Source: Candidatus Gottesmanbacteria bacterium (GTDB lineage: Bacteria > Patescibacteriota > Microgenomatia > UBA10105 > UBA927). Taken from it: a stretch of 64,000 bases of DNA. A program made the translations under genes and the position numbers. Below the pieces are notes generated by a model that saw only the letters and a list, made by a program, of their open reading frames with translations, had not been told where the DNA came from and did not search any database. The stretch covers positions 190,189-254,188 of the forward strand of contig JAUXTO010000013.1 in the NCBI GenBank assembly GCA_030679255.1, read 5' to 3'. Below are positions 1-64,000 of this stretch, one piece after another (position 1 is the stretch's first letter; every line of letters starts with the position of its first letter).

Positions 1-76
1 CCAATCAAGTTCTTTCATTTTCATAACTATCTCACCCCCTCTCTGTATTAACCGTACGCCTGTCGTATGATTGTTG

Positions 77-277
77 TCAAGGGGTTTCCAGGATATGGAT
101 TTCCCGCTTGAGATCAGTCACAATTGCCCGCAATACCATCACTTCATTATGCCGCATCTCCGAGAGCCCGCTCTCATGAACGACACCGCGGTACCGCTTC
201 ATTTTCCCTGCAAGCTTCGTTTCGTAATGGACGAGTTTGTCTTTTAGGATCAATAGTTTCTGCAAATGACTATCCAT
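77..277 (-). CDS. small hypothetical protein (coiled-coil; possibly DUF465/YdcH-like)
   Basis: 66-aa ORF; weak resemblance to DUF465 helical proteins; no strong motif. Confidence 0.3.
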   Translation of the reverse strand: MDSHLQKLLILKDKLVHYETKLAGKMKRYRGVVHESGLSEMRHNEVMVLRAIVTDLKREIHILETP

Positions 278-291
278 GATAAAATCCTATC

Positions 292-1164
292 ATGATTTCC
301 CTTCCTATCCTATTCCCTGATGATTGGACGGATTACGAACTGTTGGATTCCGGCAATGGCATGAAGCTTGAACGGTTTGGGGAGTATACTATCGCGCGGC
401 CAGACCCACGCGCGCTTTGGAGCCCCCGCAAATCCCAAGAAGCCTGGAATAGCGCACACGCCCAATACATCCGGTCATCAAAGACAGAGGGACACTGGAG
501 TAGTCGCCTGCCTCCCCCATCCCCGTGGCTTATCCATTACCGGCATTTGACATTTCGCCTGGAGCCCACCACATTCAAGCATATTGGAATTTTTCCTGAA
601 CAAGCAGTCAATTGGGTTTGGCTTGATGAAATTATCGCACATACACCACTCTCGATACTCAATCTTTTTGCCTATACCGGAGCGGCATCTATTGCCGCAG
701 CGCTCTCAGGAGGACGGATCACGCATCTGGATAGCGTAAAAAGTACGCTCACGTGGGCACATGAAAACGCCAAACTTAATAAGGTCAATCAACAGCAAAT
801 CCGATGGATCGAGGATGACGCAATGAAGTTTGTCCTGCGGGAAAACAAACGCGGCAACACCTACGACGGTATTATCCTCGATCCACCACGGTTTGGACGC
901 GGCACAAAAGGAGAAGTTTGGAAAATTCTCGATGACCTTCCGCGACTTCTGACCGACTGTGTAACCATCTTGTCGCCGAAGCCAAAATTCATCCTCGTCA
1001 ACGCGTACACAGCAGACATTTCCGCCGTGGTTCTCGGACAACTCATAGAATCCGTTATGAAGCCATTTACAGGATCCGTAACGTATGGAGAACTTGCGCT
1101 CAAAGAATCTGGGCCTGATGGACGGATCCTCCCGAGTGGCATCTTCGCGCGATGGACTGCGTAG
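292..1164 (+). CDS. class I SAM-dependent rRNA methyltransferase (RlmI/RlmK-like, no PUA domain)
   Basis: LLDSGNGMKLERFG N-terminal motif, LNLFAYTGAASIAAA SAM-binding motif, DPPRFGRG; typical of YccW/RlmI family. Confidence 0.7.
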   Translation: MISLPILFPDDWTDYELLDSGNGMKLERFGEYTIARPDPRALWSPRKSQEAWNSAHAQYIRSSKTEGHWSSRLPPPSPWLIHYRHLTFRLEPTTFKHIGIFPEQAVNWVWLDEIIAHTPLSILNLFAYTGAASIAAALSGGRITHLDSVKSTLTWAHENAKLNKVNQQQIRWIEDDAMKFVLRENKRGNTYDGIILDPPRFGRGTKGEVWKILDDLPRLLTDCVTILSPKPKFILVNAYTADISAVVLGQLIESVMKPFTGSVTYGELALKESGPDGRILPSGIFARWTA

Positions 1165-1177
1165 TTATCCTGTAGAT

Positions 1178-2200
1178 TTAACTGTGCGCCATGCCAAATG
1201 ACTTCAGTGCATCAAAAAACCGTTGGCGGCGTTTTTCGTTCATGAGACCGGCTCTCGTCACAAATACTGTTTTCCATATCACGGTCCGGAGGCGGTAGAT
1301 ATCCATCTTCTCCTGAAAATGATCGGGGAGATTTCTTAAAGACTTGTATCCTGCGATAAGCATACTCTCCCGGGGAAAATGGGTCGCCCACGTCGGAGCC
1401 GAGGCAAGATCCAAAACCGGATCTCCAGACACTGCATTTTCCCAATCAAAAATACCGGTAATCCGGTCGCCGACGTGCATAAAATTATGATCGGCTAGAT
1501 CATGATGCACGAGCGTCCCTCTCGATATGTTCATAACAGGCCGATACTGATCAAAAAGTTTTCGTATTGAAGTTGCAATTTTTACGGTTATTTGCCCTGA
1601 ATCGGCGACAAACCGAAGATCATCATCCAGGCAAACTTCGATGTAATCAGGAAATGATTTTTTTGTTCCGATAAGATTTCCCTTTACCACCTGATCTTCA
1701 TGAAACCGACCAAATCCTTTAAGCTGAATATCTCCTAATCGCGCGACGTATTGACCCAACGCAAATGACATGCGGTCGTACTCATCTTTGGTGCCCGTAA
1801 AATGATCTTCGAGATCGCCCCCTGACAGGACTTCCTGTATCTGGAAATCGAATGGAAATACTTTTCTTGAAATGTCGACGTGGATGATGTGGTTCACAGG
1901 GATATCCAACACTGCGACCTTTTCGGTGATCAATTGTTCAAGCTTCATTTCCATCTCAGGCACCGGGATGTTGTAATTTGCGCGAAGAAGATACTCTCGA
2001 GATTGTTCCTTCGCGGTGACTCTATAGATTACATGCATCGTGCCGTAGGAATCCGGTCGAATCCATGAAGTGGCAGTCAATCCTAGCGCTTGCTTAAATA
2101 TTTTAGGAATCCAGGATACATCAAACAGTTCAAACCGTTTGGAAACAATATCAATCTCACTCTGGCTTCTATGCGCATGACGATAGTATATGTCGTTCAT
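1178..2200 (-). CDS. phosphotransferase family protein (APH/choline-kinase-like)
   Basis: HHDLADHNFM...DWENA catalytic/Brenner-like motifs of aminoglycoside phosphotransferase family. Confidence 0.6.
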   Translation of the reverse strand: MNDIYYRHAHRSQSEIDIVSKRFELFDVSWIPKIFKQALGLTATSWIRPDSYGTMHVIYRVTAKEQSREYLLRANYNIPVPEMEMKLEQLITEKVAVLDIPVNHIIHVDISRKVFPFDFQIQEVLSGGDLEDHFTGTKDEYDRMSFALGQYVARLGDIQLKGFGRFHEDQVVKGNLIGTKKSFPDYIEVCLDDDLRFVADSGQITVKIATSIRKLFDQYRPVMNISRGTLVHHDLADHNFMHVGDRITGIFDWENAVSGDPVLDLASAPTWATHFPRESMLIAGYKSLRNLPDHFQEKMDIYRLRTVIWKTVFVTRAGLMNEKRRQRFFDALKSFGMAHS

Positions 2201-2287
2201 TAACTTTTAAACAACACCACGTGTGATTTGAGAAACTCGGTGTCAAATGTCTCCAAAAATCCCAGACGGCCAAGAAGCGCAGGAACT

Positions 2288-2488
2288 TCACAATGTGAGC
2301 GATCGAGCTTTGGGAAGATATGCGATCTCTGGAGTAATGCGCGGATGAGTTTTTTCTAATTTTTTGAGAATTTCCGCTGCCCCCTCGCCAGTTTTGGCTG
2401 TGTACACCTTGCCTGCTGCTAAAATGACGTGTTTGCCTCGGTAACGGGAATTTTTAAAAATATTCATCATGGTAATAGCTTTTTTCAT
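2288..2488 (-). CDS. small DUF5678-like protein
   Basis: 66 aa; GKHVILAAGKVY...EGAAEILKKLEKTHP pattern; 4-bp overlap with upstream MFS gene. Confidence 0.35.
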   Translation of the reverse strand: MKKAITMMNIFKNSRYRGKHVILAAGKVYTAKTGEGAAEILKKLEKTHPRITPEIAYLPKARSLTL

Positions 2489-3669
2489 GATATCCGTATC
2501 CTACCACCATTAGCGCGTTCATGCAAAAAGATTTTCCGGTAGAAAAAGAGCGGGGTGAGCAGTAAAATATTGATGACAATGAGTGCAACACGCGCATCAA
2601 ATCTGTCCGCAATCAACCCCACGGCGATAGAGCATATACCAAACACTCCATGTCCCAGTAACGCATTCAAGGAACCCATGGTTGCCCGCTGACTCTGAGT
2701 AAATTCTCTTTGAAAGAGCGACCCAAGCGCCACCGACCCTACACCAAAAAGTAAGGAGGGTATACTCATGAGCGCGGGAGACAGTACGGTAGGAAAAAGC
2801 AACGCGACAAAATTTATGATTCTATTGGATAATATTTCAAAATTAAGGACCTTATACGGCGTATACTTTGTGATGACTTTGCCCGCAAAATAATAACTTA
2901 TAGCTGCTCCGATGTTTCCAAGAAAAGATGCAATGCCAATCGCCCACAACGGCCATAGGGTTATGACAAAGGCAGAACGCAGTAAATATCCCGATTCCCC
3001 AAGTCCAAACCGAAGCGCCGATGCTATGGATAGCATACGAAGTTTGCGGTTTTGCACAAAATACTTCATCGATACAGATAAATGATGGAGTACGTTGGTG
3101 CTTTCGCTAGAAATTCGCTTAGGCTCGACGAGAAGTAGCGCAATGATGAATGCTCCAATTTGAGGGATAACGGATGCCCATATGACGAGTGCGTAGGACC
3201 GCGCTGCCAAGATACCGCCTATCACTGCCGCAATTGCAAGAGCAAGCTGAAACATGGAGCCGGTTTTTCCCAAATAGGTATGATACTCGTTCTCTTTTCC
3301 AATTTCCCGAAGCGTGTCGTGAAGAAGTGCATCATTATTGCCGCTATAAAACGCCCGTGATAATCCTTGAAATAATGAACCGGTTGCCAATACCCAATAT
3401 GATCCGCCAATTGCGTATAATAAAACACATGCAACCGCAGATAAAGCTCCTAATATCGTTGTTTTCTTTCTCCCGACTAAATCTGAAATAATACCCGTCG
3501 GAACTTCAAACATTGCGGACGAAACGTATGCGATGGAAAAAATACTCATCCCCAACGCATACGAACCGGTGACATGGGCAAAGTAAAGAATGGCCACCGG
3601 CGCAAAAAACACAAAGTCCGTGCAAAAATTCAACCACGACAGGAGTTTGATATTTTTCGCAATATGCAT
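2485..3669 (-). CDS. MFS transporter
   Basis: 12-TM-like hydrophobic profile, DLVGRKK motif; start moved to Met at 3669 because the longer ORF overlaps the convergent zinc-ribbon gene. Confidence 0.65.
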   Translation of the reverse strand: MHIAKNIKLLSWLNFCTDFVFFAPVAILYFAHVTGSYALGMSIFSIAYVSSAMFEVPTGIISDLVGRKKTTILGALSAVACVLLYAIGGSYWVLATGSLFQGLSRAFYSGNNDALLHDTLREIGKENEYHTYLGKTGSMFQLALAIAAVIGGILAARSYALVIWASVIPQIGAFIIALLLVEPKRISSESTNVLHHLSVSMKYFVQNRKLRMLSIASALRFGLGESGYLLRSAFVITLWPLWAIGIASFLGNIGAAISYYFAGKVITKYTPYKVLNFEILSNRIINFVALLFPTVLSPALMSIPSLLFGVGSVALGSLFQREFTQSQRATMGSLNALLGHGVFGICSIAVGLIADRFDARVALIVINILLLTPLFFYRKIFLHERANGGRIRIS

Positions 3670-3787
3670 AGGGAAAGTATAACAGAAAATAAAGTTTAAA
3701 CAGCCAAATTCACGGTTTTTTGAACCTATTATCTTTTGATAAAAATCACTATTGCGTTTTGAAAGACTATCATGGTAATCTGACGGT

Positions 3788-4318
3788 ATGGCAGATGCTC
3801 CTGAAATGTGTCCTAAGTGCGGCGCGCCCTTGGGCGAAGTCGTGGAAACAGCAAGCGGCAAAAAGCTCCAACGCTGCACCAAAGGATCCTGGAATGCTCA
3901 AACCAAAAAAAATGAAGGGTGTGAGTATGTGAAGTGGCTCATGGTCGAGCCGAAGCCACTGGATGAAAAATGCCCCAAGTGCAGCTCGCCTCTCGTCCTG
4001 CAGGTTACCCGTTTTGGAAAGAAAATGAAGAAATGCTCTATGGGAGGGTGGGATAAAGATGCTAAAAAACCCACGGGGTGCGATTACGTCGAATGGATCA
4101 ATGGAACAACGGAACCACTGAAGGAAGCGTGCCCCGAATGCGGCAAACCGCTCGTACTCTTCACCACAAGCGCCGGAAAACGGATGATCAAATGTTCAAC
4201 CGCAGGTTGGGATAAAGCAGCAAGACAACCGACAGGCTGCGCCTACGTCCAATGGCTCAAACCCGGAGAAATGGCCAACAACGGAGAAGAAGGCCTCCCC
4301 CCCGATCCGGATCAATAA
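3788..4318 (+). CDS. triple zinc-ribbon protein (topoisomerase-I-type C4 zinc-finger repeats)
   Basis: three ~45-aa repeats CPxCxxPL...G(K)K..C..GxW...GCxYV(xW); resembles Topo IA C-terminal zinc ribbons; standalone. Confidence 0.55.
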   Translation: MADAPEMCPKCGAPLGEVVETASGKKLQRCTKGSWNAQTKKNEGCEYVKWLMVEPKPLDEKCPKCSSPLVLQVTRFGKKMKKCSMGGWDKDAKKPTGCDYVEWINGTTEPLKEACPECGKPLVLFTTSAGKRMIKCSTAGWDKAARQPTGCAYVQWLKPGEMANNGEEGLPPDPDQ

Positions 4319-4320
4319 AA

Positions 4321-4914
4321 TTATTTCCCTTGCTTTTTGCCAACCACACCCCGTCTCATGATGAGCATGATGCTAAAAAGTGCGTTTGCAAGAGCCCATG
4401 TCACGGGATAGAGCCATGTAATTATATTGTACTGTTGTAAGGCAAAAATGCTCAGTCCGTGACGGAAAGTGCTTAATGCATACGTAAAAAACGTCTCCGA
4501 GTAGGGCTTATTCCACGATTTTCTAATTGTAGGAATAAATCCGAACATCTCAACGGTGGATATGAGAATGATTGATACCACAGGCTGCTTGGCGACGATC
4601 CATATGAATATAGCGACAAGTGATAGAACAAAAAATACAGTATCTGAACGGGTGACATCCTTTTTTCCGTTACGCAATCCTAAAAAGAATATAAAGAAAG
4701 CGTTCAGAGCAATAATGAGGGTCATCCACGAACCAACTCCCGCTCCTGCGCTTACCTGAAGCGCGAAGGCGATCACTGTCGCCAATCCCCAGATAAACCA
4801 GGAATAGATATGCGGCGTTGTTTTCCCCTTATAAATATCAAGATAATACGGAATATATCCCACGATCGATAAAATCACTGTAATTATGCTGATGACCGTC
4901 TTATAATCCTGCAT
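4321..4914 (-). CDS. integral membrane protein (6 TM; PnuC/PQ-loop-like, uncertain)
   Basis: hydrophobic profile only. Confidence 0.4.
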   Translation of the reverse strand: MQDYKTVISIITVILSIVGYIPYYLDIYKGKTTPHIYSWFIWGLATVIAFALQVSAGAGVGSWMTLIIALNAFFIFFLGLRNGKKDVTRSDTVFFVLSLVAIFIWIVAKQPVVSIILISTVEMFGFIPTIRKSWNKPYSETFFTYALSTFRHGLSIFALQQYNIITWLYPVTWALANALFSIMLIMRRGVVGKKQGK

Positions 4915-4937
4915 GGGATGATTGTATCAGAAGGACA

Positions 4938-5717
4938 TTATGGTGTTTTGAAACTTCCGTCAATCCAAGCTATGTAATTATTTTCAATATTCGATGTAAT
5001 TTTTTTCGGATCTTTATTCCAAACTTCTGACACTTGCAACGGTTTTGCAAAATGAATTGTGATTACTGGTAATAAACGACTCATAAACGGAATAAGCCGA
5101 AGGCAATCCAAAAGCGACGTTCCTTGCAAATAAATCCTGGAAATATATGTAAATTTACGATTTTTGACTTTCCTCAACAGATGACTTACGCCGGGAAACC
5201 AATGCCCGTCAATGCTTCTTCTTCCGGGAAAAATAATCACCAACCCTCCTCCGTTGACGATCCGGGCTGCTCGTGCAATGCTCTTGATATTACGCTCATG
5301 TTCTTTTTCCGGCGTCAGAATTTTTTTTGGATGATACGTCTTTAGCAAATAACTCAAAATCTGATTATGATGATAAGGATTATTATGATGTTCAATGTAT
5401 ACGGGTATTAAATATCGGTCCAAATCTTTCACAATGCCTACCATCCTTGCGTTGACAATCAAATAGATATCTTTCCGCTCCGGTAGAGTGGCAATGAGCG
5501 CTATGACTTCCGCATCATCCGGGTGATTTGCCACAATTACGGCGGGTTTCGTTTGCAAAATATCCTTAACTTCATTGCTCAATCCTTGTACCACAAGCCT
5601 GGTGCGAGACCGTCTAACGACGTTGCTCATAGCTTGTATAAAACTATGACGTTTTATATCTTGATCAATTGCTTGAATTAAGTTGCCAATCAAAGGAAGG
5701 TCAGATAAAGTTTTCAT
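4938..5717 (-). CDS. lysophospholipid (1-acyl-glycerol-3-phosphate) acyltransferase family protein
   Basis: VANHPDD and FPGRRS motifs resembling PlsC HX4D / FPEGTR blocks. Confidence 0.55.
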   Translation of the reverse strand: MKTLSDLPLIGNLIQAIDQDIKRHSFIQAMSNVVRRSRTRLVVQGLSNEVKDILQTKPAVIVANHPDDAEVIALIATLPERKDIYLIVNARMVGIVKDLDRYLIPVYIEHHNNPYHHNQILSYLLKTYHPKKILTPEKEHERNIKSIARAARIVNGGGLVIIFPGRRSIDGHWFPGVSHLLRKVKNRKFTYISRIYLQGTSLLDCLRLIPFMSRLLPVITIHFAKPLQVSEVWNKDPKKITSNIENNYIAWIDGSFKTP

Positions 5718-5743
5718 ATAATCTTTGAATTATTTAATTCATA

Positions 5744-6541
5744 TTATTTGATAGGTATATAAATCTCAAAAAATTGTTTCGTTATATCCGTGTTTACTTT
5801 ACGATAGATTTCAAAATCCGGAATATCTTTCCTTATTTTAATTTTTCTTAATTCACAATACTTTTCAAGCTCTTTCCAAAATAGCGAAAGCAAACTCCCT
5901 GATCCGTTATGGGTATAGGTCAATACTTTCCCCGGATCAAACTCCATACATTTAACTGTATTCTGATACTCCCCCTTCACTTTCAAATCATTACCGGCCA
6001 AGGCTCCTATCTTTATCCTACTCTTCTTCGGACGATACCCTTGCTCTTCAAAAATTGCCAATGTCGTAAAGGCATCATCCTTATGTACAAACATCTTGGA
6101 AAGTTCTTGACAATACTCTCCTATCCTAGCGTACGCGCCCACTTTTTCGATGTAGTAGACACCAAATGGCGGCAATACCTTCACTTCAGGATTAACCATC
6201 GTTCCATTCGCCTTGATATTCTTTTGAAACTTTATTAGATTATGTAAATTGAATTCGAGTACCCGAATCTCTTTTTCAATAAATTCTTTTTTATCATCAA
6301 AAAGCTTTGCTAAATCACCATTTGTACGTAAATATTTTTTCATCTCGCCCAAGGATACTCCCAAATTAGATAAAAGAAGAATCCTTTGGTAATCAAGAAT
6401 TTGACGCTGGTCATAATATCGGTACTTGGAGCTATTGACTCGAACAGGCTTGAGCACGCCCTTCTGGTCATAAAAAAGGATCGTCCTTTTGGTCGTGGAG
6501 GCAAGTTTGGCAAATTCTCCGGCGGTGATCAAATTATTCAT
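5744..6541 (-). CDS. MerR-family transcriptional regulator with C-terminal GyrI-like/BmrR-type effector domain
   Basis: N-terminal MerR HTH (ITAGEFAKLASTTKRTILFYDQKGVLKP), 265 aa with effector-binding C-terminus. Confidence 0.7.
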   Translation of the reverse strand: MNNLITAGEFAKLASTTKRTILFYDQKGVLKPVRVNSSKYRYYDQRQILDYQRILLLSNLGVSLGEMKKYLRTNGDLAKLFDDKKEFIEKEIRVLEFNLHNLIKFQKNIKANGTMVNPEVKVLPPFGVYYIEKVGAYARIGEYCQELSKMFVHKDDAFTTLAIFEEQGYRPKKSRIKIGALAGNDLKVKGEYQNTVKCMEFDPGKVLTYTHNGSGSLLSLFWKELEKYCELRKIKIRKDIPDFEIYRKVNTDITKQFFEIYIPIK

Positions 6542-6543
6542 AT

Positions 6544-6574
6544 TTGACTATAACGTAACGTTATGCTTTATTAT
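6544..6574 (+). promoter_or_regulatory. MerR-type promoter: TTGACT -19 bp spacer containing perfect 15-bp palindrome ATAACGTAACGTTAT - TATTAT
   Basis: seen in sequence; -10 lies 6 nt upstream of ATG 6581, so likely leaderless; overlaps divergent merR start. Confidence 0.55.
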
Positions 6575-6580
6575 AGCACG

Positions 6581-8827
6581 ATGAACAACATAATCATAAA
6601 AGGAGCGAGAGAAAATAATCTTAAGTGTATCAATATTGAGATCCCCAGAAATAAGATCGTCTGTTTCGTGGGCGTCTCCGGCTCAGGAAAATCCACAATT
6701 GCTTTTGATATCATCGCAAGAGAAGGACAAAGACAGTATTTTGAGTCTCTCCCCTCTTTTGCCAGACGGTATCTTCAAAAAAGCAATCGTCCCGAAGTCG
6801 ACGAAATAAAAGGCGTATCAGCGTCGATCATCATAAGCCAAGACCGGGTACACGGCAGCCCGCGCTCCACAATAGGGACATTGACAGAAAGCTACACGTA
6901 CTTGCGGCTCCTTTACTCGCGCGTAGGTCTGCCATCCATGGATTCTTCGTACTACTCATTTAACCATCCGTATGGGGCCTGTAAGAAATGCAAAGGGTTA
7001 GGGCGGGCAGTAGAAGTGAATATCGACAAGGTGATAGATAAGAGTAAAAGCCTAAATGAAGGAGCATTAGTCCCAAGTGACTGGTACGTGGGAGGAAGAC
7101 AATGGAGCATCGTCAAGGCCTCGGGGTACTTTGCGATGGATAAAAAGTTACGGGATTATGACGCTGAGGAACTGGATCGGATTCTCTATGCTCCCCCGGA
7201 AATGTTGCAGTCTGTGAGTGGTGAGTTCATCGACCGATGGACCTTCCAAGGGATCGTTCACCGAATAATTCACCGCAATAACAACACGCATCGCAGCCTT
7301 TCAGAACATGATATGAAGTACTTTGACTTGGTAGATTGCCTGGAATGTCATGGTGGTCGTCTCAATACTAAGTCGCTAGACGTTAAGCTGAATGGTAAGA
7401 ATATAGGCGAGGTGGGCAATATGCCACTCGACGAGTGTTTAAACTTTGTCAAATGCATCGATCACAAGAATGCTGACGTCATCAAACCCAGATTAATTGA
7501 TCAACTTGAAGGGTTAATCAGTGTCGGCGTCGGATATTTGTCTTTAAACAGATCGTCAGATACATTATCCGGAGGAGAAGCTCAACGAGTAAAGATGGCC
7601 CGCCAACGAGGATGCGACCTGGTTGAGACCGTGTATGTATTGGACGAACCGACCGCCGGACTCCATCCCCGGGATGTATCAAAAGTCGTAGAAAACTTAA
7701 AAAGACTTCGTGACAACGGAAATAGTGTCATTGTCGTTGAGCATGACGAGACTATCATCAGGAACGCTGACTATTTAGTCGAAGTCGGTCCGGGTGGAGG
7801 AAAAAAAGGCGGAGAAATTGTCGCGACAGGTACCATTGATGATCTTTTAACAAACCCCAACTCGCTAACCGGAAAGTACCTTAGTGGGAATCAAAAGATC
7901 AAAGCCGCGCCTAATTATAGAAAAGCTTCGGGTGAATTAAACGTTGTTCATGCAACGCGACACAACTTAAAGAATCTCAATGTAACTATCCCGACCGGAA
8001 TTTTAATGGCTCTTACGGGAGTGTCCGGATCAGGAAAAAGCTCGCTCGTTGAGGAGATAGTAAACCAACACGACGAAAAAATCGTATTAATCGACCAGAG
8101 TCAGGTCGGAGCAAACAAGAGAGGCTGTATCGCGACCTACGTGGGTGCGTTTGACCGGATACGCACATACTTTGCCTATGAGCATCGCATGCACCCGAGC
8201 TTTTTTAGCTTTAACTCTCACGGAGGTTGCGAAGCATGTAAGGGAGTGGGATATAGAGATATGGAAATGAACTTTTTAGGCGATGTCAAAATAACGTGTG
8301 AAAGTTGTGGCGGGTCCCGGTATAAAAACAAGGTATTGCGGTATACGTATCACGGTAAAAACGTGGCTGAAATTTTGACCATGACGGCAAGCGAGATCGG
8401 TGACTTTTTCAGAGACCCGGAAATACAAACGCAGATGAAACTCCTCGACGAAGTCGGTTTGGATTACATGGAAATGGGTCAGACACTCGATACTCTCTCC
8501 GGCGGTGAATCCCAAAGACTGAAGCTGGCGAGCAAACTCCAAGCAAAGGGAGAATTTTATATACTGGATGAACCAACATCAGGACTGCACTTTGCCGACG
8601 TAGAAAAGTTATTGGTGCTTCTGAATAAATTAGTCGATAACGGTAATACCGTGCTCGTCGTAGAACACAATCTCGACGTCATAAAAAATGCCGATTGGGT
8701 CATCGACCTCGGCCCTGAAGGAGGAGACAGAGGGGGCCACATAGTCGCCCAGGGCACTCCTGCTCAGATTACAAAAATAGAAACATCTCATACAGGGAAG
8801 TACTTACAAAAAATTCTTATCACATAA
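6581..8827 (+). CDS. UvrA class II-like excinuclease ABC subunit A paralogue (UvrA2/DrrC-like)
   Basis: IKGARENNLK...VSGSGKST N-terminus, two ABC ATPase modules with zinc-finger Cys pairs; ~750 aa, shorter than canonical 940-aa UvrA. Confidence 0.75.
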   Translation: MNNIIIKGARENNLKCINIEIPRNKIVCFVGVSGSGKSTIAFDIIAREGQRQYFESLPSFARRYLQKSNRPEVDEIKGVSASIIISQDRVHGSPRSTIGTLTESYTYLRLLYSRVGLPSMDSSYYSFNHPYGACKKCKGLGRAVEVNIDKVIDKSKSLNEGALVPSDWYVGGRQWSIVKASGYFAMDKKLRDYDAEELDRILYAPPEMLQSVSGEFIDRWTFQGIVHRIIHRNNNTHRSLSEHDMKYFDLVDCLECHGGRLNTKSLDVKLNGKNIGEVGNMPLDECLNFVKCIDHKNADVIKPRLIDQLEGLISVGVGYLSLNRSSDTLSGGEAQRVKMARQRGCDLVETVYVLDEPTAGLHPRDVSKVVENLKRLRDNGNSVIVVEHDETIIRNADYLVEVGPGGGKKGGEIVATGTIDDLLTNPNSLTGKYLSGNQKIKAAPNYRKASGELNVVHATRHNLKNLNVTIPTGILMALTGVSGSGKSSLVEEIVNQHDEKIVLIDQSQVGANKRGCIATYVGAFDRIRTYFAYEHRMHPSFFSFNSHGGCEACKGVGYRDMEMNFLGDVKITCESCGGSRYKNKVLRYTYHGKNVAEILTMTASEIGDFFRDPEIQTQMKLLDEVGLDYMEMGQTLDTLSGGESQRLKLASKLQAKGEFYILDEPTSGLHFADVEKLLVLLNKLVDNGNTVLVVEHNLDVIKNADWVIDLGPEGGDRGGHIVAQGTPAQITKIETSHTGKYLQKILIT

Positions 8828-8858
8828 GCAACTCATGTTCTTGCGTTTGTAACGCACT

Positions 8859-9620
8859 TTGTACTACTCTAACATAGAGATGATAAAAAAAACGAAGAGA
8901 AAATCTGCAAAAAGAACGTCGCCCGCGAAACGTAATAAGACCGCACGCTACCGACTCGCTCTTTACACGCTCACCATGGCTATCTCTGCGATGATATACA
9001 TAGGGAGTCAGGCAGTGTTTACGCCCGCGCCTCCCTGCGCAAACTCAAAAACCTGCACCAGTGATCTCTCGGAAAAAATAGAAAATGGTGCGTTTGGTCT
9101 ATTTGCCGGACGCAAAATTGCAGCGCCGGACATAAATCTTGCTCTCGACATCACTCGCCCGAGAGTGCTGGGAACAAGCGATCCTTTGGGTGAAAAACGT
9201 ATTTACATAGACCTTTCTACGCAAATATTGTATGCATACGAAGGAACTTCCCAAATCTTCCAAACATTTGTCTCAACCGGGAGATGGAATTGGACTCCGG
9301 TTGGTAACTTCCGTATCTGGCATAAGGTGCGGTCAACCCGTATGTCCGGCGGACAGGGAGCGTCTGCTTATGACCTACCGAACGTACCGTTTGCCATGTT
9401 TTTTTATGGCGACTTTGGGATGCATGGGGCGTATTGGCATAACAACTTTGGGCATACGATGAGCCATGGGTGCGTAAATATGCGCCAAATTGACGCTGAA
9501 ACCATCTTCAACTGGTCGAATGGACCATCAAAAGAACAAAAAGGGACAATAGTATCAACATGTGATTCATTTACTGCACCGGATATCTGTACACAGGTAA
9601 ATCCGATAAATAAATTATGA
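8859..9620 (+). CDS. L,D-transpeptidase (YkuD domain)
   Basis: HGCVNM catalytic motif, N-terminal TM anchor. Confidence 0.65.
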   Translation: MYYSNIEMIKKTKRKSAKRTSPAKRNKTARYRLALYTLTMAISAMIYIGSQAVFTPAPPCANSKTCTSDLSEKIENGAFGLFAGRKIAAPDINLALDITRPRVLGTSDPLGEKRIYIDLSTQILYAYEGTSQIFQTFVSTGRWNWTPVGNFRIWHKVRSTRMSGGQGASAYDLPNVPFAMFFYGDFGMHGAYWHNNFGHTMSHGCVNMRQIDAETIFNWSNGPSKEQKGTIVSTCDSFTAPDICTQVNPINKL

Positions 9621-10270
9621 CAACAAAGCATAAAATAGTCATCGATGTCTTTATTTGCATCAGTGCTATTATCCTAGTAAGCGGTTATTCCGTGTGGCGC
9701 GTCAACCATTCAAATTCCGGTCAACTCTCCAAAGTCATAGTAGCCGGAAATACGATCCGCACAACTGTTCCGATTGTCCCGGACCCAGTATCACGGATAG
9801 ATACAGCATCACAACCTACTCCCGATGGGACGAAAAAAATAGTAATGGAAGCCACGCACAATAATAACGGGACCCTCACCTACATATTTACCTCAACCGA
9901 TGGGTCAGGAAACAACGTGCAACCTCTCTTTGACGCGGTCGTGCAAGCCTCTGCATCAGCTTCTGAGGGCATGAATGTACCGTTTAATGCATGGTCTCCG
10001 GATAATAAATATGTATTCATTCAAAAAAATGACGGTAATGCATTGGTATTTAAGGCAACGGGGGAAGAAATTATTCCGGGTCAGTATTATCTTGATGTAA
10101 AAGATGTATTTAACGCCTCTGGAAAAAAAGATACGTATCACGAAACTACCGGATGGGCATCTCCGACTCTTTTGATCGTCAACACGTTTGCCCCAGACAA
10201 TACAAAAGGCAGCTCGTATTGGTTTGAAGTTCCCTCCAAAGCCATCATCCAACTCTCCTCTTCGTTTTAA
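9617..10270 (+). CDS. hypothetical membrane-anchored secreted protein
   Basis: N-terminal TM, no recognisable domain. Confidence 0.4.
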   Translation: MTTKHKIVIDVFICISAIILVSGYSVWRVNHSNSGQLSKVIVAGNTIRTTVPIVPDPVSRIDTASQPTPDGTKKIVMEATHNNNGTLTYIFTSTDGSGNNVQPLFDAVVQASASASEGMNVPFNAWSPDNKYVFIQKNDGNALVFKATGEEIIPGQYYLDVKDVFNASGKKDTYHETTGWASPTLLIVNTFAPDNTKGSSYWFEVPSKAIIQLSSSF

Positions 10271-10312
10271 AAATTTGCTGAGTAGGTTGACAGGCCCGAT
10301 TAATCCTTATAA

Positions 10313-11239
10313 TCAATTAACTTTATTCTTTGGCTTCCCCTTAATGATTGATAATACGGTTTCGGTGGCTATTTTCGCTCTATTGAATTGCGTTCCTGCG
10401 GTAAAATAAGCTTGTTCAGGAAAAACCATGACATTCCCTTGATAATCAGTAAGCTTTTTTTCATTACTTTCAAACGCATATCCCCCTAACTTTCCACATG
10501 CCACCTTATCCAAAATATATTTTTCATCAAAAACGTGGGTATCTGACGTACTGACAATAATCGCAGTTTCTTTTAGTTGTGACAGCAATTTCTGATGAAT
10601 AGATCCTTTTAACTCCGGAGGGGTTGCGAGGGTGCTAAAAATAATATCGGCCACATCAAATAATTTTTCTAAGCTTACTGCTTTAAATAGTGTGTTCTTT
10701 TTCGTTCTATTCCAGTAATAAACATCTAATCCTAAACCCTTACAAAGTTCGGCGACTCGTTCCCCTATTCGTCCAAGTCCGATTATGCCAGCCGTTAGTC
10801 CCACTGCCTCTTTGTTTAAGTAATTGTCGTAATCCATTTTCCAATTATTTTTCACTATGAGCGGTAACTTTCGTAATAGGGAGAACATCATATAAATATT
10901 AAACTCCGCCACAGCCTCTGTCGGAGCTCCCGGAATGTTGGTCACGATAATTCCCATTTTGGCGAGTCTCCCAACATCAATCCAACTGTATGACGAGGTA
11001 GTCAAACACAAAGCCTTAAGACCCTGCATTCTTTTCACTCGTTCTATTGGGAAGGCATCCCAATTATCTTTCAAATATGCTGGATTTACGATCAAAATAT
11101 ACTCTTCCGACGAAAATAAACTTTTTACTTTTTCTAAATCGATATCATTGCCCTCAATAAACTCCACGTCATGCTTCTCCAATCTTTTCAATTGTTCTGA
11201 TCTAAAAAATATTTTTGGAAATATTATTTTGATTTTCAT
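10313..11239 (-). CDS. D-isomer-specific 2-hydroxyacid dehydrogenase, NAD-binding
   Basis: GIIGLGRIGERVAEL Rossmann motif; start set at MKIKIIF to avoid overlap. Confidence 0.7.
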   Translation of the reverse strand: MKIKIIFPKIFFRSEQLKRLEKHDVEFIEGNDIDLEKVKSLFSSEEYILIVNPAYLKDNWDAFPIERVKRMQGLKALCLTTSSYSWIDVGRLAKMGIIVTNIPGAPTEAVAEFNIYMMFSLLRKLPLIVKNNWKMDYDNYLNKEAVGLTAGIIGLGRIGERVAELCKGLGLDVYYWNRTKKNTLFKAVSLEKLFDVADIIFSTLATPPELKGSIHQKLLSQLKETAIIVSTSDTHVFDEKYILDKVACGKLGGYAFESNEKKLTDYQGNVMVFPEQAYFTAGTQFNRAKIATETVLSIIKGKPKNKVN

Positions 11240-11240
11240 A

Positions 11241-11912
11241 TTAGACTTCTTTGACTCGACCACCAACGTCGGCAAAATCAGACTCCCATGGCTTTGCATA
11301 AATTATAGATCCTTTTCCATGCATAATCTCTATACTACGCCCGAGTGTCGCTGCCAACTTCATGGAGCCTGATCCGTTTCCTTCATCTTCAGGCGTACCC
11401 CAGTCAGGTGCAAATGTACGTGCACGGATGAGTCCCTTTCTTTCGTCAATCCATGCCCAAACGAATGTATGTTTTTTTGACAAAGCTATTTTTGAGGAAA
11501 AATGCTCAACTTCTGTAGCATTCTTCAATTGTTCGTACTGCCATGGAGGCATCATATCTAAATTTGCACGTATCCAAGTAAATTCCATGTCTCTCCATGT
11601 TTTTATTACACTCCCAGCACACGTCAAACAATCGAGAGAAGGATTTCTTGTCTTATTTATAAACCACGCCGTACCAACCATTGCGTGGCCCGCAAAAGGA
11701 ACTTCTTCCCGGGGATTAAAGATGCTCACTTTGCCAGTTCGAAGATTGTTTATAAAAACAGATTCACTAAACCCAAGCTGGGTGGCAATTCGTTGGCGTT
11801 CTTTTGTGTCTATCTGATTCCCCTCATCAAGAATGACCCCTACCGGATTACCAAATTTATTATCTTGGTTCACGAATACACGGAGGGTATGTATTTTTAT
11901 ACCATTACACAT
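11241..11912 (-). CDS. PhzF-family isomerase-like protein
   Basis: FGNPVGVILDEG...LGFSESVF N-terminal block typical of PhzF/DapF-fold family. Confidence 0.55.
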   Translation of the reverse strand: MCNGIKIHTLRVFVNQDNKFGNPVGVILDEGNQIDTKERQRIATQLGFSESVFINNLRTGKVSIFNPREEVPFAGHAMVGTAWFINKTRNPSLDCLTCAGSVIKTWRDMEFTWIRANLDMMPPWQYEQLKNATEVEHFSSKIALSKKHTFVWAWIDERKGLIRARTFAPDWGTPEDEGNGSGSMKLAATLGRSIEIMHGKGSIIYAKPWESDFADVGGRVKEV

Positions 11913-12002
11913 AATCAGTTCGACCGATGAAAATACTATATAATTACAACAATTCGTTGAGCTGGATGAACTATTCCAATTTAGCCGTTATTACTCGTTT
12001 TT

Positions 12003-12623
12003 TTATTGAGACTCAATTAATTTATTAAGATCATTACTAGCTTTCCTTGGATTAGAAGAATCGTAAAGGAAAATTTGCCATCCAATTATTTTTGCTGCTT
12101 CTATATGCACTTGACTATTTTCTACAAAGAGAATTTCTCCACCACTAATACCAGCTTCCTTTTCGGCAAGTGTAAATATCCTAGAATCAGGCTTCTGTAA
12201 CTTTTTTTTACTTGAATCAATGATCACATTCCAATTCACATCTACAAAAAATCCTCGTTTTTTCATTTCGTCAAACATTCTTGGATACATATTTGTCAAA
12301 AGTCCAATCTTGAATTTTGAATGAATTTTTTCTATTACCGGTAATATCGATGTATTCTTTTCAAAACGATTAATAAACCCGTCAATGAGTAGTGAATAAT
12401 TATCCGGAATGTGAATATTGAATTGTTTTTTGAGGAGAGGTAGCAAGGATTCTACATCACGATCTATACAAACTTCATCCTTATATTTTTCCCAAAAATC
12501 ATCAAACTGCTGACTCATTCCTACAGGAATACCTAATTCTTGTTTAAGCTCTTTCCACTTATTCGTTCCACTGAAGTCCAATACTACAACACCGCCCACA
12601 TCAAAATATACGAAGGAAGTCAT
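12003..12623 (-). CDS. HAD-family hydrolase
   Basis: FDVGGVV motif I near N-terminus. Confidence 0.5.
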   Translation of the reverse strand: MTSFVYFDVGGVVVLDFSGTNKWKELKQELGIPVGMSQQFDDFWEKYKDEVCIDRDVESLLPLLKKQFNIHIPDNYSLLIDGFINRFEKNTSILPVIEKIHSKFKIGLLTNMYPRMFDEMKKRGFFVDVNWNVIIDSSKKKLQKPDSRIFTLAEKEAGISGGEILFVENSQVHIEAAKIIGWQIFLYDSSNPRKASNDLNKLIESQ

Positions 12624-12737
12624 ATCATTGCTTTAGATTAATTCTGCAATCCAATTGCGCACTGAAAGGCTTAAGCTCTTCTCCAGAGACGAATCATCCC
12701 CTACTGAGAACCAAATAAAAAATTCCCGTTGGGATCT

Positions 12738-12811
12738 GGGCTGGGAGACCTGGATTCGAACCAAGATAAACGGATTCAGAGTCCGTTGTCCGACCATTAG
12801 ACGATCTCCCA
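12738..12811 (-). tRNA. tRNA-Gln (anticodon CTG)
   Basis: manual fold: acceptor UGGGAGA/UCUCCCA with U1:A72 and G73 (Gln identity), D-stem GTCT/GGAC, anticodon loop CTCTGAA, T-loop TTCGAAT. Confidence 0.8.
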
Positions 12812-12873
12812 GCTCAAGTCCCAACCACGTGATTATATCCTACTTTTATCCTCCCCACCAACCTTCGTAACCT

Positions 12874-12907
12874 ATCACAAAATTATGCACGTGCATAATT
12901 TTGTGAT
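12874..12907. repeat. 34-bp perfect palindrome ATCACAAAATTATGCACGTGCATAATTTTGTGAT (copy 1)
   Basis: exact match to copies at 13677 and 41089. Confidence 0.9.
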
Positions 12908-12993
12908 GTTTGAGGGATACAATGATATTAGATAGTAGATAATAAATAATGATAATGGATACGAAACGAATACAATAAGTCTATAAAAAAACC

Positions 12994-13662
12994 TCAAACT
13001 CCAAAATACTCACGATATGAAGCATCATCTTCAAGTTTGGTTACGAGAAGATATTTCACCATGGAACCCACCGCGTAATACGAACGCAAAAATTCTACTT
13101 CATCATGACACGGGTATGGATAGAGATAGACACTCTCCTGCATCTGATAAAACCCCATCGTTTTAAGTGCATCCCGAATAACTGACTGTACGCTACGATC
13201 TCGAGCGGGGATGTCATAGATAACCACGCGCCAATTCCCATCCCAACTAGTTGGTTTTTTCACTTCTAACTGATCAAGAGAATATTTGAGAATCTTCGTT
13301 TTTCCTTCCCGTGTAATGGTGACTACATCCTGTCCGTCTGAATGAGAGTACTGTATGAGTTTCTGTAATTCAAGACGTTTCAATGACTGCCGAAGATACC
13401 CTCTGTTAAATCGCTTCCAACGATCTGGCTCATAGGAAAATGATGACGAAAAGAACGCTTTCCCAAGGGTACCTGCGACATTGGGCGCTATAAACGCGGT
13501 GGCAATCGTCGCGCCCATTCCTAAATATGTGAGGATGTGTTTAACCGAAGCAAACTTTTTCTCGCGATCCTCGTGCTGGTACCGTTCAAAAAGATACGAA
13601 GCAGTCTTTTGAAACTGTTTTTCAGTAAACGATGATTCTTTGACGAAATTCCTCTTCGTCAT
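12994..13662 (-). CDS. PaaX-like transcriptional regulator (N-terminal winged helix, C-terminal Cas2-fold PaaX_C domain)
   Basis: LRQSLKRLELQKLI...VTITREGK wHTH; WRVVIYDIPARDRSV...GFYQMQESVYL PaaX_C-like. Confidence 0.55.
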   Translation of the reverse strand: MTKRNFVKESSFTEKQFQKTASYLFERYQHEDREKKFASVKHILTYLGMGATIATAFIAPNVAGTLGKAFFSSSFSYEPDRWKRFNRGYLRQSLKRLELQKLIQYSHSDGQDVVTITREGKTKILKYSLDQLEVKKPTSWDGNWRVVIYDIPARDRSVQSVIRDALKTMGFYQMQESVYLYPYPCHDEVEFLRSYYAVGSMVKYLLVTKLEDDASYREYFGV

Positions 13663-13676
13663 ATCTCCTTCAGCAT

Positions 13677-13710
13677 ATCACAAAATTATGCACGTGCATA
13701 ATTTTGTGAT
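13677..13710. repeat. 34-bp perfect palindrome (copy 2), 15 bp upstream of PaaX-like start
   Basis: exact repeat. Confidence 0.9.
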
Positions 13711-13726
13711 GGTTAGAGTATGGTAA

Positions 13727-14578
13727 TTAAACTGGAAGACGCAGGACACCGCGAGAGGAACGCTCTATGAGACCATCTTTGACCAGCGAGGCGATAATAG
13801 AGAGAAGGAATGCTACCGGCTTGGTGTACGTTTTTCCTAGCTCATTGAGAAACTTTTTTTCCGATATTTCTCCTTCCCGCAATCTATCAACTATGCGACC
13901 GCGATAATATCTATTTGAGTCTTTAAATGGTTTTTGCTTTTTCCTATTGGTCATTGGATATTGCCTGCCTGCCGGCGAGGCAGGGACATTGGTCATTGCC
14001 AACGCTCCATAGTCCATGAGTGCTTGGTGCCACTGCCAGGACTTGCCCGGCGGGATTAATTGGCGGGCAATATCTTCTATCTCCTTTTCCAAAGCCCGGC
14101 CTTGTGTCTGATCTTTCAAAAAGAAATGGGTAACAATCTGACGGATATTTGTATCGATAAGTGGGACTTCTTGCTCATATGCGAATACTAATAGTGCTCG
14201 AGCAGTATATATACCCAATCCCGGAAGATTACGCAGATCTTTCTCGGTTAATGGAAATATACCGTGATACTCTTCAACAATCATTTTTGCTGCTCTCTGC
14301 AGATACAATGCGCGGCGGTTATATCCCATCCCCTTCCAGATACGCAAAACGGCGCCGGGACTGGCATGGGCAAGAATTTTTATTGTAGGATACCGTTCGA
14401 TAAACTCACGGTACTTCGCGACGACGCGAAGTACCTGCGTTTGCTGAAGCATAACCTCCGAGACCATGATCCGGTAGGGATCACGCGTATGGCGCCATGG
14501 AAGATCACGACGATGAGTCTTCCACCACGAGAAAATCTTCTGTTGAAATGAAGTGATTTGTCTTTTAGTAAGCTTCAT
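13727..14578 (-). CDS. HhH-GPD base-excision DNA glycosylase (MutY/Nth family, no Fe-S cluster motif)
   Basis: MLQQTQV, LPGLGIYTA HhH-GPD motifs; no C-x6-C-x2-C-x5-C. Confidence 0.7.
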   Translation of the reverse strand: MKLTKRQITSFQQKIFSWWKTHRRDLPWRHTRDPYRIMVSEVMLQQTQVLRVVAKYREFIERYPTIKILAHASPGAVLRIWKGMGYNRRALYLQRAAKMIVEEYHGIFPLTEKDLRNLPGLGIYTARALLVFAYEQEVPLIDTNIRQIVTHFFLKDQTQGRALEKEIEDIARQLIPPGKSWQWHQALMDYGALAMTNVPASPAGRQYPMTNRKKQKPFKDSNRYYRGRIVDRLREGEISEKKFLNELGKTYTKPVAFLLSIIASLVKDGLIERSSRGVLRLPV

Positions 14579-14648
14579 TGCGTGTCGTTATTATACTCTG
14601 GATCCCCGCGTACGCGGGGATGACCAATTGCGGTGGGAATGACAACTA

Positions 14649-15071
14649 CTAGAGGCTTTGGAGGTCGGTCGTAAATTCTGAGGAATTACCTGACTCTATC
14701 GTCGTCGTACTCAGATCCTTTTCAATATCAGTGATACTATCTGATGAAGAAAGCGCGGGAGTTGTCGTTATCGTTGGTGTAGACGTCGGCTTAGATGTAT
14801 TAAACCCCTCATTGGGTTTGTTCGCCTGATTTACGAGTGGCGGCGGAGTATTGGATACATTTTCTACCGGCTTTTGTTGTCCGGCATAGTAAAAATATGC
14901 ACTCCCACCGATAATTGCTACACCGAGTACAACTGCAAGCCAAAGGAGTCCGGGTCCTTTTTTGGCGGGCTCCGGAGGCACTACAACAGCACCCGATCCC
15001 ATGATCGAGGGCATGTCTTGTGCTGGCGTGGGTTCTACAGGAACTGATGGTGCTTGTTCTGCCATAGTCAT
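14649..15071 (-). CDS. hypothetical membrane-anchored low-complexity (Pro/Thr-rich) protein
   Basis: single TM, low complexity. Confidence 0.4.
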   Translation of the reverse strand: MTMAEQAPSVPVEPTPAQDMPSIMGSGAVVVPPEPAKKGPGLLWLAVVLGVAIIGGSAYFYYAGQQKPVENVSNTPPPLVNQANKPNEGFNTSKPTSTPTITTTPALSSSDSITDIEKDLSTTTIESGNSSEFTTDLQSL

Positions 15072-15814
15072 TATTGAGCGACACTACTGCCCGTAGCGGT
15101 CGGTGTCGTCGTAGTTTTAGACAAAGAAACCATTGTTTTGATTTCGCTGTATACTTTTTGCACCAAATCGCGTGCGGTCTGCACCGTCCGATGCACTGAT
15201 TGCAGATCTGATTCTAACTGCTTCACTGTCGCGCCTACATCATTTTTTGCCGTCGTATCATCGGCGACCGTCACCTGATACGTCTTCACTTTCTGCGCTG
15301 CAACCGCAGTCTCTGCAGTAGTGATTGCTGTGCGTGCCGTCGTAATTGCCGTCTCGATATTGGTAACATTTTTCCCTTCAGTTTTTGCTTTTTCCGTACG
15401 AGAGGTGATTTTATCCAAAACCGTCGATAAACGCTCAAGCACTTTTAGAAAATGCTCGGTCCTTCGTTCGTTGACGTTTCCAAGCTTTTCTTGCACCCGT
15501 TCAACAACTTTTTTTTTGCGTTCATCACGCATTGCCGTTACTTTTGCTTTCATTTCTTCTCTCTTCGCCCCAACAACGGCTTTTACTTCCGCACGTTTTG
15601 CTTCACGGCTGGCTTCACGAGTGTTTTTGAGATTTTCCCATCGTTCCTTAGTCGCGGTTCGAATCTCTTCTCGCTTCTCCTTGACTTCTTCTTTGACGGC
15701 CGCACGGCTTGCTGCTGTTTCTGCGCGAAACTCTTTCGCGGTTGTCGCAGCAATGACCGGCGTTGTAAGAAGTAAAAATGAAAGTGTCGGTACAATTATA
15801 TTTCGTAAACTCAT
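15071..15814 (-). CDS. hypothetical secreted coiled-coil protein (Lys/Glu-rich)
   Basis: signal peptide MSLRNIIVPTLSFLLLTTPVIAA; start trimmed to that Met. Confidence 0.4.
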   Translation of the reverse strand: MSLRNIIVPTLSFLLLTTPVIAATTAKEFRAETAASRAAVKEEVKEKREEIRTATKERWENLKNTREASREAKRAEVKAVVGAKREEMKAKVTAMRDERKKKVVERVQEKLGNVNERRTEHFLKVLERLSTVLDKITSRTEKAKTEGKNVTNIETAITTARTAITTAETAVAAQKVKTYQVTVADDTTAKNDVGATVKQLESDLQSVHRTVQTARDLVQKVYSEIKTMVSLSKTTTTPTATGSSVAQ

Positions 15815-15867
15815 ATATACATGGTTACACGGAATGCCATGGTCTGTCAACCCCACCCGATCTAAAA

Positions 15868-16920
15868 TTACTCCACCCATTCTGGGGCGACTGCTGGTAC
15901 ATACGCCAAAAACCCGTAATCTCCCTCAAACACAAATACCGGTTGTAAGTACATTTGCGGATCAAAACTATCGTAGTACCCTAAATACACCTGCCGGATG
16001 ACGACATTTGTAGCGGCACTCGTCGGGTACCGCGCGATATACACGCGTCCCGCTTGAAGTTCCTCCCATGCTGTGCTGCTGGGTTTGAGCGCATACGTGC
16101 CTTGCGTTTCATAATCTATAGGCCAGAGGGTATAGGCAATCTGCAGTATCTTTTTCTTCTCATTTTTTGATCCGGAAAAAACGAACACTGCCTGTCCCTC
16201 ATCCGGATTTGGCGGAAACAGCCGCATCCCACTCACATTCTTGCGGAAAAAATCCACCCGCACCGCATCGGCTTGAGAAAGACTCGTCGTTCCCAAAAGT
16301 TTATCACCCACGAGCTTGAGAAAACTTACTTTACTCGTGCCCTGAGATAAATCCGTCCCATAAAGCGCAAACGTCTGGAGCATGGCTTTTCCTTCGGCAA
16401 TTGCAGCATCCACACCCGGGATATTGCGGTCGGAAAAAAGACCTGTGTCTTGTTCAAATCCATACCGTAAAATAAAATTGTTGGATACGATATCATACCG
16501 CAACCTTCGAAGTGGCGCGGTGACATCCTCAAAACGGTACACTGATTTCGTTTCTTCTATGGGACTAGGATCAAGACCCAAACGGGTCGCGAAGTCCTGT
16601 GTCCGGGACAGGGCGAGGAGATTGGCCGCGGGTTTGGGCATGAAATAGACCGCTGCCGATTCAGACGCTACCGGAACATTGCCGACGATAGTTTCCAGTC
16701 GATACGTAAATTGAGCGGAAGGTGATGCTTCAGAAAATTTTAATGCCGGTAGCTTTCCAAACCGGAAATTTGGCGGTGGCGGTTTGGGCGGAAATATCTC
16801 AAGCCAAACAGCGACGAACACACTCCAAAAAAAACGAAGAACGATATAAGAAATGACGGCAAGTATCGACCAATTGATCGTCCGGCGGGTGTAATAGGCG
16901 GTTTCGGTGAGATTAGCCAT
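15868..16920 (-). CDS. hypothetical membrane-anchored protein
   Basis: N-terminal TM then PKPPPP linker; no known domain. Confidence 0.4.
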   Translation of the reverse strand: MANLTETAYYTRRTINWSILAVISYIVLRFFWSVFVAVWLEIFPPKPPPPNFRFGKLPALKFSEASPSAQFTYRLETIVGNVPVASESAAVYFMPKPAANLLALSRTQDFATRLGLDPSPIEETKSVYRFEDVTAPLRRLRYDIVSNNFILRYGFEQDTGLFSDRNIPGVDAAIAEGKAMLQTFALYGTDLSQGTSKVSFLKLVGDKLLGTTSLSQADAVRVDFFRKNVSGMRLFPPNPDEGQAVFVFSGSKNEKKKILQIAYTLWPIDYETQGTYALKPSSTAWEELQAGRVYIARYPTSAATNVVIRQVYLGYYDSFDPQMYLQPVFVFEGDYGFLAYVPAVAPEWVE

Positions 16921-16986
16921 ACATTAGATAGACATCAGTACATTGAGTATAAGGTGACCAGTTGATAGAATCAATCGTACAAGCTT

Positions 16987-18435
16987 ATGAAACCCGTACG
17001 TACGCGTATCGCGCCATCACCTACCGGCGAAAATCTCCACATTGGCAATGCCTATACGGCGCTTATCAACTACGTCGTTGCGAGACAAAACAACGGACAA
17101 TTCATTATCCGCATCGAAGACACAGACCGGACGCGGTTTGTAGAAGGATCAGAGACACGGATACTTGAGTCTCTCTCTTGGCTCGGCATCCCCCACGACG
17201 AAGGGCCGGATAACGGTGGCCCTTTTACTCCCTACAGGCAATCAGACCGCCTCGCTATCTACAAACAATATGCTGAAGAGTTAGTCAAAAAAGACCATGC
17301 CTACTACTGTTTCTGCACACCGGAACGCCTCAGCGCAATGAGGAAAGATCAGGAAGCACGGCATGAGGCGCCGAAGTATGATGGACACTGTAGAAAAGTC
17401 GAAAGTCGAAAGTCGCCTGCCCGCAATGCTACGCAAAGCGTTGCAGGCGGGAAAGTCGAAAGTGAAAAATATGTTATAAGACTCAAGGTTCCGGAAGAAG
17501 GGACGACAACATTCACCGATCTCATCCGGGGGGAGATTTCTTTTGAAAACAAGCTCATTGATGATCAGGTCATCCTCAAATCCGACGGGTATCCGACGTA
17601 TCACCTGGGGGTCGTCGTTGATGATCACCTCATGGAGATATCTCATATCATCCGCGGCGAAGAATGGATTTCCTCAACGCCAAAACACATCCTTCTCTAT
17701 AAATTTTTTGGGTGGGAGCCGCCGATCTATGCCCACATGCCGCTTCTGCGAAACCCGGATAAAAGCAAACTCTCAAAGAGAAAAAACCCGGTATGGGTGT
17801 CCTGGTACAAAGAGCAGGGATTTTTGCCTGAAGCCGTCGTCAATTATCTGGCAACGATTGCCTGGACGCATCCCGATGGAAAAGAATTATTTACGATTCT
17901 GGAAATGATACGCGTGTTTGATCTGAAAAAAATCCAAACCACGGCGCCTGTTTTTGATCTAGAAAAATTACGATGGATGAATGGAGAGTATCTAAGGCGA
18001 AGTCAAAAGTCACCTGCCCGCAATGCTACGCAAAGCGTTGCAGGCGGGAAAGTCAAAAGTCAAATCTTTGATTTTTATCATGGTAAATACGATGAAGCCA
18101 TAATAGAAAAAACTCTCTCTCTCGTAATTGAACGGATAAAAACACTGGGGGAATATGAGATGATGGCAGGATTTTTCTTTGAGAGACCTAAAGTATTCGA
18201 GCGGCCAATCAATAAAAAATTATTAACCATTGCCCAGGAAACCCTCGAAACCTGTATTTGGAATCATGACGCGATGGAAAAAGCTATACGGGAAGCGGCA
18301 GATAAGGCCAAAATGAAGGCAAAGGACGTATTTATGGAGCTTCGCGTGGCCGTCACCGGTAAAACCGTCGGACCACCACTCCTCGAGTCATTAGAACTAT
18401 TGGGAAAAGAGGAAACACTTACCCGTCTTTCTTAA
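16987..18435 (+). CDS. gltX: glutamyl-tRNA synthetase
   Basis: PSPTGENLHIGNAYTAL (HIGH) and KLSKR (KMSKS) motifs; two internal identical 14-aa segments KSPARNATQSVAGGKV. Confidence 0.9.
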   Translation: MKPVRTRIAPSPTGENLHIGNAYTALINYVVARQNNGQFIIRIEDTDRTRFVEGSETRILESLSWLGIPHDEGPDNGGPFTPYRQSDRLAIYKQYAEELVKKDHAYYCFCTPERLSAMRKDQEARHEAPKYDGHCRKVESRKSPARNATQSVAGGKVESEKYVIRLKVPEEGTTTFTDLIRGEISFENKLIDDQVILKSDGYPTYHLGVVVDDHLMEISHIIRGEEWISSTPKHILLYKFFGWEPPIYAHMPLLRNPDKSKLSKRKNPVWVSWYKEQGFLPEAVVNYLATIAWTHPDGKELFTILEMIRVFDLKKIQTTAPVFDLEKLRWMNGEYLRRSQKSPARNATQSVAGGKVKSQIFDFYHGKYDEAIIEKTLSLVIERIKTLGEYEMMAGFFFERPKVFERPINKKLLTIAQETLETCIWNHDAMEKAIREAADKAKMKAKDVFMELRVAVTGKTVGPPLLESLELLGKEETLTRLS

Positions 18436-18474
18436 CTATTTGTCGGATTGGGTTATTGGTCGGATTGGTCTGGA

Positions 18475-19374
18475 TTAAACCGTATCCATCCAGTGCGGAT
18501 CGGTTTCGACGGTAAGCTCTAAGTAAACCTTCTTATTGGTCGCAGTCTCCAATTCCTTGCGGGCGGCCATACTGATTTCTTTGACCATGACGCCACCTTT
18601 ACCAATAATCATGGATTTATAACGGTCTGCCGAGGTCAGGATGCGTGCTTTGACATAAAGGAGCCCGTTGTCCCGGACAATTACATCGTCTACAACTGCC
18701 GTCACCGAATAAGGCACTTCCCGCCGGAGAAACAGAAATGCTTTTTCCCGGATGATCTCGGATAGAAAGGTCTTGCTGTCGATGTTAAGTCCCGGCTGGA
18801 CCAAATCTTTTGACTGCACCAATGGCTTACCTTCGGGTAAAAATTCAAAAATCACCTGAAGGAGTTTTCCTAAATGTTTGCGTTCCAAGGCAGAAATTTC
18901 GACCACATCGTCAAACTCCTCTTCCATGAATTTATATTGGACGATGTGCGTGGGGCGCACGACGTCAATCTTGTTGATGACAAGGAGTTTTGGCCCCTGA
19001 AATTTACGGACAATTCCGAACGTTTTATTTTCCTCGAGATCCCGCTCCCGCGTATGGTCAACGAGATAAATGACCAGATCAAGCTCTTTATTCACCTGAC
19101 TTTCAGCTTCCAAATTGATCCGTCGGGCGAGTTGGTCCTTTACCTTCCCTACGACCCCCGGAGTATCGACAAATATGATCTGACCGCGGTCATCCTCGTA
19201 GACGGCCTGAATGGCAAACCGGGTGGTCTGCGGTTTGGGCGAAGTAATAGACACTTTCTGACCAAGAAGATTATTAAGAAGTGTCGATTTACCGGAATTC
19301 GGGCGGCCAATGATGGCGACCACACCTGCTTTTTGTACGACTGGTTCCATGAAGGGCATTGTATCACACCCCAC
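18475..19374 (-). CDS. era: GTPase Era
   Basis: GRPNSGKST G1, DTPG G3, NKID G4, C-terminal KH domain; exact start uncertain. Confidence 0.85.
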   Translation of the reverse strand: MGCDTMPFMEPVVQKAGVVAIIGRPNSGKSTLLNNLLGQKVSITSPKPQTTRFAIQAVYEDDRGQIIFVDTPGVVGKVKDQLARRINLEAESQVNKELDLVIYLVDHTRERDLEENKTFGIVRKFQGPKLLVINKIDVVRPTHIVQYKFMEEEFDDVVEISALERKHLGKLLQVIFEFLPEGKPLVQSKDLVQPGLNIDSKTFLSEIIREKAFLFLRREVPYSVTAVVDDVIVRDNGLLYVKARILTSADRYKSMIIGKGGVMVKEISMAARKELETATNKKVYLELTVETDPHWMDTV

Positions 19375-20340
19375 TCACGAAGCTGGGACTTCCCATCGGT
19401 GGTTAGCAAATACCCAATCGATGAGCTTGGTGGTATCGATGAAGCGGTCTTTACTTTTGAGAACCACAATAATCACACGATGTCCCCCGCGCTCAACGAG
19501 CGTCACAAGGTTCTCCCCCGATTCCTCAGTCCACCCGGTTTTAATGCCGCCGACACCGGGAATTTTACCCAAAAGTGCGTTGACGTTTGTGAGATTATGA
19601 AAATACGTATGGGTGACGTCAGAAATGGTAATCTGCGGGATAGCGACCATTTTGACAATCGTTTTATTGGAAAGGGCAACTCCCGCCAGTCGCGCGAGAT
19701 CCATAGGAGTCATTTTATGCGTCGGATCATCAAAGCCTACGGGATTGGTAAAATGTGATTGGGTTAGATGGAGCGTCTTTGCTTTCTCATTCATGGCCAC
19801 GACGAACGCTCCCACTCCACCAGGATAGTTTTCGGCGAGCGCATAGGCAGCATCATTACCGGACTGGATAAGCGCGCCGTACAGAAGATTTTCAACCGTA
19901 ATCCGCTCGCCTGCCACAAGCTTCATCGAGGCCCCGCTATTCTGGAGTGTTTTAACCGTCATAACGTCATCCAAAGAAAACATATCAAGGGTCACGAGTG
20001 CGGTCAAAATTTTTGTTGTCGATGCAGGAGAAAATGATTCATAACTATTGCGCTGAAAAAGCACGACTCCCGAGTTAACATCTACTATGACGACGCCTCC
20101 CGCCGTGACCTCATCACCGGGATGCACACCAGTGACATTGGTAGGATACGGCGCAATCGAAGGAAGAGGAAATGGGATGGTAAAATCGCTTGAAGTGTTT
20201 CCCGGAGTCATCATCAATAAACGGTTCTGTCCTGGGTACCAAAGAAAAAATCCGGCAAGAATAACAAGGTACAAAATTTTATGCCATGCACCTCGAATCC
20301 ACGGACTGGAATGCTGGTAGACAATTTTATCTTTGGGCAT
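19375..20340 (-). CDS. D-alanyl-D-alanine carboxypeptidase (S11 peptidase, PBP5-like)
   Basis: SxxK (ASTTK), SGN (QSGND), KTG (IKTGWT) motifs. Confidence 0.8.
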   Translation of the reverse strand: MPKDKIVYQHSSPWIRGAWHKILYLVILAGFFLWYPGQNRLLMMTPGNTSSDFTIPFPLPSIAPYPTNVTGVHPGDEVTAGGVVIVDVNSGVVLFQRNSYESFSPASTTKILTALVTLDMFSLDDVMTVKTLQNSGASMKLVAGERITVENLLYGALIQSGNDAAYALAENYPGGVGAFVVAMNEKAKTLHLTQSHFTNPVGFDDPTHKMTPMDLARLAGVALSNKTIVKMVAIPQITISDVTHTYFHNLTNVNALLGKIPGVGGIKTGWTEESGENLVTLVERGGHRVIIVVLKSKDRFIDTTKLIDWVFANHRWEVPAS

Positions 20341-20343
20341 GAA

Positions 20344-21744
20344 TTATACTTTTTTTGGTCGTACCGATATTCCTAACTCAAGAAGTTGTTCGGCAGAAGC
20401 CTCGCTCGGTGCGTCCATGACAGATATCTGACCGGAGGCGTTTGCCGGATACGCCATAACTTCGCGCACACTTGGCTCGCCAAGGATTGCCATAAGGAAA
20501 CGGTCTATGCCCGGCGCGATACCCCCATGCGGCGGTACGCCATAGGTGAAAGCCGTGAGCATGTGGTTAAACTGTGCTTTTTGCGCTTCGGTAAATCCGA
20601 TGAGGTCAAATACTTTTTCCTGGACTTCTTTCTGGTGAATTCTGATGCTGCCGCCGCCCACCTCATACCCATTGAGCACTAAATCATGCTGCAGACCACG
20701 GACTTTAAGCGGATTGGTCTCCAGAAGCCCGATATCATCCGGGTGAGGGCTCGTAAACATATGATGAGACGGAGCAAATTTTGCTTTCCCCGATCCATGA
20801 TAGAAGTCTTCTTGGGATTGCTCGGTAAAGAGCGGAAAATCCACCGTCCAGGAAAAGGCAAGCTCGTTGGGATCCTTTTTATCACGCCGGAGATCCGGTT
20901 TATCCGTCCCATATTTGGCTTTGGCCTCGCCGTGCGGGATCCGCGGCCATGGAGACTGGGAAATATGCTTTTCGGGAAACAGTTCGGCAACAAGTTTGGT
21001 AAAAAGATCTTCGGCTAGCGTGATAATGTCGTTTTGGGTGATGAAGGACATCTCCATATCAAGTTGGGTAAATTCGCCGTACGCGCGGTCATGGCGTGGG
21101 TCCTCATCGCGGAAACAGCGCGCGATCTGGAAGTACCGCTCAAATCCTGCGACCATGAGGAGCTGTTTATATTGCTGCGGGCTCTGGGGAAGAGCGTAAA
21201 ACTTGCCTTTCTGCAGCCGCGACGGCACGATGAAGTCACGGGCGCCCTCCGGCGTGGTTTTAGTGAGTATTGGCGTTTCTATTTCAACGAAATCCAGAGC
21301 GTTCAAATAATTGCGGATAAACATGGTCATCTTTGAACGCAAGCGGATATTCCTGTTCATCCGCGGACGGCGCATATCGAGATACCGGTACTTGAGCCGG
21401 ACTTCTTCGTTAATCTCCAATCCATCCGTATCTATAGGAAACGGAAGCTCCCGGGCTTTGGATACTATCTTGAGCTCCTTAACTTCCACTTCAACTGTGC
21501 CTGTAGGAATCTTCGGGTTGACCATGGATGCAGGGCGTTCTTTGACTAATCCAATAACTTCGATAACATCTTCAGGACGGGCATCGCCCTTATCTTTGGT
21601 CGAAACCAATTGTACTAGCCCTGACCGGTCCCGGAGATCCAAAAACATGATCTTCCCGTGATCGCGCCGCGCCCCAACCCAACCTTGGAGGAGAACTTCC
21701 TGGCCGACCTTTTGAATTGTTTCTAAACTTAATATCCTGTTCAT
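20344..21744 (-). CDS. aspS: aspartyl-tRNA synthetase, short archaeal/eukaryal-type (no GAD insertion domain)
   Basis: N-terminal OB fold, FQIARCFRDED motif 2, GGGSIRIH motif 3; 466 aa. Confidence 0.8.
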   Translation of the reverse strand: MNRILSLETIQKVGQEVLLQGWVGARRDHGKIMFLDLRDRSGLVQLVSTKDKGDARPEDVIEVIGLVKERPASMVNPKIPTGTVEVEVKELKIVSKARELPFPIDTDGLEINEEVRLKYRYLDMRRPRMNRNIRLRSKMTMFIRNYLNALDFVEIETPILTKTTPEGARDFIVPSRLQKGKFYALPQSPQQYKQLLMVAGFERYFQIARCFRDEDPRHDRAYGEFTQLDMEMSFITQNDIITLAEDLFTKLVAELFPEKHISQSPWPRIPHGEAKAKYGTDKPDLRRDKKDPNELAFSWTVDFPLFTEQSQEDFYHGSGKAKFAPSHHMFTSPHPDDIGLLETNPLKVRGLQHDLVLNGYEVGGGSIRIHQKEVQEKVFDLIGFTEAQKAQFNHMLTAFTYGVPPHGGIAPGIDRFLMAILGEPSVREVMAYPANASGQISVMDAPSEASAEQLLELGISVRPKKV

Positions 21745-22487
21745 GGTTGTTCCTTTCTGTATGATAATCTATTGTAGACCTGTTGACTATCGCCCAAGGC
21801 AAATGTTACCGCTGACTGAGCCAAAATCTGTGTAGGGTTAACGAGTAGACACCGAACATCGCCTTCCTGAAACACTAGAGGAATCTCCGTACATCCCATG
21901 ATAATAGTTCTGATGCCCTTCTTAGTGAGATGCTCCACCGCTAACCTTAATAAAACTTCTGGAATCCCACGGGTGAACCCTGCCTTAATACCTCGTGAGC
22001 CATAAATTGCCTCCATGACGTTCCTCTCTTGAACGCTCATTGGCGGAACGATTATTTCGAGCCCATAACGAGAAAAAGTGTCGTGATAGATCTTTGTCTT
22101 TATGGTACCTGTTGTAGCGAGCAAACCAACTCGTTTCTCTTCCTGCCCCAGGCTAATCACGTATTTGGCGGTTTCTTCAATCATGTTAATGATCGGAATT
22201 CTCACCTTTTTTTGTAATTGATCGATAAAAGCGTGTGCTGTATTACACGGAATAATACAAAAGTCAGCACCCCCCTTTTCTAATACCTTTGCGGCTTTTA
22301 CCAGGTACGGAAGAGGGTCTTTCCCGCCATAAAGGAGTGCTCGTGTTCTATCTGGAATTTGCGGCAAACTATAAATCAACGTTGGGACATGGTCTTGATC
22401 TTTTTTGGCGGGCGTAAGTTTAATAATCCAACGATACAGATCCAACGTTGCCTCCGGACCAACACCGCCAATGATACCAATGGTTTT
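21741..22487 (-). CDS. aspartate/glutamate racemase family protein
   Basis: MKTIGIIGGVGPEATLDLY N-terminus; CNTAH and GCTE catalytic-Cys motifs; start at MKTIG. Confidence 0.7.
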   Translation of the reverse strand, partial: KTIGIIGGVGPEATLDLYRWIIKLTPAKKDQDHVPTLIYSLPQIPDRTRALLYGGKDPLPYLVKAAKVLEKGGADFCIIPCNTAHAFIDQLQKKVRIPIINMIEETAKYVISLGQEEKRVGLLATTGTIKTKIYHDTFSRYGLEIIVPPMSVQERNVMEAIYGSRGIKAGFTRGIPEVLLRLAVEHLTKKGIRTIIMGCTEIPLVFQEGDVRCLLVNPTQILAQSAVTFALGDSQQVYNRLSYRKEQP

Positions 22488-22494
22488 CATCGGT

Positions 22495-23598
22495 TTAATC
22501 ATAACTATTCGCCTCCTCATCACTTGGCCAACCAAGAGACTTCTGGCAAAACTCGAAAGAGTAATTCATCCACTCTTCGACCCCCTCTTCATAGGAGCGC
22601 TCCGGGGAGCCTAAAAATGTAGCTATACTTCTTGTAAATTGTGACCGTGGGTCATCCACCAGTCCCCTAGCAAATTCAGCAAGAAAAGGAAGATATCGCC
22701 CATCTGTCTTTTCTTGCAAAGAACTCATTTCTTGACTAACTTCTGATCCTAACGGGCTATATCGACTTCTGATTCTTCCTTCTCCTTCACCATGCGTTTC
22801 AACCGCCTTGAGAGGCTCTCTTAACATATATCGTCCAGATGCAGCAATATCAAGCAACGTAGGCTCGCCTGTTCGCGAGTAGTAAGCAGCACCAAACCCT
22901 GCGTAGGTTTGCAACAAAATCGGTGAAAAGTTTTCCCCATAGGTTTCAGCGATAATTTTTACCACCTCTTGGAAGGGCCGCTCTGTTATGCCGCCAGTAC
23001 CAATGACCAATCCTTCACTTTCTGCCAACACTCCATATGATAATCCATGCCTGAGCGCATAAACGAGCGAACCGCCGGATTTTTTTGCAAGCGCCTTGAT
23101 TGCCGGTGGCATTTTGTCAGCCACAGCGCCAGACCATTGTCCAATCAAATGCAGTGCGCCTTCGTTATAGGGCAGCCAAGCAAATTTTACCCTTGATAGA
23201 AGATCTGGATAAAATCGTTCTACAAAGCGAAACACCAGTTCTGCCGCCACGGCAGACCCTGCAAAAATTTCCTCCTCGTCCAAGAGTACTCCCCGTGGAT
23301 CAACTTTCGTTTCATAGAGTTGCCAGAGTGGTGATTGAAAAACATACAGATTAGGCGGCTCTATCCCCATGCTTTGCACTGTTCTCATGGCTTCTAATTG
23401 AGGAAGTATGCAAACCGGAGTTCGCGGAGAAGGAACCGGGTCTCCGCCGAGACATATTTGAAATCGTGCCTCATGCAATAAATTAGGTTTGGCAGCCATG
23501 GCGAGCAAGGCCCCTTCGGGCCTTTCATAGGTAGCGGTAGCGCCATTGGTTAAAGCGCTGCCAATCATTTCCGGTGATAATGCTTCATGTAACATACG
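22495..23598 (-). CDS. hypothetical protein (GC-richer than surroundings)
   Basis: long ORF, no recognised motif; start uncertain (23598 or 23646). Confidence 0.35.
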   Translation of the reverse strand, partial: RMLHEALSPEMIGSALTNGATATYERPEGALLAMAAKPNLLHEARFQICLGGDPVPSPRTPVCILPQLEAMRTVQSMGIEPPNLYVFQSPLWQLYETKVDPRGVLLDEEEIFAGSAVAAELVFRFVERFYPDLLSRVKFAWLPYNEGALHLIGQWSGAVADKMPPAIKALAKKSGGSLVYALRHGLSYGVLAESEGLVIGTGGITERPFQEVVKIIAETYGENFSPILLQTYAGFGAAYYSRTGEPTLLDIAASGRYMLREPLKAVETHGEGEGRIRSRYSPLGSEVSQEMSSLQEKTDGRYLPFLAEFARGLVDDPRSQFTRSIATFLGSPERSYEEGVEEWMNYSFEFCQKSLGWPSDEEANSYD

Positions 23599-23872
23599 TT
23601 TTTCCACAAAAAAAACTCGTCCACATACCGAATATTTTCGGTACAAGGGCGAGTTCTTTCGAATCGCGGTGCCACCTTGCTTATTTCTCTCAAGCGCTCC
23701 GCTTCCTGCGACACGCTCTTTGTGCTATCACGGGCACTTCCCGTCGAGGTCTAATTTCCGAAAGGATTTCTTCTCGAGGCTCTGGCTTGTTAGGCCGTCA
23801 TCGCCTTTCGTTCAATTATAAAAGCAGTCTACCACACTACTCTTTTCTCGTCAAATTTTCTGTCAGATCAGA

Positions 23873-24226
23873 CTACTCTAGTACGACAGAAATTTTACGT
23901 AAATCCAAAACAAACTTTAATCCGGTAAGAAACTCAATACCGACCAATCCTTCGCTGCTCTTCGTAAAAAATGCACTCACCCTTTTTATTGTCTTACCGT
24001 ACCGTACCTGCACATTATAGACGGTAAACAACACTATGGTACCGTCTGCAAGCTCATACTCCTGATATCCAATAGGCTCTTGTTTCATCTGTGATTTATA
24101 CGATTCCGGCAAGACCAGTCCACCGGAAAATCCTGTATCGATCAAGCAATCAATAGCTATCCATGCGGAAAACGAGACGTCCAGACGAAGTCGCGGACTG
24201 TTGCGTAAGCCAAGATATGGATTCAT
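23873..24226 (-). CDS. retropepsin-like (clan AA) aspartic protease
   Basis: IDTGFSGGLVLP with catalytic DTG, 117 aa. Confidence 0.6.
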   Translation of the reverse strand: MNPYLGLRNSPRLRLDVSFSAWIAIDCLIDTGFSGGLVLPESYKSQMKQEPIGYQEYELADGTIVLFTVYNVQVRYGKTIKRVSAFFTKSSEGLVGIEFLTGLKFVLDLRKISVVLE

Positions 24227-24456
24227 TTGAGGACGCCGGCAACTCTGCCAACTTGGGCAATGAAGAACTGCTTTTTGGGAAATTTTGCTTTTGCCTTACT
24301 CGCGGATTCAATAGGAGTTTTACCCACAAAATACTTGCCAGAATTTACTTCAATACTAACATAGTCGGCTAAATTATATTTCTTTTCGAGCCGAGACTTA
24401 ATCTGATAATAGATCATTTTTCCTTTTTCGACAATCTCCCGTGGCGAAATGTTCAT
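24223..24456 (-). CDS. small hypothetical protein (DUF5678-like pattern) overlapping retropepsin gene by 4 bp
   Basis: 77 aa; promoter TTGTCA-17-TATACT 9 nt upstream of ATG on minus strand. Confidence 0.4.
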   Translation of the reverse strand: MNISPREIVEKGKMIYYQIKSRLEKKYNLADYVSIEVNSGKYFVGKTPIESASKAKAKFPKKQFFIAQVGRVAGVLK

Positions 24457-24738
24457 AATAACCTTAGTATATTCCCTTTTTCCCCTCTTGACAACCAGCG
24501 CCGTGAGATGATATAAAAACTATGTCCTATGGCCGCATCCAGGAATAATTTAAACGCTTTTTAATTTGAAGATGCGGCACAAGGGCTGTATCAGTAAATC
24601 CCTAGGAAGCTATTTACTGACGATCCCTATGCAAACCAACGGTCACCAATTTATTCACGTCCTCCTTATTAACCCCGCACGAAGCGGGGCGAGGGGTCGT
24701 GTGGTGATTGACTAATTTTTCTAAAAAACATTCACACG

Positions 24739-24763
24739 AACCCCGCCAATAAGCGGGGTTTTT
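24739..24763 (+). terminator. Rho-independent terminator hairpin CCCCGC-CAATAA-GCGGGG followed by TTTTT
   Basis: seen in sequence; no plus-strand CDS upstream, which implies a non-coding transcript. Confidence 0.5.
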
Positions 24764-24895
24764 GATGGCTCGTTAGTGAACAAATTCTTATTTGTGAGCT
24801 TACGAGCCGATCAATCCGCCAGCAATCGCAGCACGAGCCGCGCTACGAATAGTAGGTAAGGCGAGTGCTTAGATGCGGCGGATTATGGAGGAAAT

Positions 24896-25129
24896 ATGGG
24901 AGAATTAGTATCACAATTTGATCCGACTGACCAATCATCATCTGTAGAGGGTGAAACGGGAGGTGGTGGAGATAAAAATATACCGGAAAACCCGTGGCGA
25001 ATTCCTGGTGGTTTAGCTATTCTATGGCCAGAAGCTGTTAGATACGGATGGACGGAAGATATAGGTTTGGATTCAACACAAAAAGCTGTACTAGTAGCGA
25101 CAAAAAAATTAATTGGAGGGGAGGTGTAA
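24896..25129 (+). CDS. hypothetical small protein
   Basis: GGAGG SD 6 nt upstream of ATG; no homology recognised. Confidence 0.3.
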   Translation: MGELVSQFDPTDQSSSVEGETGGGGDKNIPENPWRIPGGLAILWPEAVRYGWTEDIGLDSTQKAVLVATKKLIGGEV

Positions 25130-25297
25130 ATGTATGATATATATTCGACAGAATAAAGAAATACCAGGCACAGGATCAGGAAGCGGCGACGGTACTTTTG
25201 AGCCAGACGCCGAACCATCTCCTCAGCCAGTACCACAACCAACGCCGAAACCTCAAAATTAAGCGGAGTTAAAATCACTAAACAATAAATTACACCA

Positions 25298-27022
25298 TTA
25301 CACGATATGGATGTCTTTAATTTTAAGTTGAAGCCTGGAGCTGCCATTCCAGGTGTTCATGTCAATGGTATAAGCAAGGTCCACTTGTGCATCCTTCTGT
25401 AATGATCCATAGAGACTTCCTTGGTTAAAGGCTATTGCGTCCAAGAGATGAGTCGAATGGGGCTCATGGATCTCATGGGTCAGATGAATAGATGGGGAAA
25501 CCTTTAATTTGAGGTGCTTGCCGGTCGCGCCGACGAGGCGTGCTTCTTTGACAAGGAGGCATCTTGTCACAAAGACCGGCTCGGGATTACCGAAACCGAA
25601 TGGTTGAAATTGTTGGAGTGCCGTATATAACTCCATCGTCACGAACTCTAACGGAATTTCCGAATCGATTTTAAGCGAACGTGTCAGCATATCTTCCGTA
25701 ATTTCCTTTTTTGCCAATTGCTCGAGCCGCGCCTGCAACGATTCTAGATGCTTATTCTCAACAGTAAACCCTGCAGCCATCGGGTGTCCGCCGACGTCAA
25801 TGAGAATATCGCTGCACGCGCGGATCGCCTCGACAATATTAAATCCGCTGATCGATCGCGCCGATGCTTTACTGATACTCTCTCCTTTGCTTGCCACGAT
25901 CGCCGGCAGGTAATATTCTTCCATAAGTTTTCCCGCGACCAATCCGATCACGCCTGGGTTGTAGGATTCGTGGGAAACAAATAATAATTTCAATGATGAA
26001 TGCTGAATGATGAATGATGAAACAAGATTTTTGGCGTGGAGGACCGTCTCTTCTGTCAATTTTTGCCGGTCGCGGTTGGTCATTCCCAATTTTTCGGCAA
26101 GCATACTCGCTTTATCTTTTTGTTTCGTGCATAAAAGCCGGAGCGCGTCCATGGCGTGTTCGAGCCTGCCCATGGCGTTCAAGCGCGGAGCAAGCATGTG
26201 AGAAACGGTAAATACATCCAGAGCCCCACGGGTCAATCCTGCATCGGTCATGAGCGCCTCGAGCCCCACCCGTTTCGTATCATTGAGTGCAGCCAATCCA
26301 TATTTGACGATGGAACGGTTGGGACCGGTGAGCTGCACTAAATCTGCAATCGTTCCGATAGCCGCAAGAGCGATATGATCATTTAATGCTGAATGCTGAA
26401 TGCTCAATGATGAATGCTTTTGTAATTCCTTTGATAAAAACCAGGAAACGCCGGAACCAGAAAGCTTCGTCGTATGGACAATCGTGCAGTCCGGAAGTTT
26501 GTCGGGCTTGACGTGGTGGTCCGTAACAATGACTTCTATCCCCTTCTCTCGGGCATACTCTACTTTTTCCCATGCCGTAATCCCATGGTCAACGGTGATA
26601 ATGAGCGTTGGATCAAATTGTGCGCGTACTGCGTCTATTCCTTTTCGTGACAATCCATACCCTTCCTCTACCCTGTGGGGAATGTAAGGCATTGCACTCG
26701 CCCCCAAACTATGGAGCGTCTCCCACATGATGGCCCCCGCAGTGATGCCATCTGCGTCATAGTCTGCATAGACGACTATGGATTCTTTGTCCTGAATGGC
26801 TTTTTGGATGCGTTTGATGGCTTTGGAAAGCGAGGCCTTGTCTATACCAACGTCAGAGGCGGTAAGTTTGGAAGGATCGGGAGAATTCAGAAAGAGTTCG
26901 ATATCTTTTCTTGTCTTGAGCCCCCTATTTTTTAATAAAATCTTGACAATGTCTTCAACTTTCCCAGCCATAGGCTGGTCCGCCTCTGGCGGAGACTTGG
27001 CGGCAATTTCCCATTTCTTCAT
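25298..27022 (-). CDS. recJ: single-stranded-DNA-specific exonuclease RecJ
   Basis: DHH (VYADYDADGITAG, VDHGI) and DHHA1 motifs, C-terminal OB fold; contains two in-frame heptamer-repeat tracts. Confidence 0.85.
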   Translation of the reverse strand: MKKWEIAAKSPPEADQPMAGKVEDIVKILLKNRGLKTRKDIELFLNSPDPSKLTASDVGIDKASLSKAIKRIQKAIQDKESIVVYADYDADGITAGAIMWETLHSLGASAMPYIPHRVEEGYGLSRKGIDAVRAQFDPTLIITVDHGITAWEKVEYAREKGIEVIVTDHHVKPDKLPDCTIVHTTKLSGSGVSWFLSKELQKHSSLSIQHSALNDHIALAAIGTIADLVQLTGPNRSIVKYGLAALNDTKRVGLEALMTDAGLTRGALDVFTVSHMLAPRLNAMGRLEHAMDALRLLCTKQKDKASMLAEKLGMTNRDRQKLTEETVLHAKNLVSSFIIQHSSLKLLFVSHESYNPGVIGLVAGKLMEEYYLPAIVASKGESISKASARSISGFNIVEAIRACSDILIDVGGHPMAAGFTVENKHLESLQARLEQLAKKEITEDMLTRSLKIDSEIPLEFVTMELYTALQQFQPFGFGNPEPVFVTRCLLVKEARLVGATGKHLKLKVSPSIHLTHEIHEPHSTHLLDAIAFNQGSLYGSLQKDAQVDLAYTIDMNTWNGSSRLQLKIKDIHIV

Positions 27023-27045
27023 GGGCTCTATGATATCATACGGCC

Positions 27046-28440
27046 ATGATATCCCTTCCCAAAACAGCCCAGACTGTCATCGATACCCTCAAAAAAGCGG
27101 GGTTTGAAGCGTATGCAGTGGGAGGATCAGTGCGGGACACGATCATGGGAAGACCAACGAAAGGTTGGGACTTTACGACCAACGCAAAACCTGAGGAAGT
27201 ACTTGCGCTTTTTCCGGATAGTTTCTATGACAATCAGTTTGGGACGGTTGGAGTGAAAATATATAAGTCGTCAGTCGTCAGTCGTCAGTCGTCAGATGAA
27301 ATCGAAGATATCTACGAAATAACCACGTATAGAAGCGAGAAGGGATACACGGATCGGAGGCATCCGGATACCGTCATCTGGGGAAATACCATTGAGGAAG
27401 ATCTTGCCCGACGCGATTTTACGATCAATGCAATCGCCTCCGACGGACAAAAGCTCATCGATCCCTATGATGGACAAAAGGATCTCCATACAAAAATCAT
27501 CCGGTCAGTCGGTGATCCTAAAGATCGATTTGCAGAAGACGCCCTCCGTATGATGCGGGCCGTGAGACTGGCCGCTGAACTAGGATTTAGTATCGAAGAG
27601 TCAACTCTCGCCGGAATTACAACAAACGCCGGACTTTTGACGAATATTTCTCTGGAACGCATACGAGACGAACTTCTCAGGATCCTCGCCGCACAATTTG
27701 CTTCTGACGCAATCCTCGTGCTCAAAGCAACCGGCCTTCTTTCGCACATTATCCCGGAATTTGACGCGGCGTTTAGTACGCCACAAAAAAGTCCCAAACG
27801 CCACCATATCTACGATGTTGGTACCCACAGCGTGATGGCACTTAAATTTTGTCCCTCTGCTGATCCCATTGTACGGCTCGCGACACTTCTCCATGACATC
27901 GGTAAACCAAAAACCTTTCATAAAGACGAGACCGGTCTCATCACGTTTTATAACCATGAAGTCGCGGGAACGCGAATGGTGAGAACCATTGTAGAGCGCC
28001 TTCGGCTTTCTAAAAAACAAGCAGAACTCGTCCTCACGCTCGTCCGCTGGCATCAATTCAGTGTCGACGAACGCCAAACAGACGCGGCTCTCCGGCGGTT
28101 CATACGCCGCGTAGGCAAAGAGAATCTGGAAGCTATGTTGGCCCTACGGATCGGAGACCGTTTAGGTGGCGGAGCGCTCGAGACGTCGTGGCGGCTTGAA
28201 CTTTATAAAAAACGTCTGGTGGAGGTTCAAAAACAACCCTTTACGGTCCACGACCTCCTCGTCGACGGCCATGATGTGATGAGCGAGCTCAGGGTGAAAC
28301 CCGGACCCATCATTGGAAAAATCTTAGATCAATTGTTCGCCGAAGTTGAAAAAGGCACACTCACAAATAAACGGGAGGCTCTGTTGAATCGAATAAAAGA
28401 GCTTAAATCTACGAATTATGAATCTACGAATAATAATTAG
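27046..28440 (+). CDS. cca: CCA-adding tRNA nucleotidyltransferase with HD domain
   Basis: AYAVGGSVRD...GWDFTT PolBeta-NT head, HD motif LLHDIGK. Confidence 0.8.
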   Translation: MISLPKTAQTVIDTLKKAGFEAYAVGGSVRDTIMGRPTKGWDFTTNAKPEEVLALFPDSFYDNQFGTVGVKIYKSSVVSRQSSDEIEDIYEITTYRSEKGYTDRRHPDTVIWGNTIEEDLARRDFTINAIASDGQKLIDPYDGQKDLHTKIIRSVGDPKDRFAEDALRMMRAVRLAAELGFSIEESTLAGITTNAGLLTNISLERIRDELLRILAAQFASDAILVLKATGLLSHIIPEFDAAFSTPQKSPKRHHIYDVGTHSVMALKFCPSADPIVRLATLLHDIGKPKTFHKDETGLITFYNHEVAGTRMVRTIVERLRLSKKQAELVLTLVRWHQFSVDERQTDAALRRFIRRVGKENLEAMLALRIGDRLGGGALETSWRLELYKKRLVEVQKQPFTVHDLLVDGHDVMSELRVKPGPIIGKILDQLFAEVEKGTLTNKREALLNRIKELKSTNYESTNNN

Positions 28441-28488
28441 AATAATGTAAATACGTTCCCCATTCGTAGATTTATAGATTCATCATTT

Positions 28489-29367
28489 TCAAGATCTCTT
28501 ACGTCTCTCCCACCGATCCCAAAGAAGTAATATCGGGGTTGCAACAAACGGCGACGAGTACGTACCGGAAATTGTCCCCACCAAAAGCGCTACAACAAAC
28601 CACCGCACCGTTTCCCCACCCATAAGGATGAGCGCCAATAACATGAATATGATCGTAAACGAATTGGTGAGAGATCGCCCCATAGTCTCGGTGAGCGCCC
28701 GGTCAGCAAGCTCGTCAAACTTACTCTTGTCATCGCGCCTACGGTATTCCCGTATACGGTCAAATACGACGATCGTATCATGGACCGAAAAACTCATCGT
28801 CGTTAAAAATGCCGTGACAAACAGTGTATCTACCTCAATTCCCCACCATACACCAAGAAGCGAAAACACACTTAACACGACAAGGAGATCGTGAATAAGG
28901 GCTACAATTGCTGACGCACCAAATTTAATATTTTTGAACGCATAGGCGACATAAGCAAAAATACACAATATCGCCAAGATTGCCGCGGCAAACGCTTTAA
29001 CCAGAAGCTCGCTCCCCAATACCGGTCCCACGGTCTCATTACGCAGTATTGTGGCGGCACTACTGGCCTGAGCCTCAACGTTTCGCTCAAAACCCGAAAC
29101 TTTTTCACTTCCCTCGGGTTTGATACGGAGAAGAAATGTGTTATTTCCGGACTGTTGAAAGCTCGCGACAGACATTCCTTGATTTTGGGCAACATTTGCA
29201 AGAATACTCGGAGCAACTGGCTTGTCAAATGATAGCTCCAGAAGAGTACCACCCGTAAAATCGATCGAAGGCTGCAGGCCAAACCGGACAAGCGAATATA
29301 TACCCGGTACGAGTATAAGGCCGGAAATAAAAGCATAAAGCCAGAGATATTTGCTAAATCGAATCAT
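28489..29367 (-). CDS. secF: protein translocase subunit SecF
   Basis: SecD/SecF family membrane domain, adjacent to secD with 4-bp overlap. Confidence 0.85.
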   Translation of the reverse strand: MIRFSKYLWLYAFISGLILVPGIYSLVRFGLQPSIDFTGGTLLELSFDKPVAPSILANVAQNQGMSVASFQQSGNNTFLLRIKPEGSEKVSGFERNVEAQASSAATILRNETVGPVLGSELLVKAFAAAILAILCIFAYVAYAFKNIKFGASAIVALIHDLLVVLSVFSLLGVWWGIEVDTLFVTAFLTTMSFSVHDTIVVFDRIREYRRRDDKSKFDELADRALTETMGRSLTNSFTIIFMLLALILMGGETVRWFVVALLVGTISGTYSSPFVATPILLLWDRWERRKRS

Positions 29368-30740
29368 ATTTTTCCTTTTTCCTTTTCTCTATACAGCACT
29401 CTTACAAAAGTCCTTGTCACAATGATACCGGTAAACAGACCAACGATCACACCCAAAAATAACGTGAGCGCAAAACCCCTCACCATGCCGGACATGGGCA
29501 AAAACTGCCAATTACCGGGATTATAGAGGATGATGGCCGTCAAAATAGTCGTGACATTGGCGTCCCGTATACTATCCCACGCCCGCCCAAATGCCTGTTC
29601 CATAGCGATGCCCGATGGTTTTCCACGGCGTCGCTCCTCTTTGTACCGCTCAAAGATTAGGATATTACTATCTACCGCCATACCAATAGACAATATAAAT
29701 CCGGCAACACCGGGAAGCGTAAGCGTCACCGGAATCAAGCGAAACAACGCAAACGTCATGAGTCCATAAACGACGAGAGCCATATCTGCTAACAAACCAA
29801 GTTTCCCGTATTGAGCGATCATAAAAATTGCCACAATCGTAAGGCCAATAATCCCAGCTCTCACGCTCTTGGCAACCGATGCCGCGCCCAAGCTTGCCCC
29901 GATCGTCCGCTTCTCTACGACGCTAACGGGAACCGGAAGCGCACCGGCGGCAAGTTGCAATGATAAATTTTTTGCCTGCTCAACGCTAAACCCTCCGGTA
30001 ATGACTGCCCGTCCGTCGGTAATAGCTGTACTCACCCTCGGCCAAGTAAGCGGTTGGTCATCAAGAAATATAATAAGATGTTTATTTACTAATCGAGCCG
30101 TCTCAGAAGCAAACTTTGTGGCCCCGTCGCCACTAAACTCGAGTGCTACCTGGGGAGCCCCGGTGTCACTGCTAAAATCGAGATTTGCACTTTTCAGATC
30201 CTTACCGGTAATATTCACCGATGCGGTATTGGTAAGATTCGGAAAAACATTGGCGGCGCCTGTGGCAGCGGCGACATCACGAAACTCACGGAACTCAAGA
30301 CTTGCTGTTTGCCCGATGAGAGCAACAGCCGCCTCAACATCGGTAACGCCCGGAAGTTCGACGATCACGCGATATGCATCTGATGTTTTAGCTGTCTGCA
30401 CGACCGGTTCACTGACCCCAAAAAAATTAACCCTCCGGTCAATCACCTGGCGGGAAGATTCCAACGCATCATCGCGCTGTGCGGGCGGAATACTCTTCAT
30501 GTCAGCGTTCAGTACGATGTGCGTACCACCGGAGAGATCCAGTCCTAAACGTGTTTTGAATTGTTTTTGAATACGGAATTTCCCGGTATTTATGTTGATC
30601 TCCGGAGGATTAACCGTCACATCAATTTTTTTACCAAACAACGTTTGCTGAATCCTATAATTTTCCGGAAGATCGACTGCGGCAAGAATAATCGTGAGTA
30701 TCACGATGAACAAAAAAACCCTATGAGGATTTTGAAACAT
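29364..30740 (-). CDS. secD: protein translocase subunit SecD
   Basis: LGLDLSGG motif, SecD periplasmic and 6-TM domains. Confidence 0.85.
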   Translation of the reverse strand: MFQNPHRVFLFIVILTIILAAVDLPENYRIQQTLFGKKIDVTVNPPEININTGKFRIQKQFKTRLGLDLSGGTHIVLNADMKSIPPAQRDDALESSRQVIDRRVNFFGVSEPVVQTAKTSDAYRVIVELPGVTDVEAAVALIGQTASLEFREFRDVAAATGAANVFPNLTNTASVNITGKDLKSANLDFSSDTGAPQVALEFSGDGATKFASETARLVNKHLIIFLDDQPLTWPRVSTAITDGRAVITGGFSVEQAKNLSLQLAAGALPVPVSVVEKRTIGASLGAASVAKSVRAGIIGLTIVAIFMIAQYGKLGLLADMALVVYGLMTFALFRLIPVTLTLPGVAGFILSIGMAVDSNILIFERYKEERRRGKPSGIAMEQAFGRAWDSIRDANVTTILTAIILYNPGNWQFLPMSGMVRGFALTLFLGVIVGLFTGIIVTRTFVRVLYREKEKGKI

Positions 30741-30905
30741 GCCAGGTAGTGAAAATTCGACTTATATATAAGCTAACGACACATAACTCATCACTTGAAA
30801 CTTAGATATCCATCTATGCCAGAAGTATTACTTTGTTACGCTTGCAAAAGGCAAGCGTGTCGAATTTCTACAACCTGGCATGATGAGTATTGTAGCACGC
30901 GGGGA

Positions 30906-31499
30906 TTATAGTCCGTCAACGAGTTCCTCGACGTCCCCGACGATCATGACGCGCGATCCGGTAAGAATGCCGATTACGAACGGATCCCGCCGGCGCTTAC
31001 GGAAAAGAAATTCCTCTTCCGTCATCACGGTATAGTTAAGCTCCCTCCCACGTTTCGTTTCCTCAAGCTTGACAAGCTGGGCAAGCTCAGGGAGAACAAC
31101 CGTGCCCACCACTAAAAGGTCTACATCTGAAGGTCCTTTTTTGGGTAATGCGCGGAGAAACCTTCCTGAAAGCATGACAAATTTCAGTTTACCGAGTTTC
31201 GGCCGATGCTTGAGAATATCCCATCCAAGTCCACTTGTCTTTCCGATCAATTCGATAAGCTCAAAATATAAGGGGTAATCTTTACGGAACATGTAAAAAA
31301 GCCTGTTTGCCCGGGCTTCTTTGCTCACCATACCGGCTTTTTCCATGTGTGCAAGCTCACGTCGAACCGCATTGATTTCTTCATCTACTCTGCGCACGAT
31401 ATCCCGGACATGAAAAATAGTTCCGGGGTGAGAGAGAAACAGGGACAACATCTTCACCCTCACTTTGGAGATAATTAAATCTTCTAATATCATAATCAC
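30906..31499 (-). CDS. winged-helix regulator fused to minimal nucleotidyltransferase (MNT) domain
   Basis: N-terminal wHTH; GRFLRALPKKGPSDVDLLVVG matches GSx(n)SDxDLLV MNT signature. Confidence 0.55.
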   Translation of the reverse strand: MIMILEDLIISKVRVKMLSLFLSHPGTIFHVRDIVRRVDEEINAVRRELAHMEKAGMVSKEARANRLFYMFRKDYPLYFELIELIGKTSGLGWDILKHRPKLGKLKFVMLSGRFLRALPKKGPSDVDLLVVGTVVLPELAQLVKLEETKRGRELNYTVMTEEEFLFRKRRRDPFVIGILTGSRVMIVGDVEELVDGL

Positions 31500-31531
31500 T
31501 CCCTTCAGGGGCAGAAGAGGAATCGTAATAA

Positions 31532-32710
31532 TTATTTCTTAATCGGTGTTCCGATGGGCAGCATTTCTATCCAAATTTGGCCACGGTTGAGAGAAACTTC
31601 TTTTCCTCCGGCATCATAAAATTTCATCCGGGCGTTACGGGTGGGCTTTTTCCAGGTAATCAGCGTTTCCTTCCCGTCCTGCCAGACAAACCCGGTACCC
31701 GACCCGACGTTTTCATAGAGAAGATGCATGTGTTCGTCAACCGGTCCGGTTTCTTTAGCAAATTGAATAATGATTACTTTTGCCGTCAATTGCTGTTTCG
31801 TCTCGAGATCCGTATGGGCCACTCCGCCGTTGAAACGCTTATAGGTATTTGTCGTCGCGTCCCAATCCCACCGTACGCCGTACTCCTTTTCATATCCCTT
31901 CCATGCGACAAAACTCGCGGAAAATGATGCACCACGTTCTCCCTCTTTGGCATCATCTTTAAACTTCCACTGCTCAAACGATTTGTCCCACGACATTCCT
32001 TTGGTATCCACGTTGGTCCAGCCGCGTTCTGCTGCCAGCTTGTACAACTTATCCGTAAAACACACCATCGTATGCTCCGTGGCCACCGGATGATCCAGAC
32101 GGTCATAATTTCTGTAACACGTCGGAAAAGAAATACCAAACTGATCCATATCTTTCACTTTCCAATTTTCTATCTGACAAAGCGCTTTTGCCCGATCATC
32201 GACCGTCGGGTCTTCACATCGACCTGCTCCTCCAACATGATTATAGAGAGCGTCGTACTCCAGCACCCACGGAAGAAAATAAATCCGGGCACTTCGGACT
32301 GGTGCAAGCGTCACCGGAGCGGCAGCTGCCCCACAATAAAAGACACCCATGAAACGGGAAATACCTCCCTCGGCTATAGTTTCATACACGACATCAGCAG
32401 AAGAAAGACCGGACTGGGGACGGCTTTCTGCGTGATTTTCGATCATGACAGCGAGGGGTCGGCGCTTCTCCCAAGTCTCCCGTTCTGGTTTCGTAAAATA
32501 CACACCATTAGTCGGGCATAACTCTGATTTCGGAAGGCTGGGATCAACAGTAAAATGATCCTGCGGTCCTTTTTGTGCCGTTCCTTTTACTTCTGTTGGT
32601 GCCTGACCACGGCTTGCCAATACCGAAAAAACGCCAAACGAGAGACCGGTCGCGATCAGATAGAGCGCAAGACCGACGATACTCATGACTAAATATTGTT
32701 GTTTCTTCAT
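31532..32710 (-). CDS. DUF3048 (YerB-like) lipoprotein
   Basis: signal/TM, AVMIENHAESRPQSGLSSADVVYETIAEGGISRFMGVFY block typical of DUF3048. Confidence 0.6.
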   Translation of the reverse strand: MKKQQYLVMSIVGLALYLIATGLSFGVFSVLASRGQAPTEVKGTAQKGPQDHFTVDPSLPKSELCPTNGVYFTKPERETWEKRRPLAVMIENHAESRPQSGLSSADVVYETIAEGGISRFMGVFYCGAAAAPVTLAPVRSARIYFLPWVLEYDALYNHVGGAGRCEDPTVDDRAKALCQIENWKVKDMDQFGISFPTCYRNYDRLDHPVATEHTMVCFTDKLYKLAAERGWTNVDTKGMSWDKSFEQWKFKDDAKEGERGASFSASFVAWKGYEKEYGVRWDWDATTNTYKRFNGGVAHTDLETKQQLTAKVIIIQFAKETGPVDEHMHLLYENVGSGTGFVWQDGKETLITWKKPTRNARMKFYDAGGKEVSLNRGQIWIEMLPIGTPIKK

Positions 32711-33177
32711 TGCTCTCCTACCGCCTGCCTGATTGCAGACATTTCCTCTTTCGATAATTCAATATTTTTTCCTTTTCCGTTATCAATCTGTTTTACGTAC
32801 CAACGGTTTCCACTTCGGGCGTAAAGCGAAGTCATGACGACGCCATCATGCTTACCGTCGAGTATTGCCATCGTAAAACTTTGTGCGCCTCCAGTATCGG
32901 AAAACGGATTAAACCGTACCACGCCAATGCGTTGTACATGTCCTCTCCCCTCCGTCTCCAGAAGACGCACCGCTTCATCTGTCTGAGCAGTCCGTATTTT
33001 CAAATCCCGGATCTCACTCAATAGTTCATTGAGCACCTGGCTCAAAGTTGCGGTGTTCACTCCTCCTGTTAAACGATTGTAATGAACTTGGAGCTTCCAG
33101 ACAATATATGTTAACGCGCAAAACCCAAGTATTAAAAGCACTAATAAACCGATAATTAAATGAGTGTTGAACACCAT
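32707..33177 (-). CDS. DUF4446 family protein
   Basis: N-terminal TM; VRFNPFSDTGGAQSFTMAILDGKHDGVVMTSLY block; canonical pairing with DUF3048. Confidence 0.55.
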   Translation of the reverse strand: MVFNTHLIIGLLVLLILGFCALTYIVWKLQVHYNRLTGGVNTATLSQVLNELLSEIRDLKIRTAQTDEAVRLLETEGRGHVQRIGVVRFNPFSDTGGAQSFTMAILDGKHDGVVMTSLYARSGNRWYVKQIDNGKGKNIELSKEEMSAIRQAVGEQ

Positions 33178-33321
33178 CAGTATTCATTATCTTACGATTA
33201 CTCACAAAGCATTGTCAATCATGAATTGACAAGATCAAGTTGACAAAGATACTTCTGCCGTGTTACGCTCTTCTCCACTTGAGGCTAAATAGCTTCATCA
33301 AAAAAAATTATTTTCTCGGCT

Positions 33322-33615
33322 ATGCCAAAGAAAACTAAAAAGGAAAAAATCATCGCTCAATACCGCAGAAAACTCCAACAAATTCATGAGACAGCGCTCC
33401 CTATTGCTGAGCGCATTAGCCAATCACAGAACGCCAAACAAACAACGCCGTCAACACCCTTTGTCTTTCAGGCAACAACGAATGTCACTCATGCCACTCC
33501 CACACAAATACTACCCATGGACCAGGCAATACGCAGGGGTCTGGTAAAAACTCTCATCCTAGCAAGCATGGCAATTGGCGCAGAAGTGGCGTTGTCGGTA
33601 TTTTTTAGAAAATAA
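33322..33615 (+). CDS. small hypothetical protein with C-terminal TM
   Basis: ORF only. Confidence 0.3.
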   Translation: MPKKTKKEKIIAQYRRKLQQIHETALPIAERISQSQNAKQTTPSTPFVFQATTNVTHATPTQILPMDQAIRRGLVKTLILASMAIGAEVALSVFFRK

Positions 33616-33810
33616 AATATTTTATTTACGCTTGCCCGCCGCAACTTTGAGTATTATTAAAAACTTACGGAGGATCCTCCCGATCTTTCCATTCGCCTTA
33701 CCTACTATTCGTAGCGCGGCTCATGGAGCGATCTTGGGAGGACGTAAGAAACAGTAATCCTCACAAATATAGTTCGGAAACTGTTTCTAACGAAGGAGGT
33801 GAAATAAATT

Positions 33811-33954
33811 ATGGCAAGCATGTATTGTGTAAAATGTCGCGCAAAGAGAGAAGACCCAAGTGCCGTCAAAGTGACAATGAAAAACGGAAAACCGGCAATG
33901 AAAGGGAAATGTCCAACGTGTGGAACCGGAATGTACAAAATCGGAGCCGCATAA
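33811..33954 (+). CDS. DUF5679-type small zinc-ribbon protein (47 aa)
   Basis: MASMYCVKCRAKRED...KGKCPTCGTGMYKIG; GGAGGTG SD 8 nt upstream; not in ORF track (<60 aa). Confidence 0.6.
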   Translation: MASMYCVKCRAKREDPSAVKVTMKNGKPAMKGKCPTCGTGMYKIGAA

Positions 33955-33972
33955 TATTTTAGAACTATAAAG

Positions 33973-34007
33973 AAACTCCGTCTTTATGACGGGGTTTCTT
34001 TGTTTTT
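33973..34007 (+). terminator. Rho-independent terminator (CTCCGTC-tttat-GACGGGG, T-run)
   Basis: hairpin plus TTTCTTTGTTTTT. Confidence 0.55.
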
Positions 34008-34020
34008 CAGGTGTCTTTTC

Positions 34021-35553
34021 TTATGAAACGTCTTCACGCACCCGGTTTTGTAACGCTTCTGCAACATGGGTCTTTGTCATGATCTCATCCCCAAAAATAT
34101 CAGCAATAGTCCGGGCAACCTTAATAATACGATAGTAGCTCCGTGCGGAAAGCCCAAGCTCTCCTACGGCGCTGCGCATAAAAACCTGCACATCAGTGGT
34201 AAGCGGACAAAGCTCTTTAACCATTTTATTGGACATCTCTGCGTTTGAGGTAATCGAGAATTTACTCAGTCGTTTTATTTGCCGATTCCGTGCACCCTGC
34301 ACGCGTGCGCGGATGATTATTGATGACTCCGCCTTCATCCCATCATCGAATGTCAGTTTCTCGACTTTCACTGCCGGAACTGGCATGACGAGATCGATCC
34401 GGTCAATAATCGGTCCGGATATTCGCTTCTCGTAGCGGCTTACGAGCCCAGGCAAGCAGGTACACCGTTTGGTTTGGCTTCCATGATTGCCACACGGACA
34501 GGGATTGGCTGCTCCTACGAGCATAAACTTGGCCGGGTATTGAACTGTGCCGGCTGCCCGAGAAATCGTGACTATACCATCTTCCATGGGTTGCCTGAGG
34601 GCTTCTAATACATGACGGGGAAACTCCGGAAACTCATCCAAAAAAAGTACGCCGCGATGAGCAAGCGATATCTCACCCGGCATGGGATGGGCGCCTCCGC
34701 CGATAAGTCCAATACGGGATGTAGTATGGTGGGGGGCGCGGAAAGGCCTGGATTTAAAAATCGAGGTGCCTAACGGAAGATTTCCGGTAACGGAATATAT
34801 TTTTGTCACGGCAAGCGCTTCTTCTTGAGTCATCGCCGGAAGAATGGAGGGGAGCGTACGGGCAAGAAGTGTCTTTCCCGCTCCGGGCGGTCCTTGCATA
34901 AACACATTATGTCCCCCCGCTGCAGCGATCTCCAATCCTCGTTTGACGTGTTCCTGACCATGAATCTCGCTCATATCAAATTCAAAATTCGTATCTTCCT
35001 GTAATGTATTAAAGGGAACGTACGGATGAGGTGCAATGGTCGTGAGTCCTCTAAGATGATGGGTAAGCGCACTTAAAGATCCGATAGGGTAAACATCGAT
35101 CCCGGCAATAACACTCGCTTCTTTGGCGTCGACTGCAGGCAAGAATAAAGCCGGACTTTTTTGCTCTTTGGCAAGAAATGCGATAGAAAGGACCCCATTT
35201 GTATGCCGGAGACTTCCATCGAGCGAAAGTTCACCGATGCATACGGTGTCTTCCGCGATGACGGGAAGCTGTTCTGATGCAATGAGAATTCCGATGGCAA
35301 TCGGGAGATCATAGGCCGGACCGACTTTGGGCAAATCTGCGGGGGCAAGATTAACGGTAATCCTTTTTGCCGGAAACTCCGCACCACTATTTTTTATAGC
35401 GCTCCGTACCCGCTCGCGGCTTTCTTCGACTGCTTTATCCGGAAGACCCACTATGGTAAATGAAGGAAGACCCTGGGAAGCTATATCAACTTCTACTACA
35501 ATCGGAACAGCATCAAGGCCAACGACCGCGCCGGATAGAACCTTTGCGAGCAT
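34021..35553 (-). CDS. comM: YifB/ComM family Mg-chelatase-like AAA+ ATPase
   Basis: N-terminal Lon-like domain, Walker A GPPGAGKT, C-terminal ChlI domain. Confidence 0.85.
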   Translation of the reverse strand: MLAKVLSGAVVGLDAVPIVVEVDIASQGLPSFTIVGLPDKAVEESRERVRSAIKNSGAEFPAKRITVNLAPADLPKVGPAYDLPIAIGILIASEQLPVIAEDTVCIGELSLDGSLRHTNGVLSIAFLAKEQKSPALFLPAVDAKEASVIAGIDVYPIGSLSALTHHLRGLTTIAPHPYVPFNTLQEDTNFEFDMSEIHGQEHVKRGLEIAAAGGHNVFMQGPPGAGKTLLARTLPSILPAMTQEEALAVTKIYSVTGNLPLGTSIFKSRPFRAPHHTTSRIGLIGGGAHPMPGEISLAHRGVLFLDEFPEFPRHVLEALRQPMEDGIVTISRAAGTVQYPAKFMLVGAANPCPCGNHGSQTKRCTCLPGLVSRYEKRISGPIIDRIDLVMPVPAVKVEKLTFDDGMKAESSIIIRARVQGARNRQIKRLSKFSITSNAEMSNKMVKELCPLTTDVQVFMRSAVGELGLSARSYYRIIKVARTIADIFGDEIMTKTHVAEALQNRVREDVS

Positions 35554-35572
35554 AATGAATTATTGTGGGAAA

Positions 35573-36010
35573 TTACCAATCGCGGCCACCGGAGTTATCT
35601 CCGCCACGGTATCCACCTCGGTCTCCACCGCGGTGTCCACCTCCACCACCACCGCCGTATCCACCTCTATTTCCGCCGCCGCCTCCTCCACCGCCGCGGT
35701 ACCCACCGCTTGAACCACCGCCCCGATATCCACCGCCTCCACCGCCGCCGCCAGTACGTGGCTCCATGGGTCGGGCTTCATTAACGATCACTGGCCGTCC
35801 ATCAAGTTGTTTCCCGTTCCAAAGCTCAATAGCTTTATTGGCTTCTTCTTGACTCGCCATTTCCACAAATCCAAATCCTTTGGATCGCCCCGTCATCCGG
35901 TCGATGATGACTTTGGCAGATACGACCGATCCAGCTTGAGCAAACGCATCAGCAAGGGATTGGTCCGTAACATTATATGATAAACTTCCTACAAATAATT
36001 TATTTGCCAT
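35573..36010 (-). CDS. RRM-type RNA-binding protein with Gly/Arg-rich tail
   Basis: KLFVGSL RNP2 and KGFGFVEM RNP1; GGYRGG repeats. Confidence 0.75.
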   Translation of the reverse strand: MANKLFVGSLSYNVTDQSLADAFAQAGSVVSAKVIIDRMTGRSKGFGFVEMASQEEANKAIELWNGKQLDGRPVIVNEARPMEPRTGGGGGGGGYRGGGSSGGYRGGGGGGGGNRGGYGGGGGGGHRGGDRGGYRGGDNSGGRDW

Positions 36011-36101
36011 AACACTCCTTTATATATGCGGAACTACATCGTTCCTTCCTTACCCAGTAGGATACCAGATACCAGCCCTAACAGAAAGAGGCAGATTATT
36101 G

Positions 36102-37094
36102 TCACTCAATAAGCCGCAACAAGCCCTCCCCGGTACGCCTTCCGGCCCGGAGTCTTGGCATATGAAACAAGCGGCTTTTGTACTGGTATGTGCCCGGCAT
36201 GGTAGTCGCAGCACCCACATACCCCGCATCCCTGACCGCCAAAACCACACGCTCATCAAACGAGCCATAGGGATAGGCCATCCAATTGATGGGATATGGC
36301 GCATGCTGCTGCAAAATTTTTTTGCTTTCTTCAAGTTCATTTTTAAGAATCGCCGTATTGGACTTTGTCAAAACATAATGATGCATGGAATGTGCTGCAA
36401 CGACGACAAAAGGTGATCGGGCAATTTCCTCTACCTGACTCCACGTCATGTACGCTCCCCCACCAATAAGTCCGGTCGAAATAAATGCAACTCCCTTCAT
36501 ACCGGCACCAGCAAGAATCGGGTATGCATTGAAATAAAAATCGCTATACCCGTCATCAAATGTCAGAATAACCGGCTTGGAAGGGAGTGACGATGTTCCA
36601 TCAAAAAATGCGGCGAGCTCATCGAAGGTGACTGTCGTATATCCGGCGCTCTTGAGCGTGTCAAGCTGACTCTTAAAAATTGACGGTGGGGTTGAGAGGC
36701 CATCCCTCGCTTTATCATCTTTGTTCGGATTATCACTTATATAATGATACAGGAGTATGGGCACCCGGACGCTCCGTTCATTGGGCGCTATCGGTGGTAA
36801 TACTATCCCGGGCGTTGGAGACGGGATAATGGCAGACGATTGAGTGGCGGTTTGTTCTATTTGAGCAGATGCGGTAGCTGTGGTTTGTTCGATCTTTGAG
36901 ATAGTTGTTATCTCATCGGGTTTGACTAAAATAGTCTTTATTGAATTTCGATATACAAACCCGCCAACAACTATCACGAAACTAACACCGATCATCCCCA
37001 CGATCATGGCAACATTGTTCTTCACCCCCTCATTGTACGGGTGTACCCCAGTCTCATACAAGATAGATACTTCATGGTATAATATAGAATGCAC
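36102..37094 (-). CDS. polysaccharide deacetylase (NodB homology domain), membrane anchored
   Basis: ILTFDDGYSD and HSMHHY motifs. Confidence 0.7.
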   Translation of the reverse strand: MHSILYHEVSILYETGVHPYNEGVKNNVAMIVGMIGVSFVIVVGGFVYRNSIKTILVKPDEITTISKIEQTTATASAQIEQTATQSSAIIPSPTPGIVLPPIAPNERSVRVPILLYHYISDNPNKDDKARDGLSTPPSIFKSQLDTLKSAGYTTVTFDELAAFFDGTSSLPSKPVILTFDDGYSDFYFNAYPILAGAGMKGVAFISTGLIGGGAYMTWSQVEEIARSPFVVVAAHSMHHYVLTKSNTAILKNELEESKKILQQHAPYPINWMAYPYGSFDERVVLAVRDAGYVGAATTMPGTYQYKSRLFHMPRLRAGRRTGEGLLRLIE

Positions 37095-37514
37095 ATTGGT
37101 ATCCGGACGCTCGAGGGGATGGAAGACGAAAGCCTTTAATATCCCTTAGGAAAGTCCAGACAGCAGAATGCAGGGGAAGGAGTGTAAGCTCCTTGTCCGT
37201 CAGCTGACGGACCAGGTGTCCCGGTGTCGAAAGGCAACGGGAACGAGTCCTGAATTGACAGGATGAGAGAGCCACAGAGACGATCATCAACCTTTAGCCT
37301 AACGGGCTTGGTCGATGGGTGAAACGATGGTAATCCCACCCGCTGCAACCGGCGAATACACCGCCACGACGACGCATTCCGGAACCTCGCGACCTGCGGG
37401 GTGCGGTGACAAGTTTACGGGCATCGCGTCAAACGCGATTTGCCACGTTTGACGTGGCACTAGAGAAATGAGCGACTAAAAACAGAATCTGGCTTATGAG
37501 ATGCCAGTGTGCAC
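37091..37514 (+). ncRNA. rnpB: RNase P RNA (bacterial type)
   Basis: GGAAAGTCCAGAC (P4 5' strand), GGTAATCCCACCCGCTGCAACCGGCGAATA (P10/11-12 junction), ACAGAATCTGGCTTATGAG (P4 3' strand); 13-bp P1 between 37091-37103 and 37500-37512; extended -10 TGgTATAAT at 37075-37083. Confidence 0.6.
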
Positions 37515-37516
37515 CT

Positions 37517-37547
37517 AAAAAAGATCCTCTCAACGAGGATCTTTTTT
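37517..37547 (+). terminator. bidirectional terminator AAAAAAGATCCTC-tcaac-GAGGATCTTTTTT
   Basis: perfect 10-bp stem flanked by A6 and T6; ends 7 nt before ABC-F ATG. Confidence 0.6.
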
Positions 37548-37554
37548 ACTTATT

Positions 37555-39177
37555 ATGTTACTCGATGCGTCCCACCTATCTAAATCAATTGGATCAAAGG
37601 ATCTTTTCACGGATCTGACTTTTGCCATTGATTCCGGGGAAAAAATTGCCCTTATCGGACGTAATGGGCAAGGAAAAACAACATTACTGAAAATACTTGC
37701 GGGTGAAGATACCGACTTTGGTGGGACGGTAATCGCGCGAAAAAATCTCCGGGCAACTCTCACCAAGCAGGAACATGTTGAAGATGTCCAACAATCAGCG
37801 CTGACATACATTCTCAAAAATGTACCTAATTATTATATACTCGAAAAAATACTCCATGATTTTGAACAGGGGCTTCTCACGGATATTCATCGTTACTCCG
37901 AAGCATTAGATACGTTTACCCAAAAAGGGTATTTCAATACAAAAGAATTGATACTCAGGACTCTTTCGAGCTTTCAACTATCCAATGAGCAGGCCCATCT
38001 GCCTCTAAGCGCGCTCTCGGGTGGAGAAAAACGTTATGTGGAATTGACCCGACTCATGTATTCCCAATCTGATCTTTTCCTCATCGACGAACCGACCAAT
38101 CATATGGATTATTTGGGAAAAGAACAATTTATTTCCTGGATGCAAGAGACTCACGAAAGTGTAGTCGTCGTAACGCACGACCGGGACGTATTACGTCACG
38201 TCACAAAAATAATTGAATTAAAAGATAAAATGATCTCCGTATATCATGGAAACTACGACCAGTATCTCGCTCAAAATGCATCACAAACGACCAATTCCGT
38301 CAAACAGTACTCCGACCAATTAAACCGTCTGAAAGAAGCGAAAAAACGGGTCGAATGGGGTCTCCAGATGCGGGCAAAAAGCAAAGAATGGAAGACGCGG
38401 TATGATCACTGGCTCCGGGATTACGAAAAAATTAAATCGGAAACTATCAAACCCTCTTTCTGGATAGACCAGGATTCCGCTGAATTACTTGATAAAAAAG
38501 TATTGGATTCTTATCACAAATTTAAAGAAAAAAATATTTCGATCGCCATCCATGCCAATAGTGAACGGACCAGTGAGCTCGTCTCAGTGAAGAATCTTTC
38601 ATTAGGATATCGTTCGCTCTTGTTTTCAGGATTAACGTTTTCGATAAAAAATAATGACCGTGTTTTTATTAAAGGAAAAAATGGCGCCGGGAAAAGCACC
38701 ATAGTCCGAACGATCCTGTCCTTATCTAAACAGGAAATTCCAAACGCCAAACAATTTGCAGGCGAAATGAGACTGGGTACAACCCTCCGTATAGGAGAGT
38801 ATGAGCAGGAAATCAGTGATACCTATCTGTCATTGACCCTAGAAGAAGCTATACTCCTCAACTATTCAACATTGGGAATTCCATTGGAAGACCGGCAGTT
38901 AAAAAGTTTATTAGCCCGGTATTTGTTTGACCCGATTATCGATGGACGACAAAAAATAATAAATCTTTCCGGCGGACAAAAGGCGCGGTTTCAACTCATG
39001 AAAATGTTCGCCGCAAAACCAAATCTCCTTGTATTAGACGAACCGACCAATCACTTGGATTTACCATCCATAGAAGAATTGGAAAAGGCACTGAACGGTT
39101 TTGATGGAGGAATCCTGTATATCACCCATGACACATACTTCACGAAACAAATAGGAGGAGAAGTCATCGAGATATAA
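37555..39177 (+). CDS. ABC-F family ATPase (two fused ABC domains, no TM)
   Basis: two Walker A/signature (LSGGEKRY, LSGGQKAR) sets with inter-domain linker. Confidence 0.8.
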   Translation: MLLDASHLSKSIGSKDLFTDLTFAIDSGEKIALIGRNGQGKTTLLKILAGEDTDFGGTVIARKNLRATLTKQEHVEDVQQSALTYILKNVPNYYILEKILHDFEQGLLTDIHRYSEALDTFTQKGYFNTKELILRTLSSFQLSNEQAHLPLSALSGGEKRYVELTRLMYSQSDLFLIDEPTNHMDYLGKEQFISWMQETHESVVVVTHDRDVLRHVTKIIELKDKMISVYHGNYDQYLAQNASQTTNSVKQYSDQLNRLKEAKKRVEWGLQMRAKSKEWKTRYDHWLRDYEKIKSETIKPSFWIDQDSAELLDKKVLDSYHKFKEKNISIAIHANSERTSELVSVKNLSLGYRSLLFSGLTFSIKNNDRVFIKGKNGAGKSTIVRTILSLSKQEIPNAKQFAGEMRLGTTLRIGEYEQEISDTYLSLTLEEAILLNYSTLGIPLEDRQLKSLLARYLFDPIIDGRQKIINLSGGQKARFQLMKMFAAKPNLLVLDEPTNHLDLPSIEELEKALNGFDGGILYITHDTYFTKQIGGEVIEI

Positions 39178-39187
39178 CAACTATCTC

Positions 39188-40162
39188 TTACTTTTTCTGC
39201 GTTGGAAAGAGAAACGCACGAAGCAATGATTGTAGTACTAATACAACGGGAACCGCAAGAACAGCCCCGACCACTCCTGCTAGTCTCGCCCCAACCATAA
39301 GTGCAAAGATCGTCACAATAGGTGAAAGTCCGACGCTTTTCTTAAGAACCAACGGCACAAATATATTATTTTCTACCTGTTGGACGATAAAATAGAGCGC
39401 TACCACCGAGAGCGCGAGAAAAGGCGATATGGTCAGGGCCACTAATACCGCAGGCACCGCAGAAACAATCGGACCGATCATCGGCACAATTTCGAGCACC
39501 CCGGCAATGATGGCGAGGGGGAGGGCAAATTCAACATGAAGGAGCGTAAGCCCCAGATACACCAACACGCCGATAAGTATCATGAGGAATAACTGACCAT
39601 TCACCCATGCCCCAAGGCGCGATTCGACTTCTTTCAGCGTCCTAATAATCCGATCAGCCGCCTCCTCTCCCATTGTATTGACGAGCATATCCTCGACCTT
39701 GCGGCGTTCGAGCAAAAAATAAAATGTAAACACTAACACAGTAAGTGTCGTGAGCAGATTGGAGAATATCCCAACGGTGAGTTTGACGATATTTTCACTA
39801 ATGGGGGCAATTTGTTGTGAGAGAGACCGCGCGTCGATATTCCAATACGGAAGTACTTTTTCCAAAAATGTCGGTAGTTCCTGGACAAACTTGGTGGATT
39901 GGATGACGAGTGTTGGTATAGTGCCTGCAAACGATACTCCAAAAAATCCAAACACGATGCCATAAATCAAGAGTATCGTCAGCACCCGTGGTATCCTGAC
40001 CCATGCCAACCAATCAACGAGAGGACGGAGTGCCGTCATGAGGATGAAGGCAATAAAAATGAGAAACAAAATATCTTTGATCTGAAAGAGCACCCAAAGG
40101 GCTAGGAGAAAAATCACGGTAAAAATGATGGTTTTATGGGAAATTTCGATTTTGGATGTCAT
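39188..40162 (-). CDS. AI-2E family transporter (UPF0118/PerM)
   Basis: 8-TM profile with long N-terminal TM hairpin. Confidence 0.65.
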   Translation of the reverse strand: MTSKIEISHKTIIFTVIFLLALWVLFQIKDILFLIFIAFILMTALRPLVDWLAWVRIPRVLTILLIYGIVFGFFGVSFAGTIPTLVIQSTKFVQELPTFLEKVLPYWNIDARSLSQQIAPISENIVKLTVGIFSNLLTTLTVLVFTFYFLLERRKVEDMLVNTMGEEAADRIIRTLKEVESRLGAWVNGQLFLMILIGVLVYLGLTLLHVEFALPLAIIAGVLEIVPMIGPIVSAVPAVLVALTISPFLALSVVALYFIVQQVENNIFVPLVLKKSVGLSPIVTIFALMVGARLAGVVGAVLAVPVVLVLQSLLRAFLFPTQKK

Positions 40163-40166
40163 ACGA

Positions 40167-41069
40167 TTAAGTATACCATTCTCTCACCAGTGCTTCTATA
40201 TCAGTCTGATAGTTTTTTTGTGTGATGTCAAACCAATGCACTCTTTGCTCTTTGCGGAACCATGTGAGTTGACGTTTGGCATAGGCAAACTCCTGAGAAG
40301 TCCATTGTATAACCGCTTCAGCCTCCTGTAATTGTCCCGCAACCACTCCCTGGACAATCGCAAGACCCAATGATGTGGCTGCGGGAAGCGTCGCATCATC
40401 AATCGTATTCCCAAGAGATCTCACTTCGTCCACAACACCATGGGCAAACCTCGCCCGCACACGTTGTTCTATATTTTTTTTCAATACTTCCAATGGTCCG
40501 GTCAATCCTATCCAGCAAGAATCATATGATGCATCCCGCGGATTATCATTTTTGGGGTGACTCTGATACCACTTGGCTACTTCGATTGCGCGCGCGAGCC
40601 GTCGTGGATTCGCGCGGTCAGAACTATTCATACTCCCCCATTTGGGTGGATCAAGAAATTGAAGTGTTTTTTGCAATTCCGGAAGAGTTTGTTTATATAC
40701 CGTATCTCTCAAAGAAATATTAGGAGGCACTAATACTGTGTCAATATGTTGAGTAACCGCGCGGATATACAATCCGGTTCCTCCGACGAGAATCGGTAAA
40801 TTTCCACGTATCTGGATACGATCGATGATTCCTCTCGCTAATTGTTGATACTGCGAAACACTGTACGGGACACGCATCTCAACGAGATCAGTGGCCCAAA
40901 TCTTTGTCCCATCAACGGGCAGGTCTTTGCCGGTCAAAATATTTAGGCCTTTATAGACATGACGGGAGTCTGCGCCAATAAGTTCACCATTAAATTTTTT
41001 TGCCAAATCGATAGCAATCTTGGTTTTGCCCGTCGCCGTAGGTCCACAAATGATGAGAAGTTTATTCAT
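40167..41069 (-). CDS. miaA: tRNA dimethylallyltransferase
   Basis: LLIICGPTATGKTKIAIDLA P-loop; start set at MNKLL because upstream ORF codons lie in the 34-bp palindrome. Confidence 0.85.
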   Translation of the reverse strand: MNKLLIICGPTATGKTKIAIDLAKKFNGELIGADSRHVYKGLNILTGKDLPVDGTKIWATDLVEMRVPYSVSQYQQLARGIIDRIQIRGNLPILVGGTGLYIRAVTQHIDTVLVPPNISLRDTVYKQTLPELQKTLQFLDPPKWGSMNSSDRANPRRLARAIEVAKWYQSHPKNDNPRDASYDSCWIGLTGPLEVLKKNIEQRVRARFAHGVVDEVRSLGNTIDDATLPAATSLGLAIVQGVVAGQLQEAEAVIQWTSQEFAYAKRQLTWFRKEQRVHWFDITQKNYQTDIEALVREWYT

Positions 41070-41088
41070 GTGATAGTACTGACTGACT

Positions 41089-41122
41089 ATCACAAAATTA
41101 TGCACGTGCATAATTTTGTGAT
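41089..41122. repeat. 34-bp perfect palindrome (copy 3), 20 bp upstream of miaA start
   Basis: exact repeat. Confidence 0.9.
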
Positions 41123-41129
41123 GATTATA

Positions 41130-42320
41130 TTAACTATATGTACCATTTCTAAGATTCGTCTTATTAATCAGTTCTTCCAAAATCTGCCACCTCCGCTTTT
41201 TTTCCGCGTGAGGGACGTCGTCGGAATACACCTTGTGGGCTGAGGTATGGGGTCGGTCAGAATACATCGCGACGTATGCTTTCGTAAATCCAACCTTTTT
41301 GGCAAGGGCCACGGTGTTCTCAAACTGGTCCACGGTCTCCCCACAAAAACCCACAATGATATCCGTCGACAACGTCACTCCTGGTACGTGCTCGCGTAAC
41401 TTTTTGACCAGAGTCAAATATTCTTCCCGGGTGTACCATCGGTTCATGCGGCGCAATACTTCGGTATCTCCGGACTGTACGGGCAAATGAATATGGCGGG
41501 AAATCTTTGCATTGCTGGCGATAACGCCAATAAGTTCGTCGGAAAAATCCCATGGATTACTGGATATAAAATCGATGAGTTTTAGGCCGTCTATCCTGCA
41601 AACTTCCTCAAGAAGATGAGGAAACAACGTGGGAATCCGTAATCTTCCAAGATGTTTGACATACGTTACTTTCTTCTCCATACCGGGCTTGACCCGGAAT
41701 CTATCACTCTTGAATCGACTGGATCCCGGCTCGGTGGCCGGGATGACAGACTGCGATGCAAAATCAGCACCATAGGAATTAACATTTTGACCTACTAATG
41801 TCACATATGACATGCCCTGGATGGCAACCGTCCGGCATTCGAGAAGAATATCTTCAAACGGACGGCTGACTTCCCGCCCGCGTGTAATCGGAACGACGCA
41901 AAATGTACAAAAGTTATTACATCCGTTCGTGATTAGCACAAGCGCGTGATCCTTGTCTGTCCGGATGGGTGCGTGATCAAATCCTACTTCTTCGATGGGA
42001 AGAAATTCGTCCACCGAGGGCATTTTTTTCTTGAGAAGCGTGAGCATCTTACCCGTTTTTTCCCGGGCTGCCATCCCGACCATGCAACCCGTGACAACAA
42101 TTTTGAGTTTTCTCCCCTTTTTCTTGGCTAATGATAAATTGTAAACTAAACCATACACGCGGTCTTCCGCTTTTTGACGGATCATGCAGGTATTGATCAC
42201 TACGTCGTCTGCAGAGCGGATTGAGCGGGCTTTGGTGTACCCTCTCGCTTCATAGTACCTTGCAATGCGTTCACTATCCGCCTCATTAGCGGCGCAGCCG
42301 AACGTGACAATCCAGTATTT
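41130..42320 (-). CDS. miaB: radical-SAM methylthiotransferase (MiaB-like)
   Basis: MKYWIVTFGCAANEADSE (UPF0004), CNNFCTFCVVP radical SAM CxxxCxxC, TRAM domain. Confidence 0.8.
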   Translation of the reverse strand, partial: KYWIVTFGCAANEADSERIARYYEARGYTKARSIRSADDVVINTCMIRQKAEDRVYGLVYNLSLAKKKGRKLKIVVTGCMVGMAAREKTGKMLTLLKKKMPSVDEFLPIEEVGFDHAPIRTDKDHALVLITNGCNNFCTFCVVPITRGREVSRPFEDILLECRTVAIQGMSYVTLVGQNVNSYGADFASQSVIPATEPGSSRFKSDRFRVKPGMEKKVTYVKHLGRLRIPTLFPHLLEEVCRIDGLKLIDFISSNPWDFSDELIGVIASNAKISRHIHLPVQSGDTEVLRRMNRWYTREEYLTLVKKLREHVPGVTLSTDIIVGFCGETVDQFENTVALAKKVGFTKAYVAMYSDRPHTSAHKVYSDDVPHAEKKRRWQILEELINKTNLRNGTYS

Positions 42321-42384
42321 CATACGTGGTATTGTATCATGAGCCAATACAATCATAGGAGTAATTAGGAGGAGTGAAGAGATA

Positions 42385-42867
42385 TTATGGGGCTTCGATA
42401 GTAAAAGATTCGAGCATGTTGCCCGAAGTATAGACGGCCGTATATGAGAGCACTTCTTTGGTCGTTGAAAACAGCCGGTTTCCTAGTAGTTTAATCTCAG
42501 CCAACACCTTGTCGTGCGAAAATATTTCCGAAGGCGTCAACCACACGAGTCTTCCTTCCGGACAGTTTTCCAGAACGTTACCTTTGTCATAATCGGCAAA
42601 CACAAAATGAAAATAAAATTCCTGATCCAGGTCCCGTAGATACGCGTTGCCGGTGGCTTTGATCCTGAGATTTTTTATACGGAGCCCCGTCTCTTCGAAG
42701 ACCTCCCTCCTAGCACAGGCAAAGAGTCCCTCATTAAACTCCCGTTTTCCTCCCGGGGCCATCAAAACTCCCGGCATGATCCGCTTCCCCGAGTCACGAT
42801 GAAGCATGAGATACTTCCCGTCCTTGTGGATAAAACACTCGAGAGTAACAGCTATATTACGGTTCAT
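42385..42867 (-). CDS. NUDIX hydrolase
   Basis: GGKREFNEGLFACARREVFEETGL Nudix box. Confidence 0.7.
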   Translation of the reverse strand: MNRNIAVTLECFIHKDGKYLMLHRDSGKRIMPGVLMAPGGKREFNEGLFACARREVFEETGLRIKNLRIKATGNAYLRDLDQEFYFHFVFADYDKGNVLENCPEGRLVWLTPSEIFSHDKVLAEIKLLGNRLFSTTKEVLSYTAVYTSGNMLESFTIEAP

Positions 42868-42927
42868 ATCAACATTGTAGCAATAACAAAAAATAATTTA
42901 TAGGAGTTTAAAGGAATTTAAAGGAGT

Positions 42928-43677
42928 TTATGAAAGAATGAACTTTTCTATGACGGTTGCAACGCCGTCCTCATCAACAGAAGGCGCGATAAAGTCTGCA
43001 ATTGCTTTGAGTTGCGGTACTGCATTTCCCATAGCGATTTTCAGACCACACGCGGAAAGTAGCGGATAATCATTATAACTATCCCCGACACCAATTATTT
43101 CATCTGTTCGTATTTTTAATAATTCTGCAATCCTTACAACCGCATGAAGTTTTGTCGCAAGCGCGTTTGACACTGATGCCCAGAATAAGCCTTTTTTAAA
43201 CGATGGATTTTTATGTACTGCGATACCTTGTATTTTTGTTAAGTGTTCTATCAGCTTATCAACAGTAGATTCTGATAAATCAGGCATTGCTATATCAGTC
43301 AGAGTATCCGGCCAGGGTCCCCCTGTATACTCATATTCTTTTTCCCCTTCACCGATAAGCACAACTTCGGGTTTGTATTGTTTTATTATCCTGTATGCCT
43401 GATCTGCAATGCCATGATCCAGAGAAATCGTGTCAATGATGGTGTCATCGGCTGCATTATATAATTGCGTCGAATCATGAACCGAACACAAGCTGTTAAG
43501 ACCTAATTCCTTGATCACGCGCTTGGCAATAAAAAGCGGTCTCCCCGTGGCAACGCAAACATGCGTCTGTTTTTGTGCCAGACCAATGGTTTCCAACACC
43601 CGAACGCTAGGATGAGAATCAATACCCAATGGAATGGTGGTACCATCCAAATCTAAAATAATCGCTTTATATTTCAT
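42928..43677 (-). CDS. Cof-type HAD-IIB hydrolase
   Basis: AIILDLDGT motif I, GDSYND motif IV. Confidence 0.7.
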   Translation of the reverse strand: MKYKAIILDLDGTTIPLGIDSHPSVRVLETIGLAQKQTHVCVATGRPLFIAKRVIKELGLNSLCSVHDSTQLYNAADDTIIDTISLDHGIADQAYRIIKQYKPEVVLIGEGEKEYEYTGGPWPDTLTDIAMPDLSESTVDKLIEHLTKIQGIAVHKNPSFKKGLFWASVSNALATKLHAVVRIAELLKIRTDEIIGVGDSYNDYPLLSACGLKIAMGNAVPQLKAIADFIAPSVDEDGVATVIEKFILS

Positions 43678-43759
43678 AACGGCATTGTAGCAATACCAAA
43701 GAATAATTTATAGGAGTTTAAAGGAGTTTAAGGGAATCTAGAAAAAAATGAACGACTAG

Positions 43760-44656
43760 TTATTCTTTTCCGACGATGACTTGGGCGTCGTAGGAGGAAT
43801 CGGCGGATAAATCTGCTGACGACGTGCCGAGCGTATAATCCGATGCAACGTCTTTCTTCAAAAGCTCAAGATATGCTTCTTTCCCCGCTTTGACGTGAAT
43901 CTCTGTTTTTTTGTACGTATATTCATCCGTGTTTCCTGTCGCTGCCACAGTGTATCCAATCTTTTCCAACAATGCTTTTGCCTTACTTGCCGATCCGGGT
44001 GTCCCTCCACCATTGAGGACTTGAACTGTAATATCGCCTCTGACGACTGCAGCCGGTGTAGGCATAGCAGTCGGAACTGGGGTAGGCGTGGGCGTGGGTT
44101 TAGAAAACAATGACGGAACCTTGGGCAATCCGCTTGCTACAACCAAAAGTATTCCGCCTGTGAGAAGTGCCACTCCGATGATAATGACAGCCCACAAAAA
44201 TACCGGAGCAGCACCAATCCGCTTCTGCTGGCCACTTTCTGGCAGGATATCAGAGGTTTTTTCTTTCGAAAATAATTCGGAGAGCATTTCTTTATTCTCC
44301 TCCTGTTTACCTTCGGCGCTTGCTGTGTCATCGGGAGATTCTTCAACGGGCGTCGTTTCATCGTTTTCGGGCTCATCATGAATCGGGTCCTCCAGCTTGT
44401 CCACAATCTCATGTTCCTTGGCCGCTTCGGCTTTCTCTTCCTTCTGCTCTTCCTGGATTTCCTCGACAACTTCTTCTATCTGTTCTGCTTTTTCTTTAAT
44501 CGTCTCAAGCGCTTCCTGGGATACGTCAACGCCTTCATTGACCGGCATCTCGGAAACACTCGACGCAGGCAATTCTTCTACAACCTGAGTGACAAATTGA
44601 GGTTTGGCAGCGTGCGATGCAACTTCTTTTGGTGCGGTCTTTTTCTTGGTTGGCAT
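43760..44656 (-). CDS. LytR_C domain membrane protein with acidic N-terminal region
   Basis: TM then ITVQVLNGGGTPGSASKAKALLEKIGYTVAATGN LytR_C-like. Confidence 0.5.
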   Translation of the reverse strand: MPTKKKTAPKEVASHAAKPQFVTQVVEELPASSVSEMPVNEGVDVSQEALETIKEKAEQIEEVVEEIQEEQKEEKAEAAKEHEIVDKLEDPIHDEPENDETTPVEESPDDTASAEGKQEENKEMLSELFSKEKTSDILPESGQQKRIGAAPVFLWAVIIIGVALLTGGILLVVASGLPKVPSLFSKPTPTPTPVPTAMPTPAAVVRGDITVQVLNGGGTPGSASKAKALLEKIGYTVAATGNTDEYTYKKTEIHVKAGKEAYLELLKKDVASDYTLGTSSADLSADSSYDAQVIVGKE

Positions 44657-44761
44657 ACTCTCTATAGTATTACAGATATTACCACAGGGTTCAAGTCCAA
44701 CGCGATGCCAATCTACGAATGCATGCTAATGCTACGAATGAAGTCAACACAACTGCGAAGT

Positions 44762-45553
44762 TTAACTGGAAGCAGAGGAATATTGGGTAAGGGCGTAATG
44801 CCAGACCTTAAGACAAAGAAGAAGAAACAATAAGCCTAAGGCAATAGAAAAAAGCGTCATCCATGGGGATAATAGCCCCATGAGAGCTTTAGCAGGAAAT
44901 GTCATCATGACTCCGACGGGAATGACAAAGGTCATGATGCTACGCAGTGGCTCGTGATATACATCTGTAGGAATCCGCCCCATGCTGACAACATCCCGGA
45001 ATATCATAATGGCGTGATCCACTTCTGTAGCAAGAATCCCCAATGCTAACACAAGGATATGAAACCCGGTGGAGATAATAAGTCCGTTGATAAAAAGCAA
45101 TATATAAAATACAACATTCACCCCGTGGATATCTCCTAGTCTTCCTCCGGTATATATCACGGCGGCGATATACAGAGGAAGCATGCCTAAATCCAACGGA
45201 TCAGCTCCACCGACGAGTGCCCGCAGGAGCGGACTCATGGGTTTGACGAGGGCAAAATCAAAATCTCCGCTGACGATCAGCGGACGGAAACGGTATACTT
45301 CACGGAAAAAAAGCTGTGCTATCGTATCGACAAGGGAAAACGATAAATAGAAAAAAATCATTTGATGAGATGAGTACCCTGCGAGCGTTTCGGTCCTGGT
45401 AAATATGGTAATAAGAAACAGGAGAAAAAATAAGAAACGCAATAATTTTCCCACAAAAAATACTCCCGCATTAAACCGGCTGGTGAGCGAAATCATAAAT
45501 GAGCTTACCGTCAGTTTCCACCAAATCCGGATGTAGAGATTCAGACGTTTCAT
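44762..45553 (-). CDS. ABC-2 family transporter permease
   Basis: 6-TM ~260 aa, paralogue of the three neighbours. Confidence 0.55.
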   Translation of the reverse strand: MKRLNLYIRIWWKLTVSSFMISLTSRFNAGVFFVGKLLRFLFFLLFLITIFTRTETLAGYSSHQMIFFYLSFSLVDTIAQLFFREVYRFRPLIVSGDFDFALVKPMSPLLRALVGGADPLDLGMLPLYIAAVIYTGGRLGDIHGVNVVFYILLFINGLIISTGFHILVLALGILATEVDHAIMIFRDVVSMGRIPTDVYHEPLRSIMTFVIPVGVMMTFPAKALMGLLSPWMTLFSIALGLLFLLLCLKVWHYALTQYSSASS

Positions 45554-45555
45554 AG

Positions 45556-46350
45556 TTATTTCCCCTCAGCAGTATACGCGCGGAGTCCCCTGTTCCAAAC
45601 GATGACTGCCAACCACCATAATCCGGCGGTCCATACGAACCCAATCGAAAAACCCTGCAGTATTTCGATTGGCGTTAATTGCCCAAGATATACTTTGAGC
45701 GGAAAATAGATGAAATAGAAAAACGGAAGGCTTTTGGCTATGAGATAAAGGGGGCCGGACAGAATATCCAACGGAAATAAAGCACCGGTAAAAAACTCGG
45801 CGAACACAAACGAAAGGAACCGGGGTGCCCATACATCTGGAGTCCAAAAACCCATATACGAGATAAGGAGACTAAAATAAAAAAACAGTATCATGCCCAT
45901 GACGAGAGCGGCAAAAAAGAAAAGAATCATCACTATATCCGTCTGAATAAAAAGCTGCGGCCGGAGTAAAAAATAGAGCACGACAATTTCAAATACAGCA
46001 AAGAGAACATTTAATAATTTGTCGGCTACATCACGGCTCGCACAAAAACCTAAAAAATTCATGGGCCGCACAAGATAATTGGATAAACTCCCGCTCCTAA
46101 TATACTCCGCCACTTCCTGCGTCCGGGTCCCCATCACGAACGGGCGGACAAATGAGCTGAAGAGAACATACGTAAGCATCGCACCCTGCGAATATCCGAA
46201 AAGATTATTGTGTCCGGAAAAAAGTGCCCACCACATGAAATAGACGACGAGAAGCTGTACGACCAAACGCACACGCCAGAGAATAAAACTCAAGCGATAG
46301 GTGGCGTATTCATCTATGGTTCCCTTTATGATTTGTAAATAAACGTTCAT
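45556..46350 (-). CDS. ABC-2 family transporter permease
   Basis: 6-TM profile. Confidence 0.55.
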   Translation of the reverse strand: MNVYLQIIKGTIDEYATYRLSFILWRVRLVVQLLVVYFMWWALFSGHNNLFGYSQGAMLTYVLFSSFVRPFVMGTRTQEVAEYIRSGSLSNYLVRPMNFLGFCASRDVADKLLNVLFAVFEIVVLYFLLRPQLFIQTDIVMILFFFAALVMGMILFFYFSLLISYMGFWTPDVWAPRFLSFVFAEFFTGALFPLDILSGPLYLIAKSLPFFYFIYFPLKVYLGQLTPIEILQGFSIGFVWTAGLWWLAVIVWNRGLRAYTAEGK

Positions 46351-46447
46351 GCTCTGATCATACTATATCGCAAACCCGAATAAGACGGTGATAATAAAGC
46401 AGCTTTATTTCTTTACGCTTAGCGGTCATTTGCCAGAAGGAGTATGT

Positions 46448-46558
46448 ATGAGCACAATACAAAATCCTGTTTTATTTGCCTATACATTGGGATTCCTTTT
46501 TACGAGCATCTTGGTTCTCTATATATATCTTGATACTCGTAACGCAAGAAAAAATTAA
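46448..46558 (+). CDS. candidate 36-aa single-TM peptide
   Basis: AAGGAG SD 5 nt upstream; hydrophobic core, basic C-terminus; antisense to operon. Confidence 0.3.
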   Translation: MSTIQNPVLFAYTLGFLFTSILVLYIYLDTRNARKN

Positions 46559-46564
46559 ACTCCT

Positions 46565-46651
46565 ATGACATTGGAAAACATCGTCTATGTGCTTGCCGCA
46601 ATTTTCGGCGTCATAGCCGTCTATATCGTCTTCTTTAAAATGGGCCGATAA
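46565..46651 (+). CDS. candidate 28-aa single-TM peptide
   Basis: immediately downstream of previous; hydrophobic. Confidence 0.2.
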   Translation: MTLENIVYVLAAIFGVIAVYIVFFKMGR

Positions 46652-46709
46652 TGTATTGGGATCCCTCGACACTGAGCGTAGTCGAAGTGCTCAGGATGAC
46701 AGAAGTCTG

Positions 46710-47498
46710 TCAGCTACTCGCGCTCGTGTAGGAACGCAGGGCAAAACGCCAAAATGCACGGGAGAACGCAAACAATCCCACAGCCAATAGTCCTATGGTA
46801 ACGAGCTCGCCCCACCCCAAACGGCCCAGGAGTGCTTTTGTCGGGAGTGTGATAATAAGGGTGAGCGGAAATAGAAACAAAAATACGTATTGGCTCACCT
46901 GACGCATAATTTCCTGCGGGTACCGAGCCGCCCCGGTGATTGTGAACATAAGCTCAGCTAAATTATGAAGCCTGGTAAACCAAACGGTGAATGTGATGAC
47001 CATAAACCAAAGGGAATACAAGGTCACGAGTCCTAAAACCGCGAGTACCACAAAACCAGCGATCCGGGAAAAAGAAAGAGACATATGCATCATCGTAACA
47101 ATGTATATCGTATATCCAATCGCGATAATGGTCCGGGAAATACTCGCGTACCCAAACAACCAGAACGAAACAAGAAACTGTGAATCCATGGGCTTAACAA
47201 GGATGCTATCCAGTTGTCCATGATGAATAATTTCAGAAAACCGTTCAAAATTCTTGGAAAACTGCATATGAAAAAGACTTATGATAATACCGTATGCCCC
47301 GTTGAGAAGCAGCATCTCCTCCCGTTTCCATCCGAATATCATGGTGGATTTAGACGTAAGGAGCACAATTGAGTACAGGGAAAAACTCCCCCAAGCGAGA
47401 CTTGCGAGCATACTATTATAAAAATTTCCCCGGTAACCAGCGAGCATGGAAAAATTCATCTTTAATAGCATCCTGTATACGGAAAAATATCGCTTCAT
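46710..47498 (-). CDS. ABC-2 family transporter permease
   Basis: 6-TM profile. Confidence 0.55.
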   Translation of the reverse strand: MKRYFSVYRMLLKMNFSMLAGYRGNFYNSMLASLAWGSFSLYSIVLLTSKSTMIFGWKREEMLLLNGAYGIIISLFHMQFSKNFERFSEIIHHGQLDSILVKPMDSQFLVSFWLFGYASISRTIIAIGYTIYIVTMMHMSLSFSRIAGFVVLAVLGLVTLYSLWFMVITFTVWFTRLHNLAELMFTITGAARYPQEIMRQVSQYVFLFLFPLTLIITLPTKALLGRLGWGELVTIGLLAVGLFAFSRAFWRFALRSYTSASS

Positions 47499-47500
47499 AA

Positions 47501-48298
47501 TTATTGACCGACTCCTGTAAACCTTTTAATACCGTTTTTCCATATATGGAATAAACAAAAAACAAAAAATACAAACCAGGCTGTTTGAACACCCATAACA
47601 CGCAGGGATTCATGAAGTGTTAACGCTCCCTGCGCCGCTCGAATGGGGTAGTACGCCATATAGGAAAACGGCAAAACGTCAGCGACGAGACGCATTCCGT
47701 CCGGCAAAAAATTAACCGGAACCAGGTATCCGGCCAGTACGATTGACACGACGGTAGACAACTGCTGCAAACCACTATACTCAGTTATCCAAAGCGCAGA
47801 TAAACCCAGAATCATACTCCATAAAAAGGAAATCCCATAGGCAAGAATTACGATGGTTGCCGCAGTGACTATCCCCTGCCAGTCGGACACCAACCGGACG
47901 TTGATATGAAAAAATAGCATGCTGGCCACAAAAACAACTATGCCAAACGTTCCCTGAATAATTCTCCAGGGGATCTCCTCCAAAAACTTCGTTTTAAAAT
48001 AAGAAAATGGCCGCATGAGATGGGCGACTAATAAACCCTGCTTGATATCCCGGTATGCGATATCTTCATCCACATGAGAAGCGATAAATGACCCGGTAAT
48101 CATAAGCAGAAGATAATAGGTAGAAATATCCGCAAGGGTCATACCCCCGGGACTTATTCCTTCAGACTGTATGGATCCCTGCCAAAATAATAAATAGAGC
48201 CACACGTTGAGAAACGTAATGAGAAGCCACACCACTGAAAGACTACGAAGTTCAAAGGCATTTTGTAAATGAAGGAGAAAAATGCGGAAGTAGCGCAT
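47501..48298 (-). CDS. ABC-2 family transporter permease
   Basis: 6-TM profile; start at MRYFRIF. Confidence 0.55.
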   Translation of the reverse strand: MRYFRIFLLHLQNAFELRSLSVVWLLITFLNVWLYLLFWQGSIQSEGISPGGMTLADISTYYLLLMITGSFIASHVDEDIAYRDIKQGLLVAHLMRPFSYFKTKFLEEIPWRIIQGTFGIVVFVASMLFFHINVRLVSDWQGIVTAATIVILAYGISFLWSMILGLSALWITEYSGLQQLSTVVSIVLAGYLVPVNFLPDGMRLVADVLPFSYMAYYPIRAAQGALTLHESLRVMGVQTAWFVFFVFCLFHIWKNGIKRFTGVGQ

Positions 48299-48299
48299 A

Positions 48300-49274
48300 C
48301 TACTTTTTCTGGGTGAACACATCCCGGATGATGTCTTCGATATCCGGCTCCTCGATGTTCAGGTCATCGACCGGAAACTTCTGGAGGAGTTGGGCGGCAG
48401 CGACGTTGCTGGCACTTCGGGGGACCCGGATGACCGCTTTAGGAAAATTGTATGAAACGAGCTCGCCCACGGCTTCCAGTTTATCCGGCGCCACATATTC
48501 ATCCAAAACAATTGAAAGCACTTTATGTTTGGCAAATTTTTTGACTAAGCTATCCAGCTTCCCGTCATACAGAATCTTCCCGTGGTCGATAATGATCACC
48601 CGCCCTGCAAGCTGCTTGACGTCCTCCATATAATGGGATGTCAGAAGTATGGTAGATTTTTTCAGCTCGTTGTATTGTTTGATAAAATCCCGCATGTTTT
48701 TTTGCATGACGACGTCCAGTCCAATCGTCGGCTCATCGAGAAACAAGACCTTAGGCGAGTGGATAAGGGCCGCGATAAGCTCCATCTTCATGCGTTCGCC
48801 AAGGGATAGCTTACGGACCTGGACTTTCAGAAGTGCCTCAACATCGAGAAGTTCGACCAGGATCTGAAGTGTTTTCTTGTACTCGCCATCCTCTATTTCA
48901 TAAATTTCTTTATTGAGAAGAAACGTCTCCTGTGCGGGCAGATCCCACCAGAGTTGATTCTTCTGTCCCATGACGAGGGCAATTTGTTTAAGATAATTAT
49001 TTTTTCTATCAAACGGAGTAAACCCTAAGACCGAGACCGTTCCGCTTGTGGGATAGAGTAATCCGGAAAGACATTTAAGCGTCGTCGTCTTGCCGGCGCC
49101 ATTTGGCCCGATGAAGCCCACGAGCTCACCTTCATCGATATCAAATGAAATGTCGTCAACGGCCTTGACCGTCTGATATTTCCGATGAAAAAGTGAGCGC
49201 ACTGACCCCATGAACCCAGGTTCTTTCTCGTGAACCTGATAATATTTTTTTAAGTGAGAAAGGGAGATGACCAT
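48300..49274 (-). CDS. ABC transporter ATP-binding protein
   Basis: GPNGAGKTT Walker A, LSLGERMK signature, LDEPT Walker B. Confidence 0.8.
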   Translation of the reverse strand: MVISLSHLKKYYQVHEKEPGFMGSVRSLFHRKYQTVKAVDDISFDIDEGELVGFIGPNGAGKTTTLKCLSGLLYPTSGTVSVLGFTPFDRKNNYLKQIALVMGQKNQLWWDLPAQETFLLNKEIYEIEDGEYKKTLQILVELLDVEALLKVQVRKLSLGERMKMELIAALIHSPKVLFLDEPTIGLDVVMQKNMRDFIKQYNELKKSTILLTSHYMEDVKQLAGRVIIIDHGKILYDGKLDSLVKKFAKHKVLSIVLDEYVAPDKLEAVGELVSYNFPKAVIRVPRSASNVAAAQLLQKFPVDDLNIEEPDIEDIIRDVFTQKK

Positions 49275-49374
49275 ACATTGAGTATACCCGGTAGTAGAAC
49301 TTCGACACAAGCGCGGAAGCGCTTGCTTATTGTTTGCTACGCAAACAATGTCGAAGTTTCACTACGGGGATACC

Positions 49375-49416
49375 AAAAAGAGACGCCCCGCAGTACGGGG
49401 AACGTCTCTTTAAAAT
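49375..49416 (-). terminator. hairpin terminator downstream of hupB
   Basis: AAAGAGACG-(CCCCG cagta CGGGG)-ACGTCTCTTT with flanking A/T runs. Confidence 0.5.
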
Positions 49417-49427
49417 TTCTCTTCCTT

Positions 49428-49700
49428 TTACCGGACAACTTTCTTCAGTGCTTTGCCAGCGGTAAATCCCGGTGTTTTTCGCGCCGGAATATTGATCGCG
49501 GCTCCAGTCTGCGGATTCCGTCCTGTTCTGGATTTCCTCGAACGCACCATGAATGTTCCGAATCCTGTGACGACCACTTTGTCACCTTTTTTGAGTGAAT
49601 CCGTGATCGAACCAAACACAGCTACCACTGCTTCACGAGCGGCTTTGGCTGTGAGACTCGCTTTTTTTGCAACGACTTCAATGAGATCTGCTTTTGTCAT
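49428..49700 (-). CDS. hupB: DNA-binding protein HU
   Basis: MTKADLIEVVA...GFGTF...RNPQTG; GGAGGTG SD. Confidence 0.85.
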   Translation of the reverse strand: MTKADLIEVVAKKASLTAKAAREAVVAVFGSITDSLKKGDKVVVTGFGTFMVRSRKSRTGRNPQTGAAINIPARKTPGFTAGKALKKVVR

Positions 49701-49780
49701 TTTCTATTCACCTCCAGTCGGGCAGAGGGTTAGAACAAGTAGAAAATTTTTTCGTCCCGCCCTGGCGGGATCTATGAGGC

Positions 49781-49809
49781 AATGTAGAAGAAATGGAGCG
49801 GTATGTCAA
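49781..49809 (-). promoter_or_regulatory. sigma70-like promoter TTGACA-17-TACATT for hupB
   Basis: seen on minus strand upstream of a 5'UTR hairpin. Confidence 0.45.
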
Positions 49810-49886
49810 TACATCAATTCAAAAAATTAAAAGTCGAAAGTCATAAAGTCAAAAGTCCATAACGTTATAAAAGTGAAATGTGGAGT

Positions 49887-51434
49887 TCATTTGGCAATCT
49901 CAACAACTCTGAGTTCACGCACTACCGTCACTTTTATCTGGCCGGGGAACGTGAGTTTAGCCTGAATTTCATCTTTAATTTCTGTGGCCATGATGGTTGC
50001 GGCTGCGTCATCCACCATACCCGGATCGACCATTACCCGGAGTTCCCGTCCGGCCGAAAAAGCAAAACATTCACGGACTCCCTTTTTGGATTTCGCAATT
50101 TCCTCTATATCTTTGAGTCTCTTCACATACCCTTCAATATCCTCATGTCTGGCTCCGGGTCGGCTCCCGGATATAGCGTCAGAGATATAGACAAGCATGG
50201 ATTCAAGCGAGGTAAACGGCGTGTCCTCATGATGTTGGGCCACGCAATCGATGACTTTGGGCGGCAATCCATACTTTTTGAGAACAGTCACCCCAAGTTC
50301 GACATGGCTCCCCTCTCCGTCCGGAACAACTTTACCTAAATCATGGAGAAGACACCCCAAACGCACAATGTTTGCATCCGCGCCGACCTCTTGGGCGAGG
50401 GCAATACCAATTTTCGTTTCCTCAAGCGTGTGGGCAATCATATTTTGCCCATAACTGGTCCGATACTTGAACCTACCAAGGAGTGCTACAATCGGAGCCG
50501 GGAGATTGTAAACACCCACGGCGTGGCAAAGCTTCTGGCCTTCTTCAAACATGATACGCTCGACTTCTTTCCTGACCTGAACCACGATTTCCTCAATCCT
50601 GCCGGGCTGTACCCGACCATCCCGCATGAGCCGTTCGAGGGAAACGCGCGCAACCTCCCGACGCACAGGATCAAAACACGAAAGCCGGATGACGCCCTCT
50701 TCATCAAGGTCAACGTCAACCCCCGTGGCCGTCTCAAACGCACGGATATTCCTTCCCTCTTTCCCGATGATTCTCCCCTTGACGTCATCATCGGCAATCT
50801 TGACGACCGAGACCGTATATTCAGCGACATAATCCGTCGCCCCATGACGCATGGCGTCCACAAGGATCTCCCGCGCTTTGGTTTCGGCCTCCTCATGCGC
50901 GCGATGCTCCCCTTCACGAATCTCGCGGGCGACATCCTCACGTACTCGGGCTTTCACATCTTCAAGGAGCTGGTTACGTGCTTCATCACGGGTGAGATGC
51001 GCAGCTTTTTCTAGCTTAGCCAGTGAATCCTGTTTAATTTTCTCAATATCGCCTAACTTCGTCCGGGCATCTTCTTCTAATGTAACGAGCCGTTTTTCAC
51101 GTTCATCGAGACTTCCCTCGTGCCGGTCAATACTTTCGCTTCGGCGTCTGAGGTCTTCCTGCGCGTCACGCCTCAACCGCAATGCTTCATCTTTGGCCTC
51201 CACAACAATTTCCCGTGCTTGTGCTTGAGCGATCCGCAATTGAGCTTGTGCGTCTTCAATTTCTTTGCGGTTGACCACAGGAACAGCTGGGGGAGGTGCA
51301 GGCGACGGGACTGGCGCTATCTTTGGAGATTTGTCGGTAACAAGAGTAGGTTTCTGATCAACTTTTTGTTTAACACTCCTTGCGGGTTTTCTGGATTTTA
51401 CTAAGCCGGATAAGGTTTTGAGTACATCAAACAT
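49887..51434 (-). CDS. rny: ribonuclease Y
   Basis: KH domain GKEGRNIRAFE, HD domain HSLEVA-like LLHDLGK. Confidence 0.85.
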   Translation of the reverse strand: MFDVLKTLSGLVKSRKPARSVKQKVDQKPTLVTDKSPKIAPVPSPAPPPAVPVVNRKEIEDAQAQLRIAQAQAREIVVEAKDEALRLRRDAQEDLRRRSESIDRHEGSLDEREKRLVTLEEDARTKLGDIEKIKQDSLAKLEKAAHLTRDEARNQLLEDVKARVREDVAREIREGEHRAHEEAETKAREILVDAMRHGATDYVAEYTVSVVKIADDDVKGRIIGKEGRNIRAFETATGVDVDLDEEGVIRLSCFDPVRREVARVSLERLMRDGRVQPGRIEEIVVQVRKEVERIMFEEGQKLCHAVGVYNLPAPIVALLGRFKYRTSYGQNMIAHTLEETKIGIALAQEVGADANIVRLGCLLHDLGKVVPDGEGSHVELGVTVLKKYGLPPKVIDCVAQHHEDTPFTSLESMLVYISDAISGSRPGARHEDIEGYVKRLKDIEEIAKSKKGVRECFAFSAGRELRVMVDPGMVDDAAATIMATEIKDEIQAKLTFPGQIKVTVVRELRVVEIAK

Positions 51435-51460
51435 AGTAATATGTGAGTTTAATGAGAGGA

Positions 51461-51496
51461 AAAAGCACAGATCAAAACCCCTTGCTTATAGCAAGG
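51461..51496 (-). terminator. terminator hairpin CCTTGCT-ATA-AGCAAGG plus GGTTTTGATC downstream of recX
   Basis: seen in sequence. Confidence 0.5.
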
Positions 51497-51586
51497 TTAT
51501 GTGTGTAGGAGAGAATGATGTGAGCGTGACTATTTTCATGGATTCCTACAATATAATGCTTTCTCTTCGGACAAAAACTCTATCTA

Positions 51587-52072
51587 CTATTGTACCCTAC
51601 CGCCCACCACCTCGTCAATGACCCTGCGGATAGTATCTGCGTCAAAACCACGCCGACCGAGGAATCCGTAGATCTTCTTTTTTTGCTCAATCTTAGGCAA
51701 TGTTTGCCACCGTTCTAACTTTTTAGCCAGGGCCTGGCGGGCTAATCCCACCTCATCTGGCTGTTTGATTTCAACTGCAACTCCCTTGGCTTTCAATTCC
51801 TGAAGAATAAGTCGGTTTCCTTTAGGCTTATGGGATTGGCGTTGATCCACCCACCACGCGGCGAATTTCTCATCATTGACGTAATCAAGCTCACGCAGAC
51901 GGGCGATGACGCGATCAAGAATAGGAAACTGGATCCTCGCGTCTCGCGCGGGGATGACAGATAAACGAGAAAGTTTTTTTGCCAAATACGCTCTCATTTC
52001 CTTTTCGCTCCGGGGACGGAAGGAGACGAAGTGAAACGAAGCATCGAGAAGTTTTTGGTAGAGATCCTCCAT
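51587..52072 (-). CDS. recX: recombination regulator RecX
   Basis: RecX three-helix repeat family; start set at MEDLY since upstream codons lie in a nonamer tandem repeat. Confidence 0.65.
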   Translation of the reverse strand: MEDLYQKLLDASFHFVSFRPRSEKEMRAYLAKKLSRLSVIPARDARIQFPILDRVIARLRELDYVNDEKFAAWWVDQRQSHKPKGNRLILQELKAKGVAVEIKQPDEVGLARQALAKKLERWQTLPKIEQKKKIYGFLGRRGFDADTIRRVIDEVVGGRVQ

Positions 52073-52128
52073 AAGAAATACTACCAATACTACCAATAAT
52101 CAAATACTACCAATACTACCAAAACAAA

Positions 52129-53166
52129 TTACTCTTCCTCCTCCACCCCCATGGCAACTTTCGGGTGGGCAGCTCCGGTCTTGACGGCTTTCCAGATAGC
52201 GTCGGTGATTTCCTTCGTGAGTTTTCCGTTTTCTTTTAGGAAAAGCTTCGCCGCTTCCCTCCCTTGTCCGAGCATCTGGGTGCCGTACTTGAGAAACGCG
52301 CCGGATTTTGTCAAAATATTGAGTTCCAATCCGACGTCAATCAAGCCTCCCTCTTTGGAGATGCCGTCATGCATGACGTCAAACTCCGCGACCCGAAACG
52401 GCGGCGAGACTTTATTTTTTACGATCCGCACGCGGTGACGGCTCCCAATCACGCGGTCTCCATCTTTGAGACTCTCGATTTTGCGTGAGTCCATCCGGAC
52501 GCTCGCATAAAACTTGAGGGCCATCCCTCCGGTCGTCGTTTCGGGATTACCGAACATCACACCGATTTTTTGGCGCAACTGATTGGTAAATATGACAATC
52601 GTTTTGGATTTGGAAATGACTGCAGTGAGCTTGCGAAGAGCCTGGGACATGAGCCGGGCATGGACGCCCATCATGCTATCGCCCATCTCGCCTTCGATTT
52701 CCGCACGCGGCACCAACGCTGCTACTGAATCGATAACGATCACGTCAATGCCACCGCTGCGGATGAGGGTCTCCGCTATCTCCAGACCCTGCTCGCCGGT
52801 ATCCGGTTGAGAAATGAGCAGATCATCAAGTTTGACGCCCAAAATCTCCGCCCATTGGGGATCGAGGGCATGTTCGGCGTCGATAAACGCGGCTACCCCG
52901 CCAGCCTTCTGCGCTTCAGCAATCGTCGAGAGACATACCGTCGTTTTGCCCGATGCCTCGGGGCCGTATATTTCTACAATCCTGCCGCACGGCAGGCCTC
53001 CAACACCAAGTCCCAAATCTAAAGGAAGAATGCCTGTGGAAATAACGTCGATGGCTAGTTTTCCTGCATTTTGCTCACCCAACATCATGATCGAACCTTT
53101 TCCGTATTGTTTCTCGATCTGGTCCATGGCGAGGCGAATGGCGGCGAGTTTTGGGTCTGTAGCCAT
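52129..53166 (-). CDS. recA: recombinase RecA
   Basis: GPEASGKTT Walker [13 protein letters not shown]1/L2 loops. Confidence 0.9.
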
Positions 53167-53271
53167 AATGATCTCCTTATGAGGCAGGAATATACTATTG
53201 AAGAATTTATGCAATTCTTACACAATAAATGATAGAATACAAGAGATCAACAAATCTTCATGAAAATTTGG

Positions 53272-53330
53272 TCGGGGTGTGGCGTAATTGGTAGCGGCAC
53301 GTCAAACGTGCCAGTCGCGTTTGACGCGAC
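53272..53330 (+). other. tRNA-like 5' fragment (acceptor start CGGGGTG, D-loop TAATTGGTAG, CAA hairpin, long-arm hairpin; no T-arm)
   Basis: manual inspection; does not fold as a complete tRNA. Confidence 0.3.
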
Positions 53331-53358
53331 GCATTCGGTTGGCACATGGAAATTCTGT

Positions 53359-53431
53359 CGGGGTGTAGCTCAGTTGGTAGAGCACACGGCTGGGGGTCGT
53401 GTGGTCGCAGGTTCAAATCCTGTCACCCCGA
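53359..53431 (+). tRNA. tRNA-Pro (anticodon GGG)
   Basis: manual fold: acceptor CGGGGTG/CACCCCG + A73, D GCTC/GAGC, anticodon loop CTGGGGG, T-loop TTCAAAT; CCA not encoded. Confidence 0.8.
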
Positions 53432-53641
53432 CTGAATTTCCAGTGTAAAGGGTTCGAGCGGTTGGCAGTTTCCCGCGGAGCGGGATTAACTGACAGTAAA
53501 TACTCGCTATGGCTCGTAAACTGTCAGTTGAACAAGTCTGCCCACCCCGACCAAAAACTGATCTCTATCTGGGTTGTTATGACACACACCTCAAAGACCG
53601 ATATCAATATTTAAATTACAAATATACTGAAATTATCGCTT

Positions 53642-54718
53642 ATGCGTAAGTTTATTGTTTTTATAACTGGCTTAGTATTAGTAATAATTGGGTTAGTTAC
53701 TCTTTTTGAAGCAGTTATTATTCCGATGGTAATGCCATATACACTATTTTTAATAATTACTGGAATTTATCTCATAAAAAAATATTCATACCGTGTGGCA
53801 GTTGGCATCATCATTCTAGTCGTAATAATCGGAGCGTATGTTTATTATATGAGCAATCCAAATATAGGAGCATATAAAGGAGTAAAAATAATTAAAACTG
53901 ATCTAGGACCAAAAATAGAAGAAAACCAAGCGACAAATGGGACGGGGGTATATGTTATTCCAGATTATATCAACGGATTACATATATTACTTACACGTGG
54001 AAATAGACTGTACGGCATAAATAGTAATACCGGATACAAAAAAACAAATGTTGTTAGTACGATATTAGAAATACAAGACGAAGGATATATTGGAAACAAT
54101 ATCGGAAAATTTATGTTAGGGTGTGATCAACTATCCCACACATGTTTTATTCTTGATTTTAGATATAACTATTCTTTAAATTATGCTAATCTACCATATT
54201 ATTCTCCAGTAAAAATTATTAGTTACAATTATTTTACGCAAATATTCTCAACGATATACACATTTCAATCAGGACTACAAGAACCCCGACTCATAAACAA
54301 AATAATAAAATACCCAAGCGCCGCGACAATAATTATTAATTCCGACTTGGATAATTTATATTATAACGTTATTTTCCAAACCGCACAGGTGAACAACATT
54401 AACAAAATTCCCGATTTACAAGGAAATACAGAATTAACATTTTTAGTAAAGGATCAAAACTATTTCACAAATAATAAATATCCTGGTCTTATCTCTGGAG
54501 ATTCTACATGGACAGTTGTGACGAAATCAGAATGTGCATCAGGTGGTATGGGCGGATGTGACAATGTTGTCTCAATTTTTAAAAATGACAACCTTAAAAA
54601 TGTATTCAACTGTCATAACTGTTCCGTTTTCTATATGGGCAAGTTACAAAATAAGCTATTATTATTGATTCAAGAAAATTTAAAATTTAAGATAGGAGAA
54701 ATTGAGGAACAAGAGTAA
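53642..54718 (+). CDS. hypothetical membrane protein, strongly AT-rich
   Basis: ~3 N-terminal TM segments, Asn/Tyr/Ile-rich; compositionally foreign. Confidence 0.45.
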   Translation: MRKFIVFITGLVLVIIGLVTLFEAVIIPMVMPYTLFLIITGIYLIKKYSYRVAVGIIILVVIIGAYVYYMSNPNIGAYKGVKIIKTDLGPKIEENQATNGTGVYVIPDYINGLHILLTRGNRLYGINSNTGYKKTNVVSTILEIQDEGYIGNNIGKFMLGCDQLSHTCFILDFRYNYSLNYANLPYYSPVKIISYNYFTQIFSTIYTFQSGLQEPRLINKIIKYPSAATIIINSDLDNLYYNVIFQTAQVNNINKIPDLQGNTELTFLVKDQNYFTNNKYPGLISGDSTWTVVTKSECASGGMGGCDNVVSIFKNDNLKNVFNCHNCSVFYMGKLQNKLLLLIQENLKFKIGEIEEQE

Positions 54719-54892
54719 TAAAAATCGCGCGCGGGGCGTCAAACGTCCCTGCCACATTTGACTGTGGTGCAAAAAAAGAATCCGGAAGCGCGGCGGGCCG
54801 ACCCTTCGACAAGCTCAGTGTAAAGGCGCCGCCCAGACAATGCGAGGCCCGCGAAGATGGCCGACCGCGCCCTGCAGTAGCTTTAGCGGAGG

Positions 54893-55003
54893 AGGGGCTA
54901 ACAGCTTTGAAATTCGATTCTAACTTTTTGATATAACCCGACTTAAAAACTGCATTAATTTGGATTGTTCTGACAATGTTTTCAAGGACCGTCCCTAAAA
55001 ATA
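54893..55003 (+). repeat. direct repeat, left copy (~93% identical to 56338-56453)
   Basis: alignment by eye; on minus strand it ends in RIFRDGP-stop. Confidence 0.8.
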
Positions 55004-55188
55004 CGAAATATTTACTTTTACGATAAACGAAATATCAAACCGTTTTTGAATATACTATATTTATGAAACATGATTAGTTGTCAAGAATCAAAAAAACACC
55101 GCTTAACAAGCTAATTTGTATATAAATTTTGATTTGAATAGTAAAATATGCTACTATAGCTATGGTCGCGATGCAAGTCGCGCCCATC

Positions 55189-55229
55189 AAAAACGGATCT
55201 CTACTGGAAATAGGTGAGATCCTTTTTTG
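55189..55229 (-). terminator. bidirectional terminator GGATCTC-loop-GAGATCC with A5/T6 flanks
   Basis: overlaps DUF3800 stop codon. Confidence 0.55.
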
Positions 55230-55983
55230 TAACTTCGGGGAAAAATTTGAGACCAATCCCGTCTACGATATTCCCTTTGCGGTGTAATTTGGGATGCGTG
55301 ACGTCGTGATACCGCCAGTAATCCTCTTTTTTCTTGTTGTACTCAAACACATGGTACACAGGATAGCAGTAAAGATCAGTAATCTGGATGCCTACTGTTT
55401 TGTCGGATGTGGAAAATAAAACGCGCTCAATAATATTAGGGCACTTTTGCCAAAACCCATTTTCATTCCAACGAAGCAAGCTATGAATGCGATCAAGTTC
55501 CGGTCCTATATAGCTTTTTTCCACTTGACCCTCACGTGGATCAATAATACAAATGCCGAATGCATTTTGTTCTTTAAGATACATTTGGAATCGCTCCATC
55601 AAGAATATATAGGCAATCTCGTACGGATTTTGCGATGGATACTGTTTCCAATACCCAACTTTATCAATCACGACAGAAAAAACTGTCACTGGGATTTTTT
55701 TAAGAAAAGTAGCAACGTCTACTTCTAGCTCATCATATTTTTGTCGATCGTTGAGCTTAATCGGTGAAGACTGTGCAAGATCTGGATTGGCATATCGAAG
55801 AAAATTTGATTTGAACTCAACTTCAGGATTTTGATAGTAACTCAGTTTAATGTCACGAAACGAACTTTCGATAGCCACTTTATCACTCTCATTGATTACG
55901 CAACCTGTAAGGACTAAAAATTTCTTTCCTTTTTGTGAAAGAGAAATCGTATCGCCGGACTCATCAATATACATGATCTGCAT
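55201..55983 (-). CDS. DUF3800 family protein
   Basis: MQIMYIDESGD N-terminus characteristic of DUF3800; GAGGG SD; start trimmed from the longer ORF. Confidence 0.55.
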   Translation of the reverse strand: MQIMYIDESGDTISLSQKGKKFLVLTGCVINESDKVAIESSFRDIKLSYYQNPEVEFKSNFLRYANPDLAQSSPIKLNDRQKYDELEVDVATFLKKIPVTVFSVVIDKVGYWKQYPSQNPYEIAYIFLMERFQMYLKEQNAFGICIIDPREGQVEKSYIGPELDRIHSLLRWNENGFWQKCPNIIERVLFSTSDKTVGIQITDLYCYPVYHVFEYNKKKEDYWRYHDVTHPKLHRKGNIVDGIGLKFFPEVTKKDLTYFQ

Positions 55984-56337
55984 AATTACCCTCAAGTATA
56001 CCACCAAATTTTTGCGATAAAAATGGCGGCTCTGCCGACCCCGCCACTCGGGTGGTACCTTCCAAAAAAAGATCAACCGTGGAAAAGACAACTGAGTTGC
56101 CCGACGCTTCGTATGGGCGGCTCTTTCGCACAAAGGTGGGGTCGCCGCCCTGCCTGCCGGCAGGCAGGCATCCTTTTTGAGCCGGGTGGGTGGGCTGATT
56201 GGAATCAGGACAGACTGATTTTGTGTTATTATAAATCTTACCGCACGCGAATCCGCCAGCAGGCAGATGAACGGAACGCGCGCTAAAAAAACGGAATCAA
56301 GGCCGCGTTTACCCTGAGCGAAGTCGAGGGGAAGCGA

Positions 56338-56453
56338 CCGAACTAATAGTTTTGAAATTCGGTTCTAACTTTTTGATATAACCCGACTTAAAAACTGCAT
56401 TAATTTGGATTGTTCTGACGCTCTTTTCAAGGACCATCCCTAAAATAGGGACA
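56338..56453 (+). repeat. direct repeat, right copy; contains the 3' end of the HAD-IB gene
   Basis: see left copy. Confidence 0.8.
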
Positions 56454-57089
56454 CTTCTCAACAATTTTGTTCAATACTTGAAACAAATCCCCAGAGTTCA
56501 AACATTGGTCAGAATAAATTTTTAAATTATCATCAGCATTCAATGCAATTCTATATCCTACTTTTTCAAAGATGGGAATATCTGATCTTGAATCTCCAAC
56601 TGCAATTATTTCAGACATCTCGATATTTTTTTCTTTACTTAGTTTTTCAAGAATAAGTACCTTATCGCCACCTGTAAGAACATTAAGCATTCTGCCTGTA
56701 TGAATTCCGTTAATAAACTCATGTTCTGAACCACTGATAAAATCGAATCCAAAACTTTTTTTAAAATATTCACTTGCGAATATTGGACCTATGGAAGTAA
56801 TGCCAACCATAAATCCTACCTGTTTTAATTTATCAACGGTTTCTTTTATATTACCCATCCTTGGTATTTCCGAAGTCCATTCATCAAATTGTTTTTTACT
56901 TGTATCCTTTAGTATTTTTGCGTATCTATTAGCAATCTCATAATCATCAATCTTATGATTTTTGTACAGATTTTCTAAATCTATTGCTTTATCCTCAACC
57001 CCAAGTTTTTTAACATAATACTGAAGACACGTTGTTCCCATAGTAAGCGTACCATCCAGATCAAATGAAACTAATTTATAGTTTCTCAT
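56427..57089 (-). CDS. HAD-IB hydrolase (phosphoserine-phosphatase-like)
   Basis: LVSFDLDGTLT motif I, GDSRSD motif IV; AT-rich. Confidence 0.6.
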   Translation of the reverse strand: MRNYKLVSFDLDGTLTMGTTCLQYYVKKLGVEDKAIDLENLYKNHKIDDYEIANRYAKILKDTSKKQFDEWTSEIPRMGNIKETVDKLKQVGFMVGITSIGPIFASEYFKKSFGFDFISGSEHEFINGIHTGRMLNVLTGGDKVLILEKLSKEKNIEMSEIIAVGDSRSDIPIFEKVGYRIALNADDNLKIYSDQCLNSGDLFQVLNKIVEKCPYFRDGP

Positions 57090-57096
57090 GCTTAAT

Positions 57097-64000: not shown

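Follow-up and report, generated by a model that had tools for sequence, protein, structure and literature searches.

A twin hairpin of about 36 nt occurs at three places in the window (the whole 64-kb stretch of DNA that was analysed), namely inside the RNase P RNA gene rnpB, inside a dead tRNA-Pro gene and in the spacer behind a stop codon, and at each of them it is present as a clean insertion relative to homologous sequences of relatives. We put it at about an even chance that this unit is a small portable module resembling REP/REPIN elements, which the RNase P RNA tolerates at the site of its helix P18. The neighbouring proteins of the window point to uncultured Gottesmanbacteria/Microgenomates, Patescibacteria (CPR), and the features that bear on the twin hairpins are as follows.

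Copy 1, about 37423-37459, plus strand: ATCGCG-tcaaa-CGCGAT t TGCCACG-tttga-CGTGGCA, a 36-nt module in rnpB; its first hairpin (H1) occupies 37423-37439 with the loop UCAAA and its second (H2) 37441-37459 with the loop UUUGA.
Copy 2, 53296-53330, minus strand: GGCACG-tcaaa-CGTGCC a GTCGCG-tttga-CGCGAC, 35 nt (letters as on the plus strand).
Copy 3, 54733-54768, plus strand: GGGGCG-tcaaa-CGTCCC tg CCACA-tttgac-TGTGG t, 36 nt.
rnpB, 37096-37511, plus strand: a divergent bacterial class A gene matching the whole of Rfam model RF00010 (1-367) with 56.8 bits, E=1.5e-16.
Decayed second-type tRNA-Pro(GGG), 53273-53345, plus strand: copy 2 sits in the 3' strand of its D stem.
Intact tRNA-Pro(GGG), 53359-53432, plus strand: found by ARAGORN and by Rfam (66.3 bits), 28 nt downstream of copy 2.
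ORF358, 53642-54718, plus strand: 358 aa, between the intact tRNA-Pro and copy 3, given for context only.

The coordinates and sequences given in a preliminary description for three twin hairpins, the loops of which are TCAAA and TTTGA, proved to be as stated, and the window contains exactly three of them. The module consists of two GC-rich hairpins with stems of 5-8 bp, in units of 17-19 nt that are joined by a linker of 1-3 nt. All copies contain the core CGTCAAACG followed at a constant spacing by its reverse complement CGTTTGACG, and the outer stems of the two units differ; as the hairpin tops CG-TCAAA-CG and CG-TTTGA-CG are inversions of each other, the unit reads nearly alike on both strands. 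The 9-mer CGTCAAACG was found six times on both strands, compared to 0.69 expected occurrences, a count reached by none of 100 shuffles, and GTCAAA followed by TTTGAC within 40 nt exists at exactly three places in the window with a spacing of 13-14 nt each. The twin hairpin is the minimum-energy fold of all three copies (z-scores of -4.2, -3.8, and -1.5 for copies 1, 2, and 3, respectively). A covariance model, such as had been proposed, matched these three places alone when run with filters off on the full 64-kb window, the next match scoring 10 bits (E=1.3); copy 2 scored 48.3 bits on the minus and 44.9 bits on the plus strand, and copy 3 scored 33.4 bits on the plus and 16.4 bits on the minus strand. 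An independent Logan assembly, made from run SRR13727518, contains all three copies as well. No further copy was found in an extra 5.7 kb of the same genome (~70 kb covered in all), nor, apart from the rnpB inserts, in 673 kb of relatives' sequence, which for the most part covers the 5-10 kb surrounding each rnpB, and adjacent hairpins in general are not enriched in the window (10 observed vs 3-10 in shuffles).

We give next to no credence to the reading in which the resemblance of the three copies is accidental or copy 2 represents two arms, anticodon and variable, left over from a class II tRNA: although the loops GUCAAAC and GUUUGAC resemble anticodon loops (CAA, UUG), and the D-arm upstream of copy 2 initially looked Leu-like, the statistics of the 9-mer, the spacing and the covariance model rule out chance, and the fragment belongs to class I, being a tRNA-Pro(GGG) whose variable loop measures 5 nt and whose D stem is interrupted by the module. 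Copy 2 as the arms of a class II tRNA-Leu(CAA) was likewise rejected, its flanks being those of a second-type tRNA-Pro(GGG).

Comparison of the copies revealed that copies 1 and 3 have one orientation and copy 2 the opposite one. Copies 1 and 2 are identical at 31 of 36 positions when read inverted, compared to 24 of 36 in direct orientation; BLAST aligned copy 2 with 37424-37456 in inverted orientation (91% over 33 nt), and repeat finding paired the two copies over 23 nt with 87% complementarity. Read in this way, they differ in two stem pairs: from copy 1 to copy 2, the foot of H1 has G-C in place of A-T, and H2 has G-C in place of C-G. Both differences are compensated, and uncompensated stem differences are absent; if four stem substitutions were made at random, all 12 pairs would remain Watson-Crick with p ~7e-4 (~7 in 10,000 trials). 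Copy 3 has the same orientation as copy 1 (26 of 37 positions identical) and its hairpins are intact after several two-sided changes, H1 of this copy containing one G-U pair that is workable on the plus strand only. The stems had previously been described as different yet paired. Pairing is indeed kept in all copies, but the stems of copies 1 and 2 differ by two pairs and not wholly, and since copy 2 nearly reproduces the reverse complement of copy 1, their apparently different stems are largely an effect of orientation. The lesson is that compensatory differences between palindromic repeats need to be read in the correct orientation.

The gene that harbours copy 1 scores below the RF00010 gathering score of 100 bits, and the conserved rnpB motifs AGGAAAGUCC and ACAGAAUCUGGCUUA are found in it. 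A score of this size is as expected, since CPR rnpB genes are described, in the sections available of Lui et al. 2021 (PMC8172020), as falling under Rfam thresholds and needing lowered ones; the same sections describe some helices of these RNAs as missing, P18 included, and others as extended or extra. Copy 1 is located between the 3' strand of P15 (..UUUACGGGC) and J18/2 (CUAGAGAAAUG), where the Rfam alignment places the 36 nt as two hairpins instead of the 23-nt P18 block of the model, and no single P18 hairpin is formed. Of the correspondence to P17/P18 that had been suggested for this copy, the P18 position is thus confirmed by the Rfam alignment, but the element is not a canonical P18. 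H2 together with CUAGA is similar to the base of P18 in E. coli; H2 may therefore be a remnant of P18 or even the original P18, in which case rnpB may be the source of the module and not its target. In the mechanism that we propose, copy 1 would be transcribed within the RNase P RNA and fold as two helices at the P18 junction, where the module would be optional for the ribozyme, being tolerated, and perhaps useful, at the former P18 site.

The same junction was compared among relatives, using 54 loci obtained from a metagenome scan with a clade-specific rnpB 21-mer and two further rnpB genes from a genome collection, which adjoin the same ABC-F gene; the contigs of the closest relatives (ABC-F 90% identical) both begin just 3' of the rnpB junction and so fall outside this comparison. 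Only 2-3 nt are present at the junction in 39 of the 50 complete rnpB genes (e.g. GGGC-ATT-AGAG), including that of locus L023, the nearest insert-less gene to the window rnpB (GGGC-CT-AGAG). Inserts were found in 11 of the 50, with lengths of 35-63 nt if counted within the alignment block and of 38-66 nt if counted from one junction anchor to the other, and most rnpB inserts are similar twin hairpins, as in the following loci.

L002, rnpB insert: TCCCG-cgtac-CGGGA / GCCACG-tttga-CGTGGC.
L032, rnpB insert: CCGCG-ttaaa-CGCGG / GGCGCG-ttaaa-CGCGCC.
L038, rnpB insert (incomplete gene): CCGAG-tctaa-CTCGG / GCCAAG-tttga-CTTGGC.
L055, rnpB insert: CCCCGC-taa-GCGGGG / GTCGAGC-tca-GCTCGAC.

H2 is identical between the window and L002, the loops of L038 are nearly the same as those of the window, and L058, L039, and L068 have longer inserts with hairpins nested in the loops. 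In total, the rnpB of this clade contains at least eight variable helix-insertion sites. The structural constraint on the hairpins that the preliminary description had postulated is borne out by the compensated differences between the copies as well as by the wider rnpB alignment, in which both sides have changed in 10 of 15 pairs and 91% of the cells are paired, compared to 73% in shuffles and 31-50% with slid partners; moreover, RNAalifold, unaided, predicted the same two helices. Distances over 283 well-aligned core columns, together with a simple neighbour-joining tree, showed that the nearest neighbour of an insert-bearing rnpB is insert-less in every case, with L002 differing by 11% from the insert-less L023 vs 15% from the window gene. 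The patchy inserts and the uniform empty junctions of 2-3 nt imply, as far as the sequences can tell, that the history of rnpB would comprise either at least seven precise losses or repeated gains at the same junction, both of which would need a precise process.

All three copies are insertions of 35-36 nt relative to homologous empty sequences, and the flank is duplicated at none of them. The insertion points are GC^AC for copy 1 and GC^GC for both copy 2 and copy 3, with the flanks GGGC/ACTA, TAGC/GCAT, and GCGC/GCAA, respectively; over these three sites the 5' flanks (GGGC, TAGC or ATGC if read inverted, and GCGC) have only GC in common. The earlier view that the loci reflect selection on structure rather than a recent duplication was therefore wrong in spirit, since copies 2 and 3 are duplicates that have been inserted, the homologous sites of relatives being without them.

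The tRNA-Pro(GGG) gene that contains copy 2 has decayed, lacking ~15 nt of the anticodon arm and everything past the 5' strand of the T stem (the 3' third), and neither ARAGORN nor Rfam made a call for this fragment. It matches the 5' part of an intact tRNA-Pro(GGG) in L061, L085, and L090 (CGGGGTGTGGCGcAATTGGcTAGCGCAyTCGC...GGTTGgca); this intact second-type gene is situated at the recA locus in L085 and L090 and is present also in L061. The flanks of copy 2, TAGC^...^GCATTCG, are contiguous as TAGCGCATTCGC in the intact gene of L090, L061, and L085, the window reading ..AATTGGTAGC (35 nt) GCATTCGG.. where the relatives read ..AATTGGCTAGCGCAyTCGC... In L082, L083, L086, and L087, the RecA proteins of which are 93-97% identical, an intact tRNA-Pro is found beside recA, but the spacer between the two contains neither the fragment nor the module. 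The string GACGCATTC adjoins both copy 1 and copy 2; beside copy 2 it is tRNA-Pro sequence, and it was rejected as a part of the module.

Copy 3 starts 15 nt past the stop codon of ORF358, in the 3' untranslated spacer, and constitutes a clean 36-nt indel compared to L082 at AAAATCGCGCGC^GCAAAAAAA, the window having AAAATCGCGCGC (36 nt) GCAAAAAAAGAATCCGGAAGCG and L082 having AAAATCGCGCGCGCAAAAAAATAACGGAAGCG. It is also absent after the ORF358 homologue in L099, the only homologue with usable context. ORF358 has no Pfam or PHROG match and only three matching proteins among 5.8 billion; it was rejected as the cargo or enzyme of the module, as it is an orphan whose homologue in L099-L101 is without the module. 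A structured RNA extending across copy 3 and the GC-rich stretch 54780-54900 was rejected as well (fold z-score of -0.3, no Rfam match). The bare inverted repeat had six matches in IMG/VR, roughly the chance number by a rough estimate, and none of them is a twin hairpin, on which grounds a phage or viral origin was rejected. Scans for promoters and terminators in the surroundings of copies 2 and 3 gave no signal above chance. The age of these two copies is loosely bounded, as even the close relatives are only ~82% identical in recA DNA, and the argument that their age is far below that of their divergence from copy 1 was dropped because the recA of L082, a supposedly close relative, is just 82% identical in DNA.

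A comparable arrangement was found with another insert. L051 and L028 contain a different two-hairpin insert of 66 nt at the same rnpB junction, and in L051 a second copy, sharing CACAAAGGGCCGTAATCCCAA...GGGAAcGAGCCCTT, is located 2.7 kb off, directly after the stop codon of a conserved zinc-ribbon gene of 48 aa; the equivalent spot is empty in the window. This module had no BLAST match in the loci of other relatives. Sharing between the P18 junction of rnpB and 3' untranslated spacers is thus not unique to the window genome, the case carrying an ascertainment bias in that the search was made with rnpB inserts only.

If the twin hairpin is a REP/REPIN-like module, it would have been inserted at two further genome sites, a dead tRNA-Pro gene and a post-stop spacer, at GC^GC and without target-site duplication. 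Its movement or copying may have taken place in the form of folded single-stranded DNA and been catalysed by an enzyme whose gene lies elsewhere, probably of the Y1/HUH type as for REP and IS200/IS605 derivatives, and the integrity of the hairpins would then be kept because folded copies alone propagate. In favour of mobility, one unit with constant boundaries is found in three contexts, the stems are kept up by compensatory change in all copies, those outside rnpB included, and L051 provides an independent parallel; furthermore, insertion in either orientation is as expected for a dyad-symmetric element. On the other hand, there are three copies only in ~70 kb of genome, a domain scan of the 38 window ORFs revealed no transposase of any kind, nor did the precomputed annotation of overlapping Logan contigs, and the module ends are without a GTAG/CGTC tag, CGTC being present only across the stem-loop border. 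The target preference is derived from three sites only, and perfect small palindromes can be kept without selection by template-switch correction. Judging from H2 of L002 and the loops of L038, the rnpB copy looks vertically inherited in a sub-clade, and its presence or absence among rnpB genes may reflect repeated loss. Copies 2 and 3, separated by just 1.4 kb, share a hypervariable interval, and imported DNA could have brought them in.

Several of these points would also fit a native, vertically inherited P18 with an extra helix, an expansion since lost by most relatives; copies 2 and 3 would then be one-off patches from rnpB without any mobile family, made by template switching at GC microhomology during repair or replication in a break-prone hypervariable region. 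We consider this explanation unlikely, but a serious one. The rnpB inserts are homologous between genomes and evolve by covariation, with an identical H2 in L002, and the numerous helix-insertion sites of the clade (at least eight) agree with what the available sections of PMC8172020 describe for CPR; the relatives' loci contain no extra copies and the window no transposase, a 2-nt GC is present at every left junction, and the recA-to-S9 interval of relatives encodes HNH, GIY-YIG and recombinase genes. However, random templated patches would be unlikely to reuse the exact module boundaries twice or to preserve both hairpins through compensated changes, L051 shows the same pattern with an unrelated insert, and at least seven independent and always precise losses from rnpB would be needed. 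A quite different function, which we hold to be very improbable, is that of a double-stranded DNA operator, CGTCAAACG-N9/10-CGTTTGACG, for a dimeric regulator such as a damage-response repressor upstream of recA. The constant spacing of the 9-bp inverted half-sites and the location of copy 2 ~130-165 nt upstream of the recA start would suit such an operator, whereas one copy within rnpB and another behind a stop codon would not, and every half-site forms the middle of a compensated palindrome of its own, for which an operator has no need. In addition, the recA upstream regions of relatives are without the module and share another conserved motif, and the matches in viral contigs are to the bare inverted repeat, at chance level, and not to twin hairpins.

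The loops had also been described as conserved and as a possible kissing pair, and neither proposal agrees with the relatives. Their rnpB loops read CGTAC/TTTGA, TTAAA/TTAAA, TCTAA/TTTGA, or TAA/TCA, or contain nested hairpins, and full loop-loop complementarity is found in the window genome only among the related rnpB genes. An intramolecular kissing pair, selected as a tertiary contact of the RNase P RNA, is thus barely credible in our estimate, even though the window loops are perfectly complementary over 5 nt (9 nt including the closing pairs) and L038 and L032 have complementarity at four of the five loop positions. Two of these five positions are complementary trivially, U being the first and A the last base of both loops, the L002 loops are CGUAC/UUUGA, nested loop hairpins are found in L058, L039, and L068, and 39 of the 50 rnpB genes are without the region altogether. 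From the known geometry of kissing complexes, a linker of 1-3 nt would be unable to span a coaxial one, and for copy 1 the twin fold is favoured over the competing 9-bp helix (-20.1 vs -17.9 kcal/mol). The complementarity of the loops derives from the dyad symmetry of the module and not from a conserved intramolecular contact. In the kissing systems ColE1 RNA I/RNA II, HIV-1 DIS, and phi29 pRNA, hairpin loops are perfectly complementary, and those of the module are so too, but in contrast to these systems their complementarity does not covary in homologues, and since pairing within one molecule is hindered sterically, it would have to occur between molecules. The mutual complementarity of the two loops would let any two copies pair hand in hand, and the module might be a self-complementary tag by which the RNase P RNA docks to the leader of pre-tRNA-Pro, to the 3' end of the ORF358 mRNA, or to a second RNase P RNA. 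The duplex of copy 1 RNA with plus-strand RNA of copy 2 is predicted at -61.5 kcal/mol vs -41.8 kcal/mol for the separate folds, and a plus-strand transcript of copy 2 would be nearly full antisense to the copy in RNase P RNA; the site at which RNase P would cleave tRNA-Pro follows 28 nt downstream of the end of copy 2, and the same loops are found in all three copies while the stems vary. Pairing in trans is nevertheless very improbable, as related rnpB genes do not conserve the complementarity of the loops, relatives have neither copy 2 nor copy 3, copy 2 lies in a dead gene with promoter and terminator signals no higher than chance, and the pattern is seen in one genome only. If true, the bacterium would have a built-in guide recruiting or sequestering RNase P, and the L051 insert would be a second, independently evolved tag common to RNase P RNA and a 3' UTR.

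REPs, to which the preferred reading of a portable module compares the twin hairpin, are described in the available sections of three sources as palindromes of 20-40 bp, often paired in opposite orientation, that are located mostly downstream of ORFs and sometimes within genes (PMC3733652; PMC3116915; PMC3337134). Similar to REP, BIME, and REPIN elements, the module is built of small GC-rich palindromic units (~17 nt each, 36 nt for the doublet), its two units are in inverted orientation in all copies, it is sited just downstream of ORFs and occasionally within genes, where it is plausibly transcribed, and it shows no target duplication and a structure kept by compensatory change, the traits of siting, insertion and structure being those that the same sections report (PMC3733652; PMC3116915; PMC3337134). 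In contrast, the definition of a REP given in the available text of PMC3733652 includes an unpaired GTAG or CGTC at one end of the unit, which the module does not have, and REPs are present in tens to hundreds of copies per genome compared to three in 64 kb. REP/REPIN elements have a cognate RAYT (Y1 transposase), whereas none was found among the window ORFs, with ~70 kb of genome covered. Unlike REPs, one copy of the module is inside a catalytic RNA gene, and unlike the tagged REPs, its host has a reduced CPR genome, a type of host that is absent from the taxa named in the available text of PMC3733652.

Other small elements share fewer traits with the module. A classical MITE has terminal inverted repeats and a target-site duplication, whereas the module is without a duplicated flank at all three sites. 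The attC site of integrons is an imperfect palindrome of 57-141 nt with R''-L''/L'-R' boxes, compared to 36 nt for the module, the GTTTGAC of which does not fit the attC core GTTRRRY; neither a cassette array, the covariance model matching three copies only, nor an integrase was found in the window. PATEs undergo precise insertion and excision as single-stranded DNA beside a short target. Being derived from IS200/IS605, they resemble the module in having end hairpins, no terminal inverted repeats and no target duplication, according to the sections available of PMC6006769. They are, however, longer and asymmetric, with one active strand, and insert 3' of a defined tetra- or pentanucleotide, whereas the sites of the module share GC only; no TnpA was seen among the window ORFs. 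With respect to repeats inside rnpB, the STRR sequences, which are said to be tandem heptamer repeats in helix P12, reportedly extend the helix without destroying RNase P function. As relayed in the available text of PMC2858038, these genome-wide short repeats are located inside the rnpB gene of cyanobacteria (Vioque 1997, Nucleic Acids Res 25:3471), and the module is similar to them in being a dispersed genomic repeat within rnpB, but differs in being a two-hairpin unit at the P18 junction. The CPR RNase P RNAs of PMC8172020 resemble the window gene and its relatives in their sub-threshold scores and in having P18 missing and helices extended or extra; the sections available of that source deal with lost and extended helices, and neither a unit of two hairpins at the P18 junction nor a copy of any rnpB segment at another place in the genome is mentioned there.

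In conclusion, the finding opens no long-standing question, but if the twin hairpin is a portable module, it would be a very small, tag-less REP-like repeat in CPR, for which we found no report of such elements, and its presence would explain part of the tendency of CPR rnpB genes to fall under Rfam thresholds. It would also represent a visible case, on a small scale, of helix accretion in RNase P, and would show how structured RNAs in streamlined CPR genomes gain helices, with ready-made hairpin modules entering tolerant ribozyme junctions and later being kept by covariation.

Among related genomes and metagenomes, the core of the RNase P RNA gene (rnpB), taken from CR-I to CR-V and compared across loci L002-L081 with window positions 37147-37496 as the reference, ranged from 281 to 495 nt within the clade, and hairpin insertions were found at no fewer than eight sites in these loci. 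An apparent tandem duplication of approximately 32 nt was present in the P2-P4 interval of L002 rnpB, and several of the inserts near P15-P17 carried CCUAAG or CCUGAG, which resemble a tetraloop receptor.

A second family of two-hairpin modules was identified in L051, a relative with its own insert at the P18 junction of rnpB, at the following positions:

L051 7553-7615, two-hairpin module
L051 about 4560-4700, minus strand, rnpB carrying a two-hairpin module

This family is common to the P18 junction of L051 rnpB and a 3' untranslated spacer, and its modules share an asymmetric internal loop that is conserved (GGGCC-GUAAU-CCC / GGG-AACGA-GCCC); this loop might be a motif for protein binding or for a tertiary contact. 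The P18 junction also lies close to the ends of two short contigs of the closest relatives, L102 and L103 (ABC-F gene 90% identical), both of which start within the 3' end of rnpB (positions 1-20 of each contig), beyond the junction by between a few bases and roughly 25 nt. This shared start point may be a coincidence, or it may reflect an assembly break at a repeat.

At the recA locus, tRNA-Pro(GGG) occurs as two sequence types that alternate between relatives (window 53359-53432 versus L061 8805-8879, L085, and L090), and the window holds one type intact (53359-53432) and the other as a decayed copy. The sequence TTGTATTCTAyCATTyWTTGTGTAArAAT upstream of recA is conserved in the window (53215-53250) and in relatives L082 to L086, and is a candidate recA promoter or operator. 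The interval from recA/tRNA-Pro to the gene for ribosomal protein S9 is hypervariable among Gottesmanbacteria (window 53200-59000 compared to L082, L085-L088, and L090), GC content is low across it in the window, and its content was as follows:

Window: orphan ORF, DUF3800, HAD, and EamA
One or more relatives: PEMT, SNase, and ABC1
One or more relatives: HNH repeat and 23S rRNA IVS protein
One or more relatives: GIY-YIG
One or more relatives: serine recombinase

The DUF3800 gene lies between two copies of a direct repeat (54898-55000 and 56343-56445) that are 103 nt or more in length and 93% identical; within this repeat, TTGAAATTCGGTTCTAACTTTTTGATATAAC looks like a promoter. The repeat is part of a larger unit of around 190 nt that lies 3' of stop codons, in relatives as well (L082 3977-4064; L085 3547-3604).

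Repeat finding identified further elements in the window, listed here with two associated genes:

12874-12907, 13677-13710, and 41089-41122, perfect 34-nt palindrome ATCACAAAATTATGCACGTGCATAATTTTGTGAT, three copies
12994-13662, minus strand, gene with a PaaX central domain
17403-17467 and 18000-18064, direct-repeat pair
24825-24883 and 33674-33732, 59-nt inverted repeat, arms 83% complementary
33797-33943, plus strand, conserved 48-aa zinc-ribbon gene
60526-60600 and 63218-63292, direct-repeat pair

The two direct-repeat pairs have units of 65-75 nt, one containing a GC-rich hairpin between (AAAGTC)n flanks and the other (TATCAGC)n and, after it, an inverted segment. An Rfam search with the 59-nt inverted repeat returned no family matches; its second arm is contained in the leader of the zinc-ribbon gene, and its core, TAGCGCGGCTCATGG, is also present immediately 5' of L002 rnpB. 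Since the second copy of the palindrome is located 15 nt upstream of the PaaX-domain gene, it is probably the operator of this PaaX-domain regulator.

What the first reader, a model, noticed from the sequence alone, without database searches (positions are those of the whole stretch)
53272..53553. tRNA-like 5' fragment upstream of tRNA-Pro with an orphan CACCCCGACCA 3' end downstream
Positions 53272-53330 start with the same 7 nt (CGGGGTG) as tRNA-Pro. They contain a tRNA-Leu-like D-loop (TAATTGGTAG), a perfect hairpin GGCACGT-CAA-ACGTGCC that can be read as an anticodon arm (loop GTCAAAC, anticodon CAA), and a perfect long-arm hairpin GTCGCG-TTTGA-CGCGAC. No T-arm or 3' acceptor follows. An intact tRNA-Pro comes next. 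About 110 nt further, at 53543-53553, lies CACCCCG-A-CCA, a perfectly complementary 3' acceptor strand with discriminator and encoded CCA, preceded by a 7-bp inverted repeat (CTGACAG...CTGTCAG). Possible readings are a disrupted or split tRNA gene, an attL/attR-type scar from integration of the adjacent island into a tRNA 3' end, or a tRNA-derived structured element.
Basis: seen in the sequence. Interest (0 to 1): 0.55.

Follow-up and report, generated by a model that had tools for sequence, protein, structure and literature searches.

The report
Broken tRNA-Pro gene enclosing intact one
The "tRNA-like fragment" and the "orphan 3' end" are the two ends of a second proline tRNA gene, cut into four pieces by three insertions, one of which is the complete working proline tRNA gene; it is most likely a gene fossil at a recombination hot spot, not a split leucine tRNA.

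Summary
The sequence features are real. Window 53273-53553 (Candidatus Gottesmanbacteria, next to recA) is not a tRNA-Leu(CAA) relic. It holds four colinear, non-overlapping pieces. Joined, they give a 76-nt perfect cloverleaf tRNA-Pro(GGG), 69/76 identical to the uninterrupted "type B" tRNA-Pro genes of relatives L005 and L015.

Three self-folding insertions interrupt it:
- **I1**, 35 nt, in the D stem. It is a copy of a double-hairpin repeat also found in this genome's RNase P RNA gene and in an intergenic spot.
- **I2**, 108 nt, in the anticodon loop. It is the complete "type A" tRNA-Pro(GGG) with a paired leader and trailer.
- **I3**, 62 nt, in the T loop between positions 55 and 56.

About 15 related loci each carry one uninterrupted tRNA-Pro(GGG), of type A or B. 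These are often flanked by GIY-YIG or HNH-repeat genes.

Best reading (0.6): a disrupted resident allele that now serves only as leader and trailer of the nested functional gene. No group I intron, bulge-helix-bulge motif, integrase or att repeat was found. A spliced or multi-piece tRNA cannot be excluded without RNA data.

The parts
53215..53243 (+). Conserved block TTCTTACACAATAAATGATAGAATACAAG with an extended -10-like TGATAGAAT. It is the likely promoter of the tRNA transcription unit. It could also or instead serve the divergent recA.
   Evidence: The same block (TGNTAGAAT/TGGTAAAAT) precedes the tRNA-Pro gene in L002, L004, L010, L013, L003, L007 and L058. The simple sigma-70 scan did not call it. 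Promoter function is inferred.
53259..53272 (+). Outer leader CATGAAAATTTGGT. Its last 6 nt pair with the outer trailer ACCAAA. It is 11/14 identical to the inner leader.
   Evidence: Direct repeat D2 (81% over 36 nt) and inverted repeat I15 (13/13).
53273..53295 (+). Outer piece 1 of the type B tRNA-Pro(GGG): acceptor 5' strand, U8 G9, D stem 5' strand, D loop AATTGGTA, and the first two bases (G22 C23) of the D stem 3' strand.
   Evidence: Piecewise match to the L005/L015 tRNA; ARAGORN cloverleaf of the joined pieces.
53296..53330 (+). Insertion I1: double-hairpin palindromic repeat GGCACG-TCAAA-CGTGCC A GTCGCG-TTTGA-CGCGAC, sitting inside the D stem 3' strand. The boundary is ambiguous by 1 nt.
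   Evidence: Two other copies in the window. It is closest to the reverse complement of the RNase P copy; the four substitutions make two compensatory pairs, plus one indel. The element is present in some relatives' RNase P genes and absent in others.
53331..53342 (+). Outer piece 2: GC (24-25), A26, anticodon stem 5' strand TTCGG, and TTGG (32-35). An alternative reading is TTCG + a 7-nt templated fill-in GTTGGCA + CATGG.
   Evidence: The 9-mer CGGTTGGCA occurs at 53334 and again at 53458 (read).
53343..53358 (+). Start of insertion I2: inner leader CACATGGAAATTCTGT, which pairs with the inner trailer.
   Evidence: Inverted repeat I2 (19 nt, 95%); fold.
53359..53431 (+). Intact type A tRNA-Pro(GGG), the functional gene, nested in the anticodon loop of the outer gene. 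CCA is not encoded.
   Evidence: ARAGORN; Rfam RF00005 at 66.3 bits; 68-73/75 identical to the type A genes of L002, L004, L010 and L013.
53432..53450 (+). End of insertion I2: inner trailer CTGAATTTCCAGTGTAAAG, homologous to the native trailers of type A genes in relatives.
   Evidence: Compare L002 CCAAAATTCAAGTGAAAGG and L010 AAGAAAATCTTTCCATTTGG. The boundary with piece 3 is ambiguous by 1 nt within a G run.
53451..53470 (+). Outer piece 3: GGT (36-38), anticodon stem 3' strand TCGAG, variable loop CGGTT, T stem 5' strand GGCAG, and T54 T55.
53471..53532 (+). Insertion I3 in the T loop between positions 55 and 56.
   Evidence: Single copy in the window. It folds as a closed module. L015 has a different 30-nt double hairpin at exactly the same position, in a 3' fragment with identical flanks.
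53533..53553 (+). Outer piece 4: CAAGT (56-60), T stem 3' strand CTGCC, acceptor 3' strand CACCCCG, discriminator A, and CCA. ACCAAA pairs with the outer leader.
   Evidence: The same trailer GACCAAAA follows the tRNA in L002 and the 3' fragment in L015.
37423..37458 (+). Sister copy of the I1 double hairpin (ATCGCG-TCAAA-CGCGAT TT GCCACG-TTTGA-CGTGGC) inside the RNase P RNA gene, in the P15-17 region.
   Evidence: RNaseP_bact_a spans 37096-37511 at 56.8 bits, E = 8e-17. The element is absent from the RNase P genes of L048, L049 and L050 and present in L044.
54733..54767 (+). Third, more diverged copy of the double hairpin (GGGGCG-TCAAA-CGTCCC TG CCACA-TTTGA-CTGTGG), intergenic, in the low-GC island.
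   Evidence: direct repeat D4, 78%.

Best explanation
Window 53273-53553 is a second tRNA-Pro(GGG) gene, called 'type B' here. It sits where relatives carry their single tRNA-Pro(GGG), downstream of a conserved promoter-like block beside recA.

Three insertions have broken it into four colinear pieces:
- a 35-bp double-hairpin palindromic repeat in the D stem;
- a 108-bp cassette in the anticodon loop, at about position 35/36, made of a complete 'type A' tRNA-Pro(GGG) with its own leader and trailer;
- a 62-bp hairpin-rich insert in the T loop, at 55/56.

The inner type A gene is the working tRNA. The outer pieces are most likely a fossil. They are co-transcribed as a structured 86-nt leader and 122-nt trailer and discarded when the tRNA ends are processed. 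This step is inferred from what RNase P and 3'-end processing enzymes generally do.

Inferred history: the locus is a hot spot where tRNA-Pro alleles are exchanged, next to genes that look like homing endonucleases. A break in the resident type B gene was patched by illegitimate, microhomology-guided insertion of an allelic type A segment. Small palindromic repeats were also inserted into the gene.
For: **Shown**
1. The four pieces are colinear, do not overlap and are complete. Joined, ARAGORN folds them into a 76-nt cloverleaf with all four stems paired (three of the 21 pairs G-U), anticodon GGG, U33, G37, GG in the D loop, T loop TTCAAGT, A73 and CCA.
2. The joined gene is 69/76 identical to the uninterrupted tRNA-Pro(GGG) of L005 and L015, against 54/75 to the inner gene.
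3. All related loci read carry one uninterrupted tRNA-Pro(GGG). Type A: L002, L004, L010, L013, L058-62. Type B or B': L005, L015, L003, L014, L051. L007 has a more divergent gene. L003 and L010 share the same upstream flank yet carry different tRNA types, so alleles are swapped at this site.
4. I1 belongs to a repeat family: three copies in 64 kb. The RNase P copy is missing from L048, L049 and L050 and present in L044. I1 differs from the reverse complement of the RNase P copy by two compensatory pairs and one indel.
5. In L015, a T arm interrupted at the same T-loop position, plus the acceptor 3' strand and ACCAAAA, sits 7 nt after an intact type B gene. It has no 5' partner of its own, so it is plainly a remnant there.
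6. The inner trailer is homologous to the native type A trailers of L002 and L010. The inner leader is 11/14 identical to the locus's own leader. The cassette therefore looks like an allelic copy of this same locus.
7. The junctions show microhomology: CATGG is shared by the type B anticodon loop (C-ATGGGGT) and the leader (TTCATGG), and GG(G)T is shared at the right junction. There is also a 9-nt local duplication, CGGTTGGCA.
8. GIY-YIG genes lie directly upstream of the type B gene in L005 and L015. ORFs start directly after the B' or divergent genes of L003, L014, L051 and L007; the HNH_repeat match comes from L014's precomputed Pfam annotation and my scan of it. The recX-rny segment is inverted at this tRNA in L058-62.
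9. No group I intron hit appears in 53150-53700 at E <= 10, and no terminator-like site lies within the unit.

**Inferred**
- The order of events.
- That the outer gene is non-functional.
- That nucleases were involved.
Against: - The outer pieces show none of the decay expected of an old pseudogene. The T arm, the acceptor strands and the variable loop are identical to L005 and L015.
- Under one reading, pair 31-39 has changed on both sides, from C-G to G-U, and stays paired.
- All three inserts fold on their own and bring the flanking pieces together. A fold with the cloverleaf enforced costs only 8.8 kcal/mol more than the MFE of -135.5. This is what removable intervening sequences would look like.
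- The same T-loop position is interrupted in two genomes by different inserts. Their first hairpins have the same frame (TCCCGC-GGA-GCGGGA against TCGTCC-AGA-GGACGA), which could mean a conserved structure.
- The nested arrangement was seen in only one genome, so no comparative test of selection was possible.
- No endonuclease gene is present in the window next to the locus.
- No RNA data were available.
Confidence: 0.6

Rival explanations
1. The outer gene is functional. It would be a bacterial tRNA-Pro(GGG) with three intervening sequences that are not group I introns (D stem, anticodon loop 35/36, T loop 55/56). These would either be excised and the pieces ligated by an unknown pathway, or the RNA would work as a multi-piece (split) tRNA held together by the insert helices after RNase P and 3' processing release the nested tRNA.
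For: - The joined pieces make a perfect cloverleaf with an encoded CCA.
- Each insert is a closed, self-folding module. The fold compatible with the cloverleaf lies within 8.8 kcal/mol of the MFE.
- Pair 31-39 is kept as G-U after changes on both sides.
- The T-loop insert sits at the identical position in L015, with identical exon flanks.
- Patescibacteria are known to carry tRNA introns at 35/36 (PMC13011429).
Against: - No group I or group II signature, and I2 has only 35 nt that are not tRNA.
- No bulge-helix-bulge geometry at any junction (read from the fold). Bacteria are not known to have the archaeal splicing endonuclease (my own knowledge).
- I1 is a dispersed repeat also found in the RNase P gene and in intergenic DNA.
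- A redundant intact gene with the same anticodon lies inside it.
- The L015 fragment has no 5' half.
- No relative has the same arrangement.
Confidence: 0.12
2. The outer pieces have been co-opted as a structured leader and trailer. The 13-bp outer helix, the hairpins and the 19-bp inner helix would form a processing or stability scaffold for the nested pre-tRNA, for example as a double-strand-specific RNase entry site. The RNA would then be a tRNA-derived structured element rather than a tRNA or pure junk.
For: - Very stable fold, z = -7.6.
- Both the outer and the inner acceptor stems are extended by leader-trailer pairing.
- No internal terminator.
- In relatives the same tRNA is fused directly to downstream ORF starts (L003, L014, L051, L007, L058), so tRNA-linked processing of co-transcripts seems to be used at this locus.
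Against: - No conservation of the scaffold in any relative.
- Leader-trailer pairing of this length is not seen in L002, L004, L010 or L013.
- Stability follows automatically from the palindromic inserts and the tRNA halves.
Confidence: 0.12
3. An attL/attR-type scar. The low-GC island at 53600-58000 would have integrated into the tRNA-Pro 3' end by site-specific recombination, and the orphan 3' end would be the displaced att repeat.
For: - The island (30-40% GC against about 50%) starts right after the orphan 3' end.
- The anticodon loop and T loop are the classic crossover sites of tRNA-targeting integrases (my own knowledge: Williams 2002).
- L015 has a tandem 3' fragment after an intact gene.
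Against: - The orphan matches the type B T arm, not the adjacent intact type A gene; they share only CACCCCGAC.
- The matching 5' pieces lie upstream of the intact gene, not across the island.
- There is no tRNA-derived repeat at the far end of the island.
- There is no integrase among the island ORFs: no hit, DUF3800, HAD, EamA, SNase.
Confidence: 0.08
4. A split or disrupted tRNA-Leu(CAA), with the GGCACGT-CAA-ACGTGCC hairpin as the anticodon arm.
For: The D loop AATTGGTA resembles tRNA-Leu. The loop GTCAAAC has U33 and a purine at 37 (read).
Against: - The two hairpins are one repeat unit with copies in the RNase P gene and in intergenic DNA.
- Removing the unit restores the type B tRNA-Pro D stem exactly.
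- ARAGORN with introns allowed finds no tRNA-Leu.
Confidence: 0.01
5. An assembly artefact that merges reads of a type A strain and a type B strain.
For: The data are metagenomic, both allele types exist in the clade, and the arrangement was seen in only one genome.
Against: - The Logan assembly L001 gives the identical 12.8 kb.
- The repeats at the junctions are at most 10 nt, too short to mislead a de Bruijn assembler.
- A nested, exactly complementary split of one gene is not a typical chimera.
Confidence: 0.04

Closest known systems
Palindromic repeat elements that insert into RNA and protein genes (Rickettsia palindromic elements; REP/BIME-type repeats). From my own knowledge: Ogata et al. 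2000, Science.
   Same: A short, hairpin-forming, dispersed repeat, with 3 copies in 64 kb. It is found inside structured-RNA genes (RNase P RNA, tRNA) and in intergenic DNA. Copies keep stem complementarity through compensatory changes. It is present in some related genomes and absent in others.
   Different: It is only about 35 nt long and built as two tandem hairpins with complementary loops (TCAAA/TTTGA). No transposase or RAYT gene was identified, no target duplication was seen, and the copy number in the whole genome is unknown. Membership in any named family was not established.
Disrupted tRNA genes of Archaea and Cyanidioschyzon: multiple-intron, split and permuted tRNAs (PMC4390854, PMC3728597, PMC3978253).
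   Same: The tRNA coding sequence is interrupted at several non-canonical positions (D arm, anticodon loop, T loop). The pieces reconstitute a perfect cloverleaf.
   Different: Those introns are defined by bulge-helix-bulge motifs cut by the splicing endonuclease. No such motif is present here, the host is a bacterium, one insert is a dispersed repeat, and another is a whole tRNA gene.
Group I introns in tRNA anticodon loops of Patescibacteria, including position 35/36 (PMC13011429).
   Same: The same phylum and about the same position in the anticodon loop. Standard tRNA finders miss the interrupted gene.
   Different: The insert has no group I core (no Rfam hit at E <= 10). It is only 108 nt, 73 of which are a tRNA. 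The two other inserts lie outside the anticodon loop.
Free-standing homing endonucleases acting on tRNA gene regions (phage T4 SegB, a GIY-YIG enzyme; PMC2330249).
   Same: GIY-YIG or HNH-repeat genes lie immediately beside the tRNA-Pro(GGG) gene in relatives. Alternative tRNA alleles occur within the same flanks, which is the pattern expected from nuclease-driven gene conversion.
   Different: No nuclease activity or target site is known for these proteins. None is encoded next to the locus in this window. The link to the breakage is an inference.
tRNA-targeted genomic islands (att sites in the anticodon loop, T loop or 3' end).
   Same: A low-GC island abuts the gene's 3' end, and the interruptions fall in the anticodon loop and T loop.
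   Different: There is no integrase and no flanking direct repeat of the tRNA 3' part. The two halves flank a 108-bp cassette, not the island.

Membership tests
tRNA (RF00005) - inner gene | The covariance model score exceeds the gathering threshold, with a complete cloverleaf. | tested here: met
   66.3 bits against a gathering score of 29, model positions 1-71. ARAGORN calls tRNA-Pro(GGG).
tRNA-Pro(GGG), type B - outer gene as an interrupted gene or pseudogene | The pieces are colinear, complete and non-overlapping, and when joined give a cloverleaf with anticodon GGG. | tested here: met
   ARAGORN on the joined 76 nt.
tRNA-Pro(GGG), type B - outer gene as an interrupted gene or pseudogene | Sequence homology to uninterrupted genes at the orthologous locus. 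| tested here: met
   69/76 identity to L005 and L015, against 54/75 to the inner type A gene.
tRNA-Pro(GGG), type B - outer gene as an interrupted gene or pseudogene | A mature RNA is produced (functional gene) or not produced (pseudogene). | not testable with these tools
   No transcript data were available.
   The two hairpins are one dispersed repeat unit. Removing it restores the tRNA-Pro D stem.
Group I intron in a tRNA | A conserved catalytic core (P3-P9), detectable by covariance model. | tested here: not met
   No Intron_gpI hit in 53150-53700 at E <= 10 or in the whole window at E <= 0.05. The inserts are 35, 108 and 62 nt long.
Archaeal-type (BHB) tRNA intron | Two 3-nt bulges separated by a 4-bp helix at the exon-intron junctions. 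| tested here: not met
   I inspected the junctions in the constrained fold. I1 and I3 abut the exon bases directly as hairpins. I2 is flanked by an asymmetric 4 x 8 nt internal loop. No dedicated BHB search program was run.
Integrase-mediated island integration into a tRNA (att scar) | A direct repeat of the tRNA 3' segment at both island borders. | tested here: not met
   The repeat finder on 53150-58500 shows no such repeat. Exact CACCCCGAC occurs only at 53424 and 53543.
Integrase-mediated island integration into a tRNA (att scar) | A tyrosine or serine recombinase gene in the island. | tested here: not met
   Pfam on the five island-region ORFs gave no hit, DUF3800, HAD, EamA and SNase. 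Smaller ORFs were not scanned.
Dispersed palindromic repeat (REP/RPE-like) - insert I1 | Several copies per genome with a conserved hairpin structure. | tested here: met
   Three copies in 64 kb against 0.02 expected, with compensatory stem differences.
Dispersed palindromic repeat (REP/RPE-like) - insert I1 | Insertion polymorphism between related genomes. | tested here: met
   The RNase P RNA genes of L048, L049 and L050 lack it. The window and L044 have it at the same site.
Dispersed palindromic repeat (REP/RPE-like) - insert I1 | An associated mobilising enzyme (RAYT or transposase), or target-site hallmarks. | not tested
   The window's ORFs were not scanned systematically. Only two filled and empty site pairs are available; both share GC / (G)CTAG flanks.
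Homing-endonuclease-driven allele replacement | A nuclease gene adjacent to the exchanged segment, and alternative alleles within identical flanks. | tested here: inconclusive
   GIY-YIG lies beside type B in L005 and L015 (E = 1e-5 and 7e-10). HNH_repeat lies beside type B' in L014 (E = 1e-9). L003 and L010 share flanks but differ in tRNA type. No such gene lies beside the window's locus, and cleavage specificity is unknown.

The most novel reading that the evidence does not exclude
A bacterium expresses a tRNA from a gene interrupted at three non-canonical sites (D stem, anticodon loop 35/36, T loop 55/56) by small self-folding intervening sequences that are neither group I/II introns nor BHB introns. 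One of them carries another complete tRNA. Release of the nested tRNA by RNase P and 3' processing would leave either a spliced tRNA-Pro or a multi-piece tRNA-Pro held together by the insert helices. The same double-hairpin modules in the RNase P RNA gene would then be a general class of intervening sequences in CPR structured-RNA genes.
Probability: 0.1. Interest if true: 0.9.

Novelty: new variant of a known kind. Interest (0 to 1): 0.5.

Why it matters
- **Annotation.** In Patescibacteria, sequences that look like tRNA fragments can be whole genes broken by short inserts. Here one tRNA gene lies nested inside another with the same anticodon. Tools that count tRNAs to judge genome completeness will misread such loci.
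- **A candidate new repeat family.** A roughly 35-nt double-hairpin repeat sits inside essential structured-RNA genes, the RNase P RNA gene and a tRNA gene. I found no description of such insertions in Patescibacteria RNase P RNA. It may be a CPR counterpart of the Rickettsia palindromic elements.
- **A turnover hot spot.** The recA-proximal tRNA-Pro(GGG) locus shows allele swaps, neighbouring GIY-YIG or HNH-repeat genes, an inversion and an island. It is a natural system for studying nuclease-driven tRNA gene replacement.
- **If the outer gene were expressed.** That would be the first bacterial tRNA with multiple non-self-splicing interruptions.

Tried and rejected
- **ARAGORN with introns.** Run on 53200-53620 with introns allowed (up to 300 and 3000 nt) and lowered thresholds, it finds only the inner tRNA.
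- **Rfam in E-value mode on the region.** The only hits are weak and driven by the inner tRNA: YrlA 14.9 bits, tmRNA_permuted 14.2, Chlorobi-1 12.4. I rejected all three as chance.
- **Protein search with the spurious 62-aa ORF over the locus.** This was meant to find sister loci. It returned only ORFs lying over ordinary type A tRNA genes.
- **Metagenome scan for the split T arm.** It gave one locus, L015.
- **Viral-contig scans.** I scanned for the type B 3' end, for the 9-bp inverted repeat CGTCAAACG...CGTTTGACG, and for the hairpin GCCACGTTTGACGTGGC. All hits were chance matches in coding DNA.
- **A second 'copy' of the hairpin in L044.** It lies in miaA coding sequence and is a chance 13-mer.
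- **Copies of I3 or of the inner leader elsewhere in the window.** None found.
- **An att repeat at the far end of the island.** None found.
- **L017.** It has an N-gap at the locus and is uninformative.
- **L011, L012, L016 and L052.** These contigs end before the tRNA region.
- **The kissing-loop idea for the TCAAA/TTTGA loops.** It is not supported as a conserved feature, because L044's first hairpin has the loop CGTAC.
Full report
**1. The observation**

ARAGORN and Rfam find one tRNA here, tRNA-Pro(GGG) at 53359-53431/2, at 66.3 bits.

The repeats are not chance. GTCGGGGTGT occurs exactly only at 53271 and 53357 in the whole 64 kb. CACCCCGAC occurs exactly only at 53424 and 53543. The outer strands pair over 13/13 nt, TTTGGTCGGGGTG / CACCCCGACCAAA. 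The 281 nt fold at -135.5 kcal/mol, z = -7.6. A Logan assembly of SRR13727518 (L001) is identical to window 42129-54947.

**2. Organism and locus**

The gene next door, on the minus strand, is recA (52129-53166), followed by recX, rny and the HU gene. The RecA protein is 100% identical to a Candidatus Gottesmanbacteria MAG protein, and its nearest relatives are all Gottesmanbacteria/Patescibacteria.

**3. What the fragments are**

I fetched related recA/recX loci. Where the contig reaches the site, each carries one uninterrupted tRNA-Pro(GGG). These genes come in two sequence types (alignment A2).
- Type A is found in L002, L004, L010, L013 and L058-62. It is the window's inner gene, at 68-73/75 identity.
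- Type B is found in L005 and L015. A variant, B', with unusual D and T loops, is found in L003, L014 and L051. L007 carries a more divergent gene.

The L005 gene is CGGGGTGTGGCGCAATTGGCTAGCGCATTCGCATGGGGTGCGAACGGTTGGCAGTTCAAGTCTGCCCACCCCGA. It matches the window's outer sequence in pieces:

| Segment | Coordinates | Length |
|---|---|---|
| Piece 1 | 53273-53295 | 23 nt |
| Insert I1 | 53296-53330 | 35 nt |
| Piece 2 | 53331-53342 | 12 nt |
| Insert I2 | 53343-53450 | 108 nt |
| Piece 3 | 53451-53470 | 20 nt |
| Insert I3 | 53471-53532 | 62 nt |
| Piece 4 | 53533-53553 | 21 nt |

Joined, the four pieces give a 76-nt sequence that ARAGORN folds as tRNA-Pro(GGG). All four stems are paired (three of the 21 pairs are G-U), and it has U33, G37, T loop TTCAAGT, A73 and CCA. 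It is 69/76 identical to the L005 and L015 genes, against 54/75 to the inner gene.

The 'anticodon arm (CAA)' plus 'variable arm' are insert I1. The missing T arm is split around I3. The orphan CACCCCGACCA is the true 3' end of this outer gene.

Boundaries are ambiguous by 1-2 nt where G or GC runs occur. The anticodon region also has a second reading: TTCG + GTTGGCA (7 nt, part of a 9-mer CGGTTGGCA that recurs at 53458) + CATGG. ARAGORN accepts that reading too, with a C-U mismatch at pair 31-39.

**4. The inserts**

*I1.* This is GGCACG-TCAAA-CGTGCC A GTCGCG-TTTGA-CGCGAC. The pattern CGTCAAACG-N(4-30)-TTTGAC occurs at three sites in the window against 0.02 expected.
- The second copy, at 37423-37458, lies inside an RNase P RNA gene that scores below Rfam's gathering threshold (37096-37511, class A, 56.8 bits, E = 8e-17), in the P15-17 region.
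- The third copy, at 54733-54767, is intergenic.
- I1 is closest to the reverse complement of the RNase P copy. The four substitutions form two compensatory pairs, and there is one indel.

I fetched the RNase P RNA genes of relatives through the neighbouring ABC-F gene. L048, L049 and L050 read ...TTTACGGGC|CTAGAG... with no such module. The closest relative, L044, has it at the same site with a different first hairpin. The module is thus an insertion that is present in some genomes and absent in others. It is a dispersed palindromic repeat, not part of a tRNA.

Perfect tandem hairpins are enriched in the window generally: 6 observed against about 0.45 in shuffles.

*I2.* This is CACATGGAAATTCTGT + the type A tRNA + CTGAATTTCCAGTGTAAAG. 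Its leader and trailer pair over 19 nt at 95%.
- The trailer is homologous to the native type A trailers of L002 and L010.
- The leader is 11/14 identical to the locus's own leader upstream of piece 1 (direct repeat D2).
- The cassette therefore looks like an allelic copy of this very locus, inserted into the resident gene's anticodon loop.
- The junctions show microhomology: CATGG, and GG(G)T.

It is single-copy in the window.

My one metagenome scan for a split T arm found L015. There, an intact type B gene is followed after 7 nt by TTGGCAGTT[TCGTCC-AGA-GGACGA TCAGCC-TCT-GGCTGA]CAAGTCTGCCCACCCCGACCAAAA. This is the same interruption point (55/56) with identical flanks but a different 30-nt double hairpin, and it has no 5' half of its own. 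In L015 it is clearly a remnant.

**5. Context**

A conserved block with an extended -10-like TGNTAGAAT precedes the tRNA in all loci. In the window it lies at 53215-53243, so piece 1 sits where the tRNA normally starts. No terminator-like site lies inside the unit.

The locus is highly variable.
- L003 and L010 share the upstream flank but carry different tRNA types.
- GIY-YIG genes lie directly upstream of type B in L005 and L015 (Pfam). For L005 I replaced an in-frame TGA with W in the query.
- ORFs start immediately after the B' or divergent tRNA genes in L003, L014, L051 and L007. The HNH_repeat match comes from L014's precomputed Pfam annotation and my scan of it.
- In L058-62 the recX-rny segment is inverted and recX starts directly after the tRNA.
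- In the window, a low-GC island (53600-58000) begins right after piece 4. It has no integrase among its ORFs and no tRNA-derived repeat at its far end.

**6. Mechanism**

The following is shown.
- A complete type B tRNA-Pro(GGG) coding sequence is interrupted three times.
- One insert is a dispersed repeat.
- One insert is a full allelic type A gene with its flanks.
- Relatives carry single uninterrupted genes of either type.

The rest is inferred. The resident type B allele was broken and then patched by illegitimate, microhomology-guided insertion of a type A segment. The break may have been made by the kind of nuclease encoded beside this gene in relatives, by analogy with T4 SegB acting on a tRNA gene region (PMC2330249). 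Palindromic repeats were also inserted into the gene. The inner gene supplies tRNA-Pro(GGG). The outer pieces are transcribed as its leader and trailer and removed during end maturation. I put this at 0.6.

**7. Rivals**

*Functional interrupted or multi-piece tRNA (0.12).*
- For: the pieces are intact, and pair 31-39 has changed from C-G to G-U. All inserts fold on their own, and a fold with the cloverleaf enforced reaches -126.7 against the MFE of -135.5 kcal/mol. L015 shares the T-loop insertion site. Patescibacteria are known to have introns at 35/36 (PMC13011429).
- Against: there is no group I core and no BHB geometry. I1 is a dispersed repeat, a redundant gene lies inside, the L015 fragment lacks a 5' half, and the arrangement is not conserved in any relative.

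*Co-opted processing scaffold (0.12).* Stable leader-trailer helices exist, but no relative conserves them.

*att scar of the island (0.08).* The orphan is not a copy of the adjacent intact gene's 3' part, and there is no integrase or distal repeat.

*Assembly artefact (0.04).* A second assembly agrees, and the junction repeats are at most 10 nt.

*tRNA-Leu(CAA) (0.01).* Contradicted, as shown in section 3.

**8. Comparison with known systems and novelty**

The closest analogues are:
- palindromic repeats that insert into RNA and protein genes (Rickettsia palindromic elements; my own knowledge);
- disrupted tRNA genes of Archaea and red algae (PMC4390854, PMC3728597);
- group I introns at 35/36 in Patescibacteria (PMC13011429);
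- homing-endonuclease-associated turnover of tRNA genes (PMC2330249);
- tRNA-targeted genomic islands.

The defining features of group I introns, BHB introns and att scars were tested and not met. The repeat-element features (multiple copies, conserved structure, insertion polymorphism) were met, but no mobilising enzyme was sought.

A tRNA gene nested in the anticodon loop of another with the same anticodon, together with a double-hairpin repeat inside the RNase P RNA gene and a tRNA gene of a CPR bacterium, is a new variant of known kinds. My literature searches turned up no such case, and none on insertions in Patescibacteria RNase P RNA.

Interest is 0.5. The finding is informative for annotation and for mobile-element biology. 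It would rise to very high interest only if RNA data showed the outer gene to be expressed as a tRNA.

Noticed in passing
window 37096-37511 (+): An RNase P RNA gene (class A) that scores only 56.8 bits against a gathering score of 100, so default Rfam annotation misses it. It lacks P12 and carries the 36-nt double-hairpin insert in the P15-17 region.
   Followed up: yes
L044 944-1435 (+), alignment A1 columns 241-280 and 441-504: The RNase P RNA gene of the closest relative has two further insertions of 39 and 64 nt, the second with an internal tandem repeat GCGATA..GCTACGGCGAG. Its Rfam score drops to 25 bits. Short insertions in structured-RNA genes seem common in this clade.
   Followed up: partly
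L003 889-965, L014 2373-2447, L051 642-716, L007 4804-4879, L058 2304-2377 (all minus strand): The tRNA-Pro(GGG) gene is fused directly to the start codon of the next ORF (...CCCCGAC(A|C)ATG). That ORF carries an HNH_repeat match in L014 (the only one scanned), has a similar N-terminus in L003, L051 and L007, and is recX in L058. This suggests a tRNA-mRNA co-transcript whose mRNA 5' end is made by tRNA 3' processing. The B' tRNAs lack G18G19 and the T-Psi-C sequence in their D and T loops.
   Followed up: partly
window 26964-26993, inside ORF 25298-27022 (-): A perfect 30-nt double hairpin, CCAGCC-ATA-GGCTGG TCCGCC-TCT-GGCGGA, lies in frame (10 codons) near the N-terminus of a 574-aa ORF. Its second hairpin is 13/15 identical to that of the L015 T-loop insert (TCAGCC-TCT-GGCTGA). 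It may be a palindromic element inserted in frame into a protein-coding gene.
   Followed up: no
window 54898-55000 and 56343-56445: A 103-nt direct repeat (93% identity) flanks the DUF3800 ORF (55201-56133, minus strand) inside the low-GC island. GC-rich patches at 54770-55000 and 56000-56400 interrupt the AT-rich island. No Rfam hit was found there.
   Followed up: no
window 53600-58000: A low-GC island (30-40% GC against about 50%) lies between the tRNA locus and an SNase-family gene. Its ORFs are an unknown membrane protein, DUF3800, HAD and EamA. In L010 the SNase gene lies close to the tRNA without this island.
   Followed up: partly
window 23642-23810 (-): A T-box leader match below threshold (34.7 bits against a gathering score of 93, E = 5e-4).
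   Followed up: no
L005 about 1780-1960 (-): The GIY-YIG ORF directly upstream of the type B tRNA has an in-frame TGA (…EDAM*REKFF…). This could be a pseudogene, a sequencing error or a recoded codon.
   Followed up: no
L014 2620-2949 and L051 862-1191: A gene for a 23S_rRNA_IVP family protein (four-helix bundle), usually found inside 23S rRNA intervening sequences, sits free-standing between recA and the tRNA-Pro gene.
   Followed up: no
L002 4646-4730 (-): About 85 nt with an imperfect long inverted repeat (TTATTGGTT...AACCAATCACCAATAA) separates the conserved promoter block from the type A tRNA. This is another lineage-specific insertion in the leader of this locus.
   Followed up: no
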